The translations under genes and the position numbers were made by a program. From Thermoproteota archaeon (GTDB taxonomy: Archaea; Thermoproteota; Methanomethylicia; Methanomethylicales; Methanomethylicaceae), in contig JARXPE010000001.1 of the NCBI GenBank assembly GCA_029887795.1, forward strand, positions 129,386 to 193,385: a stretch of DNA of 64,000 nt, in the 5' to 3' direction. The notes beneath the pieces are model-generated. The model was not told the origin of the DNA. It worked only from the letters and a program-made list of their open reading frames with translations, and searched no databases. This document shows positions 1-64,000 of the stretch, piece after piece. How positions within the stretch are numbered: the first letter of the stretch is position 1; the number at the start of each line of letters is the position of its first letter.

Positions 1-405
1 AAGATGTTCTATCTTGCGGCGGCGGTGCTTCTTTTTTTATTAATAATAGACACCTTAGGAGCTGGGCTTTTGAGACAACTGAATCTGAGTTTGCTAGCTA
101 GGAAGAAAGGGGTTTTTACAGGTTTTATATTTGGGTTACTTTTGATGTTGGTGGCTGCGCCCTGCGCGATTCCGTTGTTTGCCACGACAGCCATATTCGC
201 CCTCACATTGAGCGAGGGGGTGTCTAGGACTCTTGTCCTTTTGTCCTATGCTATCGGATTGGGATTGCCACTCATGTTATTCGGGATGATGCCAGAACTC
301 TCTGAGAGATTTAAAGATCTTAGTGGTAAGTGGTGGACTAAGGTTAGGCTATTGATCTTGGTTGGTACATTCATCTGGCTTGTATGGTCCTTTTTTGTTG
401 TTTAG
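1..405 (+). CDS. CcdA/DsbD-type transmembrane thiol-disulfide transporter, C-terminal part (probably starts before the window)
   Basis: Multi-TM hydrophobic ORF with the APC (PC) motif and YAIGLGLP, typical of the second half of CcdA. Confidence 0.6.
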   Translation, partial: KMFYLAAAVLLFLLIIDTLGAGLLRQLNLSLLARKKGVFTGFIFGLLLMLVAAPCAIPLFATTAIFALTLSEGVSRTLVLLSYAIGLGLPLMLFGMMPELSERFKDLSGKWWTKVRLLILVGTFIWLVWSFFVV

Positions 406-406
406 C

Positions 407-649
407 CTACGGGGACGCCACCAAAGTTGTCGTCTGTAAGACGCCTGGGATGCGCCTGATCTGGGTCACAATTTCATCGAGGGAGACGAAGTCCGCCACC
501 TCAACCCTTATGAATACATCAAACTCCCCGTAGACAGCTCTGCATTCAGAAATGCCACCCATTTTTTTAATTTCTTTTATTACCTCATACTCCTTACCTG
601 TGTCAGTAATGAGTAACATGTATGCGACTACTCCATTCATGCTCGGCAC
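407..649 (-). CDS. Stand-alone Lrp/AsnC ligand-binding (RAM) domain protein
   Basis: AYMLI...VYGEFDV...IPGVLQTTTLV pattern; no HTH. Confidence 0.85.
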   Translation of the reverse strand: MPSMNGVVAYMLLITDTGKEYEVIKEIKKMGGISECRAVYGEFDVFIRVEVADFVSLDEIVTQIRRIPGVLQTTTLVASP

Positions 650-717
650 CTGATCATAGAATGTTGGAAAGGGTTAAAAACTTAATGATCAACTTTTGAT
701 ATGGTAAGGGGTTAGAT

Positions 718-1287
718 TTGAGAGTTATTTTGGCCATCACCGGCGCCAGTGGTGCCATATATGGGTTCCGGCTCTTGGAGAAGTTACATGAGGCTAAGAT
801 CGATGTAAAAACAATAGTGACTAGGACAGGGCTGCAAATACTCGAAGAGGAGACAGGATTCGGTGAGAAGGACCTGTCCAAATTCGGGAGGGTTTACAGG
901 GACTACGATCTTATGGCTCCTATGGCCAGCGGCAGTTACATTTTTGACGCCATGGTGATAGCCCCTTGCAGCATGAAGACTTTGGGTTGCGTCGCTAACG
1001 GTATCTCTTCTTCGTTAGTAACGAGAGCCGCTGACGTGGCACTTAAAGAGGGCAGGAAGCTAATACTGGTGATTAGGGAGACGCCGCTAAACTTAGTCCA
1101 CATCAAAAATATGCTGAAGGCAGCGGAGGCGGGCGCGGTGGTCATGCCTGCATGTCCCGGCTTTTATCACAGGCCTAAGACTCTGGAAGGGCTTGTGGAT
1201 CATTTGGTCGGAAAGGTTTTGGACCAGCTTGGTATCAAGCACAGTCTTTACAGGCGCTGGGAGGAGAGTTCCAAATCTAAGAGCTGA
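718..1287 (+). CDS. ubiX: Flavin prenyltransferase UbiX
   Basis: AITGASGAIYG, ASGS, APCSMKTL, RAADVALKE, RETPL, PGFY motifs. Confidence 0.95.
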   Translation: MRVILAITGASGAIYGFRLLEKLHEAKIDVKTIVTRTGLQILEEETGFGEKDLSKFGRVYRDYDLMAPMASGSYIFDAMVIAPCSMKTLGCVANGISSSLVTRAADVALKEGRKLILVIRETPLNLVHIKNMLKAAEAGAVVMPACPGFYHRPKTLEGLVDHLVGKVLDQLGIKHSLYRRWEESSKSKS

Positions 1288-1331
1288 AAAATTTGAGTGT
1301 TTTCAACCTTGACCAGACAATCATTGTATGA

Positions 1332-1679
1332 TTAATTTTTCCCAAGTTCCTCCTTGAGTTTTCGAACACACTCTTCAGCATTCATCAATAGTTTGCGTAT
1401 GTCCTCCTTGGAGGCATTGTCCACATGGATGCCAGCAATCACAACAGTATTTTGCCCAGTTTTATTAAAGATTGTTTTGGCGGCATCATGAGAAACCAAA
1501 TAGTCTTTATGGCTCGGCAGTGATAGTGTAAAAGGCTCTCCGGGTTGAGTGCAAATGGAGATCGCGCCGATGTGGGGCTCTTCGCCCCCACCGATGTAAA
1601 TCACAAGCTCGCGACCAGCTCTTATGAGGTCTAAGTAGACTCTATGTTTACCCTCCCCAAATTCGATAAGGTGCGGCAT
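1332..1679 (-). CDS. LpdD-like small protein (prenylated-flavin chaperone / PAC4-like family)
   Basis: GGGEEPHIGA, SHKD and AGIHVD motifs, 115 aa. Confidence 0.65.
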   Translation of the reverse strand: MPHLIEFGEGKHRVYLDLIRAGRELVIYIGGGEEPHIGAISICTQPGEPFTLSLPSHKDYLVSHDAAKTIFNKTGQNTVVIAGIHVDNASKEDIRKLLMNAEECVRKLKEELGKN

Positions 1680-1689
1680 ATTAAGCGCC

Positions 1690-2859
1690 TCAGGTTATCC
1701 AGTCCTTACTATTTATCTTATCAGGAAGATAGACGTCAGAAAGGAACCTGAAGCCCTTTGAAGACTTTGCTTCTATCTCTGCCTTGACCTTCTTCTCCAA
1801 AAACATGTTTATTTCCTGTCTCCATTTTTTGGACTCGTAAAACCAAGGATAACGAGGTGACTTAGTCACAGGATCCTTGACAAGAAGCTCCTTGGCTCTC
1901 TTTATGTCGATCTCGTTTGCCTTTATGAGGTGATCCCGTGGGATCTCGTACTTTTCTATATCGGTCATAGTCATACCCAAGAACTTGGCCTCGGGACATG
2001 CCAGTCTGAACGATTCATATGAAAGAGATATGCTGCCAGCGCGATAAGTTGAGTAAATGTACCATCCGAACGGATCGGCATCTGTGAGGACGTACACCGG
2101 AAGATCCCACTCTTCATTTAGGCGCTTCACCATTCGCCTGGTGGCTCTATCAGCCTGACCCTTGCCCGTTATAAGGATACATTTGTTTTTACGCCAGAAT
2201 TCGTAGTCGTTGAGTCTTTGGAATATTGCGTCCTTCTCCACCACAAGAACATAGTCTGCATCAACATCCAAAATTCTGATTTGGTCGCACAGGGATGGAA
2301 TGTTGAATGCACCTATTCCAAATTTAGTGCAGTCAATCCTGTTCCCTTTGGACTCCAAGATTATGTTTCCAACCATTGCGCCTCTAGACTCTGCGACTAT
2401 GCCCATCTGCTCCCTCAGGAGACCAGTCATAACCTCGATGTCCTGAAAGATCGAGTTAGATTCGTCTTGGTCATTAAAAGTCTCGATCTCAGTGCCCTCG
2501 ATGGTGTGCAAGGTGTAGTAGTATAGGTCCCTGATGGTCGGGTGATCGTTGTTCTTAAGGGCTTCGTAGATAGCCCTGGCGAGCAAACATGTCTGCATGA
2601 AGGACCTGACTCCGCTTATATCGTTAAATTTGCGCTCTCCTACACGCCCTCCCAGCGTTATTATGCCCCGCTTCTTATCGAATATAGTATTAGAGGCGGT
2701 CCTCAAAGGTATTCGGAGTACGGGAGGTTTGGAAGCGTTCAGATCCTCTACCAGTTTGACAAAGATCTGTCTCAGTTTCCTTTCAGCGTCGTCAAAAGAT
2801 TCGAGAGGTCTTTCCTTAAGATTGCGAGTCTTTATCATAAAATCACCTGATGAAGGCAT
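1690..2859 (-). CDS. top6A: DNA topoisomerase VI subunit A
   Basis: TIRDLYY catalytic Tyr, VVEKDA, TGKGQAD, TDADPFG toprim motifs. Confidence 0.95.
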   Translation of the reverse strand: MPSSGDFMIKTRNLKERPLESFDDAERKLRQIFVKLVEDLNASKPPVLRIPLRTASNTIFDKKRGIITLGGRVGERKFNDISGVRSFMQTCLLARAIYEALKNNDHPTIRDLYYYTLHTIEGTEIETFNDQDESNSIFQDIEVMTGLLREQMGIVAESRGAMVGNIILESKGNRIDCTKFGIGAFNIPSLCDQIRILDVDADYVLVVEKDAIFQRLNDYEFWRKNKCILITGKGQADRATRRMVKRLNEEWDLPVYVLTDADPFGWYIYSTYRAGSISLSYESFRLACPEAKFLGMTMTDIEKYEIPRDHLIKANEIDIKRAKELLVKDPVTKSPRYPWFYESKKWRQEINMFLEKKVKAEIEAKSSKGFRFLSDVYLPDKINSKDWIT

Positions 2860-4762
2860 CTAGAGTGTGTTGGGGCTTTTCCTTCGCCTTCTTTTCCTGA
2901 GGGGGCAACTTAGCAACGACGCTATGGGCGGGGATCTCTTTCAACTTGGGCACCTCCTGCCTCGGGGGCTCCCTCTTTTCTGGAGGCTTCAATTTTGTCT
3001 TCACCGTTTCCATAAGTTTGTGGAAGATTTCTTCTTGGCTGGTGCCTGTCAGGAGCGACAAATCTCTCGCGATCTCACGTGCGTAGATTTGGAAGATGCT
3101 CTGTCGGTGGCGTTCGTGCTCCTGCCTCTGCCTATGAGTCACGTAGGAATGTATCATCCTGCCCAGCGCTTGGAGCGCGAGCCTCAACTGCTCGTGGATC
3201 TCGTCATGGTAGGCGACTGCAAATTTTCCGGGGACTGTGTATGGTACTTTAGTTGAGATCAGTGAAATCACCAAAACCATCGGGGCGAGGGGGAGTGTTC
3301 CCTCCTCCTGCGGGAGCTTGTAGTTTCTCCAGTTTATCTCCTTCACAGTCTTGTACAAGAGGCAATCCTTGGAGTCGTAGATCAAAGGGCACTTGTTTCC
3401 AAGTCGTATAACCTTCGCCTTAAAGACGCCAGGCCTTACAGTCTCGCAGTCACTTGCAACGGAGGCGCCGCCGTAGGCGACTGCGACCTCCACTTGAAAT
3501 GGAATTCCCCTGTACGACCACGGCTCCCTTGAAGTCGCCTCGATAAACTCAGCGTCGGGGTAAAGCCTCCTGAGGGATTGCCTGAGAGCCTCCTCCCCTA
3601 TGGGGCTAAGAACGTCTAGGGGAGGTCGCATGATGTCGACCTCCTTGGCCGCCTTGAATAGAGCCTCCACGTTGATCTCCTTGGGTGGAACGTTTGGAGA
3701 GATCTTTGCTGCGGAAAGTAGCTGAAGGGCTTTTAGGTCCGAGATCCTGACGAAGTGTCTAACCAAAAACTGCTTCGCATCCCTACAGCACCTGTCGTTA
3801 GAGATCATCTCAAGGAGCGCCCCCGGCTCTATGGAGAGTATGTGGGGCTTTATTTCCTTGGGTTGGGGCGGCAGGGTTTTTGTTGCCCTCGGGTAGTTAA
3901 TGACCTTCTCCTCACCGTTTACAGTGGGCTTGAGTATGAACTTCAGCTCCGCGTGGGGGTTGGCAAGAGAGAGCTCCTTGATGAAGGACTCCACTTTTTT
4001 TGTAAATTCCCCCGCGACCATCAACTCAACTTTGGTCCCATGAATTCTGTCGAAGGGGACCTCTTCTGCAGAAATAACGATGGGCTTATTTTGCTCGGTG
4101 TCTATCTTGAGCACCACTCGGTAAGCCTTCTCGTCGGTCTCGGTTTTAGTGGTTATAATGGCGGGCTCCAGCGAGGTCAGCTGGGCATATATTATCGCAG
4201 CATGAACGCCGAGCCCCTGCTGACCCCTTGATTGCTTGAAGGAAAAGAACTTAGACCCATAAAGGACCTTGCCAAAGGCCTTTGCCACTTTGCTCCGCAC
4301 CACACCACAGCCGTTGTCCTCAACACAGATTTTGAAGATTGGGAACTTTCTTATTCCGCCGTCCTTTATCCTATTTGTGATGACCTCATATTCCTTCTCT
4401 GTGGCGGCAAGGGTTACCGTGATTTCAGGAAGGACACCCATAGCCTCGGCCGCGTCGAGTGAGTTGTCGACTAGTTCTTTGATAGTTTGGACCAGGGCAT
4501 GTTCTGGGTCGCCGAAGCCAAGCTGACCCAAATTCTGCCTGTAATATTGGGCGGGATTTACGGCTCTCATCTTCCTTGCTTCTGCTTCAGCGACTGTGGG
4601 AGGTTCTAATGTTGACTTATCTTTGCGCCATTCTTTCCTGGGGCGCCTAGTTTTTCTCAAAAGGGTCCTTCGGACTGTTTTCTCGGCACCTTCCTTGTTT
4701 GCCCCTATCTTGTCTGCACCGTCCTCTCCTTTCATCATCAGATAGACCCCACATGACACCAA
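2843..4762 (-). CDS. top6B: DNA topoisomerase VI subunit B (start may be ATG ~4738)
   Basis: GHKL motifs KELVDNSLDA, EDNGCG, YGSKF, SRGQQGLG, HGTKV; overlaps top6A. Confidence 0.95.
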   Translation of the reverse strand: MVSCGVYLMMKGEDGADKIGANKEGAEKTVRRTLLRKTRRPRKEWRKDKSTLEPPTVAEAEARKMRAVNPAQYYRQNLGQLGFGDPEHALVQTIKELVDNSLDAAEAMGVLPEITVTLAATEKEYEVITNRIKDGGIRKFPIFKICVEDNGCGVVRSKVAKAFGKVLYGSKFFSFKQSRGQQGLGVHAAIIYAQLTSLEPAIITTKTETDEKAYRVVLKIDTEQNKPIVISAEEVPFDRIHGTKVELMVAGEFTKKVESFIKELSLANPHAELKFILKPTVNGEEKVINYPRATKTLPPQPKEIKPHILSIEPGALLEMISNDRCCRDAKQFLVRHFVRISDLKALQLLSAAKISPNVPPKEINVEALFKAAKEVDIMRPPLDVLSPIGEEALRQSLRRLYPDAEFIEATSREPWSYRGIPFQVEVAVAYGGASVASDCETVRPGVFKAKVIRLGNKCPLIYDSKDCLLYKTVKEINWRNYKLPQEEGTLPLAPMVLVISLISTKVPYTVPGKFAVAYHDEIHEQLRLALQALGRMIHSYVTHRQRQEHERHRQSIFQIYAREIARDLSLLTGTSQEEIFHKLMETVKTKLKPPEKREPPRQEVPKLKEIPAHSVVAKLPPQEKKAKEKPQHTLDAFIR

Positions 4763-4907
4763 AGCAAATTAAGTGCGCCCGTCATCCTGTATGTATAAAA
4801 AGTATTTATCCCTTCTCGGCAACATGAGGGCACACCCCATATAAAGAATAATTACATTCCAAGAAGAGTTTTGTTAGCTTGGAAAAGGAAAAAATCAAGG
4901 TTTGAGG

Positions 4908-6467
4908 TCAAAAGCCAGGAACTTCCTCTAGGAGCATGCCCTCGATCATGAATGGGGGGTTTCTGGAGGCTACGCCTAGGGCCTCTTTGAGTTTTGACTC
5001 TCTCTCCGCATAGATTTCCACGACCGGGTCGCCTTTCTTAACCGCGTAACCCATTTTCGCGTAGAGTTTAACGCCTGATCCCTTGTCGAGAGGTGCCCCC
5101 GCTGCCTTAGCAATCGCATTGATTGCGGAGTTATTTATGATGCTCACGTAGCCATCTGTGGGAGCCGCGAGTATGTACCTCTTCTCGCCTAATGGAATCT
5201 CGTCTGGCTTGATGTTGGGGTTACCTCCTTGGTTCTCGATGATTTCGCGGAACTTCTGGTAGGCTTTACCACTCCTTAGGATCTCCTTGGCCATGTCTTG
5301 ACCCCCTCCCCTAGGAGCCAAACCAGTCATCTCAAAGAGTGTGCCAGCAAGTGCAGTTGATTTCTCGATCAAGCTATTCGGACCCCTTCCCATGAGGGTC
5401 TCGAGCGCCTCTTTTGCCTCCAGTGCAGGACCCACGGTGTGACCGACCGGCTGACCTCCGTATGTCAAGCCACACCTAACCCTGATGCCAAGGCGGCTCC
5501 CCAACTCAATGAACTCGTTGGCAAGCTTACGTGCCTCCTCAAAACTTTCCACTTTCGCACCTCTTCCGGTTGGGATGTCCAAGACCAATGTCGAGACGCC
5601 CACGGCCAGCTTCTTCGCCATTATAGATGCCAACATCTGAGGGCGAGGGTCTATGGAGAGCGGATGTTCCACTCTTATGAAGAGGTCATCGGCTGGTGCA
5701 AGGTTCAGGCTGCCACCCCATGCTATATACCCTCCAGTTTTCTGGAGAAGTCTCCTGAGCTCGCTAACTGAAAACTCCACAGGAGCGAGTACTTCCATGG
5801 TGTCAGCAGTACCTGACGGACTGGTTATCGCCCTGCTGCTCGTCTTGGGTATCTTAAGTCCTGCGGCTGCCACTATGGGAACTATGAGGAGCGTCACTTT
5901 GTTTCCCGGGACGCCACCTATAGAATGTTTGTCGACCACAGGTTCTCCAAAATCTATTGTATTTCCAGTCTCAACCATAGCACGGGTTAGGCTCTCTATC
6001 TCATCCATGTTCATGCCGACGTACTCCTCAGCCATGAGAAAAGCGGCGACCTCGAGCTGGCTCAGAGAGTGTGTCACAGTGTCCTTCACTATCTGGGTTA
6101 TCTCTCCCTTGGTGAGTGTTTGACCTCTCATCTTTTTACGGATGTACTCAACCGATGGCGGGGTAGGAGCAGGGGATATCTCCACCTCTTCCCCTTCTGA
6201 GACAGGAAAATCCTGCAGCAGGTCTCTATAGATTCCGACCTCTCCTGGGCAGACTAGCCCGCTGGATACTTCAATGCGGCAAACTATCCTGTCGGATATA
6301 TCAATCCTTGCAAGGACATTCGCACCGCCCTTGCTAAGGCGGACTCGATCATGAATTCGGAGCATCATGCCCTTTGCATCCTGTTCGTTCAATACCACGC
6401 CCTTTTCTCCGGTGGTGATGTCTATGATTTTTGCCTTGAGAGTCGGCATTGCTAGATCACTACTCAT
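4908..6467 (-). CDS. deoA: AMP (NMP) phosphorylase
   Basis: DKHSIGGVPGN, PKTSSRAITSPSGTAD, N-terminal extra domain, 519 aa. Confidence 0.95.
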   Translation of the reverse strand: MSSDLAMPTLKAKIIDITTGEKGVVLNEQDAKGMMLRIHDRVRLSKGGANVLARIDISDRIVCRIEVSSGLVCPGEVGIYRDLLQDFPVSEGEEVEISPAPTPPSVEYIRKKMRGQTLTKGEITQIVKDTVTHSLSQLEVAAFLMAEEYVGMNMDEIESLTRAMVETGNTIDFGEPVVDKHSIGGVPGNKVTLLIVPIVAAAGLKIPKTSSRAITSPSGTADTMEVLAPVEFSVSELRRLLQKTGGYIAWGGSLNLAPADDLFIRVEHPLSIDPRPQMLASIMAKKLAVGVSTLVLDIPTGRGAKVESFEEARKLANEFIELGSRLGIRVRCGLTYGGQPVGHTVGPALEAKEALETLMGRGPNSLIEKSTALAGTLFEMTGLAPRGGGQDMAKEILRSGKAYQKFREIIENQGGNPNIKPDEIPLGEKRYILAAPTDGYVSIINNSAINAIAKAAGAPLDKGSGVKLYAKMGYAVKKGDPVVEIYAERESKLKEALGVASRNPPFMIEGMLLEEVPGF

Positions 6468-6503
6468 TAAGTTCTAATACGCCATTAAAAACCCTGCGGA
6501 CGT

Positions 6504-7823
6504 TCAGTCTTCACCCAAAGCCTTTCCACCCCAGTGCTTGAGCGCAACCTCCAGCTCCTTGTGGTTTTTTGAGTATTCCTCCAATGGAACGCCAGCGACG
6601 CAGGCGTCTATGGCTTGGCGCATGGCTGCTGCTCCTGCCCTAGTGCCGAGTGGATGACCATGGATGCCGCCACCCGCGTTTATGACGCAGTCTTTGCCCA
6701 AGGCTTCGAAATTCGCTGGTACAAGACCGGGGTGTACTCCCCCGGAGGCCACAGGAAAGACGCTCTTCAGTCCGAACCAATCGTCCCGAAGCGAATCGAT
6801 GATCTTTTTGAGCTCGTGCTTCCGCTCTTCTGTCGTACCCATCTTTCCCGCCCCTGTGCCCGTGTGGAGCTGGTCGCCACCCAGCATTCTAGCGATCTTA
6901 GCTATGACAAGCATGGAGATCCCGTGCCTTGGGTTTCTAGTGAAGGTAGCATGCATGGCTCTGTGCATGTGTATGGGGACTCCAAACGTGTAGCTGGAGA
7001 GGAACCACTCTACCGTTGGCAGACCTAGTATTATTATATCCAGCATCAGGGTATTTGCCCCGTTGTCGATGGCGGTCTCTGCCAGCTTTACCATTTTGTC
7101 AGGTGCTCCGGTGACGTTCACTGCAAATAATACTTTCCTGCCGGTCTCAGATTTTGCCTTGTCCAAGGCGTCCATGACCTTCGAGACGCGCTCCTCTAAC
7201 GGGCAGAAAGCCTGATTCACGAGCGTCTCGTCATCTTTTATGAAGTCGACACCCCCTAGGGCAGCCTCGTATGCAACCTTTGCAGTCTGCTCAGGGTTGA
7301 GCCCGACCTTTGGCTTAACGATAGTTCCGAGGTGAGGTCGAGGTGCCGAATCTGTGCCTACAAGACGCCTGACACCCTCTATACCAAACTCTGGACCGCG
7401 GTAGTGCCGGACCACCGACTTTGGAAATTCTATATCCACCAGTCGGACGTTCTTAAGGGCTGAAAGACCAAATAAGTTCCCTGCGACCATGCTCAGTATG
7501 TTTGCAATGCCGCTTGTCTCCAGATCGAACAAATCAAGAGGGAATGCGATATATACAAAGCCAGACTCGCCTTCGCCCTCCATTTTGTAAAGTTTTGCGG
7601 GAAGTTTAGTCCTGACCCATTCGTTAATAGTTGTGATCTCGGTCCAAGTCCCAATGGACTCCTCCGTGGCGATGGCAATGCCAGCGGATTTCAAGCCAAG
7701 CGGGCTCTCAACGTAGTATTTGGCTGAGATGTACTTATCTGGGTCAATCTCTTCGGGTCTGGCAGTAAATATCTCATCCATGTATAGTGGCGTGGTGGAT
7801 TCATCCTTCATACCCATACTCAT
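6504..7823 (-). CDS. rbcL: RuBisCO large subunit, form III-type
   Basis: EESIGTW, AGNLFG, KPKVGL, DFIKDDE, HRAMH, HTGT-GKM, SGG, GGGIHGHP: full catalytic set. Confidence 0.93.
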   Translation of the reverse strand: MSMGMKDESTTPLYMDEIFTARPEEIDPDKYISAKYYVESPLGLKSAGIAIATEESIGTWTEITTINEWVRTKLPAKLYKMEGEGESGFVYIAFPLDLFDLETSGIANILSMVAGNLFGLSALKNVRLVDIEFPKSVVRHYRGPEFGIEGVRRLVGTDSAPRPHLGTIVKPKVGLNPEQTAKVAYEAALGGVDFIKDDETLVNQAFCPLEERVSKVMDALDKAKSETGRKVLFAVNVTGAPDKMVKLAETAIDNGANTLMLDIIILGLPTVEWFLSSYTFGVPIHMHRAMHATFTRNPRHGISMLVIAKIARMLGGDQLHTGTGAGKMGTTEERKHELKKIIDSLRDDWFGLKSVFPVASGGVHPGLVPANFEALGKDCVINAGGGIHGHPLGTRAGAAAMRQAIDACVAGVPLEEYSKNHKELEVALKHWGGKALGED

Positions 7824-7824
7824 T

Positions 7825-8808
<984 letters not shown>

Positions 8809-8888
8809 TCAGACCTCATCAGTAAAAATATCAGAACGACCCAAAAAGCCTTTTTGCACCAGTCAAAGTGCATCGGAAGCGGAAAAGG

Positions 8889-9773
8889 TTAGGGCAGGTT
8901 CTTTATGGCTCTTGAGATTAGGGGAGCCACCGAGACCTTGGAATGCTGCCCGGGCACAGTGTCGGTAGATATCAGGTTGCCGAGACCGGCTCCCTTGAGT
9001 TTTTGATAAGAGTCCTCGACCAGTAGGGCGTGGGTCACAAGTGCGTCAACTCTATTCGCTCCTTCGGCCAAGAGCATTCTTATCACTTTCACGAGCGTCA
9101 TTCCAGTGCTGATTATATCGTCCACAAGAACGACGTTTTTATCTTTCACTGAGGCATTGCCCCTCACTGAAACTTCCCTGTCACCAAGCCGCACCTTCTC
9201 CATGATGATGTATGGTGATGAGAGACGCTCGGCGACCACTTTTGCCCACTGCTCAGACTCTGCATCTGGTCCAACCACCACTGTGTTGTTATTTCCAAAG
9301 TTTTTCAGGTAATAATCCGCAAGGAGAGGCATCGCTGAGAGGTTTAAGGATGGTGTATGGAATAATTCAGACAGAGTTCTGAAGCGGTGAAGATGTGCGT
9401 CGATGGTGATAATACGATCTACCCTCGGAAATTCTACCAATGAGGCGAATACCTTGGCGCTGAGGGGCTCGCCTGGCTTGAAGCGGGAGTCTTGGCGCAA
9501 GTATGCAAAGTATGGTATCACAGCCGTGAGAGATCTACATCCACCGCTCTTTATGGCATCTACTAGAAGAAGGTACTCCACCAGCAAGGTGTCCGGGCTT
9601 AGGGCAAAAGAGTGAATTAGAACGACGTCTTCTCCTGAAAGGGCTCCGGATATCTGAACATACTGCTCGCCGTCGGGGAAGAAGCGCCTTGCAGTTTCTA
9701 CTATTGGAATATTACTCTCTTTGGCTACCGATCTAGCCAAGGCCTCTGATGAGGAGCCGTAGGTGATCAGCAC
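8889..9773 (-). CDS. prs: Ribose-phosphate pyrophosphokinase (archaeal type)
   Basis: FPDGE, PYFAYLRQD, DAHLH, GPD, VDDIISTG, TH motifs. Confidence 0.9.
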   Translation of the reverse strand: MLITYGSSSEALARSVAKESNIPIVETARRFFPDGEQYVQISGALSGEDVVLIHSFALSPDTLLVEYLLLVDAIKSGGCRSLTAVIPYFAYLRQDSRFKPGEPLSAKVFASLVEFPRVDRIITIDAHLHRFRTLSELFHTPSLNLSAMPLLADYYLKNFGNNNTVVVGPDAESEQWAKVVAERLSSPYIIMEKVRLGDREVSVRGNASVKDKNVVLVDDIISTGMTLVKVIRMLLAEGANRVDALVTHALLVEDSYQKLKGAGLGNLISTDTVPGQHSKVSVAPLISRAIKNLP

Positions 9774-9831
9774 CTATGTTTCCCCCGCCTTTCCTGAAAT
9801 GTGTCGTGATAAAGACAGAAGGGTATGGCGA

Positions 9832-11019
9832 CTACCAGTACCCTTCATACATGCGCTGGTACAGTTTGATAAGATCATCTCTCGAGGGCTTTCTTGGGTT
9901 CTTAAGTATGAACCGTGAATAGTTGTTGATTAGGTCGTCTACCATCGGCTCTAGATCCTTTTCGTCCAGACCGAGTTCCTCGAATCCTAGCGGGAGGTTC
10001 AGGGTGTCCATTATCTCCGTCAGGCGCATGGCTATGGCATTACCGGTCTCTGCTGGGGATGCTCCCTCTGTGTCTATTCCGAACGCTGCGGCCATCACGT
10101 CCAACTTATCGGGTATGGCTGGTGCGTTGAACTCCAAGACATAGGGCTCCGCCACAGCCACAGAGACTCCGTGGGGAAGGTTGCACTTAACGGCAAACGT
10201 GTAGGCGATGCCATGCGCGAGGCACAGCCCTGTATTCATGAATGCCATACCCGCGAGCAATGATGCCAGGGATAGACCGCTTCTGGCCTCGATGTCCTCG
10301 CCGTTTGAGTATGCCCGCTCCAAGTACTCATCGGAGAGGCTCATGGCCTCGAACGCCAAGGACTCGGTAATAGGAGTGGAGTCCAAGCTCATGAATGATT
10401 CCACGGCGTGGCAGAGAGCGTCTATCCCCGCTGAGGCGGTGGAGTGGGGCGGGGCAGTCACCGAGAGGAGCGGGTCCACGATCGCCAAGGAAGGGTATAG
10501 AAAAGGATGAGATAGAGCGAGCTTCTTTCCTTTATCAACAACTACAGATATGGGCGTCACCTCGGATCCCGTCCCAGAGATTGTGGGTATTGTGACCACG
10601 GGAGGACCTCTCTTGGCAAGAGGCTCGCCTTTGAAGTAAGAGGGGGGGTCCTTCTCGTTCGCCACCGAAATGGAGGCGACCTTAGCCATATCTAATGAAC
10701 TGCCCCCGCCAAGACCAACTATAAGGGAAGGGTTAGCCTCCTTCGCTTTTTTTGCAAGGTTTGAGAGGATGGAACTGTCTGGTTCGGGTGAGACCTCGTT
10801 GAATTCCACTGTGGGGCAGATCGAAGAGATCATTTTGCAGACCCTCGAATAGCCCTCGGTCTTGCAGACGTTCTTACCGCTTATAATGAGGGTTGACTTG
10901 GGGTCGAACTTTTTCAGTTCCTCCAAAAGTCTATCCATGGCGTTGATTCCAAAGACGATCCTAGTCGGTGATTGGAATGTATATACTCGGAAAAGGGGGT
11001 GGTAAAATTTGGAACTCAT
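9832..11019 (-). CDS. Iron-containing (group III) alcohol dehydrogenase family protein
   Basis: GLGGGSSLD, PTISGTGSEVT, DALCHAVES, AHG, PHG metal ligands. Confidence 0.9.
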   Translation of the reverse strand: MSSKFYHPLFRVYTFQSPTRIVFGINAMDRLLEELKKFDPKSTLIISGKNVCKTEGYSRVCKMISSICPTVEFNEVSPEPDSSILSNLAKKAKEANPSLIVGLGGGSSLDMAKVASISVANEKDPPSYFKGEPLAKRGPPVVTIPTISGTGSEVTPISVVVDKGKKLALSHPFLYPSLAIVDPLLSVTAPPHSTASAGIDALCHAVESFMSLDSTPITESLAFEAMSLSDEYLERAYSNGEDIEARSGLSLASLLAGMAFMNTGLCLAHGIAYTFAVKCNLPHGVSVAVAEPYVLEFNAPAIPDKLDVMAAAFGIDTEGASPAETGNAIAMRLTEIMDTLNLPLGFEELGLDEKDLEPMVDDLINNYSRFILKNPRKPSRDDLIKLYQRMYEGYW

Positions 11020-11078
11020 ATGATTACAACACCACTCAAATAAATAACGCTTTTAAAACACTTAAGAGTTATGAGACC

Positions 11079-12188
11079 TTGGTGGTCGATACGATAAAAC
11101 GAGAGGAGATCTGGAACATCTTAGAGGGTTACGACACAAAGCATATCACCGTAGGGTCCCTCGGCAGCCACTCTGCGCTCGATATTTCAGACGGGGCAAA
11201 GGACGAGGGGCTGAAAACAGTAGTGGTCTGCCAGAAGGGGAGGGAAGGACCTTATCTAAAGTACAGGAGAATTGTTGATGAGTGTATCGTGCTGGAGAAG
11301 TTCTCGATGATAGTTCAGGATGATGTGCAGAATAGATTGAGGAGGCTTAACACGATCTTCGTCCCGCACAGGGCGTTCTCCACCTACGTCCCGTATGAGG
11401 ATATTGAGGGCAAGTTCAATGTCCCGATCTTCGGGAACAGGTACATCCTCAGGGCTGAGGAGAGGGGTTGCGAGAGAAACCAATACTACCTGCTCGAAAA
11501 GGCAGGGATAAGGCAGCCAAAGAAGTTCAAGTCACCATCAGAGATAGATAGGCTCGCCATAGTAAAGGTTCAAGAGGCTAAGAGGAAGATAGAGCGGGCG
11601 TTCTTCACAGCAACCGACGAGAAGGACTTCTGGAAGAAGGCGAAAGAGAGAATAGCGAAGGGGGTGATAGGGGAGGAGGATGTAAGAAAAGCAGTCATAG
11701 AGGAGTTTGTCCTGGGCACGTATTTCAACTTCAATTACTTTTACTCGCCCCTGAGGGGAGAGGTCGAATTCATGGGGATCGATAGGAGGTTGCAGACCAA
11801 TTTATATGATTTTGTCTCACTTCCGGCAAGGCAGCAGTTGGAGGTAGACGTTGTTCTTCAGAACATTGAGATCGGGCACATGGGAGCGACTATAAGGGAG
11901 TCCATGCTCGAAAAGGTTTTTGAGATAGGGGAGAGGTTTGTCGAGGCTACAAAGATAGAGTACCCTCCGGGAATCATAGGACCATTCGCATTGCAAGGTG
12001 CGGTTACTAAGGATCAGGAGATAGTCATTTTTGATGTGTCCCCCAGGGTGCCAGGAAGCCCTGTGATAGGGACCACAAGCCCGTACACCAAGTACGCATA
12101 TGGGATTCAGATGAGCGTGGGCAGAAGGATAGCCAAGGAGCTAAGGGAAGGAGCCGAGACTGGAAGACTGAAGGAGCTGGTGACTTGA
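11079..12188 (+). CDS. PurP-family ATP-grasp protein (PurP paralog)
   Basis: SLGSHSALD, FVPH, FGNR, GIIGPFALQ; start placed at TTG downstream of a TATA-like TTTTAAAA at 11051-11058. Confidence 0.85.
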   Translation: MVVDTIKREEIWNILEGYDTKHITVGSLGSHSALDISDGAKDEGLKTVVVCQKGREGPYLKYRRIVDECIVLEKFSMIVQDDVQNRLRRLNTIFVPHRAFSTYVPYEDIEGKFNVPIFGNRYILRAEERGCERNQYYLLEKAGIRQPKKFKSPSEIDRLAIVKVQEAKRKIERAFFTATDEKDFWKKAKERIAKGVIGEEDVRKAVIEEFVLGTYFNFNYFYSPLRGEVEFMGIDRRLQTNLYDFVSLPARQQLEVDVVLQNIEIGHMGATIRESMLEKVFEIGERFVEATKIEYPPGIIGPFALQGAVTKDQEIVIFDVSPRVPGSPVIGTTSPYTKYAYGIQMSVGRRIAKELREGAETGRLKELVT

Positions 12189-13222
12189 TGGGCTGCATAG
12201 CAACCATAGGATCCCACTCAGCACTCCAGATCCTTAAGGGAGCGAGAATGGAGGGGTTAAAAACCCTACTCCTTTGTCCCCAGGGAAGGGAAAGCCTGTA
12301 TGGAAGATATGGGCTTGCCGACGAAATATTCACGATTAATGGTCCAGAGGATCTATTGCAGGACAAGGTGCAACGGGAGCTTCTCAAGAATGAGGCGATC
12401 TTCGTTCCTCATGGGACCCTCATCTCTGGCGGGCGTTTGGAAGAGTTTGAAAAGAATTTCAGACCACCGATATTTGGTAACAGGCGGATATTTAGGTGGG
12501 AGTTTGACCGGGCTCTGAAGGACCGCATCCTGAGGGAGGCTGGCATAAGGATACCTAAGAAGTTCGATTCTGTAGATGACGTAGATAGACCTGTCATCGT
12601 AAAACTTCCAGGCGCAGAGGGCGGAAGAGGGTACTTCATAGCAAAGGATGGGGACGACCTCGAGAGGAAAATGAGAGAGGTCGTGAGGAGGGGGCTTTTG
12701 AAGGAGGATGAGGCGAATAAGGCATTCATTCAGGAGTACATCATTGGAGTGACCATCTACCCACATTACTTTTACTCGCCCATGCTTGGAAGGCTAGAGC
12801 TGCTTGGGTGCGACAGAAGGTACGAGACCAACGTCGATGGTATAGGCAGGATATGTGCCAGAGACCAGCTGGAGCTTGACCTGATACCTACGTTCAGAGT
12901 GATCGGGAACCTACCCATTGTGCTGAGAGAATCGCTCCTCTCAGAGGTCTTCGAAGCGGGCGAGAGGTTCGTAGCTGCCACAGAGAGGCTTGTCCCACCC
13001 GGCATGATAGGGCCATTTTGTCTAGAGATGATATGTGATGAAGATGGGAAGCTATACACGTTCGAATTCTCGGGAAGGATCGTGGCAGGCACAAACCTCT
13101 TCATTGATGGATCCCCCTACAGCAGCCTTCTCTTCGACGAGCCTATGAGCATGGGGAGGAGGATCTGCAGGGAGATAAAGTTGGCACTAGTGGAGGGGAA
13201 AATAGGTAAGATAACCACCTAG
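12185..13222 (+). CDS. purP: FAICAR synthetase PurP
   Basis: ATIGSHSALQIL, VPHG, GAEGGRGYF, DRRYETN, GPFCLE, RIVAGTN. Confidence 0.88.
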   Translation: MMGCIATIGSHSALQILKGARMEGLKTLLLCPQGRESLYGRYGLADEIFTINGPEDLLQDKVQRELLKNEAIFVPHGTLISGGRLEEFEKNFRPPIFGNRRIFRWEFDRALKDRILREAGIRIPKKFDSVDDVDRPVIVKLPGAEGGRGYFIAKDGDDLERKMREVVRRGLLKEDEANKAFIQEYIIGVTIYPHYFYSPMLGRLELLGCDRRYETNVDGIGRICARDQLELDLIPTFRVIGNLPIVLRESLLSEVFEAGERFVAATERLVPPGMIGPFCLEMICDEDGKLYTFEFSGRIVAGTNLFIDGSPYSSLLFDEPMSMGRRICREIKLALVEGKIGKITT

Positions 13223-13231
13223 CGGGCGATT

Positions 13232-13933
13232 GTGTTGTACCACATTAGGTGTAAGAAGGGAGAGGTAGCAGAAAGGGTAATAGTGTGCGGGGATCCAGGA
13301 AGGACTAAGAGGGTAGCGGAGCTTTTGAAGGAGCCAAAGCTCGTAAACGAGAATAGGGGGCTCCTGACGTTCACAGGCAAGTACAAGGATGTAGAGGTGA
13401 CGGTCTCAACAACGGGAATGGGCACACCCTCTGCAGCCATTGTAATGGAAGAGCTGGCGGCTTTGGGTGCGAAGTATGTAATAAGGGTCGGCACGACAGG
13501 CGGGATCAGAAGAGATGTGGAGCTTGGCGACATAATAGTGCCAACAAGGGCCGAGCCCTTGGACGGGGCGTCTAGAGCTTATATCAAGAAGGGAGGCAAG
13601 ACCGTTGCGGACGAAGAGATGGTCAGAATTTTGGTCAAGAATCTTGAAGGAAGCAGATACCACGTCGGACCAATTTGCACCAGCGACACTTTTTATCTAG
13701 AAGAGGAGGAGGACGCGAGTTATTGGGCATCAAGAGGGGTACTGAGCTTCGAAATGGAGTGCTCAGTTATATTTGCAATAGGGTCGTTGAGGGGATACAG
13801 GGCAGCCGCCGTTCTGACCGTCACGGGAAAGATCTTCGGAAAGGGGGATAGGGTGCTTGACACTACGACAACCACAACGGGTGTCGAGAGAAGCATAAGG
13901 GCGGCTTTGGAGACATTGAATTTAATAAAATGA
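13232..13933 (+). CDS. Nucleoside phosphorylase (PNP/UDP family)
   Basis: CGDPGR, ENRG, GMGTPS, IRVGTTGG, SDTFY, EMECS. Confidence 0.9.
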   Translation: MLYHIRCKKGEVAERVIVCGDPGRTKRVAELLKEPKLVNENRGLLTFTGKYKDVEVTVSTTGMGTPSAAIVMEELAALGAKYVIRVGTTGGIRRDVELGDIIVPTRAEPLDGASRAYIKKGGKTVADEEMVRILVKNLEGSRYHVGPICTSDTFYLEEEEDASYWASRGVLSFEMECSVIFAIGSLRGYRAAAVLTVTGKIFGKGDRVLDTTTTTTGVERSIRAALETLNLIK

Positions 13934-14084
13934 TTCACCATGAAAAATTGATTTATGCGTTTAAAAAACAAAATTATCGGGTTCACTACAAATGATATAA
14001 GAAAAGAACCAGCGTTTTCTTTGACTGATAGAACAAGATTGAAAAATGGCTTTCAATACTTTGATGTAGAAGGGTACAAGATAC

Positions 14085-14092
14085 ATTAAAAG
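14085..14092 (+). promoter_or_regulatory. Putative TATA box for the structured RNA element
   Basis: ATTAAAAG at about -31 to -24 relative to 14116, the first base of the terminal stem. Confidence 0.4.
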
Positions 14093-14115
14093 AAGGAGGA
14101 GCACATTATATTAAC

Positions 14116-14372
14116 GCCGCAGTTGAGGTCGAAGCGAGCCTGTAACGGCACCGAAGCAAAGCAGTTCGGTCCGTGACCCTTCGGGGAAACGGATCGGACG
14201 AGGTTGCGTAGGTGCAACGGACAGGATGCAGGGCGAGGACGATCCAGGGCGTCAGGACAAAATCGGACGCCACGACCGCGGGAAGCCTTGCATGGGAAGG
14301 TCGGAAGGAAAGGCTCTGCCATGGGGGGCCTGGAATTCTGGCTTTCTCCTCAAGGTCGGCCTCAACTGCGGT
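14116..14372 (+). ncRNA. Unassigned structured RNA (~257 nt)
   Basis: 17-bp terminal helix (14116-14132 / 14356-14372, two G-U pairs), several internal hairpins including cUUCGg, GC-rich island in AT-rich intergenic DNA, T-tracts downstream. Confidence 0.7.
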
Positions 14373-14478
14373 CTCTATTTTGGGAAATCAATTTTTTCAG
14401 TATTACTATATGCGTTGGATGTTTTAAAAGGGTTAAAGATTAAGATTAATAGATTCGGTCTAAAGGAGAGTTAAACGC

Positions 14479-14883
14479 TTGAAGTCTCATAAGTACTATC
14501 TTAAACTTTCGGAAGAAATAAAGTCGTTAGTGGATGCCATAAACTTTGGGACCTCCTTAGTCATAGTAGAGGGGCAGAATGATGAGATCGCGTTGAGGGA
14601 ATTCGGTTTAAAAACGCCAGTATTGAGATTCAGAGGCCTCGGGTATTCAGAGACATTCTTCATTGAAGAAGTCTCCAAAGAATATAGGGGAAGGAGTGTA
14701 GCAGTAATTTTGGACTTTGATGAGGAGGGTATAAAGATGGCGGACCGCATAAGCAGAGAGCTTGAAGAGAGAGGCGTAAAGGTACAACATTATTTTAGAA
14801 GGGCCTTCAAGGAAGTCCTCTTAAGAGAGGGCGTAAGGCATGTGGAGGAGATAAAGGCGATAAGAGAAAAGGCACTCTTTTAG
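14479..14883 (+). CDS. Small stand-alone Toprim-domain protein (RNase M5/primase-like)
   Basis: VIVEGQND and ILDFDEEG toprim motifs, 134 aa. Confidence 0.85.
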   Translation: MKSHKYYLKLSEEIKSLVDAINFGTSLVIVEGQNDEIALREFGLKTPVLRFRGLGYSETFFIEEVSKEYRGRSVAVILDFDEEGIKMADRISRELEERGVKVQHYFRRAFKEVLLREGVRHVEEIKAIREKALF

Positions 14884-14921
14884 GACGAGTGAGCCCATTT
14901 ATATTTGCAGCTTTAATAGGA

Positions 14922-15515
14922 ATGAGAATGGAGAGGTCAACAGAGTTGGTCCAGGTAGGATTTGAGCCAAAGATTGTGTTCATTTGCCCCCTTTGTGGTA
15001 AGGAGGTTGAGGTAATATATGAGAGGGGGAGGGGGGGATGGACCTCGGAGCATGCCAACTGTCTCAATTTCACAGTCCTTAGAACCCTGCCCATTAGTCA
15101 GCCAGCAACTTATGGACCATTAGTTTTCATAGCCTTGGAGTCGGATTTTTCTGTTATGGAGGCTGTTGAAAAACTTAGGGAGGTTTTGGGCGAGGAGGTA
15201 GACACGTTCAAGAGGCAGAAGTTGGAGGCGGGAATTAAAAGACTCGAGTCGAGGCGGGGTTTCGCAGAGAAGAACATTCAGCGCATTCTGGAGGCCATAA
15301 GGTCCGGGGCTTTTGGGCTGAAGATACTTTCGGGCAAGGATACTTGGGCAGGTGTTTGGAGGGCAGGGGAGAAGTTTTTTGGGATAGCACTCTCCGGAAA
15401 TAGGCTGCTGAAGAGGGAGGAAGCTATTCTGGCGACCACTAGCCAAGAGGAATTGCAGAGGTTTGTAGAGTACTGGCTGCATTACTGGGAAGGTGGAAGA
15501 GCTGTATCGGAATAG
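14922..15515 (+). CDS. Hypothetical protein with N-terminal CPLCG zinc-ribbon-like motif
   Basis: CPLC...H..C; TATA-like TTTATATT at ~14898; codon style matches neighbours. Confidence 0.6.
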   Translation: MRMERSTELVQVGFEPKIVFICPLCGKEVEVIYERGRGGWTSEHANCLNFTVLRTLPISQPATYGPLVFIALESDFSVMEAVEKLREVLGEEVDTFKRQKLEAGIKRLESRRGFAEKNIQRILEAIRSGAFGLKILSGKDTWAGVWRAGEKFFGIALSGNRLLKREEAILATTSQEELQRFVEYWLHYWEGGRAVSE

Positions 15516-15701
15516 TTTTTGAAATTGGTGGATGCATACCTCCTTCGCTCGCAGAGGATTCCTCCGGAAGGATTGATAAAGTTACAAGTTGAGCTGATAG
15601 ATACATCAGGTTATTGGTAGTGCCTGAACTTTGAACCTATTGATTCATGACCTCCCATCAGCCTTAAACTAAAAAATTTTAAAGGGCGATATTTAGAGAA
15701 A

Positions 15702-16244
15702 GTGACAGAAAGGACAGGAAAAGAACATAAAAAGAAGGTTAAGAAAGTGTATAGTAGCTATACCATCAGAGAGTTCAGACCGGAAGACATTGACGCCGTT
15801 ATGACTATTAATAAAGTTTGTCTTCCAGAAAATTACTCCCCTGCCTTCTTTTTGGAACACCACTATGAGAACCCAAAGATATTCTTGGTTGCAGAGGCGG
15901 ATGGCAAGGTCGTTGGTTACAACATGTGTAGGATCGAGTTTGGTATATCAAATCTTAGAACAGCTTTTGCAAAAAAAGGGCACGTTATATCGATTGCCGT
16001 GATGAAGGAGTACAGAAATAGAGGTATCGGGTACAACCTCATGATTGAGGGTATAAAGAGGGTTCGCGAGTGCGGGGCGACGGAGATATACTTGGAGGTA
16101 AGGGTCAGCAATAAGCCCGCCATAGAGTTGTATCGGAAGCTTGGATTCAAGGCGAGCAGGATTATCGAGGCTTACTACAGGGACGGGGAGGATGCATATC
16201 TAATGGTTAAGGACCTCTCGGGAGTCTCAGAGTTCGGACTCTAG
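15702..16244 (+). CDS. rimI: N-alpha-acetyltransferase Ard1/RimI
   Basis: LPENY, GHVISIAV, RNRGIG, LEVRVSN, YYRDGEDAYLM. Confidence 0.92.
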   Translation: MTERTGKEHKKKVKKVYSSYTIREFRPEDIDAVMTINKVCLPENYSPAFFLEHHYENPKIFLVAEADGKVVGYNMCRIEFGISNLRTAFAKKGHVISIAVMKEYRNRGIGYNLMIEGIKRVRECGATEIYLEVRVSNKPAIELYRKLGFKASRIIEAYYRDGEDAYLMVKDLSGVSEFGL

Positions 16245-16297
16245 TTGATAGCATGTTTATCAAGTGCAAAACCACACAAAAATTGACTAAAAGCAAG

Positions 16298-16360
16298 AAG
16301 TAAAATAAAAGTAAAAACGTAAATGTAAAAATGTAAAAAGTAAAAATAAAAAAGAAAAAG
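16298..16360 (-). terminator. Periodic oligo-T tract (GTAAAA-like units on +) after rpoK; likely terminator
   Basis: Repeated TTTTAC units on the - strand directly 3' of rpoK. Confidence 0.5.
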
Positions 16361-16361
16361 A

Positions 16362-16619
16362 TTATTGGTTTTTGAGGAGCCATTTCAGTGGAATGTCTTG
16401 GTATCTTCCGTCTGGAAGTTTCCGCCTTATAGTTATGGGGAGAACGCCCATCTTGAGTTCCTGTTCCGCGATCTCCAAAGGTGTCTTCCCAGTGGTCTCA
16501 ATTAGAGGTGGAGCACCCATAGAGATCTGAAGTGCCCGGGCTCCAAGTACCCGGGCCCTCTCGAACCTAGTCATCACTTCTGGACCTAGTATCTGTCGGC
16601 TCTCACTCTCTGGACTCAA
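16362..16619 (-). CDS. rpoK: DNA-directed RNA polymerase subunit K (Rpo6)
   Basis: [29 protein letters not shown]. Confidence 0.95.
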
Positions 16620-18271
16620 CTCATTCCGCCCATTCCTGAATATCCTTCTTCGCCACCCTCGCCCCTCTTCTCCTTCTCTTCCTTCTCTTTCTTGGGCGCG
16701 GCAGCGGCGATGATATCATCTATCTTCAGGAGGGTTATAGCTGCTTCGGTCGCCGACTTTATGGCTTGCTTTTTAACACTTGCAGGTTCGAAGATGTTCT
16801 CTTTAGCCATGTCAACGACTTTGCCTGTAAAGACGTTTACGCCAGCGTATTTTTCGCCTCTAGCGTGGGCGGACCTGAGCTCGACGAGTATGTCTACAGG
16901 GTCGAGACCTGAGTTCTCGGCCAGTGTTGTCGGTATCTCCTCCATAGCCTCGGCGAACTTGAGGATCGCCAATTGCTCCCTGCCGCTGAAGGACTTGGCG
17001 TAGTCCCTGAGGTTGGTGGCGATCTCCTCCTCTGGTGCGCCTCCGCCTGGGACCAGCCATGGATCCTGGATTACATTTCTCACAACGCACTTTGCGTCAT
17101 GGAGTGAACGTTCTGCTTCATCGACGAATCGGTCAGTTCCACCCCTGACCAGTATTGTCACGGCCTTGGGGTTCTTGCAGCCCTCAACGAAAACCATTTT
17201 GTCCTTCCCGACGCGCCTCTCCTCAACGAGTTTTGCGTAGCCAAGGTCCTTTGGTGTGAGGTCGTCAATGGTCGTAACTATCCTTGCACCGCAGGCTTTA
17301 GCTAGATTCTCAATATCAGACCTCTTGGCGCGTCTTACGGCGGCAATGCCCTTCTTCGCTAGATAGTGCTGGGCTATGTCGTCGATGCCTTTTTGGACAA
17401 CGACGAAGTTTGCGCCAGTTGCGGCAATCTTGTCCACCATTCCCTTCAGCATTGCGGCTTCTTCGTCAAGGAAGCTCTTCATCTGTTCGGGGGAGGTTAT
17501 GTTTATCTTTGCGGTGATCTCTGTCTTCTCAATCTCGAGTGGGCAGTCAAGTATGGCTACCTTAGCGTCTTCGATCCTCTTCGGCATTCCTGGATGGACG
17601 ATCTCCTTATCTAGAACGATCCCGTGGATAAGCTGAGTTTCGTCGAGAGATTCGCCTTTCTTCTTCTCAAGCTTAATGTTGTCAAGGTCAACCTTGTACT
17701 TATCACCCACCTTCTCAGCTACGGACAGTGCGCCTTCCACTATAAGTTCGGCAAGCCTCTCAAAGTGACCCGCAACTACGCTCTTTCCGCTCAGGGTGGT
17801 TATTGCGACGTCCTTGAGCTTTTTCTTGTCAGTCGGTTCAACCTTTATTGCCATGTTGTCGATAATGGATAGCGCCTTCTCCATTGCCTTCTTGTAGCCT
17901 TCGATGATGACTGTCGGATGAATCTCTTGATCAAGTAGGTCCTCCGCCTTCCTGAGCAGTGCTCCGGCGAGAACCATGGCAGTGGTGGTTCCGTCCCCCA
18001 CCTCGGTATCCTGTGCCTTTGCGACCTCAACCATCATCTTCGCAGCTGGGTGCTGCACATCCATTTCTTTTACAATGGTAGCGCCGTCGTTGCTGATGGT
18101 AACGTCACCGAAGCTACTCACGAGCATTTTGTCCATCCCTTTTGGACCTAGGGAGGACCTGATAGCCTCGGCGAGCGTCACGGCAGCCATTATGTTTGCC
18201 CTTTGGGCATCTCTTCCCGTCGTCCTTGAGGTTCCCTCTTTTAATACCAATACTGGTAAACTCTGCGCCAT
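16616..18271 (-). CDS. ths: Thermosome (group II chaperonin) subunit
   Basis: [29 protein letters not shown]-terminal GMGGM. Confidence 0.97.
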
Positions 18272-18387
18272 AACAGCATCCTCCAAATTCGCTAAAATTA
18301 ATTTCTTGAAAAAGACAGAAAGCACTTCTATATATGGTTTTCTCTGGAGGCATATTTTTATATTTGATGAAAGTTGAAGAATCCTTT

Positions 18388-18699
18388 ATGGTAAAAGAGG
18401 ATTTGAGAAATGCTGAACTGGCGAGCTTTATATTGGGTATTGTGGATGCTTACCTGTTATCGAGGAGGATTTTTGGCGAGCCTGTATTTCAGCTCCCATT
18501 CGAAGTCATGATCTTTTATCTGCCTTTAATATTATTGGTAACGTACTGTATTTATCTAAAAGAGAAAGCGAACCACCCTTCGCTGTCGCAAGGGGCTTCC
18601 TGCCATTCTGTTAAGGACGACAACTTCGTAATAATAGCCTTAATTAAGCTTATGATGTTGTTATTTAGTCTGAAGGTGACGATATTTAGAACATATTGA
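18388..18699 (+). CDS. Possible small membrane protein
   Basis: Hydrophobic segments and upstream TATA-like TTTTATAT, but overlaps the 3' end of the opposite gene. Confidence 0.3.
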   Translation: MVKEDLRNAELASFILGIVDAYLLSRRIFGEPVFQLPFEVMIFYLPLILLVTYCIYLKEKANHPSLSQGASCHSVKDDNFVIIALIKLMMLLFSLKVTIFRTY

Positions 18700-18969
18700 A
18701 CATAGTAGAAGAGAGGATTCTTCCGTGGAAATTGACGATTCAGCAAGCCTCTTTGCCGTAGCATTAATGACCTCCAAGAGCTCGTTTGGTATTTTTTTCT
18801 TGACACCTCTTTCCATAGATAGGTAACGACTCATCGCAGACTGGCTTAAACCCAACTTCTTTGCAGCGGCAGTCTGTGTATAACCGTATTCTTCTACGAG
18901 TTTCTTGGCCAGTATGGATCGGATAGTAGGTAAAAAGTATCTAGAGATATATTCACAAGGAGCTTTCAA
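18661..18969 (-). CDS. HTH transcriptional regulator (COG2522-like)
   Basis: PCE...LPTIR...TQTAAAKKLGLSQSAMSRYLS..RG and C-terminal CxxC. Confidence 0.8.
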   Translation of the reverse strand: MKAPCEYISRYFLPTIRSILAKKLVEEYGYTQTAAAKKLGLSQSAMSRYLSMERGVKKKIPNELLEVINATAKRLAESSISTEESSLLLCSICSKYRHLQTK

Positions 18970-19408
18970 TTCGATCCCCTTTATTTGTTGGGTGAATGAC
19001 CCTTAAAGCTTGTGCTAATGGATGACCCTTGCAGGTAAGTGAGAAAATCTTCTCCCATCCAAAGGGCGCTTTAAAAGCTTGAAGCCCAAACTTGTGAATG
19101 CGTGACTTTATTTCGTCTATAATTTTAATTGCGGTGAGAGGATCTGCAAGATCGTTTGATAGGTGAGAGAAGGGAAAAAGAACGACTTCTTTCTTTCCGA
19201 TGCGCTTCAACATTCTCACAATTTCTGAGGAGGCAAGATTTGCGGTCTCATAGACAGATGATGCATCTATTTTTTCAACAGTAATAAAGACAACCAACGC
19301 GTCTCTGACAGAGCAATCACTACATTTTTCTTCAAGCGGTTCTGCGAATTTTGTGGGAGACACTACTGAATAATAAAAATTATCACAATGTAAAAATAAC
19401 ATGCGCAT
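18953..19408 (-). CDS. Free-standing archaeal threonyl-tRNA synthetase editing domain
   Basis: MLFLHCD, VFITVE, PFSHLS, APFGW.K, CKGHPLA. Confidence 0.85.
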   Translation of the reverse strand: MRMLFLHCDNFYYSVVSPTKFAEPLEEKCSDCSVRDALVVFITVEKIDASSVYETANLASSEIVRMLKRIGKKEVVLFPFSHLSNDLADPLTAIKIIDEIKSRIHKFGLQAFKAPFGWEKIFSLTCKGHPLAQALRVIHPTNKGDRIESSL

Positions 19409-19508
19409 GTTGGTAACCCCCCATGTCCAGAGAACAACACATCCTCGCAATCAATACCCGGAGTTTGTTACATGCTTTGCATGACCGCATTTAATCCACC
19501 GCTATCTA

Positions 19509-19581
19509 AGCCAGGGTGAGGATTTGAACCTCAGTGTAGCGGGTCTGCAGCCCGCCGCCTAAACCGCTCGGCCACCCTGGC
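19509..19581 (-). tRNA. tRNA-Cys (GCA), no intron, CCA not encoded
   Basis: GCCAGGG/CCCTGGC acceptor stem, U discriminator, anticodon loop CTGCAGA, GGTTCAAATCC T-arm. Confidence 0.95.
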
Positions 19582-19584
19582 ATT

Positions 19585-19611
19585 TTTAATTATGACGCTG
19601 TCATAATTAAA
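19585..19611. promoter_or_regulatory. Perfect 12-bp inverted repeat over the tRNA-Cys promoter
   Basis: TTTAATTATGAC-gct-GTCATAATTAAA. Confidence 0.55.
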
Positions 19612-19641
19612 CTTTTCTGCATTTAAAGCAAAAGAATGGAT

Positions 19642-20409
19642 TTAGGTTTTTGATGCCAACCGTGAGATCAGAACCGCGGCGATCCCTGCCCCCACCCCGT
19701 TATCGATATTCACGACAACAAGACCGGGTGTGCATGATTGGAGCATCGTTATTAGTGCGCCCTCGCCCTTCCCACCATAGCCATACCCAACCGAAGACGG
19801 TACGCCGATAACAATCCCCGAGAACAGGCTACTAAATATCGAGGGAAGTGCTCCCTCCATCCCCGCAACAACTATTGCCACCGCAACTTTATCTTCCATG
19901 CATTTTTTGGCTACAGGGAAGATCCTGTGGAGACCAGCTATTCCGACATCGTAAAAGGCAAGAGTTCTAAATCCCATCTCATTGATTACCGCAAGAGCCT
20001 CCTCGGCAACAGGAAGGTCTGCGCTTCCGGCGGTTATAATGGCAATGGGAGGATCCTTCAGAGGTGGCGCTTCGCCTGTCCTTATGGAGACGATGCGCCC
20101 TTTCTCGTAGTAGATGGTTTTAGCCTTCTCCGAGAAGCTCTTTATTAGAAGGCGAGCTTGGGAAGGGGTTACCCTCGTGACTATGGCTAAGCCGTTCTCT
20201 TGAAGCAGTGATTTGACCGCGCTTAATAGTACTTCGTCAGATTTCCCCTCACCAAAGACCAATTCGGGAATCCCTTTCCTTAAATTTCTGGAGATGTCAA
20301 TGCAGGCACCCTCCATCTCCTTCAGAGCAAGTAGACGGATCTTTCTAGTAGCCTCTTCCACATCGATTTTTCCACTCTTTATTTGGTTGAGTATTTCGCT
20401 GATCTCCAA
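19642..20409 (-). CDS. larB: Nickel-pincer cofactor biosynthesis protein LarB
   Basis: R..RKGIPELVFGEGK, AGSADLPVAEEA, DVGIAGLHR, AGMEGALPS, SVGYG, VNIDNG. Confidence 0.93.
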   Translation of the reverse strand: MEISEILNQIKSGKIDVEEATRKIRLLALKEMEGACIDISRNLRKGIPELVFGEGKSDEVLLSAVKSLLQENGLAIVTRVTPSQARLLIKSFSEKAKTIYYEKGRIVSIRTGEAPPLKDPPIAIITAGSADLPVAEEALAVINEMGFRTLAFYDVGIAGLHRIFPVAKKCMEDKVAVAIVVAGMEGALPSIFSSLFSGIVIGVPSSVGYGYGGKGEGALITMLQSCTPGLVVVNIDNGVGAGIAAVLISRLASKT

Positions 20410-20471
20410 AGCCTACACCAATCAATAAATGATATATCGGTAATCACAAAAATGAAGTGTGGTGCTAATAT

Positions 20472-21650
20472 TTGAATATAGTGATAATAGATTGTGCAGC
20501 CGCGGGCGTTTCTGGAGACAAGATACTTGCAGCAGCAGTCCATGCGGGCGGGGAAGATCTCCGACTCAGGGTTGAACGAACCATAAAATCAATTGTGGGC
20601 GACATGGTCTTTTATTTTGAGGATGCTGTAGAAAACGGGCTGAGAGGACTCAGGGTGGTCCATGGTATTCACGGTAGGAAATATGACGGGGATCTTGTTG
20701 AGGCTGTGAAATTAGCATCATCAAGGGTAGGTCTGAGCGGCTGGGGGGTGACTACAGCAACAAAGGCAGCAGAACTGATCCTCGAGGCAGAAAAAGAAGT
20801 TCATGGTGAAGGTACACTCCACGAGTTAGGGGAGATTGATACCATAGTCGATATAGTGGGCACGATAAAGGCATTTGAAGAACTCGGGCTGGAAGGTGCG
20901 GAGTTTTTTACCATGCCGTTAAGGGTAGGATCGGGGCACATAGAGAGTGAGCACGGAACCCTGCCGATCCCGGCACCAGCCACGCTTCAGATAGCTCGAA
21001 AGGGCAATGTGCCAATTTTGCTATCGCCTGAGAGTCATGAATACACAACGCCAACAGGAGCAGCATTGATCGCAGCCCTGACTTCGGGGAAAGTCGCACC
21101 ACCAGCCTTCCGTGTTAAGAGGATCGGTCTCGGGATAGGTAGCCTCAAATTGGATCTCCCCAACATTACCCGTGTCATAATAGGGGAGAGTAATGGCTTG
21201 ATAGAAAGGGTATGTGTGGTGGAAACTAATGTGGATGATGTTAGCGGGGAGATCCTGGGATGGTTGTTTGACAGGTTGAAGGGGGTTGCGGAGGACATTT
21301 CCTTCGTGCCTATATTCATGAAGAAGTCCAGACCGGGATTTTCTGTCAGGGTCGTTGTAAAACCAGAGCTGAAAGAAGAGGCAGTTAGAGTGCTTATGGA
21401 AGAGACAGGGACACTCGGCGTCAAGGTATTTAAGTGTGAGAGAGTCAAGGCTGACAGAGAGCTTTCGGAGGAGACCGTGAGAATAGGTTGCACAGAATAT
21501 AAGGTCAGGGTGAAAAAGAGTAAATCACCATGGAGGTTGAAGCCGGAGTTTGATGATTTGAAGAAAATAGCCATCAGCGAGTGTAAGAGTCTGAGAGAGG
21601 TTATGGAAGAGGTAATTAGACAGGTAAACAGAAATACCAAGAGGAAGTAA
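20472..21650 (+). CDS. larC: Nickel insertion protein LarC
   Basis: GVSGD, AEKEVHG..LHELG, HGTLPIPAPAT, TTPTGAA, ETNVDD, MKKSRPG, ETGTLG, KPEFDD. Confidence 0.93.
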   Translation: MNIVIIDCAAAGVSGDKILAAAVHAGGEDLRLRVERTIKSIVGDMVFYFEDAVENGLRGLRVVHGIHGRKYDGDLVEAVKLASSRVGLSGWGVTTATKAAELILEAEKEVHGEGTLHELGEIDTIVDIVGTIKAFEELGLEGAEFFTMPLRVGSGHIESEHGTLPIPAPATLQIARKGNVPILLSPESHEYTTPTGAALIAALTSGKVAPPAFRVKRIGLGIGSLKLDLPNITRVIIGESNGLIERVCVVETNVDDVSGEILGWLFDRLKGVAEDISFVPIFMKKSRPGFSVRVVVKPELKEEAVRVLMEETGTLGVKVFKCERVKADRELSEETVRIGCTEYKVRVKKSKSPWRLKPEFDDLKKIAISECKSLREVMEEVIRQVNRNTKRK

Positions 21651-21677
21651 AGAGGAAAAGGGATACGTAAAGAGCCA

Positions 21678-21743
21678 GATAGGTAGAAAGTAAAGATTTA
21701 GAGAGTAGGAATTTAGATAGGTGGATAGGTGGATAGGTAGAAA
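21678..21743 (+). repeat. GATAGGT repeats (four copies, three in 8-bp tandem)
   Basis: Copies at 21678, 21716, 21724, 21732 in a purine-rich spacer. Confidence 0.6.
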
Positions 21744-21763
21744 AATAGACGATAAAGAGGGAT

Positions 21764-22105
21764 TTGCCTGTGGAGACTTCAAAGAAATTGGAGGTTGAGG
21801 ACATTAAAGATTTGGCGAGACTTGTCGCGTCAACAGTTTCAATGGGACAGCCCATATATCTCGTGCATTTCAAACATAACGAGAGACATTACTATGGAGT
21901 TCTGGGGGTCTATAACAACTATTATGATAAATACGGTCTGCCTTTATTTTACTACCATGCGACGGACAAGCCTTATAATGGCAGGTACGTCTTGGTAAAG
22001 ATGGACGAAAGGGAAGAGATTTCATTTGCAGAGGGCGTTAAACCCGGGTGGATTGCGGTCCCGATAATTAACCTGAAAGAGAAACCAGAGTTTGTGGAGA
22101 TTTAA
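21764..22105 (+). CDS. Conserved hypothetical protein (crenarchaeal small-protein type)
   Basis: DLARLV...YYDKYGLPLFYY...PIINL; TTG start after GAGGG. Confidence 0.65.
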   Translation: MPVETSKKLEVEDIKDLARLVASTVSMGQPIYLVHFKHNERHYYGVLGVYNNYYDKYGLPLFYYHATDKPYNGRYVLVKMDEREEISFAEGVKPGWIAVPIINLKEKPEFVEI

Positions 22106-22132
22106 GTCCCATTTTTATGAAGACGCAACAGG

Positions 22133-22501
22133 TCACAATAGGGAGACTTTAACCCATTCTCCCTGCCTTACTTTTTTTAGGGGTTCCAAGTCAGTAACAA
22201 CCCTCCCGATTACATTAACAGGACTATATGGCTGAGATTTTCCGTAGAAGATGCAGAAGGCCCTACCTGGAGGCCAATAGGCCACATCGCCAGTTTGAAC
22301 TGTAGAGCGGGACTTCTCAGGACCCATTGTGACAGGAGTCTCGAAGTAAACCTCTTCTTTCCAAAGAAATGCTTTTGAGTTGAAGGGCAGGGCACCGACG
22401 AGCGCCTCTACGGTCCTTGGGGCTAAGATTCGAATCAGTTCAACTTTGCACTCAGCGCTCTGAAAAGAGACCTTCACTGGGATCTTGTCAATAAGATCCA
22501 T
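22133..22501 (-). CDS. Cyclophilin-like fold protein (DUF369/TM1367-like)
   Basis: WKEEVYFETPV, GDVAYWPPGRAFCIFYG, SPVNVIG. Confidence 0.85.
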   Translation of the reverse strand: MDLIDKIPVKVSFQSAECKVELIRILAPRTVEALVGALPFNSKAFLWKEEVYFETPVTMGPEKSRSTVQTGDVAYWPPGRAFCIFYGKSQPYSPVNVIGRVVTDLEPLKKVRQGEWVKVSLL

Positions 22502-22513
22502 CGGGTAGCCCCA

Positions 22514-22825
22514 CTATGCAGCAGGCATGTAGATATCGAGGCGGCGACCGCTCTTAACAGGCTTAAGTATGCCCTGCTTCGTGAGGGACTCGAGTATGTC
22601 CTTCGATATGCTGTACTTTAGGTTGTATTTGGAGTAAATCTGGTAGGGAGTTACAAATTTCATCTTACTTACTTCCTTCTTGATTTGATCCACTACCTTT
22701 GGATCGATCAATATCGTAGTGGAAGCCTTTGTTACTTCTTTCTTTGGGGCCTCTTTCTTGCCAGACTCAAGTTCTTTAGCAGGCTTTGGCGCCGACTTTT
22801 TTCCGCCGCCCATATAATACACCAA
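22514..22825 (-). CDS. rps25e: 30S ribosomal protein S25e
   Basis: MGGGKK N-terminus, VTPYQI..KYNLKYS...L..L..QG winged helix. Confidence 0.85.
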   Translation of the reverse strand: MVYYMGGGKKSAPKPAKELESGKKEAPKKEVTKASTTILIDPKVVDQIKKEVSKMKFVTPYQIYSKYNLKYSISKDILESLTKQGILKPVKSGRRLDIYMPAA

Positions 22826-22987
22826 AAGCCAAGATAAGGGTATTGAAATAAAAAGGTTTTGGTTTTCAGAGTTTCCTTGAGAGTCAAATATGTTTACGAA
22901 AATTTTCTACTTGGGATCTTCCAGATCAGATGGGGGTTTGAAGAGATGGAAAAAAGAGTAGACGGATATAATGATAAGGAGCGATTA

Positions 22988-24448
22988 TTATGAGGGAGTT
23001 TGAATAGGAGTGCTGTGAGCACGCTCCAAGATTGGTCTGTGAATAGAGTTCATTGTGCAGAATGGTATGATTTTTCCATCTGGGAATGCATAGTGGATCG
23101 TGCACCTATTCACACGATCCAGATCGAAGTTATAGGGATCCATGAAGTGCATGCACCCTATTAGGATGACCTTCCGCATGAACTGCCCCAAGGTATCATA
23201 ATCGCCTTGCATTAGTACGGACGAGACGAGGTTTCCCAAGAGTGACAGCTTAACGTGTCTCGTGGCGCCCAAGAGCCTCATTTTTGCCCTAAGCATAGAG
23301 CCTCTTGAGGCATCTTCGTAAACCTTGTTGAGCGAAGACATGAACTTTTCGACGTTGGCATAACGCGTTATTGGGACAATTTTGTCCCCCTCGGGAATGA
23401 TCATAGTCGCCATTCCGCAGTGTTGGTGGTTAGTGAACTCCTGGTACCGCCTCCCCTTGAGTGCGCCGACGGCTCTGGAGATGGGAAGAACGACTGGAAT
23501 GGGGTAAAAGTCGCTGACCTTGATCTCGCCGTTTGTCTGCTCCTCCGCTAGTTTTAGAACGTCAGGTATCGTTATCCGCATCTCTTTCAGCTTTTTCTTG
23601 TCTATCCTGCCTGCCATTGAAACCGGTTGGAAGTTTACTCCCCTGACCACATCGCTGTTCCTTGAGGCAAATCTTATTATAGCCCCTATCTGGTCATCGT
23701 TTATCCCTTTTACGACCGTTGGAACGAGAACGAGGCTGTCCAAGCCGACAGTCCTGCAATTTTCGATTACCTTTAGCTTTGTTTCGAAGAGATCTAAGCC
23801 TCTGGCTGCAATATATGGCCCAGGCTTCATGCCATCGAATTGTAGATATAGTGTGCTGAGCCCTGCATCCATGAGTCTCCTTAGGTAATCTATGTCCTTT
23901 GCAATCCTTATCCCGTTTGTATTAACTTCAATGTGGTGGAAGCCGAGTTCCTTCGCCATTGCAATGAGCTCGGGAAGATCCTCCCTAACGGTAGGCTCTC
24001 CGCCAGAGAACTGAATGGAGTTGGGAGCGACGGGTTGATTCTCTCTAAGGTTCTTTAGCATGGAGCGGACCTCGTCCTGGGTCGGCTCGTATAGGTAGCC
24101 GGCAGTTGCGGCGTTGGCGAAGCATATTGGACACTTGAGGTTGCATCTGTTGGTAACGTCAATTATAGACAGTACTGTATGGGATCTATGCGCAGGACAT
24201 ATTCCACAGTCGTATGGGCAACCCTTAACGGTCTGAGTCCTAGGGTTCTTGACGCCCTCGCCAATACACTCGTATCCTTCAACCTTCTTGAATAGCTCGT
24301 AATCGCTCCAGTAAACATCCTCAAATCTGCCGTGGGACGGGCATGTTTTCGCTATGTAAACCGCACCGTCCTCTTCGTATATATCAGCATCCAAGACCTG
24401 CATGCATTCAGGACAAAGACTCTTAGTTTTCTTTATGATCTGCATCAC
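22988..24448 (-). CDS. tes: Tetraether lipid synthase (Tes/GDGT-MAS; radical SAM)
   Basis: N-terminal CPEC..CPSH, CPYDCGICPAH, CNLKCPIC, HCG, GCMHFMDPYNFD..R..RC, PFC. Confidence 0.88.
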   Translation of the reverse strand: MMQIIKKTKSLCPECMQVLDADIYEEDGAVYIAKTCPSHGRFEDVYWSDYELFKKVEGYECIGEGVKNPRTQTVKGCPYDCGICPAHRSHTVLSIIDVTNRCNLKCPICFANAATAGYLYEPTQDEVRSMLKNLRENQPVAPNSIQFSGGEPTVREDLPELIAMAKELGFHHIEVNTNGIRIAKDIDYLRRLMDAGLSTLYLQFDGMKPGPYIAARGLDLFETKLKVIENCRTVGLDSLVLVPTVVKGINDDQIGAIIRFASRNSDVVRGVNFQPVSMAGRIDKKKLKEMRITIPDVLKLAEEQTNGEIKVSDFYPIPVVLPISRAVGALKGRRYQEFTNHQHCGMATMIIPEGDKIVPITRYANVEKFMSSLNKVYEDASRGSMLRAKMRLLGATRHVKLSLLGNLVSSVLMQGDYDTLGQFMRKVILIGCMHFMDPYNFDLDRVNRCTIHYAFPDGKIIPFCTMNSIHRPILERAHSTPIQTPS

Positions 24449-24508
24449 AGATCACGCCGGCAACTTCACCATTAATTTATATTTGAATATTTTCATATAC
24501 TTCATAAG

Positions 24509-25258
24509 TTGATACGTATGTTAGAGGTCGAAGTTATCAGGGCTCTGAGGGATTGTGGGCTGACGGAGACCGAGGCAAAAGTTTACTTGGCATTAATAAG
24601 AAGTAAGGGTGATGCAAAAGAGATCAGTGCGAGGAGCAAGGTCCCCTACAGCAAGATCCACACAGTTTTGTCCAGCCTCCTGGAGAAGTCGCTGATAACA
24701 GCATCGAGCGACAGACCAGTTGTATACTCCGCAAGAAGTGTTGGTGAGGGGCTCGGAGAGTATAAGATCAGAGTACAGAAGGGCATTGAGGAAGCTTTTA
24801 GGAGGGCGGAGCAGGCTTTGACGGAAATTCAGGGAGAACCCGAGAAGTCGGATATTTGGATTATAAAGAGCAGTGAGGAGATTTTAAGTAAGGCTCATCA
24901 CATGCTGAGGATGTCGAAAAGAGAGGTAAAGTTGGCACTACCAATCATGCCAGAATGGTTGAACGAGGAAATTTTGCCAGTTCTGATCAGATTGAGGGCT
25001 CAGGAAGTCGAAGTGAAAGTGCTTGTGACAACGGAGGTTAATGAAGGCGTAGTTCATAAGTTATCGGAAATTTCCACGGTGAGGAGGAGGGACAAGATGT
25101 TTGGAGGCGGACTGATCGTAGACGATGTCGAGGTCATGCTCTTCATAGGTAGCAACGGGGGCGCGATGGGTACAGCCATATGGGCAAGCCACCCGGGCTT
25201 GGTGGAGCTCGCCAGCGACTACTTTGACTTTTTGTGGGCTGGCTCGGAGACGCCTTGA
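24509..25258 (+). CDS. TrmB-family transcriptional regulator
   Basis: GLTETEAKVYLAL wHTH plus C-terminal effector domain. Confidence 0.85.
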   Translation: MIRMLEVEVIRALRDCGLTETEAKVYLALIRSKGDAKEISARSKVPYSKIHTVLSSLLEKSLITASSDRPVVYSARSVGEGLGEYKIRVQKGIEEAFRRAEQALTEIQGEPEKSDIWIIKSSEEILSKAHHMLRMSKREVKLALPIMPEWLNEEILPVLIRLRAQEVEVKVLVTTEVNEGVVHKLSEISTVRRRDKMFGGGLIVDDVEVMLFIGSNGGAMGTAIWASHPGLVELASDYFDFLWAGSETP

Positions 25259-25986
25259 GACCTCATAGGTGTCAGACCACCGCGCTCTATGGTGAAGTAG
25301 TGCCAAACGGTGTCATGCATGGCACCCTTCATCTTTCTCACGCGTAGCTGTCTGGCAAGGAGACCTTGTTGCGCCAGTAACGGATCGAACCGGAAATCGA
25401 TTATTCCGTCCACAAGATAGTCAATCATGGCAGCGAACTCGTCTATTGTCTTCAGGCCAATATGGTATGTTGCGAAGATGGGGATCCCCATCATCTTGCA
25501 GAACTCGACCCTCCAATTCTTTACGGTCTCGAGGGTTGAGGTGGGTTCACTAATCGTAAAAAACTCTGTAAGGGAGTCGATGAATATGGCACCCTTTCCC
25601 TCCATCCCTTCAGCTGTGGAAAGGAGAGTGCCTGTGAGTTCGTGATGGTCCTTCGGATTCTGAACTACACGGATTCCGTCTGTCGGCTTGGGTAGCATTC
25701 GGGCTCTAAAGGAGAAGCAGTCAACAATCCGAAGGATGTTATTTGCAAGAGCCCCGCGAACCTCGTATCCGAGGCGTAGGAAGTTATTTATTATGGATGA
25801 TGGGCTGTCGTCGAACGTAATGAACATGCATGGCTCACCTAACCTAATTCTAGTGCCTGCGGCCTGTGCTAGCGCCACAGACTTGCCCGTGCCCCCCTCC
25901 CCAAATAAAAGTACGAAGCTGTTCCTCGGCATACCATCTGGCAATAGAGAATCTATCATAGGGATTCCTAAAGTGATGTATGACAT
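25219..25986 (-). CDS. Single-domain KaiC/RAD55-family ATPase
   Basis: GEGGTGKS Walker A, FIDSLT Walker B, YLVDGII, R.L.V.KMKG. Confidence 0.88.
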   Translation of the reverse strand: MSYITLGIPMIDSLLPDGMPRNSFVLLFGEGGTGKSVALAQAAGTRIRLGEPCMFITFDDSPSSIINNFLRLGYEVRGALANNILRIVDCFSFRARMLPKPTDGIRVVQNPKDHHELTGTLLSTAEGMEGKGAIFIDSLTEFFTISEPTSTLETVKNWRVEFCKMMGIPIFATYHIGLKTIDEFAAMIDYLVDGIIDFRFDPLLAQQGLLARQLRVRKMKGAMHDTVWHYFTIERGGLTPMRSQGVSEPAHKKSK

Positions 25987-26171
25987 ATGACTTCAACGCT
26001 TTAATTTTTGTGCCTTCTGGCTTAAAAATAAGACCTTTTTTTGGCTCAGTTGTACAGGAATAATAATTCGAATAATGATTAAAATTAATGATTTTGTAAA
26101 AATGACAATTTAAAAGAAAAATATAATAGTCACCATTTTAAACTTTATCGGTATTGTTTGGAGGGTTTTCG

Positions 26172-27146
26172 TTGGCTAAAAATGGAAAGAGGATTTTAGT
26201 TGCCCTTGGCGGCAATGCAATAAAGCAAGCACATGAGAAAGGAACGGCTGAAGAGCAGTTTAAGAATGTGTACACCACAGCTAAACACCTAGTGAACATG
26301 ATAGAACACCTAGGAAAGGACGACAGGCTCATAATCACACACGGAAACGGGCCTCAGGCCGGAAACTTGGCGCTTCAACAAGACATTGCCAAGGATGTTG
26401 TGCCGCCACAGCCGCTTGATGTCGTGGGTGCCATGACGCAGGGGCAGATAGGCTACATGTTGCAGCAATGTCTGGAAAACATAATGATGGAGAAGGGTAT
26501 GAAGGTCCCAGTGGTCGCTATAGTCAATCAAGTGCTCGTTGACAAAAACGATCCTGAATTCTTTGGGGAGAACGCCTCAAAGCCAGTTGGAAACTTCTTA
26601 ACAGAAGAAGAAGCCATGAAGATGAAGGCGGAGAAGGGGTGGATTGTAAAGAAAGTGAAGCCCAATGCACCAAAGCCATGGAGGAGAGTAGTCCCATCGC
26701 CAGATCCCATTGCAAATGTTGAGGCAGATGTCATAAAGATACTCGTGGACTCTGGCGTCGTCGTCATAGCCTCGGGCGGAGGGGGAATCCCAGTCATAAA
26801 GGAAAATGGGAAGCTCGTAGGGGTCGAGGCTGTGATCGATAAGGATCTGGCTGGCGAGAGGCTTGCAGAAGTCGTGGAGGCGGACATATTCCTGATTCTG
26901 ACTGATGTCGAGAAGGCTAAACTCAACTTTGGAAAGCCAAATGAGAAGGAGATCGACAGGATGACGGTGTCGGAGGCTAAGAAGTACTTAGATGAGGGGC
27001 ATTTCCTCCCAGGCAGCATGGGACCGAAGGTTAAGGCGTGTATTAGGTTCCTGGAGTGGGGAGGCAAAGAAGCGATAATAACTTCGCTGGACAAGGCAGT
27101 AGACGCCCTAGAGGGAAGAACCGGCACTCACATAGTAAAGGATTAA
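26172..27146 (+). CDS. arcC: Carbamate kinase
   Basis: ALGGNA, THGNGPQ, TQGQIGY, KPVG, RRVVPSP, GGGGIP, AVIDKD, GSMGPK. Confidence 0.95.
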   Translation: MAKNGKRILVALGGNAIKQAHEKGTAEEQFKNVYTTAKHLVNMIEHLGKDDRLIITHGNGPQAGNLALQQDIAKDVVPPQPLDVVGAMTQGQIGYMLQQCLENIMMEKGMKVPVVAIVNQVLVDKNDPEFFGENASKPVGNFLTEEEAMKMKAEKGWIVKKVKPNAPKPWRRVVPSPDPIANVEADVIKILVDSGVVVIASGGGGIPVIKENGKLVGVEAVIDKDLAGERLAEVVEADIFLILTDVEKAKLNFGKPNEKEIDRMTVSEAKKYLDEGHFLPGSMGPKVKACIRFLEWGGKEAIITSLDKAVDALEGRTGTHIVKD

Positions 27147-27286
27147 CTTTGGGCTCTGGTCTGATGTCATACTTCATCTTTTAGTCCGTAATACCAGCAC
27201 TCATCATAGCCCAATTATCCTAACACCTATTTTTTTAATAAACTTGACGGGTGATGCATAAGGCTTATTAGTAGTAATATAGGATA

Positions 27287-27334
27287 TTTGGATGGACAAT
27301 CCGTCCAAATGGTGTCATCTCGTCCACCTTTTTT
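27287..27334 (+). other. Intergenic hairpin(s) followed by oligo-T
   Basis: TTTGGATGGA-caa-TCCGTCCAAA; alternative pairing GGATGGAC/GTCCACC before TTTTTT. Confidence 0.35.
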
Positions 27335-27440
27335 CTATTTTTAAGGTGCTTAGAAGGTTAACGAGGCGTTTAAATGAAAGCCTAGGAGTTTTCTGCCGAT
27401 AAGGTTAAAATGGGCAATATTTTATACATATAAAATACTG

Positions 27441-28517
27441 GTGAAAACGATGAAGATTAAGGTAGCAATTGTGGGTGTTGGCAACTGCGCATCAGCCTTG
27501 GTCCAAGGGACCTACTTCTACAGGGATGCCCCCGAGGACAAAGATATCCCAGGGCTATTGCACGTTAATATGGGAGGATATCACGTCAGAGATCTAGAGT
27601 TTGTGGCGGCGTTTGATGTTGATGCTAATAAGGTAGGCAAAGACCTGTCAGAGGCAATTTTTGCAAGACCTAATAACACCAGGAAGTTCTGCGACGTCCC
27701 AAAGTTGGGGGTGACCGTTAAGAAGGGACCCGTGATGGACGGTTTGGGAAAATACCTGAAGGAATTTCTGACCGTGAGTGACGAGAAAGAGGTTGATGTT
27801 GCAGAGGAATTAAAGAGTTCTGGCGCAGAGATAGTCGTGAACTATCTGCCTGTGGGGTCAGAGCAGGCGGTGAGATGGTACGCGGAGCAGGCGCTAAAAG
27901 CCGGATGTGCCTTCGTTAACTGTATGCCGGTCTTCATAGCCTCCGACAAGGCATGGCAGAAGAAGTTCAAGGATAGGAATCTGCCTGTGGCTGGTGACGA
28001 CGTAATGAGCCAACTAGGTGCAACGGTCCTTCACAAGACCCTCGCCAAGCTTATGGTCGACAGAGGTGTGAGGATCATCGAGAGCTACCAGCTCAACATT
28101 GGAGGAGACACTGATTTTTTAAATATGCTTGAAGAGGCACGGCTAGTCTCCAAGAGGATAAGCAAGACCTCAGCTGTACAAGCAATGATCCCTTACGATA
28201 TTCCATTGAGGATCGGGCCCTCTGACTATGTGCAATTCCTAGACAACAAGAAGATCTGCTACATATACATTAAAGGAGAGTATTTCGGTGGCACGCCGGT
28301 TCAAGTTGATGTAAAGCTGGACGTCTGGGACGCGCCTAACAGCGGCGGGGTGGTGATAGATGTGATAAGGGCATGCAAGATTGCCCTAGACAGAGGGATT
28401 TCGGGACCGCTCATCAGTGCCTCGGCGTTCGCATTTAAACATCCACCAGAGCAGATGCCTTACGAGGTTGCGAAGAGGTGCTTTGAAGAGTTCATAGAGG
28501 GTAAAAGGGAAAGGTAA
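27441..28517 (+). CDS. ino1: myo-inositol-1-phosphate synthase
   Basis: GVGNCASALVQG, NYLPVGS, GDD, QLNIGG.TDFLNM, SKT, GPSDY, D.PNSGG. Confidence 0.93.
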   Translation: MKTMKIKVAIVGVGNCASALVQGTYFYRDAPEDKDIPGLLHVNMGGYHVRDLEFVAAFDVDANKVGKDLSEAIFARPNNTRKFCDVPKLGVTVKKGPVMDGLGKYLKEFLTVSDEKEVDVAEELKSSGAEIVVNYLPVGSEQAVRWYAEQALKAGCAFVNCMPVFIASDKAWQKKFKDRNLPVAGDDVMSQLGATVLHKTLAKLMVDRGVRIIESYQLNIGGDTDFLNMLEEARLVSKRISKTSAVQAMIPYDIPLRIGPSDYVQFLDNKKICYIYIKGEYFGGTPVQVDVKLDVWDAPNSGGVVIDVIRACKIALDRGISGPLISASAFAFKHPPEQMPYEVAKRCFEEFIEGKRER

Positions 28518-28605
28518 AATAGGGAAATTGAGGCGGACTTTTAATCACTATCAACATTTTTGTAAAAAAGATAAAAAATCTGTGAAACTGGTAAAATAAA
28601 AAAAG

Positions 28606-28917
28606 TTATGGGGTGGGTACCACAGACCTTCCCGAGAACCTTATTGCTTCGGCGGCATTGTCAGGTTTAATCTCGAAAGCAAGTGGTCGTTCGCACCACC
28701 AGAATTTTTGTGCCTTATCCGCCCTATAGTAGGGGCAGATCGGGCAGCACTTTGCCTCAAGCTTCAATAGATACCAGATCGGTGGTGCCTCATCGGACGG
28801 ATAGCTTTTCTGTGGCCATGGTTTCTCTTTTGACACGTATCCGGGGCACTTCGGGCTGACCCTAGGTTCTTGGTTCAGGATGTTCTTATATTCTGGGCAT
28901 AATATGCAGCATGGCAT
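28606..28917 (-). CDS. Small Cys-rich protein with duplicated CCxxCPxY motif
   Basis: ATG 14 nt after the carbamoyltransferase stop; CCILCPEY and CCPICPYY. Confidence 0.55.
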   Translation of the reverse strand: MPCCILCPEYKNILNQEPRVSPKCPGYVSKEKPWPQKSYPSDEAPPIWYLLKLEAKCCPICPYYRADKAQKFWWCERPLAFEIKPDNAAEAIRFSGRSVVPTP

Positions 28918-28931
28918 TGGATATAACCCCC

Positions 28932-29969
28932 TTATCTCCTTCCTCCCATTGTAAGGGCCATAATGCCCTTCTGTCCGTGTAGCCTGTTCTCTGCCTCGTC
29001 CACTGAGACGGACCATCTATTTGAGAATATCACCTCGGGTTCGACCTCAAGACCGACGTCGGCAGGCAGGCAGTGCATCCAGATACTGTTCTTGCGAGTC
29101 CTGTCCATCAGCTCGGGTGTCGTCTTCCAAGCGGCCAGGTTGTGAGTCTTCTTGTACTCCTCGTGTAGCTTTTCGTCGTAACCTCCTGCCTTTAAAAGTT
29201 CCCAGCTGCACCATCCCTTAGGATACACAACGAGCGCATCCTCAAAAGCCTCTTCCATATTGTGGACGATCTCGAACTTTGTGCCGTACTGGTCGGCGAG
29301 CTTTCTGGTATATTCCTCGACTGCTGGGTCTAGGTTGAACTTCTCAGGGTATGCTAGGGTGACGTCCATCTGAAGAAGTCTTGTGAAGAAGATTATGTTT
29401 GTCTGAGGGACTGCGACCGGCTTCCATGCGCCAGGGCTGTTGGCATAGCACATCACGAACTTCTTTCCTCTCAGGCTCCTGGCGTTGTATTTTTCGATCA
29501 CGGTCATCACATCTGCGACGCCTTGGCAGGGGTGCCACATATCGCATTCCATATTAATTACGGGGACTGTAGAGGCCTTGGCATACTCTCTCATTGTAAG
29601 GTTGCCTTCTCCGTAGTACTGACCCTTTACATATCTCCTTATGGCGATACCGTCACACATTCTGCTCATAATTGCGGCGGTCTCGTAAATGGTTTCACCA
29701 TGGGTTATCTGGAGCTTTCCTGGATCCAAGTCGTACGCCACGCCACCAAGCTGGGTTATTCCTGTAATGAAAGAGGACCTAGTCCTTGTGGAAGGGTTGA
29801 AGAACAGCGTAAATAGAGATTTGCCCTTGCAAAGATGGTCGTGTCTCTGACCCATTGCGTACTGCCTCTTCAGGTCGAATGAGACGTCCAATACTGTCCA
29901 AAGCTCTTCGTCACTCCATTCTATCTCGGGAGCTATCCAATGTTTTCCATGGAGTTCTGTTTTTACCAA
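28932..29969 (-). CDS. YgeW/AOTCase-like (knotted-type) carbamoyltransferase
   Basis: FFNPSTRT, HPCQ, HCLPAD; YANSPGAWKPVAVPQ loop and YPKGW in place of the OTCase DxxxSMG. Confidence 0.8.
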   Translation of the reverse strand: MVKTELHGKHWIAPEIEWSDEELWTVLDVSFDLKRQYAMGQRHDHLCKGKSLFTLFFNPSTRTRSSFITGITQLGGVAYDLDPGKLQITHGETIYETAAIMSRMCDGIAIRRYVKGQYYGEGNLTMREYAKASTVPVINMECDMWHPCQGVADVMTVIEKYNARSLRGKKFVMCYANSPGAWKPVAVPQTNIIFFTRLLQMDVTLAYPEKFNLDPAVEEYTRKLADQYGTKFEIVHNMEEAFEDALVVYPKGWCSWELLKAGGYDEKLHEEYKKTHNLAAWKTTPELMDRTRKNSIWMHCLPADVGLEVEPEVIFSNRWSVSVDEAENRLHGQKGIMALTMGGRR

Positions 29970-30065
29970 ATATCTCCCTCCGAGTTTTTGCTGGAATTGG
30001 GTATTGAGTTTTGGTTTAATAATACTTTCGCGAGGATTTTAAGAAACTATCACAAAAAAAAGAGG

Positions 30066-31445
30066 TTAGGTTAAGGGCTGGTGCTTCCCTCGGGGTATGA
30101 ACCTTCCCATGCCCTTCTTGCCCACGAACTCTCTGTTGTAGACAACAGGTTTGCCCCTCACGAAGACGTGAACAGGCATACCCTTCACTGTGAACCCCTC
30201 GTATATCGAATAATCAATCTTTGAGTGGAGGTTCTTCTGGTTCAGCTCCATCTCATAATTTGGATCGAATACGACTATGTCCGCGTCGCTTCCCACGTTT
30301 AGAGTCCCCTTCTTGGGATAGAGACCAAAGAGTTTTGCAGGGTTGTATGAAACAACCTCAACAAGTTTGTTTAATGAGATCCTGTTTTTGGCAACTCCCT
30401 CGCTGTAAAGTATCGGTATCATCGTCTCAGTGCCAGGGACGCCGTTCGGCACCTTGGTGAAGTTGTCTTTTCCTAGATCCTTCTGGGCGTCCGTAAATGT
30501 GCAATGATCGGTGGCTACGGTGCTTAGTGTGCCGTTTGCAAGTCCCTCCCAAAGAGCCTCGTTGTCTGCCTTGCTCCTCAGGGGCGGCGACATTATATAC
30601 CTCCTGCCCTTCGGGGAGAGGTATTTCTCGTCTGTGAGAACAAGGTAGTGGGGACAAGTCTCCCCGTATAGGTTCGGGTAGAGCTTTTTCATCCTTGAGA
30701 GTTCGGCTACACCCTCTTTTGTGGACATGTGTACTATGTAGAGGTTCCCTCCAGCCGCTGCAGCTAGCGCAAGACCCCTATAAACCGCTTCGCCCTCCAC
30801 GAAGTTTGGTCTGCTCTTGGCGTGGTACTCCGCGGACAATTTTCCAGAGGAGACATGCCGCTCTATTAGGAGCTCCAGAACGGAATTGTTCTCTGCATGG
30901 AGCTGGACCAAGAACCCGAGTTTCTTGCTCTCCTCCAGCATCCGGTATATTCTGCCGTCGTCGCTCATCAGCCCCTCTTTTCTGTATGGCATGAAGAGCT
31001 TGAAACTTGAGACTCCAGCTTCCAAGACCTTTGGGATCTCATTTACGAGGTCTTCAGTTAGGTTTGTCACAGCCACATGTATTCCATAGTCAATGACCAC
31101 TTTGGGATCCGCCTTACCCCTCCATAGCATGATAGTTTCCAAGAAGGTCTTATCCTTCGGCTGTATCGCAAAGTCCAAGATTGTGGTGACCCCACCAAAT
31201 GCTGCCGCTATTGTGCCGTACTCAAAGTCGTCGACCGTAGTGGTCCCCATGAACGGCATCTCCATATGTGTGTGGGCATCTATGCCCCCGGGCATGACGT
31301 ATTTGCCTGAGGCGTCCACGACCTCTTCTGCTTTTTCAGTAATATTTGATGCGATACTCACAATCTTGCCGTCCTTGACGCCTATGTCCGCTTTGAATGT
31401 GTCCTTCGGTGTGACTATAGTTCCGTTCTTTATTAATAAGTCCAT
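30066..31445 (-). CDS. hydA: Dihydropyrimidinase
   Basis: GGIDAHTH, SFKLF, HAEN, VHMS, ETCPHYL, SPPLR, TDHC, PNG. Confidence 0.92.
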   Translation of the reverse strand: MDLLIKNGTIVTPKDTFKADIGVKDGKIVSIASNITEKAEEVVDASGKYVMPGGIDAHTHMEMPFMGTTTVDDFEYGTIAAAFGGVTTILDFAIQPKDKTFLETIMLWRGKADPKVVIDYGIHVAVTNLTEDLVNEIPKVLEAGVSSFKLFMPYRKEGLMSDDGRIYRMLEESKKLGFLVQLHAENNSVLELLIERHVSSGKLSAEYHAKSRPNFVEGEAVYRGLALAAAAGGNLYIVHMSTKEGVAELSRMKKLYPNLYGETCPHYLVLTDEKYLSPKGRRYIMSPPLRSKADNEALWEGLANGTLSTVATDHCTFTDAQKDLGKDNFTKVPNGVPGTETMIPILYSEGVAKNRISLNKLVEVVSYNPAKLFGLYPKKGTLNVGSDADIVVFDPNYEMELNQKNLHSKIDYSIYEGFTVKGMPVHVFVRGKPVVYNREFVGKKGMGRFIPRGKHQPLT

Positions 31446-31494
31446 TATAAAGCCTCCAATATTAATATAGAAAAAGAAGCGTTTAAACACTCAC

Positions 31495-32703
31495 CTATTT
31501 TGTGACCTTCTTCCATGTTATGCATCCAGGCACAGGACAGAGATGTGTGCATAGGGAGCAGGCGTCGCACTTCTCCTCGTCGACTTCAGCGGACTTGCCT
31601 TGCTCGAACTTGATTGCTTGGTAACCGCCATCGCGACATGCCACATAGCAAAGACCGCACTTTATGCATAGGTCCTTGTTGATGCTGGCCACGACAGTGT
31701 AGTCCTTGTTGAGTTTAGACCAAGCCGTAAGTCTGGGGAGAGTCTTACCAATGATCTCTTGGACGGATGAGAATCCTTTATCTGCTAGGTAATTGGTGAG
31801 TCCGTCGACAAAGTCAGAGATTATTCTGTAGCCCCTCCACATAACTGCGGTACAGACTTGGACGCTGCCTGCGCCCACGAGGAGGTACTCCACAGCGTCC
31901 TTCCAAGTGGTTATCCCGCCTATTCCTGAGACTGGGATATTTGTTGCCTGTGCGATTTGGGCGACGCATCTGAGACCTATGGGCTTGACGCCAGGTCCTG
32001 AGAGACCTCCAAAAGTGCTCATCCCGTCGACTGTGGGTATCGGCTCAAAGGTGTCAATGTTTATACCTATCAGGCCGAGCACGGTATTTATCGCAGATAT
32101 GGCATCGGCACCAGCCTCCTCAGCAGCCTTGGCGGTAAACGCGATGTCTGTGACGTTCGGGGTTAGCTTCACCATCACTGGGACCGAGGAGCCGCGCTTT
32201 GCCGCCTTTGTCAGCTTCTGGATTAGTTCTGTTCTTTGACCGATGAATGCGCCCATGCCCCGCTCAGGCATACCATGTGGGCAGCCAAAGTTCAGCTCTA
32301 GCATGTCGACCCCGGCTTCGCTCACCACTCTAGCTAGTTCTTCCCAGTCCTCCTCTTTGCACTCAGCCATGATACTGCCTATGAGTGCCTTTTCGGGGAA
32401 CTTCCTCTTGATCTCTTTAATCTCGTTAACCCATGTGCCAACAGGCCTCTTTGAGACTTCCTCAATGTTTTCGAATAGTATCATCTGCTTTGTCTCAAAG
32501 CCCATCACGCCAAATCTGTTCTTTAGGTCGTAGACAGGCGTCTTGTCCGGCTTTATTGTCTTGGTGACAGCTCCAGCCCAACCAGCCTCGAAAGCCCTCA
32601 TGATCATCTCACCAGTGCATGTCGGGGGCGCCGATGAAAGCAGGTACGGGCTCTCCAGCTCAAGGTTGCAGAATTTTACGGATATATCCGGTTTTGAAAC
32701 CAT
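31495..32703 (-). CDS. preA: Dihydropyrimidine dehydrogenase subunit PreA
   Basis: [28 protein letters not shown]-terminal 2x[4Fe-4S] motifs. Confidence 0.93.
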
Positions 32704-32722
32704 TTTTCTCACTTCCATAACT

Positions 32723-34084
32723 CTATTTCTTAGGACTCTTCCCTCCGGAGAGGAACTTGTCAATAGCAGCCGCAGCTTTCTTGCCCTCTGCCACTGCCTC
32801 GACCACAGTCTCACCGCCGTTTACGGCATCGCCTCCCGCAAATATGCCTTTTATGGAGGTGGAGAAGTTCTCGTCCACGACGATAAGCCCTTTTTCGGTC
32901 TTGACACCATAGGACTTCAGCAACTCTTCGTCTGGTTTCTGCCCGATTGCGACTATCACGGAATTTACATCGAGGCGGAACTCCGAGCCCTTTATGGGCT
33001 TTACCCCCCTCCTCCCAGATGAGTCGGGCTCGGTTAATTCCATCTTCACGCACTCAATTGCTTCCACGCTTTTTTCACCCAATATCCTGACGGGGGCGGT
33101 GAGCAACAGGAATTCGACACCCTCCTCCCTCGCCTGATTTCTGCCGTAAGGCACCGCAGGCATTTCTGCGAAAGACCTCCTATAGACTATGTATACCCTT
33201 TCTGCCCCGAGCCTCACAGAGGCGCAGGCTGCATCTATGGCGGTGTCCCCACCGCCGATCACTGCAACCCTCTTACCTTTGAGGTCGGGCGCCTTACCCT
33301 CCCCCATCAACCATTTTGCGACGGATTGTAGAAATTCCTGTGCCGGATAAACGCCATTGAGATCCTCGCCCGGTATACCAAGTTTTTGAGACTTTGTGGC
33401 ACCGATGCCCACGAAGACTGCATCATACTCCTTCAGGAGGGATTTGAGGTCAGTGATTTTCTTGTTGGTGACAAAGTTAATGCCATACTCCTTTATGAGG
33501 TCTATCTCAGACTCTGGGACGGACCAAGGTGCCTTCCAGGGAAGGATGCCGTAAAGTAGCAGACCACCGGGTTTGGGGTTTGCGTCAAAGACAGTGACGC
33601 CGTATCCCATGCGCGCCAGCTCGTATGCGGCCGATAATCCAGCCGGACCTGCGCCCACCACCGCAACCTTTTTGTTTTTGGAACGCGACTTCGGGAACTT
33701 GACGAGTCCTTTAAGCTTCTCTTTCTCGTAGGCGAACCTCTGAAGCATTGAGATTGCCACGGGCTCCTCGTTTAGGTTCCTCCTGACACATTTCGACTCG
33801 CAGAGTCGCTCAACCGGACAGACATAACCACATTCACCACCTAAGATGTTGCTTTCTCGTATCACCTTGGCTGCACCGTAGAAGTTTCCAGTCTTTATTC
33901 TGTAAATGAATTCAGGAATGTTGATTCCAGCTGGGCAGGCTGAGATGCATGGGGCGTCAAAGCACATGAGGCACCTTGAGGCTTCGTAGACCGCAAGTCT
34001 GTCGTCGAGATTTGAGACGTATGGAGCGAAGCTAGAAACCCTCTCATGCGGAGGAATGGTTTTAGTATGGACTCTACCTGACAT
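32723..34084 (-). CDS. preT: Dihydropyrimidine dehydrogenase subunit PreT (GltD-like FAD/Fe-S)
   Basis: RCLMCFDAPC...CP, CG.VCPVERLCE, GAGPAG, GGGDTAID, AGGD; directly upstream of preA. Confidence 0.88.
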   Translation of the reverse strand: MSGRVHTKTIPPHERVSSFAPYVSNLDDRLAVYEASRCLMCFDAPCISACPAGINIPEFIYRIKTGNFYGAAKVIRESNILGGECGYVCPVERLCESKCVRRNLNEEPVAISMLQRFAYEKEKLKGLVKFPKSRSKNKKVAVVGAGPAGLSAAYELARMGYGVTVFDANPKPGGLLLYGILPWKAPWSVPESEIDLIKEYGINFVTNKKITDLKSLLKEYDAVFVGIGATKSQKLGIPGEDLNGVYPAQEFLQSVAKWLMGEGKAPDLKGKRVAVIGGGDTAIDAACASVRLGAERVYIVYRRSFAEMPAVPYGRNQAREEGVEFLLLTAPVRILGEKSVEAIECVKMELTEPDSSGRRGVKPIKGSEFRLDVNSVIVAIGQKPDEELLKSYGVKTEKGLIVVDENFSTSIKGIFAGGDAVNGGETVVEAVAEGKKAAAAIDKFLSGGKSPKK

Positions 34085-34150
34085 AGAATTCGCTCCTGAG
34101 AGGATTAATGGTTAATAAGGGGTTTTAATTAAGGCTTTCGTGATAGAATT

Positions 34151-34837
34151 ATGGATCTCTCAGAAGGAAGGGTTGTAAAAGGTATCGTATTCGATCTGGA
34201 CGGTACACTAGTTGACTCCGTCGACTCTATTTGGAGGTCCTCTGATTACGTGCTAAGGAGTAATGGATACCGCGGGTTAGACCGTGAGGACGTCGTGAAG
34301 GTGATGGGTAAGACCATCTTTGACTTATTTCTGAGCGTGGAGCCCAGATTGAGTCCACAGGAGCAGCATAAACTGTTCGAGGAATATAGGAGAACTTATA
34401 TGAACTTCATAGAGCACACCAAGCTGATCCCTAAGGTAAGGGAGATCCTTCTGTTTCTAAGATCGAGAAGATTGAAGATGGCGGTCGTCACCACGAAGAG
34501 TAGGGAAAACGCCGAGAAGATACTATCCTTTTTCGGAATAAGAAGCTTCTTTGATTTGGTTATAGGATTTGAGGACGTTAGAGAACACAAGCCCTCGGCA
34601 GAGCCCATAATGAGGGCAGCTGAAGGGCTGGGTCTTCAAGCCTCGGAGTTGGTTGTGGTCGGGGACACCGAGGTCGACATCAGGGCGGGGAGAGAGGCGG
34701 GAGCATTAACGGTTGCCGTTAAGACGGGCGTAACTCCTTTAGAGAAGATTATAGCTGAGAGTCCAAACTTTTTGATTGAGAGTGTGTCGGACCTGCCTGA
34801 GGTTTTAATGCGAAACGGTATAGCTACGGGTGAGTGA
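34151..34837 (+). CDS. HAD-family hydrolase (phosphoglycolate phosphatase/PpaX-like)
   Basis: FDLDGTLVDS, VTTK, KPSAEP, VGDTEVD. Confidence 0.9.
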   Translation: MDLSEGRVVKGIVFDLDGTLVDSVDSIWRSSDYVLRSNGYRGLDREDVVKVMGKTIFDLFLSVEPRLSPQEQHKLFEEYRRTYMNFIEHTKLIPKVREILLFLRSRRLKMAVVTTKSRENAEKILSFFGIRSFFDLVIGFEDVREHKPSAEPIMRAAEGLGLQASELVVVGDTEVDIRAGREAGALTVAVKTGVTPLEKIIAESPNFLIESVSDLPEVLMRNGIATGE

Positions 34838-36119
34838 TGTTCTTTAGTATCTCATCGAACCGCCCTGCAGCAATGTCAATGTGTTCGCGGGTCAGGACCA
34901 ACGGAGGCTCTATTCTTATGACGTTGCCCTCTAACCCTCCGAGACCCACAAGGATCTTTTTCTTCCACGCTTCTTGCAGGAAGCTAACAGCTTCCTCTCT
35001 TGCGGGAACCTTTGTAGACCTGTCTTTCACCAGCTCGATCCCAAGAAAGAGCCCTATACCCCTGACATCTCCGATAATCTCGTATTTCTCCTGTAAGGAC
35101 TCCAGCCTGCGCTTAAAATATGAGCCGTTCTCCTTAACCTTTTCCATGAGACCGCCCGTTAGCTCCTCCAGGACAGCCTCCGCAGCAGCACATGCCAAGG
35201 CGTTTCCACCCAAGGTGGAGTAGTGCTCCCCAGGTCGAAGGGCTGAGTCGAGCTCCTCCTTGTAGATGGTTACACCGAGAGGGAGACCGTTGGCGATGGC
35301 TTTCGAGGTTGTCATCACATCCGGTATGATGCCATAGTGCTCAATACCCCAAAGTTTGCCTGTCCGACCGTTTCCAGATTGTACCTCATCCGCAATGAAG
35401 AGTATGGAATACTTGTCTAAAACCTGCTTGACTTCCTTGAAGTAATCAGAAGGAGGTATGATCATGCCACCGTTGGCCAGCATGGGTTCTGCCAATAGTG
35501 CTGAAATCGAGTCCCCCCCAACCTCGCATTTTATCACGTCCTCCATATACTTTACGCAGGCGAATCCACATTCGGGGCAGCTTCTATGCCCGAGCGGGCA
35601 CCTATAGCAATAGGGGTCGGGTGCAAACACCACTGGCGCGAATGGACCTAGTCCAACCTTCCAGCTTGACTGACCCAGAGCACTCATGGCGTAAAAAGTC
35701 CTGCCGTGAAACGACCTGTGTAGGGCGATTATGTAGGGTCTCTTCTTGACACGCTTCACGAGGGAGATCGCCGTCTCGTTGGCCTCTGAGCCGCTGTTCG
35801 TGAAGAAACTCTTGGTTAGGGCACCACCAGGAGAAAGTTCAGAGAGCCTTTTTGCAAGTCTTGCGGTGTAATCCAAGTAGTAGAGTGAGGATGTATGGAA
35901 GAGCTTGCGCATCTGCGCCTCAACTGCCCTGATTACACTCTGGTTCGACCAGCCCACATTGACTATGGATACGCCAGCGTATAGGTCGATGTAGGCATCC
36001 CCATCAATGGAGTAGACGATGTCATCAACAGCCCTATCTGGAACGAATGGATAGTAGTGCCTGTACATTCGCGAGAGGTAACGTTCGGAGAGGGCTATGA
36101 TATCTTTAGATGGGTTCAT
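34824..36119 (-). CDS. Class III PLP-dependent aminotransferase
   Basis: NSGSEANE, SFHGRT, ADEVQSGNGRTG, SKAIANG, STLGGN, DVRG.GL. Confidence 0.92.
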   Translation of the reverse strand: MNPSKDIIALSERYLSRMYRHYYPFVPDRAVDDIVYSIDGDAYIDLYAGVSIVNVGWSNQSVIRAVEAQMRKLFHTSSLYYLDYTARLAKRLSELSPGGALTKSFFTNSGSEANETAISLVKRVKKRPYIIALHRSFHGRTFYAMSALGQSSWKVGLGPFAPVVFAPDPYCYRCPLGHRSCPECGFACVKYMEDVIKCEVGGDSISALLAEPMLANGGMIIPPSDYFKEVKQVLDKYSILFIADEVQSGNGRTGKLWGIEHYGIIPDVMTTSKAIANGLPLGVTIYKEELDSALRPGEHYSTLGGNALACAAAEAVLEELTGGLMEKVKENGSYFKRRLESLQEKYEIIGDVRGIGLFLGIELVKDRSTKVPAREEAVSFLQEAWKKKILVGLGGLEGNVIRIEPPLVLTREHIDIAAGRFDEILKNITHP

Positions 36120-36179
36120 AAAACCACTCTGAAAATAAAGAGTGTGTATTGATGTTTATAAATTACGGAATTCTGGGAG

Positions 36180-36524
36180 TCACTTGGGAGGCGCGTTGAC
36201 TGCGATGAGCCACAGCGGTGTCTTTCCGATGTTCTTTATGGAATGGGGAACGTTTGGCGGAAAAACGAGGGCGTTGCCTGCCTTCACCTTGTACTCCTCG
36301 TTACCTATTGTGACCAGCGCCCTACCCTTCAGTATGTAGTAAGCTTGTTCGAATGGGTGGGTATGGGGATCTGCTCTACCACCAACCTCAAACTCAGACC
36401 TGAACATAGAGAGGTTCTTGCACCCAACATTTGCCTCCTCAAGTAAGACTCTAGTTATGCACCCATAGTGCAGCGGAGGGACAAAGGTGCGTGCTTCTTT
36501 TGGATCTATAACACGTTTCGTCAT
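36180..36524 (-). CDS. Cupin-domain protein
   Basis: PHTHPFEQ...G...PPNVPH cupin motifs. Confidence 0.9.
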   Translation of the reverse strand: MTKRVIDPKEARTFVPPLHYGCITRVLLEEANVGCKNLSMFRSEFEVGGRADPHTHPFEQAYYILKGRALVTIGNEEYKVKAGNALVFPPNVPHSIKNIGKTPLWLIAVNAPPK

Positions 36525-36678
36525 TTAAAACACCTTGAAGTATTTGGGCATCTAGGACTTAAATAAGTGTTGGCAAGAAATATGAGAAATTGCCACTTTT
36601 TGATGCTTTTTGTGTTATTGTTCGTTGCTAGTTGTTGGTGTTCGTATTTTTTGCTCATTATTTGCTAATTTTATGTCG

Positions 36679-37446
36679 TCAGAGTGGAATGAGAGCCCTT
36701 ATGTTGGAGTAGGTGATCATCTGGATGTCCCTTCCACCAACCCCAGCGCGGTCCAGGTAGTGGGCAACCCGTGGGAGGGAGAGCGGATCTGAAGGTTTGT
36801 TGCCAATATCGCTGTTGAGTACGATGCCCTCCGGACCGTTCTTTAGTATAACTTCATGGACGTCTTTTGGGGTGAGTTTGCCAGGTTGGACTGTCAGACC
36901 CACGTTGGCACCTATGGACCTCACCTTCGCCACTAGGTCGGGAGTTAAATGATCAATAATTACCCTAGCGGGATCTACATTCTCAGACTCGATGATTCCG
37001 AGGAGTTTGTCCACGATCTTTTCTTTGTTGTTCCTCGGGGTGTGCATGATCATTGGTACGGGGTACTCGTTTGCGATCCGAATCTGCTGGGTCAATACGT
37101 ACTCCTCTTCTTGGCTGCCAGTCTCTAGACCGACCTCACCGAGTGCAGAGGCTTTCTCGTTATCAAAGAGTGCGAGGATGTGGTCTAGAACTGCCTTGAG
37201 ATCCTCCTCGGGGATGGACCTCGGGTGAATGCCCACGGCAACCCTCGAGCTTATACCGTATGAGCTGAGTCTCATTGGCTCCTCTTCCATGACCCAACGG
37301 AACAGGTCACGCATGGTCGAGAAGCCCAATGGTTGAACAGGGAAAAAGGAGCAGATGATGACGCCTTCTACACCAGCGACGGACATAAGCTCAAGGTCTT
37401 CCGGACCCCTGAGGTAAGTATGGGTATGAGAGTCGATGAACCTCAA
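36679..37446 (-). CDS. TatD-related metal-dependent hydrolase
   Basis: DSHTH, GIHP, GEVGLE, HTPR, IDH, NSD. Confidence 0.85.
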   Translation of the reverse strand: MRFIDSHTHTYLRGPEDLELMSVAGVEGVIICSFFPVQPLGFSTMRDLFRWVMEEEPMRLSSYGISSRVAVGIHPRSIPEEDLKAVLDHILALFDNEKASALGEVGLETGSQEEEYVLTQQIRIANEYPVPMIMHTPRNNKEKIVDKLLGIIESENVDPARVIIDHLTPDLVAKVRSIGANVGLTVQPGKLTPKDVHEVILKNGPEGIVLNSDIGNKPSDPLSLPRVAHYLDRAGVGGRDIQMITYSNIRALIPL

Positions 37447-37540
37447 CAGAGTCCCCCATAAAAAATGTTTTGGGATATTGTTTTTAACTTTTAGATTTAA
37501 ATTGGCGGATTGTAGATTAATTTTGGATTTTTACTTTGGC

Positions 37541-37960
37541 TCAGAGGTATTTCTTGATCTCGGCTTCAAGCCCGCTCGCCCCTACAGCACCAACGAGGCG
37601 CCCCACTTCTTTGCCGTTCTTGAAGAATACGAATGTAGGTATTCCATATATCCCGAGCCTCTGGGGGACCTCGGGATTTTCGTCAACATTAACTTTTGCC
37701 ATAAGTGCCTTCCCTTCATATTTTTTGGCAAGTTGCTCAAATATTGGCGCCATTATCATGCAAGGTCCACACCACGAAGCCCAGAAGTCGATGACCACCA
37801 ATTTATCGGCCGTTGATACAAAAGAGTCGAATGTTTGATCGTTAAGTTCTACATAACCATGGCTCATTTTTTTCTCACCACCAGTATATTTCTTAGCCAT
37901 AATCTCAGAGAGTTTTCTGGCTTTTATCTTTTCAAGCTCATCATCAAAACTCTCGGACAT
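37541..37960 (-). CDS. trxA: Thioredoxin with N-terminal helical extension
   Basis: DFWASWCGPC, GIPT. Confidence 0.92.
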   Translation of the reverse strand: MSESFDDELEKIKARKLSEIMAKKYTGGEKKMSHGYVELNDQTFDSFVSTADKLVVIDFWASWCGPCMIMAPIFEQLAKKYEGKALMAKVNVDENPEVPQRLGIYGIPTFVFFKNGKEVGRLVGAVGASGLEAEIKKYL

Positions 37961-38026
37961 AGGCCTTCAGGCTTTTTTTTGAAATCGAGGCATATTTACT
38001 TTTTCTTTTTACTTATCACTTCTCCA

Positions 38027-39229
38027 TTACTTATTATTTATTTTGAAAAGGCTCGCGTCGGGTTTTAGGCGGAGGTATTTTGAGAAAGTCATAGCATCGG
38101 CATCCATTAGGAATGGTTTGTCGCATACTGGCTCCTGAATCCCCTTGGCACAGGACAGGCAGTCTCCATTACACCTTGGTATTGGCCTGAAATTTTCTTT
38201 CAGGTTTGACCTGAAGTATACTGGCACTATCTTCCCTTCGCAAACCTTGGAAGTCATAAACTCCGAGTTCATTCCTTTATAGCTTCGACCCACCCTCCGG
38301 AACTCCATACAAAGGGCGAAAGTTAACCCTTTTCTTGAGGAAAGGTCTCTCAGAGTACGAAAAACGCTTCTGCGATAGGATTCTGATGCCTGGTAGCTCA
38401 GACCTATACGCTCGTTGTAGAGCGATCGCCAAAGTTTGAGCGCATCTTCGCCAAATGACTTTACCACCCCGAGGAGCCTATCCAGGTATGATGGATTCAC
38501 ATCGCAGACGCTTGCTATTATATGGTCAGCGCCTCTTTCTTTTACAGCATCCAAAAGTTCAGAAAGATCTCGGAGAGAGTCGTTGATACCTGGCAGAATG
38601 GGATCGATCCTGACGACCACGTAGAGGTTGTGGTCCTTCGATTTCTGAATTGCCTTAAGCTGATCCTCGACTGTTGATCCTCCCGGAGATAACGCTTTGC
38701 GGATCTCTTCATTGAGGGAAAGGATCGTATATTGGCAAAAACAATGGTTGTATGGGTGCTCGGACATTCGCCTCAGTAGGCTGCTAGGAACTTTATAGCC
38801 ATTCTTGGTCACAAATTCGACCGGGAGGTCTAAATCGAGGAAGACTTTCATGCAGCGCTCGGAAAGGTGGTAGGTCTCTTCCAAGGGAGACTGGAATGGA
38901 TCAGTAACGGGTGAGAAGTACCCACATGAAGCGTAGTAGAGCTTGCGCAGCTCTTCGTTTAATTTTTTGTCAATATCTTTGAATACTGTGATGATGCCAG
39001 TTCTATTCCATTCTTCGAAATGTCCCCCGTATCCACGGGCATAGCACATGGGGCAGTTAATTGTACACCCATTATATGGGTTTATGAGGATTCGCTCAGA
39101 GCTGCACTCCCTCCTCCCAGACTTGTAGGGGAAGTACCAGCCATGGACCACGCTCTTTTTTGTGGGGACGAGTAGGTGAGGGACGGGCTCTGGGATAAAC
39201 TGAGGCATTATGTCGGATTTTTTTAACAT
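38027..39229 (-). CDS. Radical SAM protein, spore-photoproduct-lyase-like family
   Basis: NPYNGCTINCPMCYA, TDPFQ, TK, RIDPILPGIND; extra C-terminal Cys cluster. Confidence 0.8.
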   Translation of the reverse strand: MLKKSDIMPQFIPEPVPHLLVPTKKSVVHGWYFPYKSGRRECSSERILINPYNGCTINCPMCYARGYGGHFEEWNRTGIITVFKDIDKKLNEELRKLYYASCGYFSPVTDPFQSPLEETYHLSERCMKVFLDLDLPVEFVTKNGYKVPSSLLRRMSEHPYNHCFCQYTILSLNEEIRKALSPGGSTVEDQLKAIQKSKDHNLYVVVRIDPILPGINDSLRDLSELLDAVKERGADHIIASVCDVNPSYLDRLLGVVKSFGEDALKLWRSLYNERIGLSYQASESYRRSVFRTLRDLSSRKGLTFALCMEFRRVGRSYKGMNSEFMTSKVCEGKIVPVYFRSNLKENFRPIPRCNGDCLSCAKGIQEPVCDKPFLMDADAMTFSKYLRLKPDASLFKINNK

Positions 39230-39351
39230 CTAGGTCATCAATTTATAGTGACGAGATTGTTTAAAATTGTTTACCCATCGTCTTTATTATGAAATTATGA
39301 AAAATGAATTGGATGAAAAAGGCTGTAAGGTGGACTAGGAAAATCTGAGGA

Positions 39352-40284
39352 TCAGAGACGACACACTATGTCTTTCCTCAGATCAACACAGCCTATCAGC
39401 GCCAGGAGAACCCTTGCGTCCTCGGTGTTGACAACCCCATGAGCCCTCTCCCTCACTACGAGCTTTGGCTTGTATCCGATGCCGAGACCAACATTTTCTA
39501 TCATAAAAAGGTCGTTCGCACCGTCTCCAACCGCCACGCATGCCTCTAAGCCCACTCCAACCTTCGCGGCAATGGTTTTTATCGCCCTTAGTTTTGCTTC
39601 GGGACCAGTCATATATCCCTCAACCTCGCCCGTCAGGCGCCCATCTTTTACTATTAGCTTGTTGGAGAATACGTAATCGGCGCCTATCATCCTGCCGACA
39701 TGTTCGGCGGCAAAATCAAAGCTGCCAGTCACTATCCCTATCACGAAGCCAAGCTCTTTTAGTTTGGATATCAGCTCTTTGACCCCTGGGTTGATTTTTA
39801 TAGATGATTTTATCCGATCCAAAACCTCAACCGGAAGACCCTCCAATAGCCTGACTCTGGATCTCAGGGCCTCGAGGAAGTTCAACTTGCCTTCCATGGC
39901 GAGCTTCGTGATCTTTTTTACCTCTTCGCCAACACCAGCAGCCTTAGCCAGCTCCTCTATGACTTCCTGCTCTATCAGAGTCCCGTCTAGGTCGAATACT
40001 ATGATCTTCTTTCCACACCTGTAGCTCTGGCACGACTCTGCAGCCAGAGCCAACCCTACATCGTCACAGCTGTTCTTTAGGATGTTCAACAAGATGTCTC
40101 GTCTTATAACGGAGGTCTTGGTATCAACCACCATGATCATCAAAAACAGGTCGTTAAAGATTGTCGAAGCTCTCGTCTTTATAATGTTCGCGTGGAATCT
40201 GGCAAGGACCCCAGACACTGTGGCAACAATGCCTGGACGGTCTTTACCCAGTACTGTGATGACTAGTCTACCGTCCTCCTGCAT
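39352..40284 (-). CDS. serB: Phosphoserine phosphatase with N-terminal ACT domain
   Basis: GKDRPGIV ACT; FDLDGTLI, E.I.ELA, AMEG, GDGANDL. Confidence 0.9.
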   Translation of the reverse strand: MQEDGRLVITVLGKDRPGIVATVSGVLARFHANIIKTRASTIFNDLFLMIMVVDTKTSVIRRDILLNILKNSCDDVGLALAAESCQSYRCGKKIIVFDLDGTLIEQEVIEELAKAAGVGEEVKKITKLAMEGKLNFLEALRSRVRLLEGLPVEVLDRIKSSIKINPGVKELISKLKELGFVIGIVTGSFDFAAEHVGRMIGADYVFSNKLIVKDGRLTGEVEGYMTGPEAKLRAIKTIAAKVGVGLEACVAVGDGANDLFMIENVGLGIGYKPKLVVRERAHGVVNTEDARVLLALIGCVDLRKDIVCRL

Positions 40285-40534
40285 AATAGAAAGACACCTC
40301 TAGCCCAAGCTCGTGGCAGATGTATTCCAGCTTGTTACGAAAGGCGTTGAGATCCAGAGCCGCAGCGAGCTTGATGAGCATGGAGAGTATGAAAATTCCC
40401 TTCATTACAACTTGATCCATGTCCTCAATATTGCATCCGAACTCAGATATGACTGAAGAGATCTCGGCGATTAAGCCTGGGCGATCCGGCCCCACGGCAG
40501 TAATAACCATGTATCTATCAGCCATAGATGGCAC
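40268..40534 (-). CDS. Stand-alone ACT-domain protein
   Basis: VGPDRPGLIA...NIED..Q. Confidence 0.85.
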   Translation of the reverse strand: MPSMADRYMVITAVGPDRPGLIAEISSVISEFGCNIEDMDQVVMKGIFILSMLIKLAAALDLNAFRNKLEYICHELGLEVSFYYAGGR

Positions 40535-40612
40535 CGAGTGACCATCGAAGATTGTACAGAAAATCTAATTAAGTTTTCGTATGAATATTGGAAACATTGC
40601 GAGGGACGATGG

Positions 40613-41251
40613 GTGGGCAATGTTAAACTTGAGGCGCTCAAAGAGGCTCTACTTGAGCAGAATCAAAGAAAGGCGAAAGATCTCACAGAGGAATTTTTGC
40701 GGGAAGGGGTGGAGCCAAAGGAGATAATTGATGTGATATCTGAGGGCCTAAGATTAATTGGAGATCTGTTTGAGAAGGGCGAGTTCTTTCTGCCGGAGGT
40801 TATGAGGGCAGCGAATGCAGCCAAGGCATCTTTGGGCGTCGTGTTACCAATGATGGTTAAGGAGAATGTTGGTGATGGGCGAGGAGTGATTGCGATAGGC
40901 TCGCTGGGACCACATGACATCGGAAAGACCATAGTATCTTCGATGTTAATCGCAGATGGTTTCAAGGTGCTGGACATGGGCATCAACGTGACGCCGAGCA
41001 TCGTGGAGGATTTCCTAAGAAATAATAAAGTGGATATACTCGCCCTCTCAATTCTGCTAACATCCGACATAGATAAAGGTGCCAACATTATCGAGAGGGC
41101 AAGGAAGGTCTTAAGCGGTCTCAAGGTGATGGTGGGTGGAGCGGCTATGAGCCAAGATATTGCAAGAAAAATAAGGGCTGACGCGTACGGTAGGGACGCA
41201 AGCGAGGCTGTGAAGATAGCAAGAGAGCTTATTGGGGGTAAAGAGAAATGA
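40613..41251 (+). CDS. Corrinoid-binding protein (MtaC/MetH cap + B12-binding domain)
   Basis: GDLFEKGEFFLPEV cap, HDIGK.IV, S.LL, MVGGA, ADAY; start placed at GTG. Confidence 0.85.
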   Translation: MGNVKLEALKEALLEQNQRKAKDLTEEFLREGVEPKEIIDVISEGLRLIGDLFEKGEFFLPEVMRAANAAKASLGVVLPMMVKENVGDGRGVIAIGSLGPHDIGKTIVSSMLIADGFKVLDMGINVTPSIVEDFLRNNKVDILALSILLTSDIDKGANIIERARKVLSGLKVMVGGAAMSQDIARKIRADAYGRDASEAVKIARELIGGKEK

Positions 41252-42138
41252 TGACAATGAGAACGACCGTTATCGGGAGTTATCCGGTGGTTGGTGAGGG
41301 TCTGGAGGCAATAAAGACTGCTGTGAACGACCAGCTGGAGGCAGGCATTGAAATAATAAGCGATGGGCAGACGAGAAAGGACATGGTGTGCTATTTCGCA
41401 GACCACATACCCGGGTTTAAGGTTGAAGACGAGAAAGCTAAGATTGTAGGAAAGGTGAGACCCCCAGAAGAAACTCCCGTAGTGGACGACTTGATATTTG
41501 CGAGAAAGTTGGCTGGTGAAAGGGCCGAGGTGAAGGCCATAATTACCGGTCCTGTCACAATGGTTTTCTTTTCCGAACTTGCCCCAGAGGCACCCTATGC
41601 CGGGTTCCGGGACGAGAGGCTTTACGAGGATGTAAGCGAAGCCCTAGCTGTGGAGGTGGAGATTATTCAGAAGGCGGGCTTTACGAAGATACAGATAGAC
41701 GAACCCAGTTTTTCAATCGGGGCGCCCATGAATATAGGGAGAAAGGCGCTCGAATCGATCGTGTCCGACTTGAAGGGAACAAAAGCGCTTCATGTTTGTG
41801 GAAACCTTAGGAGGGTCTTCGGAGAGATCGTGAAGATAGAGGGGTTGGACGTCCTAAGCTTTTCATTCAAGGATAACGTCAGCAACTTTGACAGCGTTGA
41901 GAAGAAGCTTCTGAAGGATTACTCAAAGAAGCTCGGCGTGGGTTGTGTAAGTACGATGAGCCCAGAGGTGGAGGACGTGGACTCTATTAAGAAGGTACTG
42001 ACAAGGGCGGTTGGGTTATATGGATCGGAAAATATCGAGTGGGTTCATCCCGATTGTGGGCTGAGATCCTTCAAAAGGGATGAGGCGTTCATGAAACTCA
42101 AGAACATGGTCACTGCGGTGAGGGAGCTGAGGGGATAA
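41248..42138 (+). CDS. Core (single-barrel) methionine synthase-like methyltransferase, MesA-type
   Basis: TTVIGSYP, SDGQTR, ITGPVT, QIDEP, LHVCG, PDCGL; 296 aa, no N-terminal MetE barrel. Confidence 0.82.
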   Translation: MMTMRTTVIGSYPVVGEGLEAIKTAVNDQLEAGIEIISDGQTRKDMVCYFADHIPGFKVEDEKAKIVGKVRPPEETPVVDDLIFARKLAGERAEVKAIITGPVTMVFFSELAPEAPYAGFRDERLYEDVSEALAVEVEIIQKAGFTKIQIDEPSFSIGAPMNIGRKALESIVSDLKGTKALHVCGNLRRVFGEIVKIEGLDVLSFSFKDNVSNFDSVEKKLLKDYSKKLGVGCVSTMSPEVEDVDSIKKVLTRAVGLYGSENIEWVHPDCGLRSFKRDEAFMKLKNMVTAVRELRG

Positions 42139-43007
42139 TGGAAGTCCGCTTGGGTAACATAAAATTTGGCGATGTGCCGGTCATGATAGGCAGCCTGTTC
42201 TATAAATCGGACAGGAAGGTAATCGATCATAAAAGAGGCGATGTAAACAGACCAGCACTCCTTAGGGAGCTGAAGAGTGTCTCAAAACTCAAGGAAAGGA
42301 CGGGACTGTTTCATGCCCTAGACATAATAGCGGAAACTCCGGAGGCGATGGAAAGGTACATAGCCGCAGTTGCCGAGTTAACCGATGATCCCTTGCTCAT
42401 AGGGGGCCTCAATGAAGATACCAGAATCGCAGGTTACAGGAAGGCGTCCGAGTTGGGTCTGGTGGACAGGTGCGGTATAAATTCGGTGTCGCTTGCGACC
42501 AGCGAAAGGGAGCTAGAATGCATCAAAGATAGCGGGATTAAATTCGCAATAGTCCAGACATTGGACCCAGCTGCGGTTTACCCAGAAGAGAAGCTTCAAG
42601 TTTTGAAAGGAGGGCTCCTTGAAAGGTGCAGGAACGCCGGCATCACTGATGTTGCTATAGATGTCGGCATAATAGACTTCACGAGTGTCTGGCTGGCGGC
42701 AGAGTCGATTAAGGCGGTGAAGAATGAGCTTGGACTGCCTGCTGGATGTGCGCCCTCCAACGTTGCTTATCAGCCCCTGTTGAAGAAGAAGGTGACCAAG
42801 AGGGTCGCGAGATCGATGAATGTGGCACTCAACACGATGATACAAATCGCGGGGGCAGATTTCATACTGTATGGACCACTTAGGGCAGCAGGGTATATAT
42901 TCGAGGCAGCAGCCACAGTTGAGGGAATAAAGGCTTATGGAGAGAAGTTGAAGGGGAAGGCTTTTGAGAAGAGCCACCCACTTTATAAGTTCCTAGCTAA
43001 ACTCTGA
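42138..43007 (+). CDS. mtrH: MtrH-like methyl-pterin:corrinoid methyltransferase
   Basis: PVMIGSLFY...V.D..RG, NSV, GLPAGCAPSN, GADFILYGP, HPLYK. Confidence 0.8.
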   Translation: MEVRLGNIKFGDVPVMIGSLFYKSDRKVIDHKRGDVNRPALLRELKSVSKLKERTGLFHALDIIAETPEAMERYIAAVAELTDDPLLIGGLNEDTRIAGYRKASELGLVDRCGINSVSLATSERELECIKDSGIKFAIVQTLDPAAVYPEEKLQVLKGGLLERCRNAGITDVAIDVGIIDFTSVWLAAESIKAVKNELGLPAGCAPSNVAYQPLLKKKVTKRVARSMNVALNTMIQIAGADFILYGPLRAAGYIFEAAATVEGIKAYGEKLKGKAFEKSHPLYKFLAKL

Positions 43008-43024
43008 TATGTGGAGGGGGAAAT

Positions 43025-43255
43025 TTGGTTCTCGCGTGCGTCCTTATACACTGCAAGCCAGGGACTGCGACAGATGTCCTGAATAAGATAAAGGAGATAA
43101 AGGGTGTGAGAAGAGCGTTTGAGACCCTAGGAGGATATGATGTTGTCGTAGAATATGAGTTTCAGAGCCTTGAGAAGCTCGGAATAACAGTATATGAGAT
43201 AGCAAAGCTACCGGGCGTGGTCTCAACGGAGACCCTGATAGAGACACTATTGTGA
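43025..43255 (+). CDS. Stand-alone Lrp/AsnC ligand-binding domain protein
   Basis: ACVLI..KPG, LGGYDVV, PGVVSTETLI. Confidence 0.85.
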   Translation: MVLACVLIHCKPGTATDVLNKIKEIKGVRRAFETLGGYDVVVEYEFQSLEKLGITVYEIAKLPGVVSTETLIETLL

Positions 43256-43256
43256 G

Positions 43257-43490
43257 GTGGTAGTCTTGGTTCAGGTCCTCGTGTTGATAAATGCCGAGAA
43301 GGTTTCAGTACTTGACGTTGTTGGAAAGCTGGAGAAGATGCCAGAGGTTTTGAGTGTTTTCCCTACCTTTGGTAGGTTTGATGTAGTGGCGTTCTGCAAC
43401 GTCGGCAATAGGGAGAGCGTTAGAGATTTGGTAAGAAAGATAGCTGCGCTCCAGGGAGTGTTGAAGACAGAGACCCTAGTGGAACTATGA
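43257..43490 (+). CDS. Stand-alone Lrp/AsnC ligand-binding domain protein
   Basis: VLIN, FGRFDVV, GVLKTETLV. Confidence 0.85.
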   Translation: MVVLVQVLVLINAEKVSVLDVVGKLEKMPEVLSVFPTFGRFDVVAFCNVGNRESVRDLVRKIAALQGVLKTETLVEL

Positions 43491-43580
43491 GTCCCCCAAA
43501 TAATCCAGTCCAGAGATATGATGCTTCCGGAGTTCTGCCTTTAAAATTGCATTTGTATGATCTGACCCTTTAAGGACTTA

Positions 43581-44435
43581 CTAAGGGGCACGTAGCCCTG
43601 CTAGTTCATAAACCTTAAGTATGTTGCCCCTGTCATCACGGCGCGAATCGACGGGGGTCTCCATTATTAAAGGCAGAGATCGGATCCTTTTGTCAGATAG
43701 GATCAATCTAAAGCCATCCTCGCCGATCTTTCCAAGACCGATGTGCTCGTGCCTATCTAGGTGGGATCCAAGATCTCCCTTAGAATCGTTGAGGTGTACC
43801 ACTTTCAGCCTCTCCAGACCAATGATACGATCCAGTTCGTCGAGAACCTCACCTATTCTTGTCTTCAAATCGTAGCCGCCAGCGAAGGCGTGGCATGTGT
43901 CAAAGCAGAAGCCCACCCTCTCAGAGTCGCCCAATTTATCCATGATGGCGCGTATGTCTTCAAAGGTCGTGCCCATGCTATTCTTCTGGCCGGATGTGTT
44001 CTCCAGGAGGATCATGCAGTTGGGACCAGACTCAAGGGCGCTCTTAAGCGCAGATACAAGCCTTTCGCAGCCTTTTTCCTCGCCGCTGCCGAGATGAGAT
44101 CCGAGATGTGTGACCAAGTAGGGGATTCCTAGCGCAGAACACCTCTTCAGTTCGGCTTTCAAAGTTTCCACGGATTTCTTGTAGACCTCGTCGTTAGGAG
44201 TCGCGAGATTTGGGAGATAGGGCATGTGATCTACTACAGGGTATATGTCGACCTTGCTCAGCCGCTCTTTAAATGATCTCATAACCTCTTCTGGGATTTC
44301 TGAAAAGGACCAGCCTCGAGGGTTTCTGGTGAAGAGTTGAAAGGTGTTGCACCCTATTTTTAGTGCCCTCTCCACCGAGCGGTCGATGGATCCTGCTATA
44401 GAGATATGAACCCCGACGCGCAAATTGTACACCAA
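43581..44435 (-). CDS. nfo: Endonuclease IV
   Basis: GVHISIAG, HMPYLPNL, HLGSH, ENT, DTCH, HLNDS, DRHEHIG, ETP. Confidence 0.95.
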   Translation of the reverse strand: MVYNLRVGVHISIAGSIDRSVERALKIGCNTFQLFTRNPRGWSFSEIPEEVMRSFKERLSKVDIYPVVDHMPYLPNLATPNDEVYKKSVETLKAELKRCSALGIPYLVTHLGSHLGSGEEKGCERLVSALKSALESGPNCMILLENTSGQKNSMGTTFEDIRAIMDKLGDSERVGFCFDTCHAFAGGYDLKTRIGEVLDELDRIIGLERLKVVHLNDSKGDLGSHLDRHEHIGLGKIGEDGFRLILSDKRIRSLPLIMETPVDSRRDDRGNILKVYELAGLRAP

Positions 44436-44493
44436 GTTAAATTATCCTTCGGAATCGTTTAAGGCTTTACTTAGAATGTAAAGGGGGTGCTGC

Positions 44494-45168
44494 TCACAGA
44501 ATCCCCTTCAAGATTTGCCTTATCCTCGTTTTGATCTCGGGCGAAATGTGTTTCGGATCGGGTGTAGGCAGTTCCTCCCCCCTTATTGTTGCAAGTCCCA
44601 CGCCGTAGAGTACCCAAGCGATCACGTACTCGATGAGACCTCGGTCTTGTCCCATGGAGTCTGCCAGAAGGTTGATTAATTCGCCTATCGCTACCTGTGA
44701 CCTATCTATGGAAGAACGGAGTGATTCGAGTTGCTCCTCGCCAAGTACAAGGGAGTCGCCGATCTTTTGCAATAGTTCTTTGAGGGACGAGGCATCTTCA
44801 TGTGAAAATGTGGTGTCTAATGATAGTAGGAAGAGGGATTTTTCTGTGCGTATGTCGGGATAAACATAGCACCGCGATACTTTTGAGAGGGGGTATAGAT
44901 CCCGGAGTTCTTTTATGAGTAGAGCTTCCGTAAGGGAGATAACGGGTTTCCTCCTGAGAAGGTGCCAGATCTCGTCGGCTATGATGTAGGCTCTGTTCTT
45001 CTCAGAACCTATGACGAGGAGGTCGCACCATTTTGCATACTCGTGAAGTTCGTCAGGCGGGCATGACTCTGGGAGTTTTTTCACCTCGTAGTCTACTCTA
45101 CAAAGATTCTCCAGCGGTCTTCCCTTGCGCTCACAACCCACTAACAATATTCTCAAGGGCTTCACCAT
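44494..45168 (-). CDS. Hypothetical protein resembling a degenerate pyrroline-5-carboxylate reductase fold
   Basis: ILLVGCERKG, CDLLVIG, PVISL, KVSRC, IGDSLVLGEEQL follow the ProC layout without its catalytic motifs. Confidence 0.4.
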   Translation of the reverse strand: MVKPLRILLVGCERKGRPLENLCRVDYEVKKLPESCPPDELHEYAKWCDLLVIGSEKNRAYIIADEIWHLLRRKPVISLTEALLIKELRDLYPLSKVSRCYVYPDIRTEKSLFLLSLDTTFSHEDASSLKELLQKIGDSLVLGEEQLESLRSSIDRSQVAIGELINLLADSMGQDRGLIEYVIAWVLYGVGLATIRGEELPTPDPKHISPEIKTRIRQILKGIL

Positions 45169-45369
45169 TGTATTGTCGCTAATATTCGGATATCTTTAAT
45201 GGTTAATAGTTATAGCGCATTTAGCTATTATAATGGTTTATTCAAAAAAGTGGAAACAATTCTGATGGGTGGTTACAACTTGCAAGGCGACAAGCAATGA
45301 ATGAAAAATAGTGCGTAGCAGATAAGATTAATATGTTGAGAGTACACTAATCCTTAAGAGGATACTCAG

Positions 45370-46149
45370 ATGTCCTTCGACAAACTAAAGGTTGTTGGAT
45401 TCTCGGATTTGGAGATAAAGTTGTACGAATATTTGATTAAAAAAGGAAGCTGCAAGAAAGAGGATTTGCTTAGAGATTTAGGTCTGAATGAGAAGGACCT
45501 GAATGAGCACATCTCAAAGATGTCGTCTTTAGGCGCCATAGAAATTGTTGATGATTTGGTCTCTCCTTCGCCTCCGAGGTCATTTCTTCAAAAGTACTTG
45601 AGACTCAAGGAGGTGGAGGTAGATCTTCAGCTTGCCGAGCTTAAGAAGGTTGTCAATGAACTCCAGATGGTGTTGGAGCCTATATTCAGCGAGAGCAAAT
45701 ACGGAGTAAGGTTGGAAGACCTCTGGCAGACGATAGAGAGCCTATCGAGCATGGAAATGGAGACTATAAGGATGATATCTCGGGCAAATTCAGAGATATC
45801 CATATTGGCAGAACGTTTTAGCTACTACCCAAAGGTCAGAGAGGAGTTGCTCTCGGCTCTGGACAGGAAGGTTAGGGTCAGGGTGCTTCTGCTGGCGCTT
45901 GACAAGGAAAATGAAGGTAGGGTCGAGGACCTAAAGAGGAACAAGGTTGAGGTGAGGTTGGCAAGATGCGACTGGAGAAGTGTGAGGTTTACTCTGGTGG
46001 ACAGGAGAGAGGCGATATTCCTGATTTGGGCAAAGAAGAGCGGAGAGAACAGGGTATTCTACAGACCAGGCTATACGAAGAACCCGGGGATGGTGAGCGT
46101 CTTCTCGGACTCCTTCGAGTATCTATGGGACAAGGCACTGCCACTCTGA
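45370..46149 (+). CDS. TrmB-family transcriptional regulator
   Basis: GFSDLEIKLYEYL wHTH; PLD-like C-terminus (VRVRVL, FTLVD, FEYLW). Confidence 0.8.
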   Translation: MSFDKLKVVGFSDLEIKLYEYLIKKGSCKKEDLLRDLGLNEKDLNEHISKMSSLGAIEIVDDLVSPSPPRSFLQKYLRLKEVEVDLQLAELKKVVNELQMVLEPIFSESKYGVRLEDLWQTIESLSSMEMETIRMISRANSEISILAERFSYYPKVREELLSALDRKVRVRVLLLALDKENEGRVEDLKRNKVEVRLARCDWRSVRFTLVDRREAIFLIWAKKSGENRVFYRPGYTKNPGMVSVFSDSFEYLWDKALPL

Positions 46150-47111
46150 AGAGAGTGAGAGTCTCGTTAGGGACTGCCATCGAGCTAGGTCTGATCCGTG
46201 GTCTCCAGAAGGATAAGCCCACTACGGCATACCTTTTCATGATCGGTAATGGTTGTAGGGGAAAGTGTAATTTTTGCCCTCAAGCGGCTGGAATGTCTGA
46301 GAATATATCAAGGGTGAGCTGGCCCGAACTCCCTTTGGAAGAGGTCCTGAAAGGGCTAAGGGACAAACATAGCTTTGAAAGGGTTTGTGTCCAGTGCGCC
46401 GAAGAAGATGGTTTAACAAGGCGACTAGTTTATTTTGTAAAAAGCCTGAGGCATGAGACAAGTCTCCCGATTTCGGTCTCCATGCCTTGTGTTTCTCGTG
46501 AAGAGCTGCTTGCTTTAAAGACAGTAGGGGTCGACGTTTTGACGATACCTCTGGACTGTGCTAATGAAGGTTTATTCCGAAAAGTAAAGGGAAGGGATTG
46601 GGGGGACCGCTGGTTGGCTTTGCATAAGGCCTTGGAGGTATTTGGTCCCAACAGAGTCGGAACGCATATAATAGCAGGGCTTGGGGAGACTGAAAGAGAC
46701 ATCGTGAATGTATTTTCAAAATGCAAACGGGAGGGGATCGTGCCCTCGCTATTCGCTTTTACGCCGATAAGGGGGACGCCCCTTTGGGGGAGACCGCAAC
46801 CAGATTTGGCATCCTACAGAAGGTTGCAGCTAGCTAGGGAGCTCATACTGAGCGGGAGGGCGACAGAGACGGATTTCACCTATGACAGCCTCGGGAGGAT
46901 TATCGGGTTCAATGTTAGCAGAAATGTAATAGAGGAGGTTATTAATGAGGGTAGCGCCTTTATGACCAGAGGATGCCTAGGCTGTAACAGACCGTACTTC
47001 AATGAGAAGGTCTCAGGACCCATCTACAACTACCCCCGCAAACTGGAAAGTAAGGAGATTGAAGAAGTCAGGAGGGAATTATTTGGAGGGATTGAGGGTC
47101 TTAAGGTTTGA
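46125..47111 (+). CDS. lipS2: Archaeal-type lipoyl synthase component (LipS2-type radical SAM)
   Basis: PTTAYL, CRGKCNFCPQA, C-terminal TRGCLGCNRPYFNE. Confidence 0.8.
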   Translation: MGQGTATLKRVRVSLGTAIELGLIRGLQKDKPTTAYLFMIGNGCRGKCNFCPQAAGMSENISRVSWPELPLEEVLKGLRDKHSFERVCVQCAEEDGLTRRLVYFVKSLRHETSLPISVSMPCVSREELLALKTVGVDVLTIPLDCANEGLFRKVKGRDWGDRWLALHKALEVFGPNRVGTHIIAGLGETERDIVNVFSKCKREGIVPSLFAFTPIRGTPLWGRPQPDLASYRRLQLARELILSGRATETDFTYDSLGRIIGFNVSRNVIEEVINEGSAFMTRGCLGCNRPYFNEKVSGPIYNYPRKLESKEIEEVRRELFGGIEGLKV

Positions 47112-47841
47112 GGTGCAAGACCCGTTTTACAACATGGCGCTGGATGAGGCTATAGCGCGATCCGTTGGAGGGGGGGAAAGCCCGCCAACGCTAAGACTCT
47201 ATGGATGGGCGCAAAGGGCAGTCTCCTTGGGATACTTCCAAGAAATTCTGGAGGAGGTCGATTTGGGTTTTTGTAGAGAGAAGGGTATAGAGGTAGTTAG
47301 GAGGATAACAGGTGGAGGTGCCGTGCTACACACGGAAGGGGAGCTCACATATAGCTTCGCGGTGAAGGACGATGGTTCTTACGTGCCCGAGGACATTGAA
47401 GAAAGTTACAAAAGGATATGTTCACCAATAGTGGCGTGCATCAGGAGGCTTGGCGCGGAGGCAGTATTTAGACCGATAAACGACATTGAGGTAGCAGGCA
47501 AGAAGGTCTCAGGAAATGCCCAGACTAGGAGGTTCGGGGCAGTTCTCCAGCATGGAACCCTCCTTCTTTCCATAGATTATTCAATGTTGAGAGCGCTAAG
47601 ACCGAGGGTAGAAAAGTTGAGGGATAAGGGGGTTTCGGATGTCGGCGGGAGGGTCACAACGCTGAAGGAAATCCTCAAGTTTGAGCCAGATAGAGAAAGT
47701 GTGGCAGATATATTGGCGGAGGAGTTCGGAAAGTCGTTAGGGCTAGAGTTGAGATACGGAAGGATCACAGATAAGGAGAGGGAGCTTGCTAGGGATTTGG
47801 TCCGGAAGTACAGGTCAGAGGAATGGACCTTCAGGAGGTAA
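47092..47841 (+). CDS. lplA: Lipoate/octanoate-protein ligase catalytic subunit
   Basis: NMALDEA, VRRITGGGAVLH, NDI...KKVSGNAQ, QHGTLL. Confidence 0.92.
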   Translation: MRVLRFEVQDPFYNMALDEAIARSVGGGESPPTLRLYGWAQRAVSLGYFQEILEEVDLGFCREKGIEVVRRITGGGAVLHTEGELTYSFAVKDDGSYVPEDIEESYKRICSPIVACIRRLGAEAVFRPINDIEVAGKKVSGNAQTRRFGAVLQHGTLLLSIDYSMLRALRPRVEKLRDKGVSDVGGRVTTLKEILKFEPDRESVADILAEEFGKSLGLELRYGRITDKERELARDLVRKYRSEEWTFRR

Positions 47842-47845
47842 TATA

Positions 47846-48124
47846 GTGGAGATGGTTGGGATCAAGAAGGTGAAGGGAGGCAAGCTCATCAAAGTTAGGG
47901 TCGAAGAGGAAGGTGGAATTATAAAGGAGGTGAAGATCTCCGGAGACTTCTTTGTCCATCCGGAAGACGCCATAGAGGATATCGAGAAGTCCTTGAAAGG
48001 GGTACATTTGAGCAAGGTGAGGGAGGCACTGCGTGATTTTGCCATGAGGAAGACTGTCAGGACAGTCGGCTTTGCTCTTGATGATATCGCAGATGTTATA
48101 GAGGGGCGAAGCGATGGTATTTAG
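47846..48124 (+). CDS. lplB: Lipoate-protein ligase accessory subunit (LplB, split C-terminal domain)
   Basis: KVKGGKLI, ISGDFFVHPE. Confidence 0.85.
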   Translation: MEMVGIKKVKGGKLIKVRVEEEGGIIKEVKISGDFFVHPEDAIEDIEKSLKGVHLSKVREALRDFAMRKTVRTVGFALDDIADVIEGRSDGI

Positions 48125-48977
48125 TTACAGACCAAAGCCCTCCGTGTACAGCGTTTCGATTACTGGTCATCGATGTGAGCTATGTTGCAGACATTGCCAA
48201 GGGAAATACCTAACAGGTATGGAGGCGGCAGAAAATCCAGAGAGGCTCCTTGAAGCTTTTTTAAAGGCGAAGGCTAAGGGAGCAAAAAGCATCTTAATAA
48301 GCGGAGGCTTTGACAAGCGGGGCAGGTTGCCAGTTATGGACTTTCTGAGCACAATAAGGAAGGGAAAAAACAGGACAGGATTGGTTGTCGAGGTCCACTC
48401 GGGATTAATTAAGGAGGTGGATAAATTGATGGACTCGGGTGTAGACGCCTTACTTCTGGATGTCATAGGAGACCAAGAGACCATAGAGGAGTACCTCGGG
48501 GGCGGGTGGTCGGCTGGAGAGTATTTGGATGTCTTGCGGGAGGGTAAGAGGTTTGTCCCACTGGTTGCAGCCCACATATTGGTCGGGGTCAACGAAGGAA
48601 AAATAAAGGGAGAGTTCGAGGCGGTAGACATGGTAGCAGAGGCGAAGGCGGATGCCCTCTCTATATTGACGCCCATGGATGCAAAGTCGCCTGAGGTCGG
48701 GGAAATTGTGGAGGTGATGGACTACGCCAGGGAGAGGTTCAAGGGACACCTGACCTTGGGATGCATGAGAGCAAAGGGGAAAAACCGTCAGGAGATAGAA
48801 AGATTTGCTGTCGATTTGGGTTTCGACGGGATAGCTAACCCGCTAAAAAGGACTTTGACGTACGCGCAATCCGCCGGGGTTAAAGTCGTGGAGGTTGAAG
48901 GATGCTGCGTATTCACTCCAGATAGAATTCCCAAGAGCACCAGAGATTGTCTGGATGCGCATCTGGAGGGCAGATAA
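48114..48977 (+). CDS. lipS1: Archaeal-type lipoyl synthase component (LipS1-type radical SAM)
   Basis: SITG..CELCCRHC, ISGG, LGCMR and C-terminal CC. Confidence 0.8.
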   Translation: MVFSYRPKPSVYSVSITGHRCELCCRHCQGKYLTGMEAAENPERLLEAFLKAKAKGAKSILISGGFDKRGRLPVMDFLSTIRKGKNRTGLVVEVHSGLIKEVDKLMDSGVDALLLDVIGDQETIEEYLGGGWSAGEYLDVLREGKRFVPLVAAHILVGVNEGKIKGEFEAVDMVAEAKADALSILTPMDAKSPEVGEIVEVMDYARERFKGHLTLGCMRAKGKNRQEIERFAVDLGFDGIANPLKRTLTYAQSAGVKVVEVEGCCVFTPDRIPKSTRDCLDAHLEGR

Positions 48978-49419
48978 GGCACCTGACTCTAAACCTCGGG
49001 TTTATTACCTTAGCAAAGGCGGAGAGATGGGCTAAACCAACGGGCTTGCAAGGGAATAGCCCCTTGCCACTCTTAATTCTAGCAGTCTGTGGTCTGCAGT
49101 TTTTTATGCTCAGCACGATCCTGTCGCCCTTGGTTTCTACGGAGATCGCAGAAACAGGTGCGATGGAGGTGAAGTTGAGCGCCCTTGCGAGGTCTTCCAG
49201 AGTTCCTTCGCTTATCTTGAGGAAGTTCTTGATTCGCCTAGCCTCCGATGTGCCGAACTGCTCCCAAGCCTCCCTGTCGATGTCCACAGCTACGCTTTGC
49301 CCGTACCTTTTCTCGATGGAAAGAAACCAGTAACCGTCCAGTGTTAGAAGGTTCTTTGACATTATCTCAATAAGCTCCAATAGCTCCTCCCTAGTAAGCG
49401 ACTCAAGGACTTTGTTCAT
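48913..49419 (-). CDS. DUF6125-like protein (V4R/ATC-hydrolase-like fold)
   Basis: DGYWFL.IE..YG...A, CRPQ..R, FPCK, C..CPP...WCSWEF. Confidence 0.65.
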   Translation of the reverse strand: MNKVLESLTREELLELIEIMSKNLLTLDGYWFLSIEKRYGQSVAVDIDREAWEQFGTSEARRIKNFLKISEGTLEDLARALNFTSIAPVSAISVETKGDRIVLSIKNCRPQTARIKSGKGLFPCKPVGLAHLSAFAKVINPRFRVRCLICPPDAHPDNLWCSWEFYLE

Positions 49420-49466
49420 GATTTAAGATCATTTCTGGTGTTATAATACAGTTACTGCTAGAAAAC

Positions 49467-50240
49467 TTAAAGTCCAACCCTCCATAGGAGGTCAATATAA
49501 TCGTATATGACCTTGGAGAGGGATTTGTCCGAGATGTAGACCGCTAGATTCTTCCTCTTCTCCGTGGGCTGATCGAGACCGACAACAAGGTGAAAGACAA
49601 CCTCTCCCTTATCAGAGAGTATGACGTTGAATGGTATCACATTCATACCAATCTTTATCATCACATTGTCCGAAGAGAGGGGCTTCAGTACGTTAAAAGA
49701 TTCCTGACTTGCCAGAATTTTGACTGATTTCTTTTGGTCAATGCGGGAGAGCATGTTAAGAAGACCAGAGTAGATAGTCATGTCCAAGTTGCCCATAACA
49801 ATGCAGAGCTCCTTCTTGAAGGAGTGCGCCAGCGTCTGAATCCGGTTAGTTATGCCAGCGACAGACCTGACAAACCATATTTCTGAGCCCTCCACAGAGC
49901 GGGCATCGTAGATGGACTGCAGATCATTAAGCAGAACTTCTTCTATCCTACTGAGGCGGTTTTGGTGTTCCAGCCTTATGACATTTATAACCTCAGAGGG
50001 AGGCTTTGCCTTGAACCTCATTGGGCGCCCCTGACCTATCTCGACCCACCCCTTCAGCTCCAGAGCCTCCAAGACATCGTAAACTCGGGTGTGCGGGACG
50101 CCTGAGGACTCGCTTATCTCTTTGGCACTGGACGGACCGTCTAAGACGAGCTTGAGATAGACAAGCGCCTCATAGTCGGTCAGACCCGCCTCCTTCAGGC
50201 GCTCGAAGGCGCTCATGGACTTTAGAGCCCTTGTCGACAT
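49467..50240 (-). CDS. TrmB-family transcriptional regulator
   Basis: GLTDYEA.VY, SGVPHTRVYDVL..LE.KGWV, RP..F. Confidence 0.9.
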   Translation of the reverse strand: MSTRALKSMSAFERLKEAGLTDYEALVYLKLVLDGPSSAKEISESSGVPHTRVYDVLEALELKGWVEIGQGRPMRFKAKPPSEVINVIRLEHQNRLSRIEEVLLNDLQSIYDARSVEGSEIWFVRSVAGITNRIQTLAHSFKKELCIVMGNLDMTIYSGLLNMLSRIDQKKSVKILASQESFNVLKPLSSDNVMIKIGMNVIPFNVILSDKGEVVFHLVVGLDQPTEKRKNLAVYISDKSLSKVIYDYIDLLWRVGL

Positions 50241-50306
50241 CTTTCAATCCTTATTCACTACTAATAGTGAATAAAATTAATATTCTTTTTGGAGGGAGAG
50301 TGACTT

Positions 50307-51251
50307 ATGGAATACGCCATCGAGATCTCGGGGCTTACTAAGAAGTTCGGGAATTTTGTGGCGGTGGACAACCTTGACCTGCGGGTGAAGGTAGGGGAGA
50401 TCTTCGGGTTTCTTGGACCAAACGGTGCAGGCAAGACTACCACCATTAGGATGATGTGCGGACTAATGAGGCAGACTAAGGGGAGCATAAAGATCTATGG
50501 ATACAGCATCCCTGAAGAGAGGAACGAGCTCATCAAAATTACAGGGTATATGGCTCAGCGCTTCAGCCTTTATGAGGACCTGAGCGTTTACGAGAACATG
50601 GAGTTCTTTGGTAAACTCTACGGGCTCAACGGAAAAAACCTGGAAAACAGGATACTCGAACTCCTCGAGTTCCTTGATCTCAAGGATGTCAGGAGGAGGT
50701 TAGCTGGGAGGCTCAGCGGAGGGATGAAACAGCGGCTGGCACTTGGTGTCGCGTTGATCCATAGACCAAAGCTTCTGGTGCTAGATGAGCCCACCGCGGG
50801 TGTTGATCCTCCAATAAGGAGGGCATTCTGGGAGTACCTCAGGGGTTTGAATAAGGAGGGGACCACAATCTTGGTGACCACGCATTACATGGACGAAGCT
50901 GAAAACTGCGACAGGATTGGTCTTATGAACAGAGGCAGGCTCATAGCAGAGGGAACGCCGAAGGAGCTCAAGAGGAGGGTCTTCGGAGGAGACATTGTGG
51001 AGGTTGTTTTGCACGGGTACGTTCAGGAGGGCACCCTAGAGGGAGTCGCAAATCTAAAAGAACTGGCATACAGGGACGGAGACACGGTCCTAAGAGTGGT
51101 TTTGAAGGATGCTTCTAGGGAACTCCCAGCACTTCTAAGGAGGATCGATGGAATGGGGTTGAAGATCATATCCGCAGAGCCGATTAACGTTACCCTCGAG
51201 GAAGTATTCATAGAGCTGGTAACGGGGAGGATTGAAAAAGTAGCACTCTGA
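50307..51251 (+). CDS. ABC-2 exporter ATP-binding subunit
   Basis: GPNGAGKTT, LSGGMKQR, LDEPT, TTHYMDEA. Confidence 0.95.
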   Translation: MEYAIEISGLTKKFGNFVAVDNLDLRVKVGEIFGFLGPNGAGKTTTIRMMCGLMRQTKGSIKIYGYSIPEERNELIKITGYMAQRFSLYEDLSVYENMEFFGKLYGLNGKNLENRILELLEFLDLKDVRRRLAGRLSGGMKQRLALGVALIHRPKLLVLDEPTAGVDPPIRRAFWEYLRGLNKEGTTILVTTHYMDEAENCDRIGLMNRGRLIAEGTPKELKRRVFGGDIVEVVLHGYVQEGTLEGVANLKELAYRDGDTVLRVVLKDASRELPALLRRIDGMGLKIISAEPINVTLEEVFIELVTGRIEKVAL

Positions 51252-51252
51252 G

Positions 51253-52359
51253 GTGGTTCCTTTGAGGCTGATGGCCGTCGTAATCAAGGAGTTAATTCAG
51301 CTGAAAAGGGATCCTAGGTCTCTTGTTATGATAGCGATGATTCCGTTGATAGTCATGTTGCTGTTCGGGGTCGGATATGGCGGGGGCATGGGAAAGATCA
51401 GTGTAGCCGTTGTTAACTTGGATAAGGAAAGCTTGAGCTGGACTGTACTCGACTCCATTATGAAAACACCAAGCGTTTATGTGAAGGCCTATGCCAACAG
51501 TATCGAAGAAGGAAGGGAGCTCGTAAAGAACGGCATCGTCTCTGCTGCGGTCGTGATCCCGGAGGGGTTTACTACAGAGCTGATGAGGGGGGCATCGACT
51601 CAGGTCTTGGTGATAGTGGACGAAAGCATCACAACGATCTCCAGCACCATAAGGAACGCAATGCTGGCGGTGACCTACAAATTCCAGCAGGAACTCGTCA
51701 GGAGTGTTCAGGGGTCCTCGGTGGAGCTCATCTACAGCTCTGTCTACGGTCCAAAGGTCACGAACCTTGAGGCCTTCACCCCGCTCGTCATCGGCATAGT
51801 GCTCCAACTCGTTCCGACAAGTCTGATATCAATAGCCATCTGCAAAGAAAAGGAAAGGGGCACATTTGAGCAGTTGATAATGTCTCCCATCAGTAGGTTT
51901 GACATAATATTTGGAAAGTTGCTGGCTTTCTTCATTGCGACAATAGCGGACATGCTAATAACGCTGATGGTTGCCGTGTGGATATTCGACGTCTCAATGA
52001 GGGGACCTTTAATAGATGCTATGATTATTTCTACACTTTTCTTGCTTGGATCTTTGGGACTTGGTATGTTAATATCAGTCCTCTCCAAGAACCAACTTCA
52101 GGCTAACCAAGCAGCCATATTCATATTCATACCCGCTCTGCTTTTCAGTGGGGCTTTGATGCCTATTGAAATGCTATCGCCTAGCGCCCGGATACTGGCA
52201 AATCTCACTCCCATGTACTACTTTGTTTCGGCATTCAGAGATATCATGATAAAGGGGTTCGGGCTGTGGCAGATAACGTGGCAGATGTTTGCCCTCTTGG
52301 TTTACATGGCACTGATGATGGTAAGCGCCCCGCTAGTACTAAGGTTGAGGGTTGATTAA
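51253..52359 (+). CDS. ABC-2 exporter permease
   Basis: KE..QL.RD, EKERGTFEQL..SP, multi-TM C-terminus. Confidence 0.92.
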   Translation: MVPLRLMAVVIKELIQLKRDPRSLVMIAMIPLIVMLLFGVGYGGGMGKISVAVVNLDKESLSWTVLDSIMKTPSVYVKAYANSIEEGRELVKNGIVSAAVVIPEGFTTELMRGASTQVLVIVDESITTISSTIRNAMLAVTYKFQQELVRSVQGSSVELIYSSVYGPKVTNLEAFTPLVIGIVLQLVPTSLISIAICKEKERGTFEQLIMSPISRFDIIFGKLLAFFIATIADMLITLMVAVWIFDVSMRGPLIDAMIISTLFLLGSLGLGMLISVLSKNQLQANQAAIFIFIPALLFSGALMPIEMLSPSARILANLTPMYYFVSAFRDIMIKGFGLWQITWQMFALLVYMALMMVSAPLVLRLRVD

Positions 52360-52361
52360 TT

Positions 52362-54593
52362 ATGATTGTTTGGAGGGAATTTGGCATGTTTCGTAAAGCT
52401 GGAATGACTATTTTAATTATGTTAATAATTCTCAGCTCAATCTGTCCAATCATCAATTGTGAGGAGACAAACTTCAGGGTGGAGGATGTGAATTGGAGGG
52501 CACTGAACATAGGCGTGGGCAATAGTACCTGCGTTGTCTTACTGAGGTATTACGGAAGTGACTCATGCTCCTATGTGAGGGGGAGTCTTGATGTCTCTAA
52601 GCTGAGTGAGACCTACACGGAGGTCTCTGACGAATATTCTGGGACGGTCGAGTATGGAGGTGCCGTTTACCTAGAGTTTGTTTTTGACGTTTCTTCCTCC
52701 TCTAAAGCAGGCTGGTACAAGGTCCCACTTAAAGTAAATTACATGACCGACGGGAGGGTCTTTTGGGAGTATTTTGATGTGGTGCTGACAGTCAATGGAG
52801 ATCCTGACATTTCGATTGGCGCAAATGGTGAGGTGATTTGGAGGGGACAACTTAACGAACTCCCAATTGTGATAAGGAATCTTGGGGATGGGCTGGCTAG
52901 GAGAGTCACTGTCACTGTGCAAAGCCAAGATGTCTATCTGACAATAGTTGGACCCAATGAGTTCAGGAGCGATTTTCTGATGCCCAATGGAGAATGGGTA
53001 ATAGTTGTGAAGACCTTCGCACAGCTAAGCATCAGGGACGGGACTAGCCTTGCCGTCAATGTCAGGTATGAGGACCAAAATGGAGTTGGTAATGCAAAGA
53101 CAACAACTATTGGCTTAAAGGTGGAAGATCCGGAGAAGCCCAGCACTGTGGTTAGTACAAATACCACAAAGATACGACCGGGTGTTACAAACGGTGTGCT
53201 CTTTTTCATAGTGAATAATGGTGGTAAGAAAGCAATCGACGTGACGGTCAGGCTCACCCCAGCCACGAACCAACTGACCTTGGTTGGCAATAACACCTTC
53301 TCAGTCCCAGAGTTTGGGATAGGAGAGGCGCTAAACATTCCAGTATCCTTGTACTTGGAACCGCAGACCTATGGAAGCCTGCCAGTCTATGTGATGATTG
53401 ACTACAAAGACGAGAGGAATAGCACCTACCAAGACTCGCTATCAATTGGATTCCTGAGCGAGGAGGAGCCCGAGCCCAAGGTGGAGGTGACAGCAAAGGA
53501 CATTCAGATTCAACCAAACGCCATAAACTCCATAACTATAATACTCGAAAATAGGGGGGATAGAGCTGCAAAAGATCTTAGGATCAACCTCTTCTCCCAG
53601 TCTCCGGAGGTTGCTGTTGTAGTGGGGAGCGGGGTCGCACACCGAGACCTCTTGGAGCCAAAGGAGGTCTGGGAGGTTGAGAAGGAGGTCTTCGTGCAGC
53701 CGAACGTATACGGAGCGGTGCCCTTGTACGTTCAGGTCCAGTATAAGGACGATTTGCAGAACAGGTACTCTTACACATCGACTATAGGTTTTGAGGTTAG
53801 AGGCACACCTTCCGTGGCGATCTCTTCGGTTATATATAACCCGTCCCCGGTTTTCCCAGGGAACAGGGTCGTTCGTGCAAATTGTGTTATAGTAAACCAT
53901 GGCAATTATACGGCGCAAGACGTGAGTATTATTTTGGGGGAAATAGGTGGAGTCGTAAAGCCGTCTTACCCTGGGTCAGACCGAGTAAAGATACCATTCC
54001 TGACGGTCGGAGGAAGTGTGAGTGCTCAATTCCTGCTAGATATCGATGAGAACGCAAAGCCTGGATACTATGAGATACCTGTAGAAATTTCGACAAGGAC
54101 CGAAAATATCTCAACAGTAATCCCACTCACAGTTTCGGAGAAGGCCAAGATCCTTGTTGACAAGATATATTTCGACAGGGAAGTCATTCCTGGAGCCAGG
54201 AATGTGAAGCTGTTCGTTGAGACACTCAACGTAGGAAACGTGACGGCGGAGGAGGTCAGAGTCTCGGTCATATCCGGGTACATCACGGGATCTACAACAT
54301 CCCTATTGGGAAACATGGCGAGCGGGAGCAGGAAAGTGATCGTCATGGAGGTTGACGTGGATAGCAAGGTCAGTCCGGGAGATTTGCCAGTTGATGTAGA
54401 GGTCTCTTGGAGCCAAGATGGGAGGAGTATGTCAGAGACCTCGACCATGAATCTGACAATCGGCGAGCCAGGCAGGATTGAGGTCTGGGTGTTATTAGGA
54501 GGTCTAGCGGTGGCAGTGGCATTAGTCATAATATTTAGAAAGAAGTTAGTAGAGTTCGGAAAGTCATTTTTCTACAAATTCAGAGGTCAATGA
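52362..54593 (+). CDS. COG1361-type surface/S-layer protein with repeated Ig-like domains and C-terminal TM anchor
   Basis: Signal-like N-terminus, repeated N.G...A..V and Y.D motifs, terminal TM plus basic tail. Confidence 0.75.
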   Translation: MIVWREFGMFRKAGMTILIMLIILSSICPIINCEETNFRVEDVNWRALNIGVGNSTCVVLLRYYGSDSCSYVRGSLDVSKLSETYTEVSDEYSGTVEYGGAVYLEFVFDVSSSSKAGWYKVPLKVNYMTDGRVFWEYFDVVLTVNGDPDISIGANGEVIWRGQLNELPIVIRNLGDGLARRVTVTVQSQDVYLTIVGPNEFRSDFLMPNGEWVIVVKTFAQLSIRDGTSLAVNVRYEDQNGVGNAKTTTIGLKVEDPEKPSTVVSTNTTKIRPGVTNGVLFFIVNNGGKKAIDVTVRLTPATNQLTLVGNNTFSVPEFGIGEALNIPVSLYLEPQTYGSLPVYVMIDYKDERNSTYQDSLSIGFLSEEEPEPKVEVTAKDIQIQPNAINSITIILENRGDRAAKDLRINLFSQSPEVAVVVGSGVAHRDLLEPKEVWEVEKEVFVQPNVYGAVPLYVQVQYKDDLQNRYSYTSTIGFEVRGTPSVAISSVIYNPSPVFPGNRVVRANCVIVNHGNYTAQDVSIILGEIGGVVKPSYPGSDRVKIPFLTVGGSVSAQFLLDIDENAKPGYYEIPVEISTRTENISTVIPLTVSEKAKILVDKIYFDREVIPGARNVKLFVETLNVGNVTAEEVRVSVISGYITGSTTSLLGNMASGSRKVIVMEVDVDSKVSPGDLPVDVEVSWSQDGRSMSETSTMNLTIGEPGRIEVWVLLGGLAVAVALVIIFRKKLVEFGKSFFYKFRGQ

Positions 54594-54705
54594 GAAAATT
54601 CGAATCTCCACTTATCGGAATAAGAACATGAATATCAAATGCAGACTCGATTCGATAAGGGAAGAAAAAGATGTAGAAGAAACAAGGTTAAGAAAAAAGA
54701 AAAAA

Positions 54706-55461
54706 TTACTGGATGTGGAATGTTATTGAGACGCTAGCAGATACGCTCACCGCACCCGGCAGAATTGTTGTAGAGGATGCCACTGCTAGATCGTAGCTAC
54801 GGTATATCGGAACTGGAGACGAGTAGGATTCGGAGACGCTTTGTACGCCTACAACCTTCACGCCCAAGGTTTTCGCGATTGTCTCTGCCTTTGCCTGGGC
54901 GTCCTTAACGGCCGCTTCTAGGGCACTCGTCCTCAGAGCTGCGAGCTTTGCGTCCGAGACCGCAAAGTACACTCCATTGACTTGATTTAGACCACTCTCA
55001 ACACATGCGTCGATTATTTTACCAGCCATCTTTCCAAGATCTGTGCCGCTGTAGGTGACCTGGAGGGTGTGAACGACCCTGTATCCAATTAGCACCTGTT
55101 CGTTGTTTATGTACCTGTACTCGGGGCTTATGGTGTAACTCAGCGTCTGTATCGAAGACTCAGGGATGCCCAAGCCTTTCAATGCGCTCAGGGCGCGATT
55201 TATGTTGTTGGCTGCGGACGAAGTGGCTTTTTGAACGTCAGGATCTAGAACGCTAGTTCCCAGGATCACCTTTACGGTGTCGGGTTGCTCGTATAGCACG
55301 GCATTGCCAACCACTGAGAGAGTGCCGAGGCTTTTACCTTCATCCAGATCTGCAGCCTGGACCTGTTGTGGAGAATAAAGGACGCTCCCCAAAACTAATA
55401 ATGTCAAGGCAACGCCAAAGAATGCAAGATATTTCAATTTCAAGTTTAATCTCATATCCAT
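54706..55461 (-). CDS. SIMPL (DUF541) domain secreted protein
   Basis: Signal/TM, V.G.....PD, I.T..Y.I.PEY, AL..AV.DA..KA..IA. Confidence 0.88.
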   Translation of the reverse strand: MDMRLNLKLKYLAFFGVALTLLVLGSVLYSPQQVQAADLDEGKSLGTLSVVGNAVLYEQPDTVKVILGTSVLDPDVQKATSSAANNINRALSALKGLGIPESSIQTLSYTISPEYRYINNEQVLIGYRVVHTLQVTYSGTDLGKMAGKIIDACVESGLNQVNGVYFAVSDAKLAALRTSALEAAVKDAQAKAETIAKTLGVKVVGVQSVSESYSSPVPIYRSYDLAVASSTTILPGAVSVSASVSITFHIQ

Positions 55462-55511
55462 ATTGATCACTAAGGCAATATTAAAAATCAAGGCTTATAA
55501 CCATAGCAGAT

Positions 55512-55539
55512 GTTCTATTTGTTAGAACGAAAGTTCTAA
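55512..55539. promoter_or_regulatory. Three alternating GTTCTA/TAGAAC half-sites upstream of the SIMPL gene promoter
   Basis: GTTCTA 55512, TAGAAC 55523, GTTCTA 55533; about one helical turn apart. Confidence 0.45.
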
Positions 55540-55689
55540 AAATTGATGTCTTGTGCTTTTATTACATCTTTGATGGTGGTCCAATACGTCATATAATTCT
55601 GATTATAGCTTCAGCTGGTTTTAAAGTGAAGTTACCTTTTTGTGGCGCATCATGCAGGAGGGCAGTACATTATCGGGCATTCCAATAGT

Positions 55690-56322
55690 CTAAAGGTGAA
55701 TTCCAGCACGGTTCAGTGCGAGCCTCAATGTGTACCATAGTGGAAATGATATGATGGAGAGCAGAGTCAAAGAAACTATGAATGAGAGAGTAAGATCTAA
55801 CAACGAATTGGACTGGAAAACAAGCAGGGATGGCAGAACAGAGAGGATTAATGAGGAAACAAAAATTGAGAGTGAAAGTTGACGCAAACTTGGGCAGAGT
55901 AGTGCCGAAAGTGTTCCAAATAGTAAAGCGAAAAGCCATAGTGAGATAGGGATAAGGAAGCTGTTCGCAAAGAAATACAGCATGGTAATAGTCAAGGCTG
56001 ATGGCAAGTAAAAGAGAAATCGCCTTCCGAATTTGTTGCGCTCTTTATCTGCCTCAATGATCGTTTTGGGGATCTCTTGGTTAAGCCAAACCTCAGCCTT
56101 CGGGGTGATCTCGTAGAAGTAGCGCTTGTCATCCCTTCTTCTTGAGATGAGGCCTAGCCTCAGTAAAATTGAGAGGTGAGATTCTATAGTGCTCCTCGAT
56201 CTGTTGACGCTCTCTGCGATCTCGTCCCCGGTCATTGGTCTCTTGGAGAGGGATTCAAGTATGGCATACCTAGTCCTCTCACTCAGAGCGTCGAGGATTT
56301 CCCTCAGTTCTTCCCCTTCCAT
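55690..56322 (-). CDS. ArsR-type wHTH regulator fused to a C-terminal multi-TM domain
   Basis: ALSERTRYAILESL...SRSTIESHLSIL..LGLI, then about four hydrophobic helices. Confidence 0.82.
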   Translation of the reverse strand: MEGEELREILDALSERTRYAILESLSKRPMTGDEIAESVNRSRSTIESHLSILLRLGLISRRRDDKRYFYEITPKAEVWLNQEIPKTIIEADKERNKFGRRFLFYLPSALTITMLYFFANSFLIPISLWLFALLFGTLSALLCPSLRQLSLSIFVSSLILSVLPSLLVFQSNSLLDLTLSFIVSLTLLSIISFPLWYTLRLALNRAGIHL

Positions 56323-56365
56323 GTTATATCTTTTGGAGAATTGGCATTTAAGACCATTTTTATGT

Positions 56366-56389
56366 TTCGACCTTTCTAGAAAGATCGAA
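56366..56389. promoter_or_regulatory. 24-bp near-perfect palindrome between divergent promoters
   Basis: TTCGAcCTTTCT|AGAAAGaTCGAA (one mismatch); TTTTATAA at 56410-56417. Confidence 0.55.
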
Positions 56390-56447
56390 TCGATCTCCGT
56401 CTAAAGAGAGTTTATAATCGGTAAGGGATGAACTCTTTCAGAGGCCT

Positions 56448-57008
56448 ATGCGCCTGAAAAAAGTTCTGATTATACTCACAGTAATACTCTTCCCATGGAT
56501 ACTGCTGCCGTTGGCTTTATACTATGCCTGGAGGCGGGGGATAATCGGGCGTTTCGCGAAAAAGTTAGTTTTAGTCAAAAGGCCGAATTTTGGAGGTAAG
56601 CTTGTCGAAGAGATCTTAACATTAAAGTACTATAAGCCCACTAATGGAGGTTGCATATCGGTAATACCAAGGATGTTAGGAGTGCAGTACGTTTATGGAA
56701 TTGAGGTTCGAGATAACCCGGAGAGGTTGACGAGAAATATTGAGGATGTGATAAGGACAACCTTAGATAACGTTCAATGGCACGGAAAGACTCTGATCTC
56801 ATTAACAGTCAGAGATCGTATTGAGAAAGTGCGAGTTTATTCGGTTTCAAGAATCCTTCCGGGAATTGAGGCGGACGTGGACAAAGAGGCTTTTGAGGTC
56901 TCTTTGAGAATCGCCGACGCATTGAGACCAAAATCGCCAACAGTGAAGGTCACCCTATGCAGGGGCAATGCCGTCATGGAAGGATTGCCCTTGGGGGAGG
57001 TTGTATGA
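56448..57008 (+). CDS. Hypothetical membrane-anchored protein
   Basis: N-terminal TM followed by basic residues; first gene of an overlapped operon. Confidence 0.7.
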   Translation: MRLKKVLIILTVILFPWILLPLALYYAWRRGIIGRFAKKLVLVKRPNFGGKLVEEILTLKYYKPTNGGCISVIPRMLGVQYVYGIEVRDNPERLTRNIEDVIRTTLDNVQWHGKTLISLTVRDRIEKVRVYSVSRILPGIEADVDKEAFEVSLRIADALRPKSPTVKVTLCRGNAVMEGLPLGEVV

Positions 57009-58357
57009 TGGGACAGAGTCTAAGAACTCTAGGTCTCCCCAAGAGTTTTGGGGCAAGGATGGCAGTGCGTTTTAGTTTGGATGGGGTCGAGAGGGCGGAG
57101 TTTTCGAAGACACTTGTGATTGGAGATGAGCTGACGAGGTTCAAGATGATTATGGAGCTCGTTGTAAGAGGTTTCGAGGGGGGCGATACCCCATTTATCA
57201 TTGATATGAAGGGCAGATATTCTGGGCTAATAGATTATGTGCCTTCTATCAGAGTATACAAAGCCGGTAGGCACATAACATTTAACCCGCTTAAAGAGAC
57301 TTTCCAAGGGTACTCAAAGGAATTCGCCGTGATCTTTGGTGATTTGTATGGGTTAAGTCGCGACGAGCGCACTTTCCTTGCAAAGGCGCTTGAGGGGGTG
57401 TACAGGGACGGAGATCTAAATCCAACATTGGAAGGGGTCTTTGAAAAGCTCCTTCAGATGGAGGCAGAAGCCCAGCCAAAAGATTGTTACAAGATTGAGT
57501 GTCTCAAAAATGTACTCTCGGAGCTTGAGATGGGACCGTCAGGTTCAATTTTTAAGGGGAAGGAAAAGGGGGTGACTGCGCCCATGATACTTGATTTAAG
57601 CACTCTTATGCCGAAGGAGAGAGCCCTGATGATGGCGTCCTCTCTGGCGAGGGTTAAGGCGTGTAGAGCCTCATTTCTAGTGGTTGACGGATTGGATTGG
57701 TCTATGTTATCTGACTTGGGAGGGTTTATGGCAGTTTTTAGGGAGAGGATCGGGGATTTGTGTCGCGAAGGTATGTCCGCTTACATCGGGGCAGACTGTC
57801 TGCAGCATGCCCCATTATGGGGGACTGCGTACATCTTCTGTGGGCCCATTTGGCATGAGGAGGTTCGATGGATCAGAGGCTTGTTGGATGGGGAGGGTTT
57901 TGAGAATTTCAGGTATTTGGAGGAGGGTACAGGCCTCGTCTTTACGTGGAAGAGAGCGCCATTCTACCTGAGGTACAGAAATTCAGAGTTTAGGTTAGTC
58001 GATGACGAGGAAATCGATGAGCACATGAGGGCTCTGGGGGAGGAGGTCGAATTTGCGGATTCGGTGGGCGAGAAGGGTACGAGGGTTCTAGAGAGGCTCT
58101 TTAGGGATAGGGCTTCACTCTTCTACGCTAAGGAGTTCTTGAGGCTGGTCTGCGAGGGCAGAGTTCCTGTGGAAGCGGTGAGTTCGCAGAAAAATGCAAT
58201 GCTTAGAAATGTAGTCAGGATCTTGAAGCGATATTTTATGATCGTAGAGTACATGGACGGTTCAGGAAATAAGTGGTATAGACTCACCAGAGTGGGGGAG
58301 AAAGCACTAAGCGAGATGGAAGGTGGTAGGAATGAAGGTAAAACATGTAACAGATAG
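57005..58357 (+). CDS. VirB4/HerA/TraD-like P-loop-fold protein with degenerate Walker motifs and C-terminal winged helix
   Basis: IIDMKGRY, FNPL, helical insert with PTL, ILDLS, VVDG; Walker A position reads VIGDELTR; C-terminal WYRLTRVG. Confidence 0.65.
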   Translation: MMGQSLRTLGLPKSFGARMAVRFSLDGVERAEFSKTLVIGDELTRFKMIMELVVRGFEGGDTPFIIDMKGRYSGLIDYVPSIRVYKAGRHITFNPLKETFQGYSKEFAVIFGDLYGLSRDERTFLAKALEGVYRDGDLNPTLEGVFEKLLQMEAEAQPKDCYKIECLKNVLSELEMGPSGSIFKGKEKGVTAPMILDLSTLMPKERALMMASSLARVKACRASFLVVDGLDWSMLSDLGGFMAVFRERIGDLCREGMSAYIGADCLQHAPLWGTAYIFCGPIWHEEVRWIRGLLDGEGFENFRYLEEGTGLVFTWKRAPFYLRYRNSEFRLVDDEEIDEHMRALGEEVEFADSVGEKGTRVLERLFRDRASLFYAKEFLRLVCEGRVPVEAVSSQKNAMLRNVVRILKRYFMIVEYMDGSGNKWYRLTRVGEKALSEMEGGRNEGKTCNR

Positions 58358-58637
58358 GGCGATATTCTGGAGCGTAGGGAGAGGCGAGGGGGAGGAGATA
58401 ATTGGGGTGGAGGTATGTTTAGGCGGAGAGGACAAAGTCTTCAGAAGGATAGTTGCTAGGGGAAAATATGGGAAAGAGAGGACAGTTTTTTCTGAGAGGT
58501 ACTCCGTCGACGAGTTTCAGGGGGTTATCCGATCAGAGTTAGCGCTGATCTCCTCCATCCAAGGTGTGAAAGGTGATGCTTTGACCTTGGTATTAGAGGC
58601 GATAGAACTGCTCAGGAGGGTTTGTGAGAAGTTATGA
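58332..58637 (+). CDS. Hypothetical protein
   Basis: Overlaps both neighbours; RBS-like GGTGGT/AGGA upstream. Confidence 0.6.
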   Translation: MKVKHVTDRAIFWSVGRGEGEEIIGVEVCLGGEDKVFRRIVARGKYGKERTVFSERYSVDEFQGVIRSELALISSIQGVKGDALTLVLEAIELLRRVCEKL

Positions 58638-59620
58638 ATAGTGACAAAGGCGATTTCATGGGCGGTGTTGGTGAGGAGGTAGACTTAGAGGACTTGGATG
58701 GGATAGGGTCTTCAACCGCAGAGAAGCTGAGGAGGGCAGGAATTAATTCTGTGAAGGAGCTCGCCGCCATATCGGTCAGGGAACTTTTAGAGAGGAGTGA
58801 GCTGGGAGAAGGGAAGGCCGAAGAGGCGACGAAGAATGCCAGAGATTTGGTACTTCCCAAGGTCGTAAGCGCGAGGGAATTTTTGGAGAGGAGAAAGAAC
58901 ATGCAAAGGTTGACGACCGGTTCGAAGAACATAGATAGGCTGCTTGAGGGAGGGCTAGAGCCTGGCATAACCGAGCTCATCGGTGCGTATGGGACTGGTA
59001 AGACACAACTTTGTCTCCAGCTCTGCGTCACAGCGCAACTCACGGCTAACAGTGGGGGACTAAATGGTTCAGCATTCTACATTGATACTGAGGACACTTT
59101 CAAGCCTGAACGTCTTCTGCAGATAGTAAAGAGGTTTGGTGTTGAGGACGACCGGCTGCTGGACGGAGTTTACTGTTTTAGGGCTATAAACTCCGACCAC
59201 CAGTTTGAGGGACTCAGGGAGGCGGTCCGTTATATTAAAGAAAAGTCTGTGAAACTGCTGATAGTGGACTCGCTCACCTCCCACTTCAGGAGCGAATACC
59301 CGGGCAGGGAGAACCTAGTTTTAAGGCAGCAGAGGCTAAACAGCTTTATGCATGCGCTTCAGAGACTAGTCTCTATTTATGATGTCATAGTGGTAGTTAC
59401 TAATCAAGTGTTGGATGTTCCAGAGATCATACCTGGGGCGAGACCTGCCAGACCTGTCGGAGGTAACATAGTTGCGCACGGCAGTACATTCAGACTGTGG
59501 CTTGAAAGGGCGAAGGGCATGACGAGAGTGACCTGCATAGACTCGCCAAAGCACGCGAGGGGGACGACCTACGTTGTTCTAACGGAGGGAGGGGTCGAGG
59601 ACGCTGAAGGAGAGGAGTGA
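58634..59620 (+). CDS. radA: RadA/Rad51-family recombinase, divergent full-length copy
   Basis: N-terminal HhH (LEDLDGIG..TAEKL), GAYGTGKTQ, IDTE.TF.PER, VDSLTSHFRSEYPGRENL, TNQV, GGNIVAH. Confidence 0.88.
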   Translation: MNSDKGDFMGGVGEEVDLEDLDGIGSSTAEKLRRAGINSVKELAAISVRELLERSELGEGKAEEATKNARDLVLPKVVSAREFLERRKNMQRLTTGSKNIDRLLEGGLEPGITELIGAYGTGKTQLCLQLCVTAQLTANSGGLNGSAFYIDTEDTFKPERLLQIVKRFGVEDDRLLDGVYCFRAINSDHQFEGLREAVRYIKEKSVKLLIVDSLTSHFRSEYPGRENLVLRQQRLNSFMHALQRLVSIYDVIVVVTNQVLDVPEIIPGARPARPVGGNIVAHGSTFRLWLERAKGMTRVTCIDSPKHARGTTYVVLTEGGVEDAEGEE

Positions 59621-59622
59621 GG

Positions 59623-62010
59623 TTATGGCGATTCTAGCCGCCACTCGTCCTCTTTCCGTGTCCTGAGGACCTCTTCAAGAATCACTCTTCGCTCAACCCC
59701 TGCTACAATCTTCCGGGTCCACACTACAACATCCGGGTTAACGCTTAGGCTGTCTATACCCTGTCTGACCAAGAACTCTGTGAGCTCCGGGTATACGCTG
59801 GGACCCTGCCCGCATATGCTGACGGTCACCCCGTTCTTGTGGGCGACTTTTATCAGGTGAGATATCGCCCTGAGGACCGCAGGATCCCTTTCGTCGAAGT
59901 ACCGCGAGTCCTGTGCTGGCAATATCGGGGAGTCTCTGTCCACGCCCAAGATGAGTTGTGTAAGGTCATTGCTCCCGACGCTGAAACCGTCGCAGAGCTT
60001 GGAGAACTCGTCTGCCATGAATATTATTGAAGGTATCTCTGCCATCAGCCAGACCTTGAAGTCCCTGCTCCTCTCAAGTCCCTCCTCCTTCATGATGGAG
60101 AGGCACCTCTCTACCTCCCAAGTGGTCCTGACGAAGGGCAACATGACATAAACATTCTTCAGCCCCCACTCGTCCCTGACACGTTTAATCGCCTTGCACT
60201 CGAGCCTGAAGCCAGGTTCGTACATGGGCGAGATGTATCTACTTACGCCGCGCCAGCCTATCATCGGGTTGTGCTCTTCGGGTTCGTATCTGTCGCCACC
60301 CTTGAGTTGCCGGTACTCATTAGTCTTGAAGTCGCTGAACCTCACGACGACAGGTCTTGGATAAATGTTTCGGGCTACCCATGCGATTCCGCTGGCTAGC
60401 TTATCTATGAAACGCTCCTCCTCGTGCTTCTCGATGAGGTAGAGCGGGTGCTCGCCTATAATGTCGGCAATTATGAACTCGATACGCATTAGACCTATGC
60501 CGTCGAACGGGAGATCCTTGTACTTGTCTATCATCGCAGGTTCTCCCAAGTTCATGTATATCTTTGTCCCTGTTGGTGGGTAAATCCCTGTCATATTGAT
60601 TGCGACGGGAGCAGCCTCTTTCTTCTCCTCCGCCGCCAGTAGATCCCCGTCATAAACTATGCCGTGGGTGGCGTCGACTGTTATAACTTGTCCCGTCTTT
60701 ATCACGGATGTAGCGTTCACGGTGCCGACTATGCAAGGAATGCCCAGCTCGCGGCTTACGATTGCGGCGTGGCAAGTTATGCCGCCGCTGTTGGTAACGA
60801 TTGCCCTTGCCTTCCTCATGGCAGGAGCCCAGTCAGGGGAAGTCATGTGGGTGACCAAGATCTCGCCAGTTTGGAACTGCCCGATATCCTTAACATCCAC
60901 AATAACCCTGGCTTTTCCCGAAACTATGCCGGGTGCAGCAGGGAGACCACGAAGGAGGCGCTTCTTCTCCCCTTTAATAGACGGGCCCTCCTCCTTAGCC
61001 TTCTCTTTCTGAGACCAGACCGTCTCTGGTCTAGCTTGAACGATGTAGAGACGGTTGTCATCCTCATCAAGTGCCCACTCTATGTCCATGGGTATGCCGT
61101 AGTGTTTCTCGATTTCAATTGCATACCTTGCTAGCATGATCACCTGATCCCTAGTTATGCAGGGCGACTCCCGCATGTTCTCAGGAACTGGGATCTCCTT
61201 GATGAATCCGCCCCCTCCCTCGGCTGGCGATCTCACAGACATCCGTGATTTTTGTGAGATCGATTCTTTCAGTATGGTAAGGTTCTTTTTGTCGACTGTG
61301 AATTGATCAGGTCTAACTCTGCCTTGCACGATGGTCTCTCCGACGCCGAATGTCCCTTCAATGACTATGATGTCCTTGTTTCCAGTGGCAGGATCCAAGG
61401 TGAATATGACGCCAGCGGCCTTGCTATTCACCATCTTCTGTACGCCCACACTCAGGTAGACCCTACTGTCTTCAAACCCCTTGGCCTTACGGTATGCTAT
61501 GGCCCTAGGGGTGTATAGGGAAGAGAAGCATTTCTTTACATATTTCAGCAGGGCAGACTCCCCCTCTACGAAGAGGAAGGTGTCTTGCTGACCTGCAAAG
61601 CTTGCGTTTGGAAGGTCTTCTGCAGTGGCACTGCTCCTGACGGCAACAGCTGGGTTCTTCTTCCCGAGTTTCTCCCCGAGCACCTTGTAAGCGCCAATTA
61701 TGTCCGATTTCAGCACTTCGGGGATCTCCGCGGACTCGATCATCTCCCTAATTTTGGATGACGTGGACTCCAATGATGCGCTGTCAAGAACGTCGACCTT
61801 GGAAAGGAGGTCGAAGATCTTTTGAGCCAGTTTGTTCTCGTCGATGTGCAACTTGTAAGCTTCGGCGGTTATGGCAAAGCCGGGGGGCACAGGTATACCA
61901 ATGGAGATCAGCTCCCCAAGATTCGCGTTCTTGCCACCCACAATACCAACATCAGTTTTCCTGAGAGACTCAAACGGAATGACGTATTTTGATGATGTCA
62001 TTTGCAACAC
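59623..62010 (-). CDS. ppsA: Phosphoenolpyruvate synthase
   Basis: GGKNANLGE, RSSATAEDL, SFAGQQ, QARPETV, TCHAAIVSRE, GSNDLTQL, CGQ. Confidence 0.96.
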   Translation of the reverse strand: MLQMTSSKYVIPFESLRKTDVGIVGGKNANLGELISIGIPVPPGFAITAEAYKLHIDENKLAQKIFDLLSKVDVLDSASLESTSSKIREMIESAEIPEVLKSDIIGAYKVLGEKLGKKNPAVAVRSSATAEDLPNASFAGQQDTFLFVEGESALLKYVKKCFSSLYTPRAIAYRKAKGFEDSRVYLSVGVQKMVNSKAAGVIFTLDPATGNKDIIVIEGTFGVGETIVQGRVRPDQFTVDKKNLTILKESISQKSRMSVRSPAEGGGGFIKEIPVPENMRESPCITRDQVIMLARYAIEIEKHYGIPMDIEWALDEDDNRLYIVQARPETVWSQKEKAKEEGPSIKGEKKRLLRGLPAAPGIVSGKARVIVDVKDIGQFQTGEILVTHMTSPDWAPAMRKARAIVTNSGGITCHAAIVSRELGIPCIVGTVNATSVIKTGQVITVDATHGIVYDGDLLAAEEKKEAAPVAINMTGIYPPTGTKIYMNLGEPAMIDKYKDLPFDGIGLMRIEFIIADIIGEHPLYLIEKHEEERFIDKLASGIAWVARNIYPRPVVVRFSDFKTNEYRQLKGGDRYEPEEHNPMIGWRGVSRYISPMYEPGFRLECKAIKRVRDEWGLKNVYVMLPFVRTTWEVERCLSIMKEEGLERSRDFKVWLMAEIPSIIFMADEFSKLCDGFSVGSNDLTQLILGVDRDSPILPAQDSRYFDERDPAVLRAISHLIKVAHKNGVTVSICGQGPSVYPELTEFLVRQGIDSLSVNPDVVVWTRKIVAGVERRVILEEVLRTRKEDEWRLESP

Positions 62011-62206
62011 CAGACAATGTAGGAATGCTTTTAATGTTATAAAATAATTTTGGTTTATCCATAATGATTTATAATTTTATAATTCAGCGATCGGAAATGT
62101 TTGCTTTTGCGAATTACGTGGATGATACCTTTGCGGGAATAGGTATTACCATAAATTTATGTTGAAAAAAGAGGTACATTTGCAACATCGGAGTTTGGAA
62201 TTGCTG

Positions 62207-62482
62207 CTATCTGAGTATGACAAAATCTCTGTAATCCCCCTTTGGTGCCTCCCATATTATTTTAAGATTGTCAACAGATGCACCCGGAGGACCTATTCTT
62301 ACCTCTTCTATGAGCTTCATTATGCTCTGTTTTTCGCCCTCCGCAGTGATCTCGACGCTGCCATTGTTCAGGTTTTGGACGTATCCAACTAGACCCAATT
62401 TCTTGGCTATTCTCAGGGTGAAGTACCTAAAGCCCACTCCTTGAACTATTCCGTAGATCGTTATTCTAGCACGGGCGAGCAA
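62207..62482 (-). CDS. acyP: Acylphosphatase
   Basis: GIVQGVGFR, GYVQN, GPP. Confidence 0.93.
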   Translation of the reverse strand: MLARARITIYGIVQGVGFRYFTLRIAKKLGLVGYVQNLNNGSVEITAEGEKQSIMKLIEEVRIGPPGASVDNLKIIWEAPKGDYRDFVILR

Positions 62483-62673
62483 GAGGATTTACCCCAACGG
62501 GATATATTTTATAAATCAGATATATAAAAAAGTTAAGAAAAAACGTGATAGTTATTGAATAGAGAATAAAACCATACGAATTGAAGGAATTCATCTTCAG
62601 CACTTAAAAAAGATCAATGATTATGGTTAAGGAAAAATTCTTTTGATCATAAAAAAGGAGAAGTAGAAAAAGG

Positions 62674-64000
62674 TTAGGCGGGTATGTTTCCATGGCGCTT
62701 CGGGGGTCTTGGCTGAATCTCGCGTTTGGTCATCAGAGCTTCGAGTGCCTTGATTAGCATCGGGCGGGTCTCCTTTGGTATTATAACGGCATCGACGTAT
62801 CCCATATTGGCGGCAATGTATGGGTTGGCAAATTTGTTCCTGTATTCAGCAACTAGTCTGTTTGTTATCTCCTTGACCTCCTCCGGCGTCTTTGCCTTCA
62901 TTAGCTCGTTCCTGTGTATGATCTCGACAGCACCCTCTGGACCCATGACTGCGATCTCTGCGGTCGGCCATGCGAAGACTACGTCGGCGCCAAGGTGCCT
63001 GCTGCACATAGCGATGTAGCCACCACCATACGCCTTCCTCATGATTACGGTAAGCTTTGGAACGGTAGCCTCTGAGTACGCATAGATGACCTTTGCGCCG
63101 TGCCTGATGACTCCTCCGTGCTCCTGCTTTGTGCCAGGCAGGTATCCTGGAACATCGACAAATGTCACGAGAGGTATGTTGAAGGCGTCGCAGGTCCTAA
63201 CGAACCTCGCTATCTTGTCGGAAGAGTCTATGTCGAGGCATCCAGCGTAAACCAAGGGCTGGTTCGCCACTACCCCGACGGATCTGCCGTTTAGTCTTGC
63301 AAAACCTACGACGGCATTTGGAGCGAACTGGGCGTGAACCTCAAAGAATGACCCCTTGTCGAAGACGTGATTGATTACATCGTGAACATCGTATGGTTTC
63401 TTTGGATCTGCAGGGACGACCTCGTTTAGCTCCTCATCCATCCTGTCCGGAGGATCTGCGCACTCCAAGATCGGGGGGTCATCCATGTTGTTTGAGGGGA
63501 GATAGGTAAGGAGTTGCTTTATCAGTTTTATGCACTCTTCGTCGTTGTCAGCAGCAAAGTGAGCGACTCCGCTGAGTTTCGCGTGTGCGTCTGCGCCACC
63601 CAGTGTCTCGAATGTCACGTCCTCACCTATAGCTGCCTTAACGACCTTGGGACCAGTTATGAACATGTAGCTCGTCTTTCTGACCATAAATATGAAGTCA
63701 GCCAGTGCTGGAGAGTAGACCGCGCCTCCTGCGCAGGGACCCATGATGGCTATGATTTGAGGTATGACTCCAGACGCCATGACGTTCCTGTAAAAGATCT
63801 CGCCGTAGCCCGCCAACGAATTTATGCCCTCTTGTATCCTTGCACCTCCGGAGTCATTGAGCCCTATAAGAGGGGCACCGGCTTTCAGTGCCATATCTTG
63901 GATCTTTGAGATCTTCTTTGCATGCATCTCGCTCAGCGAGCCACCTACGAATGTGAAGTCTTGCGAGTATACGAATACGGTCCTGCCGTTTATCGTACCG
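62674..64000 (-). CDS. Acyl-CoA carboxylase/decarboxylase carboxyltransferase subunit (PccB/MmdA-like), 5' end outside the window
   Basis: [46 protein letters not shown]. Confidence 0.92.

Follow-up and report, generated by a model that had tools for sequence, protein, structure and literature searches.

We analysed a window of 64,000 nucleotides from the genome of a Thermoproteota archaeon of the family Methanomethylicaceae (the source genome, G000; assembly of 1.25 Mb, 92% complete), in which a 545-nt gap between the genes of a nucleoside phosphorylase and a toprim-domain protein harbours what is almost certainly a genuine non-coding RNA gene. The features of the locus are the following:

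13232..13933, + strand: nucleoside phosphorylase (uridine/purine type), the upstream neighbour, conserved and separate from the RNA
14033..14066, no strand assigned: upstream inverted repeat, imperfect in the source copy (TCAA near -88, TTG[A/C] near -54)
14085..14092, + strand: TATA-like element, from a test of TATA-like 4-mers on 72 copies
14116..14372, + strand: RNA gene of 257 nt, from the fold, the homologues and an RNA depth confined to bins 14083-14446
14373..14398, + strand: T-rich tracts, a likely terminator, from a T-tract test on 72 copies
14479..14883, + strand: small toprim-domain protein (PRK04017-like), the downstream neighbour, which marks the ancestral locus

The preliminary description of this stretch had proposed a unit of 257 nt whose ends pair over 17 bp, and both the sequence and the fold bear this out at 14116-14372; the two non-Watson-Crick pairs of the closing helix are indeed G-U on the + strand. 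The ends 14116 and 14372 are placed from this closing helix, and the homologues range in length from 254 to 332 nt. The + strand folds to about -140 kcal/mol (-139.9 to -140.5; z of -8.08), which none of 200 shuffles equalled, as against only -98.6 kcal/mol for the minus strand. No open reading frame is common to the copies, values of 0 to 40 codons being among the commonest for the longest closed ATG frame, which speaks against a small protein-coding gene.

For the analysis of covariation, which had been put forward as a check, we used an alignment (A3) to which 70 selected loci, 41 of them genomic and 29 taken from 51 metagenome loci, contributed 71 distinct copies, with apparent duplicates and cut copies left out. 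Changes on both sides were found in 52 of the 73 pairs counted (6 of which are self-pairs of palindromes), compared with 31.0 +/- 2.6 in shuffles, none of 500 being as high, and 88.7% of the cells were paired, compared with 34-44% when the alignment was slid. As A3 was fitted to the model R1, its counts lean towards P1-P5 and not towards P6, which is wrong in R1: this model splits the 3' domain into two short helices, whereas the folds of the individual copies give one long hairpin. A plain MAFFT alignment showed changes on both sides in 22 of 39 pairs. The elements of the fold, all on the + strand, are the following:

14116..14132, + strand: P1, 5' strand, pairing with 14356-14372
14136..14138, + strand: P1c, 5' strand, pairing with 14349-14351; 3 of 3 pairs change on both sides
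14139..14225, + strand: arm P2, with a conserved base CCUGY/RCAGG; 7 of 12 base pairs change on both sides
14226..14293, + strand: arm P3 (14226-14234 with 14285-14293); 7 of 8 pairs change on both sides
14236-14245, + strand: hairpin P4; 2 of 3 pairs change on both sides
14248-14271, + strand: hairpin P5; 7 of 8 pairs change on both sides
14276..14281, + strand: palindrome 1, CCGCGG, on the single-stranded stretch that joins P5 to P3
14294..14348, + strand: arm P6, a single long hairpin with an internal loop, from per-copy folds; 13 of 16 pairs change on both sides
14319..14324, + strand: palindrome 2, CCAUGG, within the loop that caps P6, a predicted symmetric kiss site
14356..14372, + strand: P1, 3' strand, pairing with 14116-14132

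In P1, 10 of the 17 pairs changed on both sides and 94.7% of the cells were paired (A3). The earlier argument that the G-U pairs favour selection at the RNA level also holds, as pairs 2-17 of P1 contain 66 G-U/U-G against 17 A-C/C-A combinations over the 71 copies. The four-way junction that P1c closes also takes in P2, P3 and P6 and, in the fold of the source copy, has zero unpaired bases. Beyond its base, P2 continues as a long arm that is variable in length and sequence and capped by a small loop (UUCG in the source copy), while P3 leads into a three-way junction with the hairpins P4 and P5. The covariation supports a predicted four-way junction of long arms. Four of the internal helices proposed earlier are found in the minimum-energy fold, namely 14164-14174/14189-14199 with its UUCG cap, 14312-14317/14325-14330, 14248-14253/14266-14271 (fully kept in 52 of 71 copies) and CCUGU/ACAGG (64 of 71). 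The other four, namely the helix 14203-14218 (fully kept in 8 of 71), 14273-14277/14299-14303 (8 of 71), UCCAGG/CCUGGA (7 of 71) and the GAGCC/GGCUC pseudoknot (8 of 71), are complementary in the source copy and compete with conserved helices, and they had to be given up; P3, the long P6, P1c and the palindromic loops had been overlooked. Inspection by eye found no conserved example of a kink-turn.

The RNA is present in 30 of the 32 Methanomethylicaceae genomes. A search at the DNA level picked up homologues throughout the family. An initial alignment held 39 copies, and the model R1 was made from 33 of them, six being set aside for their long inserts. R1 detected 43 copies in 29 of the 32 Methanomethylicaceae genomes and gave no match in the 30 genomes taken from the rest of the class, and the corrected core model R2 (133 positions, from 34 of the 71 copies under 90% alike) gave the same range. 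The 30th genome is G018, whose copy sits at the usual locus and has diverged; as for the two misses, the contig ends at the toprim gene in G009, and in G020 the toprim gene is also missing from the genome. In 30 of 30 genomes, the toprim gene immediately follows the main copy. The source genome has a single copy, and 14 extra copies are dispersed among unrelated genes in nine genomes, with up to five copies in G027. Beyond the family, R1 gave no match in a sample of 151 genomes of the phylum, and R2 gave a single 24-bit match in a sample of 150, which lies inside a reading frame and was taken as chance; these range searches score limited candidates per genome, so that the result outside the family reads as not found rather than absent, and the full-length search ran only via R1, which covers very distant full-length relatives less well. 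A scan of 185,579 species genomes with a core pattern yielded 30 matches, 27 of them true copies and all of these archaeal by title; the three bacterial matches were not true copies. The same pattern gave 51 matches in metagenomes, 45 of them true, and none in viral contigs, and plasmid and phage records held no match. Copies are recorded under Methanosuratincola, Methanomethylicus and Methanomethylicaceae, the named records including CP130488.1 and CP186953.1, whose strains are presumably in culture.

The toprim gene shows no sign of a functional link to the RNA. It also occurs in 14 of the 30 class genomes outside the family, all of them without the RNA, and no structured homologue was found beside the gene at these 14 loci (one stretch being ended by a contig end). 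A link to methanogenesis was rejected because the RNA and mcrA are not co-extensive, mcrA being found in 31 of the 32 family genomes and also in five class genomes that have no RNA. A 208-aa frame with a CPLCG motif lies downstream of the toprim gene (14889-15515, + strand) and has no Pfam or NCBIfam match.

The transcription signals noted in the preliminary description recur across the homologues. A TATA-like 4-mer was found at -33..-22 in 71 of 72 copies, compared with 13 of 72 in a control window, with A at -27 in 97% of the copies, and a T-tract follows the RNA in 54 of 72 copies, compared with 3 of 72 when the same test was made for A (the other strand). Just upstream of the TATA-like element lies the inverted repeat, with halves about 30 bp apart, which the dispersed copies retain and which is hard to make out in the AT-rich genera g8/g9; TCAA was counted in 48, TTG[A/C] in 65 and both in 45 of the 72 copies. 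We infer that it is a candidate binding site for a transcription factor. A matrix scan of the genome with this repeat gave no usable regulon, its own site ranking 18th of 66, and a scan for sigma-70 promoters and hairpin terminators, which is unsuited to an archaeon, gave nothing on the + strand. Weak matches to C/D guide RNA models upstream, at 13985-14072 (+ strand; 21.5 bits with a cut-off of 48; RNA depth of 0-4.5), were taken as chance.

Metatranscriptome reads, which had been suggested as a further check, gave a strong signal. In the runs X3 and X4, the contig depth, summed over relatives, was 1e5-5e5 at the peak bins of the RNA compared with 0-23 on the flanking genes, and one X4 record had a depth of 6,912 against 3.8-7.3 for the flanking records. 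X20 gave a single contig (14150-14360), which lies within the RNA, and all 12 of 12 reads of X21 fell inside it. The first mates of X21 are mostly on the - strand, as expected for a + strand RNA in most stranded libraries, although six pairs give weak support. These depths come from 4 of the 22 listed runs (X3, X4, X20 and X21, with X3 and X4 from one study) and from RNA runs only, and the contigs show neither ends nor strand. Taken with the signals on both sides of the gene, the RNA is likely to be transcribed on its own.

With Rfam 15, the window gave no match inside the RNA, either at the gathering score or at E<=10, and five diverse homologous loci gave only weak, unrelated matches far below the cut-off at E<=1. 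The archaeal SRP RNA model (RF01857) did not match; the helix-8 motif, said earlier to be missing, occurs in 2 of 71 copies with one mismatch. A true SRP RNA lies elsewhere in the source genome (G000:C38:33158-33472, 147.9 bits), and nhmmer found no match between it and the RNA. Guide RNAs are marked by the boxes C and D (C/D type) or by an ACA box at the 3' end (H/ACA type); box C was found in 2 of 71 copies and a terminal ACA in none of 71. The absence of an Rfam match, the covariation and the strong RNA signal uphold the earlier proposal of a new class of non-coding RNA with its own promoter and terminator, and we consider it very probable that the class is new.

Palindrome 2, at the tip of P6, reads CCAUGG in 66 and CCUAGG in 5 of the 71 copies with no single change (the column count in A3 is 66, 4 and 1, one row being shifted). 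The swap has three origins (G028, G021 and a clade of three dispersed copies), so that the evidence consists of 5 sequences and 3 events, and a tree of flanking genes from 20 loci separates G021 and G028 with strong support. The chance of three coincident swaps comes to ~3.5e-6, a crude figure that takes rates as equal, ignores gene conversion and is uncorrected for the many positions inspected. Of 23 other unpaired dinucleotides, 22 have more single than double changes. Entropy is 0-0.42 bits in the hexamer compared with 1.75-1.98 at its flanks, and the loop varies in length from 6 to 11 nt. The sole intramolecular partner of the hexamer, CAUGG at 14291-14295, follows the swap in 0 of 5 copies. 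When held unpaired, the hexamer lies in a hairpin loop in 71 of 71 folds, and at least 4 of its 6 bases are open in 60 of 71 unconstrained folds. The predicted self-duplexes have energies of -7.8 (CCAUGG) and -8.0 kcal/mol (CCUAGG), which equal that computed for the weaker HIV-1 hexamer (-7.9 kcal/mol). As 14321 and 14322 covary although adjacent bases of a strand cannot pair with each other, the swaps point to pairing between the hexamers of two molecules. For OLE and GOLLD, the accessible text of Kretsch et al. 2025 (PMC12286853) uses covariation of adjacent bases in support of intermolecular kisses seen by cryo-EM, and the P6 tip shows the same feature, a loop palindrome with covarying neighbouring bases. 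We hold that the RNA probably self-pairs through P6.

The other palindromes are less regular. Palindrome 1 is perfect in 47 of 71 copies (CCGCGG, CCCGGG or CUGCAG) and imperfect in 24 (CCGAGG, CUGAAG, CCAAAGG and others), where self-pairing is weak (-3.2 to +0.6 kcal/mol); its second pair has changed from C-G to U-A three times, and GC to CG once. It may offer another site of self-pairing, or it may form a small loop with one or two closing pairs. A third palindrome, GGCGCC, occurs in the P5 loop of four copies from the genera g8/g9, twice as AA-GGCGCC-A. In G018, the P6 tip reads UUAUAA, which is still palindromic with a self-duplex of only -0.6 kcal/mol, and the other palindromes are lost; predicted strong self-pairing is hence not kept in every copy.

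Conceivably, the RNA works as a monomer within a ribonucleoprotein, as raiA may, its palindromes serving as mini-hairpins, tertiary contacts or protein-binding loops. The variants of palindrome 1 between an invariant C and G (CGCG, CGAG, CAAG, UGAA, UGCA and CCGG) would suit a small loop with a single closing pair, a reading based on the tetraloop families; moreover, G018 keeps the fold without strong palindromes, and most of the P6 hexamer is paired in 11 of 71 unconstrained folds. Nevertheless, a monomer fails to explain why the centre of palindrome 2 is only AU or UA, with three swaps and no single change, and its constant hexamer contrasts with the freely varying flanks and length of the loop, for which we regard this explanation as possible but doubtful. 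The two versions of the loop also contain AUG and UAG, and given the meanings of these codons and the T-box mechanism, P6 might be thought to read tRNA in the fashion of a T-box (AUG for tRNA-Met, UAG for an amber-reading tRNA). This deserves hardly any credence: any such palindrome holds a codon together with its anticodon, three switches of target among close relatives are unlikely, the invariant CC and GG would go unexplained, and the RNA has a terminator-like tract of its own and no fixed downstream gene in the 14 dispersed copies. A MITE or small mobile element with P1 as its terminal inverted repeats would account for the 17-bp complementary ends, for the extra copies at unrelated loci (14 in nine genomes, as many as five in G027) and for the IS200/IS605 element adjoining one dispersed copy (TnpA and TnpB, L032:3056-4641, starting 285 nt downstream). 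It is, however, at odds with a single copy in the source genome and the same locus across 30 genomes, with the promoter and upstream repeat being kept in dispersed copies outside the ends, and with the one-strand G-U bias and internal covariation. Target-site duplications, which the preliminary description had named as the mark of a MITE, were not found, direct repeats at the ends being of at most 2 nt in 65 of 73 copies, and we set the chance of a mobile element very low.

The preliminary description had also offered a strongly diverged RNase P-like RNA, and the proposal can be extended to a duplicate or accessory RNase P RNA, perhaps compensating for a reduced protein set of the family, in the manner of RNase MRP, the RNase P-related RNA of eukaryotes. 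Archaeal RNase P RNA, which has a P4 pseudoknot between CR-I and CR-V, shares with the RNA its length, a long terminal helix, a stand-alone gene and one look-alike string. This string, GAGGAAAGUCC-like with at most 2 mismatches, occurs in 33 of 71 copies, mostly overlapping palindrome 1, but its GUC is paired in P3 with covariation, a P4-like pseudoknot partner (5 bp) exists in only 14 of 71 copies and a CR-V-like string in 4 of 71. There was no match to RF00373 or RF02357, and a profile of RNase P RNA built from the family scored 0 of 71 copies at E<=10. Canonical RNase P RNA (over 200 bits) lies elsewhere in the genome in 16 of 31 members of the family, the majority of them carriers of the RNA as well, and the two coexist in most genera. 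In the source genus g1, none of the five genomes (G000-G004) yielded a canonical copy; of the canonical RNAs sought elsewhere in the genome, SRP RNA was thus found in the source genome and RNase P RNA only in relatives. The stretch around RNase P RNA in the nearest relative, G007, is missing from the assembly of the source genome, and a gap is therefore possible instead of a loss. The accessible text of PMC6565675 describes Pop5-Rpp30 as dimerising archaeal RNase P. Pfam detected Pop5 in 0 of 32 family genomes, as against 28 of 30 class genomes from outside the family, and in the source genome the operon expected to hold Rpp30 lacks it; nevertheless, a diverged Pop5 is present in the usual operon there, for which the loss of Pop5 as a partner signal was withdrawn. 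The shared range amounts to one evolutionary branch and has no statistical weight. On this balance, with canonical copies elsewhere, no profile match and few P4-like partners, an RNase P-like RNA is improbable.

The RNase P proteins look reduced in Methanomethylicaceae, as judged from their genes. Rpp21 and Rpp29 are present, the weak family-wide Pfam match to Rpp30 is a PHP-type phosphatase in the source genome, and no protein-only RNase P was found there. In the source genome, the loci concerned are L224:4306-4653 and 4746-5186 (G000:C4:10305-11185).

The reading that we prefer, with a probability of roughly 0.6, is that Methanomethylicaceae produce an abundant, conserved non-coding RNA with a predicted four-armed junction, which likely pairs with itself via P6 into an assembly that likely acts as a scaffold. 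A rigid four-armed RNA would join a second copy by loop-loop pairing of P6 (6 bp, about -8 kcal/mol), to which palindrome 1 and, in one clade, palindrome 3 may add further contacts that do not cross-react and so raise the valency. The dimer or larger body would then act as a protein scaffold or binding platform rather than as a catalyst, guide or cis-regulator, since hardly any of the RNA is left single-stranded, it contains none of the known catalytic motifs and it is not tied to particular neighbours. Given self-pairing, we put such a role at about even odds, the only hint towards it being an Alba gene beside 3 of the 14 dispersed copies. A sponge of the CsrB type was rejected, GGA being only mildly enriched (13.1 against 9.9, mean z of 1.5), and no long complement to another locus of the source genome was found (its rRNA genes are possibly unassembled). 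A bolder version, in which CCAUGG, CCGCGG and GGCGCC, which do not cross-pair, would build a protein-free cage, filament or condensate in these methanogens as an RNA nanostar, is in our estimate unlikely; if true, no self-assembling RNA body would have been described from Archaea before it, as far as the literature searched goes.

Few abundant stand-alone structured RNAs are known in Archaea, namely rRNA, tRNA, RNase P RNA, SRP RNA and guide RNAs. Among the closest parallels, OLE, GOLLD and ROOL are presented in the accessible text of PMC12286853 as large, structured, homo-oligomeric RNAs of unknown function with covarying symmetric kissing loops; they are bacterial and of 550-830 nt (PMC12990946, accessible text), whereas the archaeal RNA is of 254-332 nt and its assembly is only predicted, and their Rfam models do not match it. 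ARRPOF RNA (255 nt) is of the same size class and forms a homodimer with kissing loops, and is a Fusobacterium plasmid element with four pseudoknots according to the accessible parts of PMC12990946 and PMC5737381; the archaeal RNA is chromosomal and family-wide, with no conserved pseudoknot and no Rfam or plasmid match. The raiA motif RNA ranks among the most abundant RNAs of its cell and is independently transcribed, with a long closing helix and a function that is unknown; in the accessible text of PMC10861870, it belongs to Bacillota and Actinomycetota and has two pseudoknots, and the archaeal RNA has no raiA match at E<=10. With respect to the tip of P6, the DIS-type kissing loop of HIV-1 similarly places a purine-flanked palindromic hexamer in a hairpin loop, and synthetic RNA nanostars similarly fold a single strand into four arms, but are designed with a palindrome on every arm (PMC11567899, accessible text for both), whereas the archaeal RNA has one palindromic tip in all but one copy and a second in one clade. 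If the prediction holds, the RNA would work like OLE, GOLLD, ROOL and ARRPOF while being a member of none; the class is probably new and the predicted principle, a palindromic kissing loop, is already known.

In the literature searched, mostly open full text, there is no description of such an RNA in the Methanomethylicaceae lineage. One study clusters all GTDB intergenic regions (10.64898/2026.10.21.760802); its main text, as far as accessible, makes no mention of these archaea, and one of its unannotated clusters may hold the RNA locus. The natural self-assembling RNAs discussed in the accessible text of PMC12990946 come from bacteria or viruses, and what they do in the cell is described as open. 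The present RNA adds a family-wide class, very highly expressed and without a relative in the catalogues, from methanogens that do not belong to the classic lineages. It is small, chromosomal and mostly single-copy, and its natural variants CCAUGG, CCUAGG and UUAUAA are ready controls, so that the cellular relevance of RNA self-assembly becomes directly testable.

Several minor observations concern single copies and their surroundings. In the G018 copy (L171:1397-1676), the junction loops have become long, near-perfect hairpins and UUAUAA stands as the palindrome of P6, a form that could be either decay or a simplified version. The two copies of G013 (L163:1501-1754 and L036:2477-2734) are identical in the 3' core and different in P1 and P2, a pattern that suggests gene conversion between them. 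Pieces of the RNA at four contig ends of G006 (L043, L044, L046 and L047) point to further near-identical copies that may have broken the assembly. The Alba genes lie within about 0.8 kb of the dispersed copies concerned (L037, L039 and L041, which are related) in three arrangements; the genomes of these copies and the source genome have three Alba genes each, those of the source genome being on contigs other than that of the RNA. Among the 26 tRNA calls made by ARAGORN on the source genome, one is a tRNA-SeC (tca).

Follow-up and report, generated by a model that had tools for sequence, protein, structure and literature searches.

A candidate 3-ureidopropionate (beta-alanine) transcarbamylase in a probable reductive pyrimidine degradation locus of a Methanomethylicales archaeon

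The Pyd pathway of reductive pyrimidine breakdown consists of PreTA/PydA, HydA/PydB, and the beta-ureidopropionase PydC, and PydD is an extension of it. In the 2,8-dioxopurine (reductive urate) pathway, a step is carried out by YgeW together with YqeA. YgeW has been reported to cleave the 3-ureido (beta) group of 2,3-diureidopropanoate, with ATP made in conjunction with YqeA (bioRxiv 2025.04.24.650524), and the bond cleaved would then be the same as that in 3-ureidopropionate. The cleavage has been assigned to the 2-ureido group instead (PMC12507026), which counts against the reading proposed below, and the dispute over the cleaved group is stated in PMC12990295. A catabolic beta-alanine transcarbamylase was conjectured, with its activity yet to be proven, in the 2015 review by Shi, Allewell, and Tuchman (PMC4581275), and our literature search found no report that such activity had been demonstrated. 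In Thermococcus kodakarensis, which is without CPS, carbamoyl phosphate (CP) is supplied by a catabolic transcarbamylase, not by carbamate kinase (PMC13260591).

The locus described here lies in the genome of a hot-spring-type archaeon of the Methanomethylicaceae (G000; assembly GCA_029887795.1, 92% complete), within a stretch of 64,000 nt that was analysed as a whole and is referred to as the window. The coordinates place preT (32723-34084), preA (31495-32703), hydA (30066-31445), and a knotted-type transcarbamylase gene (TC, 28932-29969) on the minus strand in the order given by the original prediction, with a gap of 96 nt between hydA and TC. A conserved gene for a Cys-rich protein of 103 aa (28606-28917, minus strand), which starts 14 nt after the TC stop, had been overlooked. 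The carbamate kinase gene arcC (26154-27146, likely start near 26172; TIGR00746, 410 against a cut-off of 358) does lie about 1.8 kb past TC (1785 nt between TC and the arcC end) with ino1 (inositol-1-phosphate synthase, 27441-28517; PF01658) in the interval, but both genes are on the plus strand, which had gone unstated. ino1 occupies the locus whether the module is present or absent and is an unrelated resident. A class III aminotransferase gene (34824-36119) and a cupin gene (36180-36524), both on the minus strand, are present upstream as claimed; a HAD phosphatase gene (34151-34837, plus strand), divergent from preT and likewise unmentioned, separates them from preT.

PreT, assigned as the FAD/Fe-S subunit of dihydropyrimidine dehydrogenase (DPD) by the Pfam domains Fer4_20 and Pyr_redox_2, matches E. 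coli PreT at 35%, and its gene immediately precedes preA in 11 of 13 relative loci. PreA, the predicted FMN subunit (NF006183, 538 bits against a cut-off of 335), retains N609, E611, N668, C671, N736, and T737 of pig DPD, positions which we take to have a role in uracil binding, and carries G in place of S670. It clusters with E. coli PreA, separately from the purine-cluster homologues, and keeps the DPD catalytic motif that those homologues lack. HydA (TIGR02033, 540 against a cut-off of 393) has D-hydantoinase/dihydropyrimidinase as its best PDB matches and clusters with Sulfolobales-like enzymes adjoining preA, separately from E. coli HyuA. These sequence comparisons place both PreA and HydA with the pyrimidine-type enzymes and not with those of the purine clusters.

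The 345-aa TC carries every motif that had been named for it (residues 60, 146, 175, 249, and 299) and, as claimed, has no OTCase DxxxSMG motif. The ones at residues 60, 146, and 299 are SxRT, HPxQ, and HxLP, the transcarbamylase superfamily motifs as defined in PMC4581275. The proline-rich loop at 175-189 aligns with that of YgeW, and this loop and the extended 120s loop, both typical of the knotted group, were found in TC. The phylogenetic tree groups TC with the knotted transcarbamylases, where it forms a clade of its own (SH-aLRT 100) apart from YgeW, AOTCase, and OTCase. Moreover, TC falls below the cut-offs of all the transcarbamylase models, including OTCase (209 against 306), AOTCase (NF003384, 201 bits against 288), and YgeW (NF005538, 199 against 453; TIGR03316, 191 against 500); the YgeW model is narrow, since it likewise rejects a short protein of C. 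novyi that occupies the YgeW position. Compared with E. coli YgeW, TC shows 38.5% identity. Among the proposed second-substrate residues of YgeW (Q160, K270, D124, S200, K203, and D334), K203, K270, and D334 are retained, as is Q98, whereas D124 and S200 are not and Q160 is replaced by Glu. The extra terminal helices and long 240s loop of YgeW (about 396 aa) were not found in the shorter TC.

The knotted group is marked by a trefoil knot in the second domain. The TC structure model (pLDDT 96.7) has AOTCase as its nearest fold (Z 43.6, rmsd 1.4), followed by YgeW (Z 41.4), both of them knotted, and by OTCase (Z 40.5). The AOTCase E144/K252 pair has its counterpart in TC E141 and K251; the mapping goes by way of YgeW Q160/K270, residues that PMC4581275 equates with the pair. 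These likenesses would suit an AOTCase-like enzyme of arginine/citrulline metabolism that merely stands beside hydA, with the ureidopropionate being excreted or cut by an unlinked nitrilase; the promoter-like element of TC's own and the nitrilases encoded in 28 of the 33 genomes of the order point the same way. To our knowledge, E. coli, too, has preTA without a third step. However, the AOTCase model stays below its cut-off, the verified AOTCases form a separate clade, and the long 80s loop with Trp77 is missing in TC, which has a short loop with Gln87 instead. In addition, a canonical OTCase is already encoded on another contig (C6) of a genome with argGH and lysW genes, and TC is gained and lost exactly alongside preA. 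We thus consider an AOTCase-like role improbable.

The distant homologues of TC (36-46%) have a purine-pathway marker in 26 of 37 loci of 8 kb or more, a C. novyi plasmid also shows such a purine cluster, and the usual job of the family is therefore on purine ureides. A preA-like gene at 38% or more is present in only one of these loci (L022), where it is split into two pieces and scores below the PreA cut-off. Chloroflexota make up 43 of 251 homologue matches, and a locus from this group (L017) is purine-like. Accordingly, the module might degrade another cyclic ureide, either a substituted pyrimidine or a purine-derived one, with TC acting on a substituted ureido acid such as albizziin or 2,3-diureidopropanoate. 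The PydA homologue UacX does work in C. difficile purine reduction (PMC12507026), and the textbook pyrimidine pathway does not include the cupin, HAD, and Cys-rich genes. Nevertheless, no tblastn match for xdh, ssnA, ygeX, guaD, xanQ, or uacT was obtained in this genome, and its sole YgeY match is a LysK-like M20 gene. Together with the DPD motif in PreA and the changes at YgeW D124, Q160, and S200, this makes the other-ureide explanation unlikely, although less so than an AOTCase-like role.

As had been claimed, the window shows no gene of the ureidopropionase type, and the search of the rest of the genome did not find one either. The PydC model TIGR01879 was over its cut-off in 0 of 33 genomes, no nitrilase was found in G000, and, of its two M20 genes, inspection assigns the one within the lysW cluster as LysK and the other as aminopeptidase-like. 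The common nitrilase of the order best matches the deaminated-glutathione amidase model, below the cut-off; it is unlinked to the module and occurs with or without preA. In the Sulfolobales-like loci used as control (L138, L139, and L153), preA-hydA is accompanied by a carbamoyl-amidase-like nitrilase and a permease. ADI and AgDI were not found in the search of G000, and an ArcE-like gene, by a query taken to be ArcE from its motif, was found in 4 of 33 genomes, G000 not being one of them; no other CP-yielding partner for arcC was thus found. The absences in G000 are soft, because the assembly is 92% complete and gives no match for nitrilase and hypF, both of which its relatives have.

The survey covered 33 genomes of the order (Methanomethylicales-like), and the 14 in which TC was found are exactly those with preA. 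arcC was found in all 14 module genomes and, besides, in G332, which has an ArcE-like gene, and G392, which is 59% complete; it was found in none of the other 17 TC-less genomes. Among the 13 relative loci, 12 have hydA directly next to TC, and the contig of the 13th begins 339 nt before TC; the synteny of preTA-hydA-TC is thus conserved in relatives within the order. At 8/8 module-less loci, preT-preA-hydA-TC, the Cys-rich gene, the HAD orthologue, and the cupin are missing as one block. The closest TC members outside the order are from Bathyarchaeia (69%) and Hadarchaeum (53%). There were 35 preA-like matches outside the order (that in G357 being L022), with TC nearby in 0 of the 20 loci examined, and a metagenome scan for independent preTA-hydA-TC lineages gave no target-clade member among the matches listed. 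Since the arrangement is known from essentially one lineage, the 14/14 co-occurrence counts as one inheritance with several losses, not as independent recruitment. A Pusillibacter plasmid locus (preA-amidohydrolase-TC-...-arcC) was rejected as independent support; its transcarbamylase is from another branch, and an allantoinase-like amidohydrolase and a nitrilase are also there.

The Cys-rich protein has eight invariant Cys in two CCxxC...C repeats. Its gene accompanies TC in 13/13 relative loci, is missing from all the other loci compared, and differs from that of L004 by 32 synonymous and 0 non-synonymous codon changes. The protein has no Pfam or NCBIfam match and matches no known family; it has three homologue clusters only, a poor fold model (pLDDT 44), and Atlas matches of 0.85 or lower. 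It would likely be a metal-binding partner of TC. The HAD gene, possibly encoding a nucleotidase, adjoins preT in 11/11 relative loci covering that place, and the cupin gene, whose product has only weak PDB cupin matches, is present in 8/8 relative module loci covering its place. These two genes and the Cys-rich gene travel with the module and may point to a substituted pyrimidine. The best PDB match of the aminotransferase is 7vno, which is named 4-aminobutyrate aminotransferase and is a class III enzyme of the Pyrococcus type. The aminotransferase gene occurs in 19 of 33 genomes, including 8 that have no TC/preA, and the search did not find it in 3 genomes with the module. Its candidacy as PydD and as a defining part was rejected because it does not co-vary with the module; the PydD extension is therefore not supported here, and the transamination of beta-alanine put forward in the original prediction is weakened.

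Both the T-tract after hydA and the TATA-like element reported earlier are there (30006-30065, minus strand). The BRE/TATA-like element, about 50 nt before TC, is kept in 10/10 aligned loci and is likely an internal promoter; a sigma-70 promoter/terminator scan, which does not cover archaeal promoters, gave chance-level counts. RNA-seq contigs (X3) span 28600-34103, which takes in everything between the start of preT and the far end of the Cys-rich gene; no contig lies over HAD. The contig depth over TC was about 3-fold or more above that over hydA (X3 and X4), and that over arcC was well below that of TC, contig depth being a poor expression measure. A raw-read run (X5) comprised 2 reads.

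carA and carB were not found in G000, while pyrBI/C/D/E/F, argF, and argGH are encoded, so CP is also required for biosynthesis. carAB was not found in 10 of the 14 module genomes; carB is present in 4/14 module genomes versus 15/19 others (Fisher p 0.006, or 0.013 for genomes at least 90% complete, both overstated as kin are not independent). Furthermore, carAB occupies the chromosomal slot of arcC in 5 module-less genomes. CP may therefore feed biosynthesis besides ATP, which had been predicted as its fate, and the direction of ArcC may be towards CP formation. In nine of the module genomes without carB, the search found no ArcE-like gene either; four of the nine are at least 92% complete. 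TC or ArcC is then left as the CP source.

ArcC could even be mainly an anabolic CP source replacing CarAB, which would say little on ATP gain and is compatible with the TC assignment. The alternation of carAB and arcC at a single slot, the opposite strand, and the lower RNA contig depth favor this role, as does the CP-forming activity described for the Pyrococcus carbamate kinase (PMC13260591); CP made from uracil would, moreover, bring no gain to de novo pyrimidine synthesis. However, arcC of T. kodakarensis was unable to supply CP in vivo (PMC13260591), arcC is confined to the module genomes apart from G332 and G392, and it is retained in the four module genomes with carB, where an anabolic role is not needed. 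A mainly anabolic ArcC is therefore possible but doubtful. A reversal of the whole module, in which CP from ArcC would be used by TC to carbamoylate beta-alanine, with ring closure by HydA and oxidation to uracil by PreTA, appears very improbable, since the genome has the complete pyrBI/C/D/E/F set, the search for aspartate decarboxylase as a beta-alanine source found none (in the order, this enzyme is over the cut-off in 1 of 33 genomes), and uracil reduction by NAD(P)H is favoured. The lack of carAB matches and the transcarbamylase equilibria, which favour carbamoylation (PMC4016543), are the points on its side.

The reading that we prefer, with a probability of about 0.68, is a reductive uracil/thymine pathway in which TC replaces the usual hydrolase and phosphorolyses 3-ureidopropionate to beta-alanine and CP. 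This phosphorolysis is likely because TC, preA, and arcC co-occur, no PydC was found, a nitrilase stands in the control loci, and no purine genes were found. The core of the original prediction, TC in the ureidopropionase slot, is thereby retained, as neither of the two genomic findings that it had named as refuting, a ureidopropionase gene and a linkage lost in relatives, was encountered; the transamination and the ATP-only fate are weaker. By family, PreTA would form the dihydro base from uracil or thymine, and ring opening would fall to HydA. The ureido acid would then be phosphorolysed by TC, possibly together with the Cys-rich protein, judging from the position and co-occurrence of TC and from the chemistry of YgeW. 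Such a step runs uphill and requires a CP sink. ArcC could use CP in excess to make ATP and, given that the search of this genome found no carAB, CP could go to OTCase, ATCase, and HypF for arginine, pyrimidines, and hydrogenase ligands. Beta-alanine may pass to phosphopantothenate synthetase (28/33 genomes); this supply idea is not discriminated, because aspartate decarboxylase is scarce in the whole order regardless of the module. The nucleotide route of AMP phosphorylase and RuBisCO, whose genes also lie in the window, may provide free uracil. More speculatively, CP may be harvested from pyrimidine rings by a beta-alanine transcarbamylase whose metal-binding subunit, the Cys-rich protein, would be new, and the module, with ArcC as overflow to ATP, may have replaced CPS in several lineages, so that arginine and the cyanide ligands of [NiFe] hydrogenase would derive from nucleobase breakdown. 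If the preferred reading is true, energy can be conserved in reductive pyrimidine breakdown, as 2025 work showed for urate; a possible origin of CP in Methanomethylicales without carAB would be at hand, and a clade currently labelled OTCase or AOTCase in databases would be explained.

Compared with the Pyd pathway, the first two enzymes are family members with pyrimidine-type motifs, but a transcarbamylase follows hydA and no PydC-type hydrolase was found. The YgeW-YqeA system likewise has a knotted catabolic transcarbamylase after a cyclic amidohydrolase, together with a carbamate kinase; the present locus differs in its lack of purine genes, its pyrimidine-type dehydrogenase, and the extra Cys-rich gene. 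TC itself resembles YgeW in overall identity and the four retained residues and departs from it in length, model scores, clade, and the three changed residues, and its activity would bear on the dispute over the ureido group. The ureidoglycine carbamoyltransferase of Rubrobacter xylanophilus also stands with a carbamate kinase in place of an amidohydrolase, but it acts on a purine (allantoate) substrate and is ATCase-like, not of the knotted group (PMC4016543). In T. kodakarensis, catabolic phosphorolysis similarly supplies CP for pyrimidines and [NiFe] hydrogenase; there, ArcE and a catabolic OTCase draw it from arginine (PMC13260591), whereas ADI was not found in G000. Finally, the beta-alanine transcarbamylase conjectured in 2015 is the exact activity proposed for TC; that family review (PMC4581275) lists it as possible but unproven and, in its passage on the activity, names no gene for it, and TC is a concrete candidate gene.

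The preT (32723-34084), preA (31495-32703), hydA (30066-31445) and knotted-type transcarbamylase (TC; 28932-29969) genes all lie on the minus strand, and TC was proposed to phosphorolyse 3-ureidopropionate in place of the hydrolytic beta-ureidopropionase (PydC). The gene content claimed for this module together with carbamate kinase (arcC) was borne out, with PreA, HydA and ArcC scoring over the cut-offs of NF006183, TIGR02033 and TIGR00746, respectively. As had been claimed, the transcarbamylase motifs quoted earlier are all present in TC, and the DxxxSMG motif of OTCase is absent. The original prediction had not stated that arcC (26154-27146) and ino1 (27441-28517) are on the plus strand, opposite to the module. 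It had also missed a plus-strand HAD gene (34151-34837), which separates preT from the aminotransferase gene (34824-36119, minus strand), and a gene for a 103-aa protein in which eight cysteines are invariant (28606-28917, minus strand); it begins 14 nt past the TC stop. This Cys-rich ORF is a real gene, because synonymous and third-position changes dominate: all 32 codon changes relative to locus L004 are synonymous, and third-position changes predominate in 8 of 8 comparisons. Its product matched no family in Pfam and NCBIfam profile searches.

A survey of preTA-hydA-transcarbamylase synteny found preT-preA-hydA-TC contiguous in 11 of 13 relative loci; the exceptions are L015, with hydA-TC on one contig and preTA on a different one, and L007, which starts just before TC. 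The Cys-rich gene was found in all 13 relative TC loci. preA and close orthologues of TC (E < 1e-180) occur in an identical set of 14 among the 33 genomes of the order, taken to be Methanomethylicales-like; the set includes the genome under study (G000, with the window at C1:129386-193385). arcC is present in all 14 and in two genomes without the module: G332, where an ArcE-like gene also occurs, and the 59% complete G392. All 8 module-less loci compared retain the aminotransferase and ino1 genes and have neither the block from preT to the Cys-rich gene nor the HAD gene or the cupin gene (36180-36524, minus strand, in the window). Since the module genomes are kin, a single gain followed by several losses accounts for this distribution. 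The aminotransferase had been placed in the pathway to transaminate beta-alanine, a role that its distribution does not support. Of the 33 genomes, 19 encode this class III enzyme, including eight that lack the module, and no copy was found in three genomes that have it. The gene belongs to the locus and does not define the module.

The original caveat that hydA and TC may be separate transcripts holds, because a BRE/TATA-like element approximately 50 nt upstream of TC is kept in 10 of 10 loci. In the RNA-seq run X3, a contig at 29614-34103 bridges the hydA-TC gap, a second contig covers 28600-29641, and the depth over 34114-34981 is zero. The depths, which are contig-based and carry no strand or single-transcript information, were 38-45 for TC versus 16.5 upstream in X3, and 95-130 for TC versus 11-32 for hydA in the run X4. 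In a probable DNA run all bins were covered, but TC (26) exceeded hydA (8-11) there too. The depths suggest expression of the module block, in which TC and the Cys-rich gene reach a higher level.

TC scored below the cut-off for all 16 transcarbamylase models that it matches (bits/cut-off: OTCase, 209/306; AOTCase, 201/288; YgeW, 199/453). Phylogenies against YgeW, AOTCase and OTCase were built with FastTree (270 sequences) and IQ-TREE (66 sequences; quick search, SH-aLRT support alone), and in both TC belongs to a separate clade within the knotted transcarbamylases. In the 66-sequence tree, which resolves clades and not the deeper branching order, this clade (8 rows, SH-aLRT 100) is separate from one that unites the short purine-cluster proteins with E. 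coli YgeW (18 rows, SH-aLRT 98) and from the AOTCases (7 rows, SH-aLRT 99; 4 of 7 verified as AOTCase). Its most basal member comes from a cluster labelled Bathyarchaeia, and relatives with TC 75-99% identical are in records labelled Methanomethylicaceae/Methanomethylicota or uncultured Nitrososphaerota. The TC structure model (pLDDT 96.7) matched AOTCase (Z 43.6, rmsd 1.4), E. faecalis YgeW (Z 41.4) and OTCase (Z 40.5); these matches are not diagnostic of substrate. In the alignment, TC retains Q98, K203, K270 and D334 of YgeW, has Glu at the Q160 position and does not retain D124 and S200. At L021:5149-7107, an apparent fusion of an ABC permease with a transcarbamylase runs across an N gap and probably arose in assembly.

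The wider transcarbamylase family around TC is, by gene neighbourhood, mostly purine-linked. Among 37 loci of at least 8 kb with distant TC homologues (36-46%), 26 have a purine marker, defined loosely as a BLAST match to a protein of E. coli or C. novyi, and 21 have arcC; L022 is the one locus with hydA and a preA-like gene. The C. novyi plasmid homologue occupies the ygeW position, after dpaL-hydA-ygeY. A purine role is nevertheless disfavoured here, because xdhA-D, ssnA, ygeX, guaD, xanQ and uacT had no match in G000, PreA retains the DPD positions N609, E611, N668, C671, N736 and T737, and HydA clusters with Sulfolobales-like dihydropyrimidinases. Moreover, PreA clusters with E. coli PreA, and the purine-cluster homologues are separate and without the cysteine motif. 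According to Liu et al. (bioRxiv 2025.04.24.650524), YgeW cleaves the 3-ureido group and ATP is made with YqeA; the bond cut is the same as that in 3-ureidopropionate. Li et al. (PMC12507026) assign the cleavage to the 2-ureido group, and a further paper (PMC12990295) describes the group cleaved as disputed between studies.

Other arrangements were observed among the fetched loci. L022:3413-8760 (genome G357) has a transcarbamylase (46%) straight after hydA (48%), a divergent preA-like gene in two pieces and a deaminase, and is a possible independent case. L120:7316-18825, on a Pusillibacter faecalis plasmid, carries preA, an allantoinase-like amidohydrolase, a transcarbamylase of a different branch from TC, larA, transporters, a nitrilase and arcC in one run. 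Two distinct knotted-type transcarbamylases are encoded at the archaeal and metagenome loci L023, L026, L033, L035-L040, L043, L045, L046 and L049, where arcC, xdhABC and a threonine-synthase-like PLP enzyme are frequent neighbours; such a pair might phosphorolyse 2,3-diureidopropanoate at both ureido groups and yield two carbamoyl phosphates (CP) per purine. At L056, L057, L061, L063 and L066, a pyrB-like gene, possibly a ureidoglycine-transcarbamylase-like pseudo-ATCase, lies immediately or almost immediately ahead of a YgeW-like transcarbamylase, which arcC follows in 4 of 5.

A search for PydC found the M20-type model TIGR01879 over its cut-off in 0 of the 33 genomes. No nitrilase was found in G000 (1.25 Mb, 92% complete), an absence that may be an assembly gap, because 28 of the 33 genomes have one. 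The nitrilases at 9 fetched loci of the order are not linked to the module, and the best models of those scanned were deaminated-glutathione amidase (below cut-off), aliphatic amidase, Nit6803 or none. As a control, L138, L139 and L153 (Sulfolobales-like, label inferred) combine preA-hydA with a permease and a carbamoyl-amidase-like nitrilase, which occupies the position that TC has in the module. No preT match was found near these loci, which represent an archaeal hydrolytic form of the pathway.

carA and carB were not found in G000; pyrBI/C/D/E/F, a true OTCase and argGH are present there, pyrE/F and argGH having been identified from motifs and by inspection. carB is present in 4 of 14 module genomes versus 15 of the 19 others, and, among genomes at least 90% complete, in 2/7 with the module versus 10/11 without. 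In the module-less G040, G056, G112, G128 and G193 (loci L159-L163), carA-carB adjoins ino1 on the side that arcC occupies in the window, and the module, cupin and HAD genes are absent. Searches of G000 found neither arginine nor agmatine deiminase. A query that we take to be ArcE-like from its motif matched in 4 of 33 genomes and in none of nine carB-less module genomes. Its identity also rests on the description in PMC11032458. hypF, whose product consumes CP, is present in three module genomes without carB; it was not found in G000 or the same-genus G206, which may reflect incompleteness or loss in the genus. hypD, hypE, hypB and [NiFe] large-subunit motifs are present in G000. TC or ArcC must therefore supply CP in the carB-less module cells, barring an unrecognised source. 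For T. kodakarensis, PMC13260591 attributes CP to catabolic phosphorolysis, not ArcC. The predicted conversion of CP to ATP is plausible, especially in the four module genomes with carB, but it is not the sole fate of CP, as carAB was not found in G000. Both the direction of the reaction and this fate are what we infer.

The beta-alanine released could be consumed by phosphopantothenate synthetase, which is present in 28 of the 33 genomes. No decarboxylase for beta-alanine supply was found in G000; the group II decarboxylase is over cut-off in 1 of 33 genomes, and the gap extends to module-less relatives, whose beta-alanine might come from the class III aminotransferase resident at the locus. 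At 4908-8805 (minus strand), genes for AMP phosphorylase, a RuBisCO-family protein (below the form III cut-off) and ribose-1,5-bisphosphate isomerase lie in a row, as an archaeal nucleotide-degradation route that could free bases and be a possible source of uracil. Routes of this type act on UMP and CMP. A methyltransferase set of corrinoid-protein-like, MetE-like and MtrH-family genes lies in a row at 40538-43007 (plus strand).

The module is probably a variant reductive pyrimidine pathway with a long-conjectured, directly testable enzyme, whose predicted substrate, 3-ureidopropionate, we give a probability of roughly two in three from the sequence evidence. A 2015 review (PMC4581275) calls beta-alanine transcarbamylase activity unproven, and a literature search outside most subscription journals returned no report of such an enzyme or of a preT-preA-hydA-TC cluster. 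Compared with the known YgeW/YqeA pair, TC and ArcC would work alike, yet none of model score, length, clade and gene context makes TC a YgeW.

Follow-up and report, generated by a model that had tools for sequence, protein, structure and literature searches.

A conserved cluster of corrinoid protein, MesA-like and MtrH-like genes in Methanomethylicaceae as a candidate three-protein B12-dependent methionine synthase

In our study, an operon of a methanogenic archaeon of the Methanomethylicaceae was found to encode a corrinoid protein, a MesA-like core methionine synthase (Mes) and an MtrH-like methyltransferase. We consider, with a probability of about 0.6, that together they form a three-protein B12-dependent methionine synthase, in which a methyl group would pass from methyl-folate through the MtrH-like protein and the corrinoid protein to homocysteine. 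The operon lies in a 64,000-nucleotide stretch of contig JARXPE010000001.1 (the window), to which all coordinates refer. The reactions, their direction, the pterin and the partnerships are what we infer from the observed gene content, gene order, residues and presence or absence of genes. Serine made by SerA and SerB would serve as the one-carbon source, with ACT-SerB as the likely supplier; GlyA, together with glycine cleavage where it is present, would convert serine to methylene-folate, and MetVF would convert this to methyl-folate. The MtrH-like enzyme would then transfer the methyl group from methyl-tetrahydrofolate to the corrinoid protein, from which the zinc-containing MesA-like enzyme would pass it to homocysteine, and oxidised cobalt would be returned to its reduced state by a RACE-type ATPase encoded at another place in the genome.

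A check of the sequence and its open reading frames confirmed five genes at 40613..43490 and a divergent pair. The corrinoid (B12) protein (40613..41251, + strand, 212 amino acids), of the MttC/MtmC/MetH-cap type, contained PF02607 and PF02310 above cut-off; its gene had a GTG start, with GAGGGA 6 nt upstream. It was followed by the genes of Mes (41251..42138, + strand, 295 amino acids, alternative ATG at 41248) and of the MtrH/MtgA-family methyltransferase (42138..43007, + strand, 289 amino acids, PF02007), and then by those of two stand-alone RAM (Lrp/AsnC ligand-binding) proteins in conserved positions (43025..43255 and 43257..43490, + strand, PF01037 in both). The stop and start codons overlapped in ATGA (41248-41251) and TAATG (42136-42140). 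The first gene of the divergent unit encoded a small ACT-domain protein (40268..40534, - strand, start maybe at an ATG near 40525), followed by an ACT-SerB phosphoserine phosphatase (39352..40284, - strand; TIGR00338, 231 bits against a cut-off of 144). The whole gene set described in the earlier note was present, with its overlaps. A longer corrinoid reading frame from a GTG at 40538 was rejected: it would extend over the intergenic element, which is conserved, and in close relatives the codon aligned to 40613 was TTG. The identical five-gene order was found in 20/20 loci of the wider Methanomethylicaceae, with protein identities of 50-90%, and ACT-serB was divergent in 19 of these 20, the remaining locus stopping at a contig edge. 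Conservation of this order is beyond chance; the family genomes are kin, and counts across them are not independent tests. The co-occurrence of the three genes in relatives, on which the earlier note had staked its proposal, was borne out. Contigs of two RNA runs from one study covered the RAM genes, serB and mcrBGA and almost none of the three enzyme genes, contig depth being unable to rank genes.

Between the divergent operons, an A/T-rich near-palindrome of 20 bp was found (40559..40578, no strand assigned), 16 of whose 20 positions were self-complementary. Its consensus was matched at at least 17 of 20 positions in 18/22 loci, against maxima of 13-15 in shuffled sequences, and the intergenic copy was the top match in the genome in a PWM scan. 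The element probably acts for ACT-serB as well as for this operon, either as BRE-TATA promoters set back to back or as an operator; that serB diverges across it speaks for the relay. In the same scan of the genome, the surroundings of metVF, glyA and serA contained no copy, and therefore no regulon was indicated. A sigma-70 promoter and terminator scan, with a model unsuited to archaea, gave results at chance level.

In Mes, PF01717 was the only domain above cut-off in the profile search, and the NCBIfam model PRK00957 ('methionine synthase') scored 265.3 bits against a cut-off of 258. The protein contained the C-terminal domain of MetE alone, with no N-terminal folate half, fused or separate. 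It was the sole PF01717 gene of the genome, and 23/24 family relatives also contained a single one. The zinc ligands His181, Cys183 and Cys269 were conserved, all three in 66/66 close homologues. The homocysteine-binding residues Ser10, Gln40 and Asp150 were kept as well, and in close homologues the misses were gaps (Ser 62/66, Gln 65/66, Asp 66/66); this Ser/Gln/Asp set is the pattern of MesA (Price et al., 2021; PMC7857596). Because these residues were kept, the methyl-accepting thiol is likely homocysteine and not coenzyme M (CoM). The position of the zinc ligand Glu665 was occupied by Ser205, and by Ser (18) or Ala (48) across 66/66 close homologues, so that only His, Cys and Cys of the four ligands (His, Cys, Glu, Cys) remained. 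Glu was also missing at this position in 33/54 distant homologues. Zinc binding has been doubted for proteins with Gly at the Glu665 position (Price et al., 2021; PMC7857596). Asp208 of Mes was invariant across the family and may make up for the missing Glu.

A catabolic module, in which the MetE-like protein would methylate CoM and so deliver methyl groups for methanogenesis, seems very improbable. Such a role was the first to be proposed for mtrH of Methanomethyliales, as two articles report (PMC7886697, PMC6421429), and MtaB was found in only 5/18 family relatives, so methyl groups may enter by other routes. Against CoM as acceptor, Mes kept the residues that hold homocysteine at its amino-acid end and scored 265 bits as methionine synthase versus 19.5 as MtaA (E=3.8e-4, cut-off 400), which placed it outside the URO-D-family profile. 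Separate MtaA-type genes were also present, and the cell would be left with no other methionine synthase.

The MtrH-like protein matched PF02007 with 152 bits, below the equivalog cut-offs for MtrH (134 vs 271) and MtgA (160 vs 550). Its predicted structure (pLDDT 95.1) adopted the MtgA fold, with Z 39.2 and an rmsd of 1.8 Å over 286 residues against MtgA 6sj8, and Z 37.8 against MtrH. The pterin-pocket residues Ser19, Asp62, Asn115, Asp175, Ser207 and Asn208 were conserved, in 62-65 of 65 close homologues with nearly all misses being gaps. Five of the six residues of the MtgA pterin set (Ser32, Asp75, Asp102, Asn129, Asp194, Asn227) were kept; the position of Asp102 was occupied by Gly89, and by Gly in 64/65 close homologues with 1 gap. 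The position of MtgA His38 was occupied by Asp25, and both substitutions were fixed throughout a monophyletic clade (100/99 support). The D102A variant of MtgA is inactive (PMC7154762), and AspH102 has been termed highly conserved in MtrH (PMC10998594). This Gly, at a position whose loss kills MtgA, argues against a simple relay, as do the losses of the corrinoid Asp and the Mes Glu. The neighbouring Asp62 and the clade-wide Glu of a GGxxE loop, with Glu92 as the candidate, could offset it.

The two fixed substitutions would also fit a system in which Mes and the corrinoid protein make methionine but the MtrH-like protein has ceased to be a folate methyltransferase. It could then use a different methyl donor or a pterin that is modified, or serve as a scaffold or as a sensor of a ligand. 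The markers of folate and methanopterin synthesis, mostly not found, agree with this. We regard it as quite unlikely, given the six other pterin-pocket residues kept, the predicted fold intact (Z 39), the possible compensation by Asp62 and the GGxxE Glu, and a MetF that tracks the family (25/25).

The consensus of B12 domains is DxHxxG...SxL...GG (PMC4915002). The corrinoid protein kept His101, Gly104 and Ser146, and contained Gly99 in place of the Asp of DxHxxG, in a loop two residues shorter. This Asp, a member of the His-Asp-Ser linkage, was absent in 27/27 family copies, in which His, Gly, Ser and GG were kept. The genome encoded three other corrinoid proteins. Across the family, one acidic active-site residue was thus lacking in each of the three enzymes: Asp of DxHxxG in the corrinoid protein, the zinc-ligand Glu of MetE in Mes, and Asp102 of MtgA in the MtrH-like protein. 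These three losses set B12 and zinc enzymology a concrete problem. A predicted complex of Mes, the corrinoid protein and Zn scored 0.38 against 0.01 for the best control, in a range (0.60 or below) where only 18/157 solved benchmark complexes passed and where both mismatches that passed also fell. Its runs agreed in at least 61% of contacts with a partner pLDDT of at least 79, and the model lends weak support to the pairing.

The earlier note had raised the question whether metH, metE or mtrA-G occur elsewhere in the genome. The MetH homocysteine domain PF02574 was not found over cut-off in 41 genomes. A split MetE was rejected, as no separate PF08267 (N-terminal subunit) gene was matched over cut-off in the family and the weak matches fell within the Mes gene. 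MtrA was not found in this genome (92% complete) and was present in 1/32 family genomes, and CdhD in 0/32. Mes was the sole methionine synthase candidate found. MetF was present in 25/25 family genomes (this genome and 24/24 relatives) and in 0/16 outside the family, with metV adjacent to metF in this genome and in 6/6 loci checked. FolD was found in 0/32 family genomes and Fhs in 0/5; methyl-folate would therefore have no other known exit, which favours the route from serine through methylene-folate, methyl-folate, MtrH and the corrinoid protein to homocysteine. GlyA, ThyX, GcvT, GcvH, SAH hydrolase, and homoserine dehydrogenase and kinase were above cut-off in this genome. Folate is the more probable methyl carrier and H4MPT is disfavoured, because RFAP synthase and a Mer-family gene were not found in this genome, the one in which they were searched. 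Against the relay, dihydropteroate synthase was not found here and was present in only 3/18 family relatives. Also against it, the making of homocysteine de novo is uncertain: a gene resembling cystathionine gamma-synthase scored 465.9, slightly under the cut-off of 477, and was similar to methionine gamma-lyase as well. Weak motif screens for MetX, MetA, MetY, the methanogen DUF39 route, FolC and FolE gave nothing convincing. One family genome (93% complete, 230 contigs) contained MetF, with Mes and MtrH unmatched, which likewise counts against the relay.

MetVF-type reductases are reversible, and MetF therefore leaves the direction of the relay unfixed. In the reverse direction, Mes would still make methionine, but the corrinoid protein would receive its methyl groups from those of methanogenesis (methylamine, methanol or methyl-CoM systems), the MtrH-like protein would pass them from the corrinoid protein to folate, and MetVF would oxidise methyl-folate for ThyX and for the synthesis of glycine and serine. 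The closest solved relative, MtgA, works from corrinoid to tetrahydrofolate (THF), and the host, whose genome contains McrA, MtmB and four MtaA-like genes, is a methanogen of the methyl type. Formate could not feed methylene-folate with FolD and Fhs missing, and GcvP, found in 13/18 family relatives, could run in reverse. However, the SerA-like protein, SerB and GlyA would already yield methylene-folate, the operon contained no substrate-specific methyltransferase in 20/20 loci, and the missing Asp is the residue credited with THF activation in precisely the corrinoid-to-THF direction. We judge this reversal unlikely. It is rather doubtful, too, that the relay was retuned as a B12 relay whose three partners all lack the acidic catalytic residue, and which, as the only exit of methyl-folate (no FolD, Fhs or Wood-Ljungdahl pathway), could, besides making methionine, pass surplus methyl groups derived from serine or glycine via the corrinoid protein to MtaA-type enzymes and into methane. 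The methyl-pterin to corrinoid to thiol relay of the earlier note, equivalent to MetH, is partly supported, by gene co-occurrence, missing alternatives, the kept homocysteine-binding residues and a possible MetVF source of methyl-folate; the direction of the MtrH-like protein and, with Gly for Asp102, its activity are less certain.

For the methionine synthase reading, the inferred chemistry equals that of MetH (methyl-folate to cob(I)amide to homocysteine), and the cap and B12 domain are homologous. Unlike in MetH, the homocysteine module was of the MetE type and not PF02574, the folate module was of the MtrH type (sharing 15% identity with the folate domain of MetH), the DxHxxG Asp was missing, and the operon contained no SAM reactivation domain, a RACE-like ATPase being encoded elsewhere. 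With MesA of Methanothermobacter (METE_METTM; PMC7857596), Mes shared the single MetE catalytic barrel, PRK00957, the Ser/Gln/Asp and His/Cys/Cys residues and a methanogen host. It differed in Ser/Ala at the Glu665 position; MtrA, the predicted donor of MesA, was missing in 31/32 family genomes, and a corrinoid protein and MtrH were co-encoded instead. MtgA/MtgC of Desulfitobacterium hafniense (PMC7154762) and MtrH of the Mtr complex shared the TIM-barrel family, most pterin residues and a corrinoid partner, whereas here Asp102 was Gly and a methionine synthase partner stood in place of MtgB/MttB or mtrA-G.

Neither the co-location nor the suggestion of an anabolic role is new, both having been published by Loh et al. 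(2021; PMC7886697), who noted CoP-mtrH adjoining metE in Ca. Methanomethylicus. Their CoP-mtrH-metE cluster of Ca. Methanomethylicus mesodigestum is very likely the present cluster; the passages of that article on the cluster gave no pathway, MetF link, residue analysis or test. Which protein donates methyl groups to core methionine synthases in the cell is so far a matter of prediction, the candidates being MtrA and CoFeSP (PMC7857596, PMC7005905). Since MtrA and CdhD were missing and the operon encoded a dedicated corrinoid protein, the donor question becomes testable with three small soluble proteins. If the proposed relay is true, it names a natural partner for an enzyme whose donor has only been predicted, and orphan mtrH in these methanogens would mark methionine synthesis and not a methanogenic substrate.

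Mes was matched at E<=1e-40 in 37/301 genomes of the phylum. Fourteen matches lay outside the family; nine of their loci were read, with mtrH in none and a corrinoid gene nearby in 3. Among 80 metagenome Mes loci, 11 were of the family type, 2 contained an unrelated corrinoid gene, and the other 63, many of them short sequences, had no corrinoid, MtrH or MetF match. The remaining 4 belonged to a second lineage (~49% identity) with a metF-mes-mtrH operon, which speaks for the relay. An orthologue was also found under the name of Methanosuratincola petrocarbonis, a cultured species.

The window was found to contain a five-gene operon (40613-43490), with all five genes on the same strand. By profile matches, these encode, in order, a B12-binding corrinoid protein of 212 aa, a MetE-type single barrel of 295 aa (Mes, a MesA-like core methionine synthase), an MtrH-family protein of 289 aa, and two stand-alone RAM-domain proteins. 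ATGA and TAATG overlaps, read from the sequence, join the first three genes, and an ACT gene and ACT-serB lie on the opposite strand, as the earlier note had described. Most likely, the operon encodes a corrinoid methionine synthase that consists of three proteins and draws its methyl groups from methyl-folate, a reading to which we give a probability of about 0.6. It is proposed to work like MetH, but fell outside MetH in the membership tests, and also outside split MetE and strict MesA.

The operon is real and family-wide. The source genome (1.25 Mb, 92% complete) contained mcrA, and its named neighbours were Methanomethylicaceae or Methanosuratincola, with an identity of 63-92%. The MtrH orthologue was present in 22 of the 24 family (Methanomethylicaceae) relatives. 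The expected co-occurrence of the three genes in relatives was borne out, the five-gene order being retained in 20/20 wider family loci, from genomes that are kin and not independent samples. ACT-serB was divergent from the operon in 19 of these 20 loci, the remaining one being a contig end, and five further family loci were consistent with the order up to their contig ends. Because identities among family loci reach down to 50%, sequence comparison shows retention over a long time. Searches of the family genomes gave neither a Mes nor an MtrH match in one of them (G020), and inspection of seven MtrH loci outside the family found no Mes.

Mes passed the PRK00957 methionine synthase model (265.3; cut-off 258) and barely registered with the MtaA model. 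It was the only PF01717 gene in the source genome, and 23 of the 24 family relatives contained one each. The search for metH or metE elsewhere agreed with the earlier proposal: no MetH homocysteine domain exceeded the cut-off in 41 genomes, and no split-MetE half was found as a separate gene in the family. In 66 close Mes homologues, the zinc/homocysteine residues His181, Cys183, Cys269, and Asp150 were conserved throughout, as was Asp208; Gln40 (65/66) and Ser10 (62/66) were replaced only by gaps. The position of the MetE zinc ligand Glu665 contained Ser (18/66; Ser205 in the window) or Ala (48/66), and in 54 distant homologues Glu (21), Ala (23), Gly (9), or Ser (1). In MetE, this Glu departs from the zinc once homocysteine binds, which would make it dispensable. 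Price et al. (PMC7857596) considered zinc binding doubtful with Gly at this position, and predicted MtrA as the methyl donor for MesA and CoFeSP for MesB/C.

The check for mtrA-G elsewhere covered MtrA, which was detected in one of 32 family genomes; CdhD was detected in none of the 32. The corrinoid protein co-encoded with Mes is the obvious substitute donor for MtrA or CoFeSP. The Asp of its DxHxxG motif was missing in 27/27 family copies, and the loop of this region was two residues shorter than in MttC; in the source genome, all three remaining canonical corrinoid proteins contained the Asp. The predicted complex of Mes, corrinoid protein, and Zn scored 0.38 (best control 0.01), a range that also holds 18 of the 157 complexes with solved structures and both of the mismatched pairs that passed, with contact agreement of at least 61% and partner pLDDT of at least 79. 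This model weakly supports the putative pairing. A further B12-binding protein of the source genome, at G000:C17:2717-3358 (L065), was degenerate, with no match to the usual His motif.

The predicted structure of the MtrH-like protein (pLDDT 95.1) matched MtgA with Z 39.2 and rmsd 1.8 A over 286 residues. By MtgA numbering, equivalents of Ser32, Asp75, Asn129, Asp194, Ser226, and Asn227 were present in 62-65 of 65 close MtrH homologues, whereas the His38 position contained Asp (62/65) and the Asp102 position Gly (64/65). The D102A mutant of MtgA is inactive (Badmann and Groll, PMC7154762), and the substitution of Asp102 by Gly is the main point against a simple relay. Of the MetH equivalent built from different parts in the earlier note, a MetH-like mode of working stands as the best reading. 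Outside the family, Asp102 was found in 10 of 11 MtrH loci, the exception being from the sister family. In the sister family, a Gly-type MtrH was observed at a contig edge (L218, G025:C74), adjoining thioredoxin, TatD-like, and cupin genes that resemble those at 36180-37960 of the window; no close Mes was found in its genome. In one family genome, an mtrA-mtrH pair with an Asp102-type MtrH (L221, G008:C3) was observed in addition to a Gly-type operon copy.

In 4 of 80 metagenome loci (L101, L102, L105, L108), all from a second lineage, a single operon combines metF, mes, and mtrH. The Mes of this lineage was about 49% identical, with Ala at the Glu665 position, its MtrH retained Asp102, and no corrinoid gene was found within the examined DNA of the four loci. 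In a midpoint-rooted MtrH tree of 27 rows, the Gly-type clade was monophyletic (100/99) and weakly sister to this lineage (86/84). In L212, L213, and L215 (G145, G081, G109), a more distant Mes adjoined a canonical corrinoid gene without mtrH, possibly another donor route; two of the three were also near a RACE-type ATPase. L112 and L114 contained a corrinoid gene convergent with a gene of ~480 aa (MttB-like by eye), and Mes faced this pair.

MetF was present in the source genome and 24/24 family relatives and in 0/16 other genomes of the class; metV adjoined metF in the source genome and 6/6 loci checked. FolD was found in 0/32 family genomes and Fhs in 0/5 genomes. GlyA, ThyX, GcvT, GcvH, SAH hydrolase, and homoserine dehydrogenase and kinase exceeded the profile cut-offs in the source genome, and SerA-like, RACE-like, and cystathionine gamma-synthase-like genes fell below them. 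GcvP was not detected in the source assembly, but 13 of 18 family relatives contained it. A LipS2, lipoate ligase, and LipS1 cluster for lipoate assembly (45966-48977) would serve GcvH. From these gene contents we infer that the forward path, from methyl-folate through MtrH and the corrinoid protein to Mes, would be the simplest direction, because serine synthesis and cleavage to glycine would yield methylene-folate, and the methyl-folate would have MtrH as its sole known consumer. Neither RFAP synthase nor DHPS was found in the source genome, and DHPS was found in 3 of 18 family relatives; folate is the more likely pterin carrier.

An anabolic role of mtrH, as proposed earlier, is retained as the best reading, given the operon and MetF in 25/25 family genomes, but is not new: Loh et al. 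2021 (PMC7886697) raised it for CoP-mtrH, which adjoins a metE homologue in Ca. Methanomethylicus. Berghuis 2019 (PMC6421429) relays an earlier methylamine/CoM suggestion, Deobald 2020 (PMC7005905) gives MtrH as a one-time early candidate partner, and the parts of Price 2021 (PMC7857596) covered contain no mention of the lineage of the window under the terms searched. No published statement of the full MetVF-MtrH-corrinoid-Mes pathway, or of the three residue losses, was found among the main texts searched, which took in few subscription papers. The source genome contained an MtmB match at a contig edge (G000:C27:14-1312, L178), and MtaB was found neither there nor in 13 of 18 family relatives.

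A conserved near-palindrome of 20 bp was found at 40559-40578, between ACT-serB and the operon. At least 17 of 20 positions matched in 18 of 22 loci (shuffled maxima 13-15), counted after removal of six duplicate metagenome loci and against a consensus derived from the same loci. We take it to resemble a single archaeal TATA box flanked on both sides by BRE. This candidate shared promoter would place serine synthesis and the relay under joint control. The window copy was the best match in the genome; the second best (G000:C8:13154) likewise lies between divergent genes.

Follow-up and report, generated by a model that had tools for sequence, protein, structure and literature searches.

The analyzed window, a stretch of 64,000 nucleotides from a Methanomethylicaceae genome (class Methanomethylicia), carries four co-oriented, overlapping ORFs between positions 56448 and 59620 on the + strand, preceded by a divergent regulator gene, a palindrome, and a TATA-like box (Table 1). 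The junctions between genes 1 and 2 and between genes 3 and 4 are ATGA-type overlaps, and genes 2 and 3 share 26 nt, so that the gene arrangement proposed in an earlier, sequence-only reading was borne out in its coordinates and overlaps. The association with RadA is also conserved: of 16 relative loci, 15 keep the order of genes 2-3-4, and the remaining one stops at a contig edge. The operon occurs across Methanomethylicia and in some other Thermoproteota, and its gene order is retained in loci from several classes. The dN/dS values (six pairs per gene) were 0.16-0.24 for gene 1, 0.13-0.20 for gene 2, 0.12-0.17 for gene 3, and 0.045-0.055 for gene 4, with no pseudogene-like decay in any of the four. 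The four-gene operon is real and under purifying selection.

Table 1. Features of the operon and its upstream region (window positions).
Feature	Position	Strand	Description
ArsR-type helix-turn-helix regulator, divergent	55690..56322	-	Pfam HTH_5 E 1.4e-9; hydrophobic C-terminus
Palindrome, 24 bp	56366..56389		22/24 positions self-complementary; between divergent promoters
TATA-like box TTTATAAT	56411..56418	+	Upstream of gene 1; seen in sequence
Gene 1	56448..57008	+	186 aa; N-terminal hydrophobic hairpin, then ~130-aa alpha/beta domain
Gene 2	57005/57008-58357	+	449 aa counted from second ATG; HerA/VirB4-fold pseudo-ATPase with C-terminal predicted winged helix
Gene 3	58332..58637	+	101 aa; five-stranded beta-meander and two helices (model pLDDT 82)
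Gene 4	58634..59620	+	328 aa; second full-length RadA, 48% identical to canonical copy

No description of this operon was found in literature searches, and genes 1-3 have no match in Pfam or NCBIfam. In the RNA data, X4 gave 0 reads on the stretch, the X3 contigs leave 55604-58615 uncovered while taking in flanking genes and a portion of gene 4, and X1 is probably DNA. A complex prediction of genes 2, 3, and 4, with gene 4 as the partner, scored 0.00 in two runs in which the controls did not fold, and thus gave no verdict. A truncated copy is present on contig G000:C37.

All the motifs quoted earlier for gene 2 (IIDMKGRY, FNPL, ILDLS, VIGDELTR, and VVDG) were found, and the P-loop fold expected from its VirB4/TraD/HerA landmarks was supported by the predicted model (pLDDT 84), for which the best Foldseek match was VirB4 (4ag6; E 3e-8, TM 0.53/0.62), followed by DndH, HerA, and TrwB. 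The RecA-like core and helical insertion of the FtsK-HerA superfamily (VirB4/HerA/CedD) are present, and the gene 2 profile matches HerA (E 7.7e-5). The loss of Walker A, first noticed in the single sequence, extends to all 36 orthologs, none of which has the GK[ST] of a functional GxxGxGK[ST] motif. The proposed loss of Walker B (hhhhDE) stands for the Methanomethylicaceae, where the motif has decayed (VVDG in gene 2), but DE persists in some distant orthologs, and an acidic pair was detected by pattern match in 7/36. The C-terminus of the model is arranged as helix-helix-helix-strand-strand-helix, and one ortholog among 28 proteins scanned gave a winged-helix Pfam match (E 3.6e-4), in agreement with the winged-helix end that had been predicted.

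CedB had been the Ced protein named for comparison with gene 2, but the profile scores favor CedD. CedB, a label that derives from neighboring two-TM genes in L181/L216 and from its tree clade, scored E 1e-9 to 3e-7, compared with 4e-24 to 4e-17 for CedD-like proteins. The gene-2 profile placed the CedD-like protein first in four of the five genomes tested; in G150, with its 10 DUF87 matches, the CedD-like protein scored E 2e-21 and the runner-up 8e-9, whereas in the G101 genome search a different paralog scored above the CedD-like one. A quick ATPase tree, from which 8 rows without a Walker A pattern were omitted (three canonical HerA-like rows among them), recovered the pseudo-ATPases as their own clade (SH-aLRT 99); their meeting with the CedD-like and other HerA-like proteins at an unresolved split counts against CedD kinship. 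Judged by the profile scores, the closest active relative of gene 2 is CedD, not CedB.

The profile of gene 1 aligned with the TM and N-terminal domain of active CedD-like homologs at the family level (hhalign, 77%, E 2e-5, 110 columns) and with the Sulfolobales-type CedD N-terminal profile (38%, E 3e-4, 93 columns), and its HMM matched a naturally split N-terminal gene at an active CedD-like locus (E 1e-7). None of 30 shuffles exceeded 14.4 bits, but the N-terminal profile also aligned with an unrelated RadA profile at 28.6 bits (34 columns), which weakens the comparison. No significant match was obtained with the gene-1 profile among PDB sequences, and the best atlas values, 0.82 for a Thorarchaeota-rich cluster and 0.77 for DUF8128, were both under the trust level. 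Homology of gene 1 to the TM and N-terminal domain of CedD-like ATPases is therefore likely. The predicted membrane anchor originally assigned to it is retained in the hydrophobic hairpin; instead of a generic anchor, the gene is likely the detached N-terminal half of a CedD-like protein, as the profile matches indicate. Given this resemblance, genes 1 and 2 together look like a split, inactivated copy of CedD. CedD (Saci_0667, SiRe_1715, ST0320; PMC11823120, PMC11868833) has a TM, an N-terminal domain, and a HerA/VirB4-type ATPase, which are here spread over the two genes; the operon version differs in being split, in having lost Walker A and gained a winged helix, and in being co-transcribed with a RadA paralog.

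The best structural matches of gene 3 had Z < 8 and showed weak similarity only, to PC4/PUR-like topologies. Pur-alpha scored Z 5.6-5.8 and MRP1/2 Z 6.0, with rmsd 2.3-4.2 over 57-68 residues, and unrelated meanders tied with them; zero matches were obtained with Foldseek at E 0.001 or in the atlas. Residues W13, R38, K45, and Y57 are conserved in the family. From its model, gene 3 is a candidate single-stranded-DNA-binding or adaptor protein.

Gene 4 resembles archaeal RadA (PRK04301/TIGR02236) in its full length, begins with the HhH domain, and retains the catalytic Glu, both Walker motifs, and the L1/L2 DNA-binding loops with the L1 arginines; Walker A is intact in 36/36 operon RadAs. It scored 357 bits against PRK04301, above the cut-off of 259, but 328 bits against TIGR02236, under the cut-off of 361, and a separate canonical RadA in the same genome scored 458 bits. 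The FxxA motif, by which RadA subunits polymerize, is changed to VxxA. The Phe is missing from 35 of the 36 operon RadAs and kept in one, whereas the non-operon RadAs examined carry it.

The divergent ArsR gene, which holds the same position in many relative loci and was deleted together with the operon in G009, encodes a likely membrane-bound protein and a probable regulator of the operon. A search for it in five operon-lacking genomes, run without a positive control, was empty. In 13/13 family loci examined, gene 1 is preceded at a distance of 49-66 bp by a site matching the palindrome (8-22 of 24 positions palindromic), and in this genome it was the sole match above 17 bits, with 0 in 3 shuffles. 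From its position and conservation, the palindrome is likely the operator through which the ArsR protein acts on the operon; neither the palindrome nor a shared operator was found at the CedD/pilus block described below. An AT-rich counterpart of the TATA-like box occurs at the same place in aligned upstream regions, and the box is a putative promoter element.

An intact CedD-like gene is located at 6323-8140 of contig G000:C3, unlinked to the operon and beside Tad-type pilus genes; it follows a T2SSE ATPase gene, two membrane protein genes, and a pilin-like ORF. It was matched at E 9e-45 by ST0320, which is given as CedD in Table S1 of PMC11823120 as available, and it faces a thermosome gene, a position shared with CedD. 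In Sulfolobales, CedD is essential to DNA import by the Ced system, according to the available parts of PMC11823120 and PMC11868833. Here the active CedD-like copy adjoins Tad-type pilus genes, and no CedA/TedA-like channel was found in the source genome with two TedA-like queries. In two single-contig genomes, the operon and the CedD/pilus locus are 0.7-0.8 Mb apart. The family was represented by 32 genomes, of which 22 carry the operon together with the CedD-like gene, 8 carry neither, 2 carry the CedD-like gene only, and 0 the operon only. The eight lacking genomes also miss the pilus ATPase and encode a single RadA each. They represent four separate losses, as they branch from four different points of the canonical RadA tree. 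In 4/4 genomes where the flank was located, the neighbors of the CedD/pilus block now adjoin each other, and the same is true of the operon's neighbors in G009. In G038, a 93% complete genome of another family, no match was found to gene 2, gene 3, SWIM, the CedD-like gene, or the pilus ATPase. The link to DNA uptake suggested earlier is supported by this co-loss, although four losses are a small number and a shared habitat shift could account for them. Also counting against the link, CedD-like genes occur without the operon in families f26 and f15 (CedD-like 7/7 and 10/10; gene 3 0/17 and 0/14), and in class genomes outside the family a CedD-like match at E 1e-20 was found in 13/30 compared with gene 2 in 24/30.

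Bacterial natural competence depends on a type IV pilus, ComEC, ComFA, DprA, and RecA. Its logic is shared here, in that DNA brought in by a pilus and an ATPase on the membrane side would be passed by a dedicated loader to a recombinase, but the parts are non-homologous and no ComEC match was obtained in 5/5 genomes searched. This negative result counts against an uptake function, as does the best E of 0.097 obtained with two TedA-like queries in the source genome (92% complete). DprA-family matches were weak and do not track the operon, being present in an operon-lacking genome and missing from an operon-bearing one.

In most other families of the class, a SWIM finger gene and a RadB-like gene follow RadA, forming a six-gene operon. 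The four genes are linked as had been proposed, and the operon in the window is a shortened form of this six-gene unit. Both additional genes are absent from the window and were not found in the source genome, nor was the SWIM gene found in any of the 22 operon-bearing family genomes. The SWIM finger of the other families reads CxC..CxH in 17/17, with the terminal Ala in 9/17; the motif of the Shu SWIM protein is CxC..CxHxxA (PMC6316741). The RecA-fold reading of gene 6, the RadB-like gene, rests on the G025 member (TIGR02237, E 1.5e-13), and a first hhalign alignment of gene 6 with RadA was not significant. The SWIM and RadB-like genes are fused in G151 (L105:7205-7999), and related SWIM and RadA pairs occur beside T4SS-pilin-like and DUF87 genes at L110 and L111. 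Nothing significant was found with the SWIM and gene-6 profiles among PDB sequences, and the solved Shu subunits gave no sequence match. The six-gene form resembles the eukaryotic Shu complex (SWS1-SWSAP1; Shu2-Shu1-Psy3-Csm2; PMC6316741) in that the SWIM finger gene neighbors both a recombinase gene and a divergent paralog with the RecA fold. Unlike the operon, the Shu complex is without a membrane or pseudo-translocase part. Binding of the SWIM protein to a RadA paralog, as in Shu, may be reflected in their adjacency and one fusion.

Because the operon is lost together with the distant pilus and DNA-pump block, it likely passes imported DNA to recombination. We favor, at slightly better than even confidence, the interpretation that it is the receiving end of pilus-dependent DNA uptake, where a dead CedD copy with a predicted membrane anchor would hold the RadA paralog at the entry and start recombination. 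Homology and co-loss suggest that DNA would be imported by the intact CedD-like ATPase together with Tad-type pili. Genes 1 and 2 would reassemble an ATPase-less CedD-like subunit located at the membrane, possibly as part of the ring of active subunits or next to it; the split origin is backed by the profile matches, and we infer the assembly. Gene 3 and the winged helix of gene 2 may then contact the incoming DNA strand or bring in gene 4, which, judging from its motifs, would bind ATP and DNA. With the polymerization Phe missing, gene 4 would nucleate or cap canonical RadA filaments rather than substitute for RadA. In most other families, the SWIM finger and RadB-like protein would join as a Shu-like mediator pair, and the ArsR protein likely controls the operon via the palindrome.

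The operon might instead be a membrane-tethered, Shu-like helper of chromosomal recombination repair with no role in uptake, its co-loss reflecting a shared habitat change, e.g., lower temperature. Such a helper would suit the SWIM and RadB-like genes behind RadA in most other families, their fusion in G151, and the CedD-like genes found without the operon, but we consider it rather unlikely: the operon never occurs without a CedD-like gene in the family genomes, and SWIM was not found in 22/22 of them while genes 1-4 persist, so the CedD-derived genes are the constant partners of this RadA. It is improbable that the dead pump and the poorly polymerizing RadA act as a gatekeeper, curbing foreign-DNA uptake or recombination by ring poisoning or RadA filament capping. 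The losses of Walker A (36/36) and Phe (35/36) would suit dominant-negative subunits equally well, and the co-loss is compatible; however, gene 4 keeps more than a simple cap requires, namely Walker A (36/36), the catalytic Glu, the L1 arginines, and a dN/dS of ~0.05.

Little probability is likewise given to a donor-side module, a relaxase-free coupling complex readying chromosomal DNA for export to neighbors. CedD is characterized as VirD4/coupling-protein-like in the available part of PMC11823120, the gene 2 model matches TrwB structures, and SWIM and RadA pairs lie near T4SS-pilin-like and DUF87 genes at L110 and L111, but in the available parts of PMC11823120 and PMC11868833 deleting CedD has an effect on import and none on export, and a recombinase would be of more use to the recipient. 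That the genes are decaying remnants of a duplicated CedD, beside a spare RadA by chance, is highly improbable: gene-2 orthologs are just 15-22% identical between families and a truncated copy exists, but dN/dS is 0.05-0.24 in all four genes, gene order is retained across several classes, and the operator is conserved.

We tentatively extend the uptake interpretation, as a possibility that is still doubtful, to an undescribed route of natural transformation in Thermoproteota without ComEC or DprA, in which a type IV pilus and CedD would import DNA and a dead CedD twin at the membrane would load a special RadA onto it; the six-gene form, with its SWIM finger and RadB-like partner, would then preserve an archaeal forerunner of the eukaryotic Shu mediator, first used on incoming DNA. 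The available parts of the Ced papers (PMC11823120, PMC11868833) stop at "homologous recombination" and name no loader. For this step from imported DNA to recombinase in archaea, the operon offers four candidate proteins and a partner locus, all operon parts being small enough for biochemistry. Its products include a pseudo-enzyme that descends from a DNA pump and a RadA that may act as a mediator and not as a filament, and the SWIM/RadB-like pair of its relatives is relevant to how the Shu complex arose. The distribution of the operon would predict which archaea can exchange DNA.

The four co-oriented reading frames, their overlaps and the motifs quoted in the sequence-only reading were all present in the sequence of the source genome (1.25 Mb, 92% complete). 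Upstream of the operon is a divergently oriented gene for an ArsR-type protein with a hydrophobic tail, and a 24-bp palindrome is kept ahead of gene 1 in 13/13 loci of the family (the Methanomethylicaceae-level group of 32 genomes). This palindrome is the sole strong site of its kind genome-wide and is absent from the CedD/pilus block, in which an intact ATPase gene resembling the Sulfolobales DNA import protein CedD adjoins pilus genes. The partial second copy on contig C37 is either a related strain's contig with the regulator, gene 1 and most of gene 2 deleted, or a chimeric assembly.

Coordinates of the operon and associated features in the source genome (G000; C numbers are its contigs)
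Feature	Location	Strand	Description
Gene 1	window 56448..57008	+	
Gene 2	window 57008..58357	+	pseudo-ATPase
Gene 3	window 58332..58637	+	
Gene 4	window 58634..59620	+	second RadA
Palindrome	window 56366-56389		24 bp
Neighbours	window 50307-55491		ABC transporter ATPase and permease, 743-aa CARDB/NEW3-repeat surface protein, SIMPL (DUF541) gene; ordinary neighbours
CedD-like gene	G000:C3:6323-8140		606 aa
CedD/pilus block (L152)	G000:C3:6323-13914		CedD-like ATPase, T2SSE ATPase, two membrane proteins, five pilin-like ORFs, zinc-ribbon protein (TFB-like by eye); entirely deleted in four relatives
Canonical RadA	G000:C1:60982		
RadB-like gene (L004)	G000:C27:2074-4155		followed by small ORF, then family B polymerase-like ORF; ~670 bp upstream, genome's second-best palindrome score (15.2 bits, chance level)
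Partial second copy (L003, L129)	G000:C37 ~3600-7050		3.2 kb resembling window 58127-61360 (77% of nucleotides identical), abutting 209 bp that correspond to window 50480-50688 in the ABC-transporter gene; ppsA frameshifted
HerA-like protein	G000:C12:22429-25434		1002 aa, coiled coil, long cysteine-rich C-terminus

No family library put a name on gene 2, and its named homologs belong to Ca. Methanomethylicaceae/Methanomethyliales. A 27-sequence gene-2 profile matched solved HerA structures (best E 7.7e-5), and the AlphaFold model (pLDDT 84) resembled VirB4, DndH, HerA, and TrwB (best E 3e-8), bearing out the proposed P-loop fold. The P-loop lacks GK[ST] in 36/36 orthologs. The degenerate Walker B (VVDG) is present here as quoted, but an acidic pair is still found in 7/36 orthologs. 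The winged-helix end is a predicted one, seen as secondary structure in the C-terminal ~80 residues of the model and matched by Pfam HTH_45 in one ortholog. The dN/dS of 0.13-0.20 indicated a maintained pseudo-enzyme, and pseudogene-like decay, named beforehand as refuting, was not seen. In two loci (L125 and L134), gene 2 encodes only ~303 aa, and genes 3, 4 and the SWIM-finger gene are intact.

A broad gene-2 profile run against the rest of the genome matched the CedD-like gene on contig C3 best (E 8e-30), and a CedD-like gene was also top-ranked in 4/5 genomes from other families. The product of the C3 gene combines TM segments with an N-terminal domain and keeps both Walker motifs intact, and its homologs include STK_03200, that is, ST0320, given as CedD in Table S1 of PMC11823120; ST0320 as the query recovered the C3 gene (E 9e-45). 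Like the CedD-like genes of three other loci (L175, L176 and L178), the C3 gene faces thermosome/adenylate-kinase genes. Its upstream neighbours are genes for a T2SSE ATPase and a pair of membrane proteins plus a pilin-like ORF, and more pilin-like ORFs lie beyond; the Tad, TadB/C and pilin labels are our own reading, with a Pfam match for the ATPase alone. The genes for the Sulfolobus damage regulator TFB3 and for CedD differ by two locus numbers (PMC11823120 Table S1). In a quick tree, the 22 pseudo-ATPases formed a single clade (support 99), which was not placed inside CedD.

The soluble part of gene 1 aligned collinearly with the N-terminal domain of active CedD-like proteins (77%, E 2e-5, 110 columns). 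As controls, 30 shuffles gave at most 14.4 bits and the reversed sequence 9.2, and one of four unrelated profiles scored 28.6 bits over 34 columns. The match to Sulfolobales-type CedD N-termini was 38% (E 3e-4), and that to three CedB-like N-termini 0.3%. The active CedD-like protein of genome G343 is likewise encoded by two genes, of which the N-terminal one was matched by the gene-1 HMM (E 1e-7). Because gene 1 matches CedD-like N-terminal domains, including this naturally split one, genes 1 and 2 are best read, from their sequences, as a putative split and inactivated CedD-like copy plus a winged helix.

Gene 4 encodes a full-length RadA with 48% identity to the canonical copy. Walker A is intact in 36/36 operon copies, and the FxxA Phe, which drives filament assembly, is kept in 1/36. 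Several other-family genomes have, in addition to the operon copy, two RadA genes with FxxA (L249-L266), one set of which forms a separate, well-supported clade. Gene 3 has a beta-meander and two helices; its structural matches were weak, with PUR/PC4-like proteins tied with ssRNA phage coats and others, and we guess that it might bind ssDNA.

Genes 2 and 4 were present in 47, gene 3 in 46, and gene 1, by HMM, in 42 of 47 loci, which were picked because they carry these genes. Gene 3 was matched in 43/401 phylum genomes, mostly of Methanomethylicia with a few families of other classes. In the other families of the class, a SWIM-finger gene (present in 21/22 genomes) follows gene 4, and then a RecA-fold gene, RadB-like with Walker A intact in G025 and eroded elsewhere; the two are fused in G151. 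This pair recalls SWS1-SWSAP1 (PMC6316741). Ca. Culexarchaeum and Ca. Culexmicrobium are among the named records that carry the SWIM gene. Searches of 22 genomes of the window's family gave no SWIM gene in any of them, and a RadB-like remnant survives in one genus (L131). Multiple SWIM-family copies (4 to 9 matches, some with stops) occur in G077, G208, G263 and G233, which belong to families f18 and f32; this suggests that the copies are mobile or arose by duplication. Two loci (L110 and L111) resemble Ted loci: in them, a SWIM gene and an FxxA-lacking RadA paralog are surrounded by T4SS-pilin-like, DUF87, ParA-like and TFB-zinc-ribbon genes.

The operon and CedD/pilus loci are unlinked and were lost together. 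Gene 2 and the CedD-like gene occur together in 22 of the 32 family genomes; 8 have neither, none has the operon alone, and 2 have the CedD-like gene alone (G020, in 230 contigs, and G051, 73% complete). The eight genomes without both loci (86-98% complete, 0.9-1.6 Mb) each have a single, FxxA-bearing RadA, and the pilus ATPase was also not found in them. They occupy four places on a quick canonical-RadA tree, three of these beside genomes keeping both loci. Adenylate kinase lies directly ahead of the LSm gene in 4/4 operon-lacking genomes where it was found, and therefore the entire CedD/pilus block is gone there. In G009, where this adenylate kinase flank was not found, ppsA adjoins the SIMPL gene, and the regulator and operon are missing; the other four operon-lacking genomes examined gave no match to the SIMPL gene.

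Outside the family, the link is looser and CedD-like genes also occur in families without the operon, which counts against this association. Action in repair independent of uptake is a rather unlikely alternative. We consider a gatekeeper function improbable, and a donor-side role equally so. Full-text literature searches, largely outside subscription journals, returned no description of the operon. RadA and SWIM are not mentioned in the main texts of PMC11868833 and PMC9905601, nor RadA in that of PMC11823120; the supplement of PMC11868833 may list CedD homologs of these lineages.

In summary, the analysis established folds, lost motifs, selection, synteny and joint losses, and we lean towards the operon being a recipient-side loading module for DNA imported through the pilus and CedD. 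The products of genes 1 and 2 would assemble at the membrane and contact both the active pump and the gene 4 RadA; the system would serve DNA uptake, perhaps with this RadA in a mediator role.
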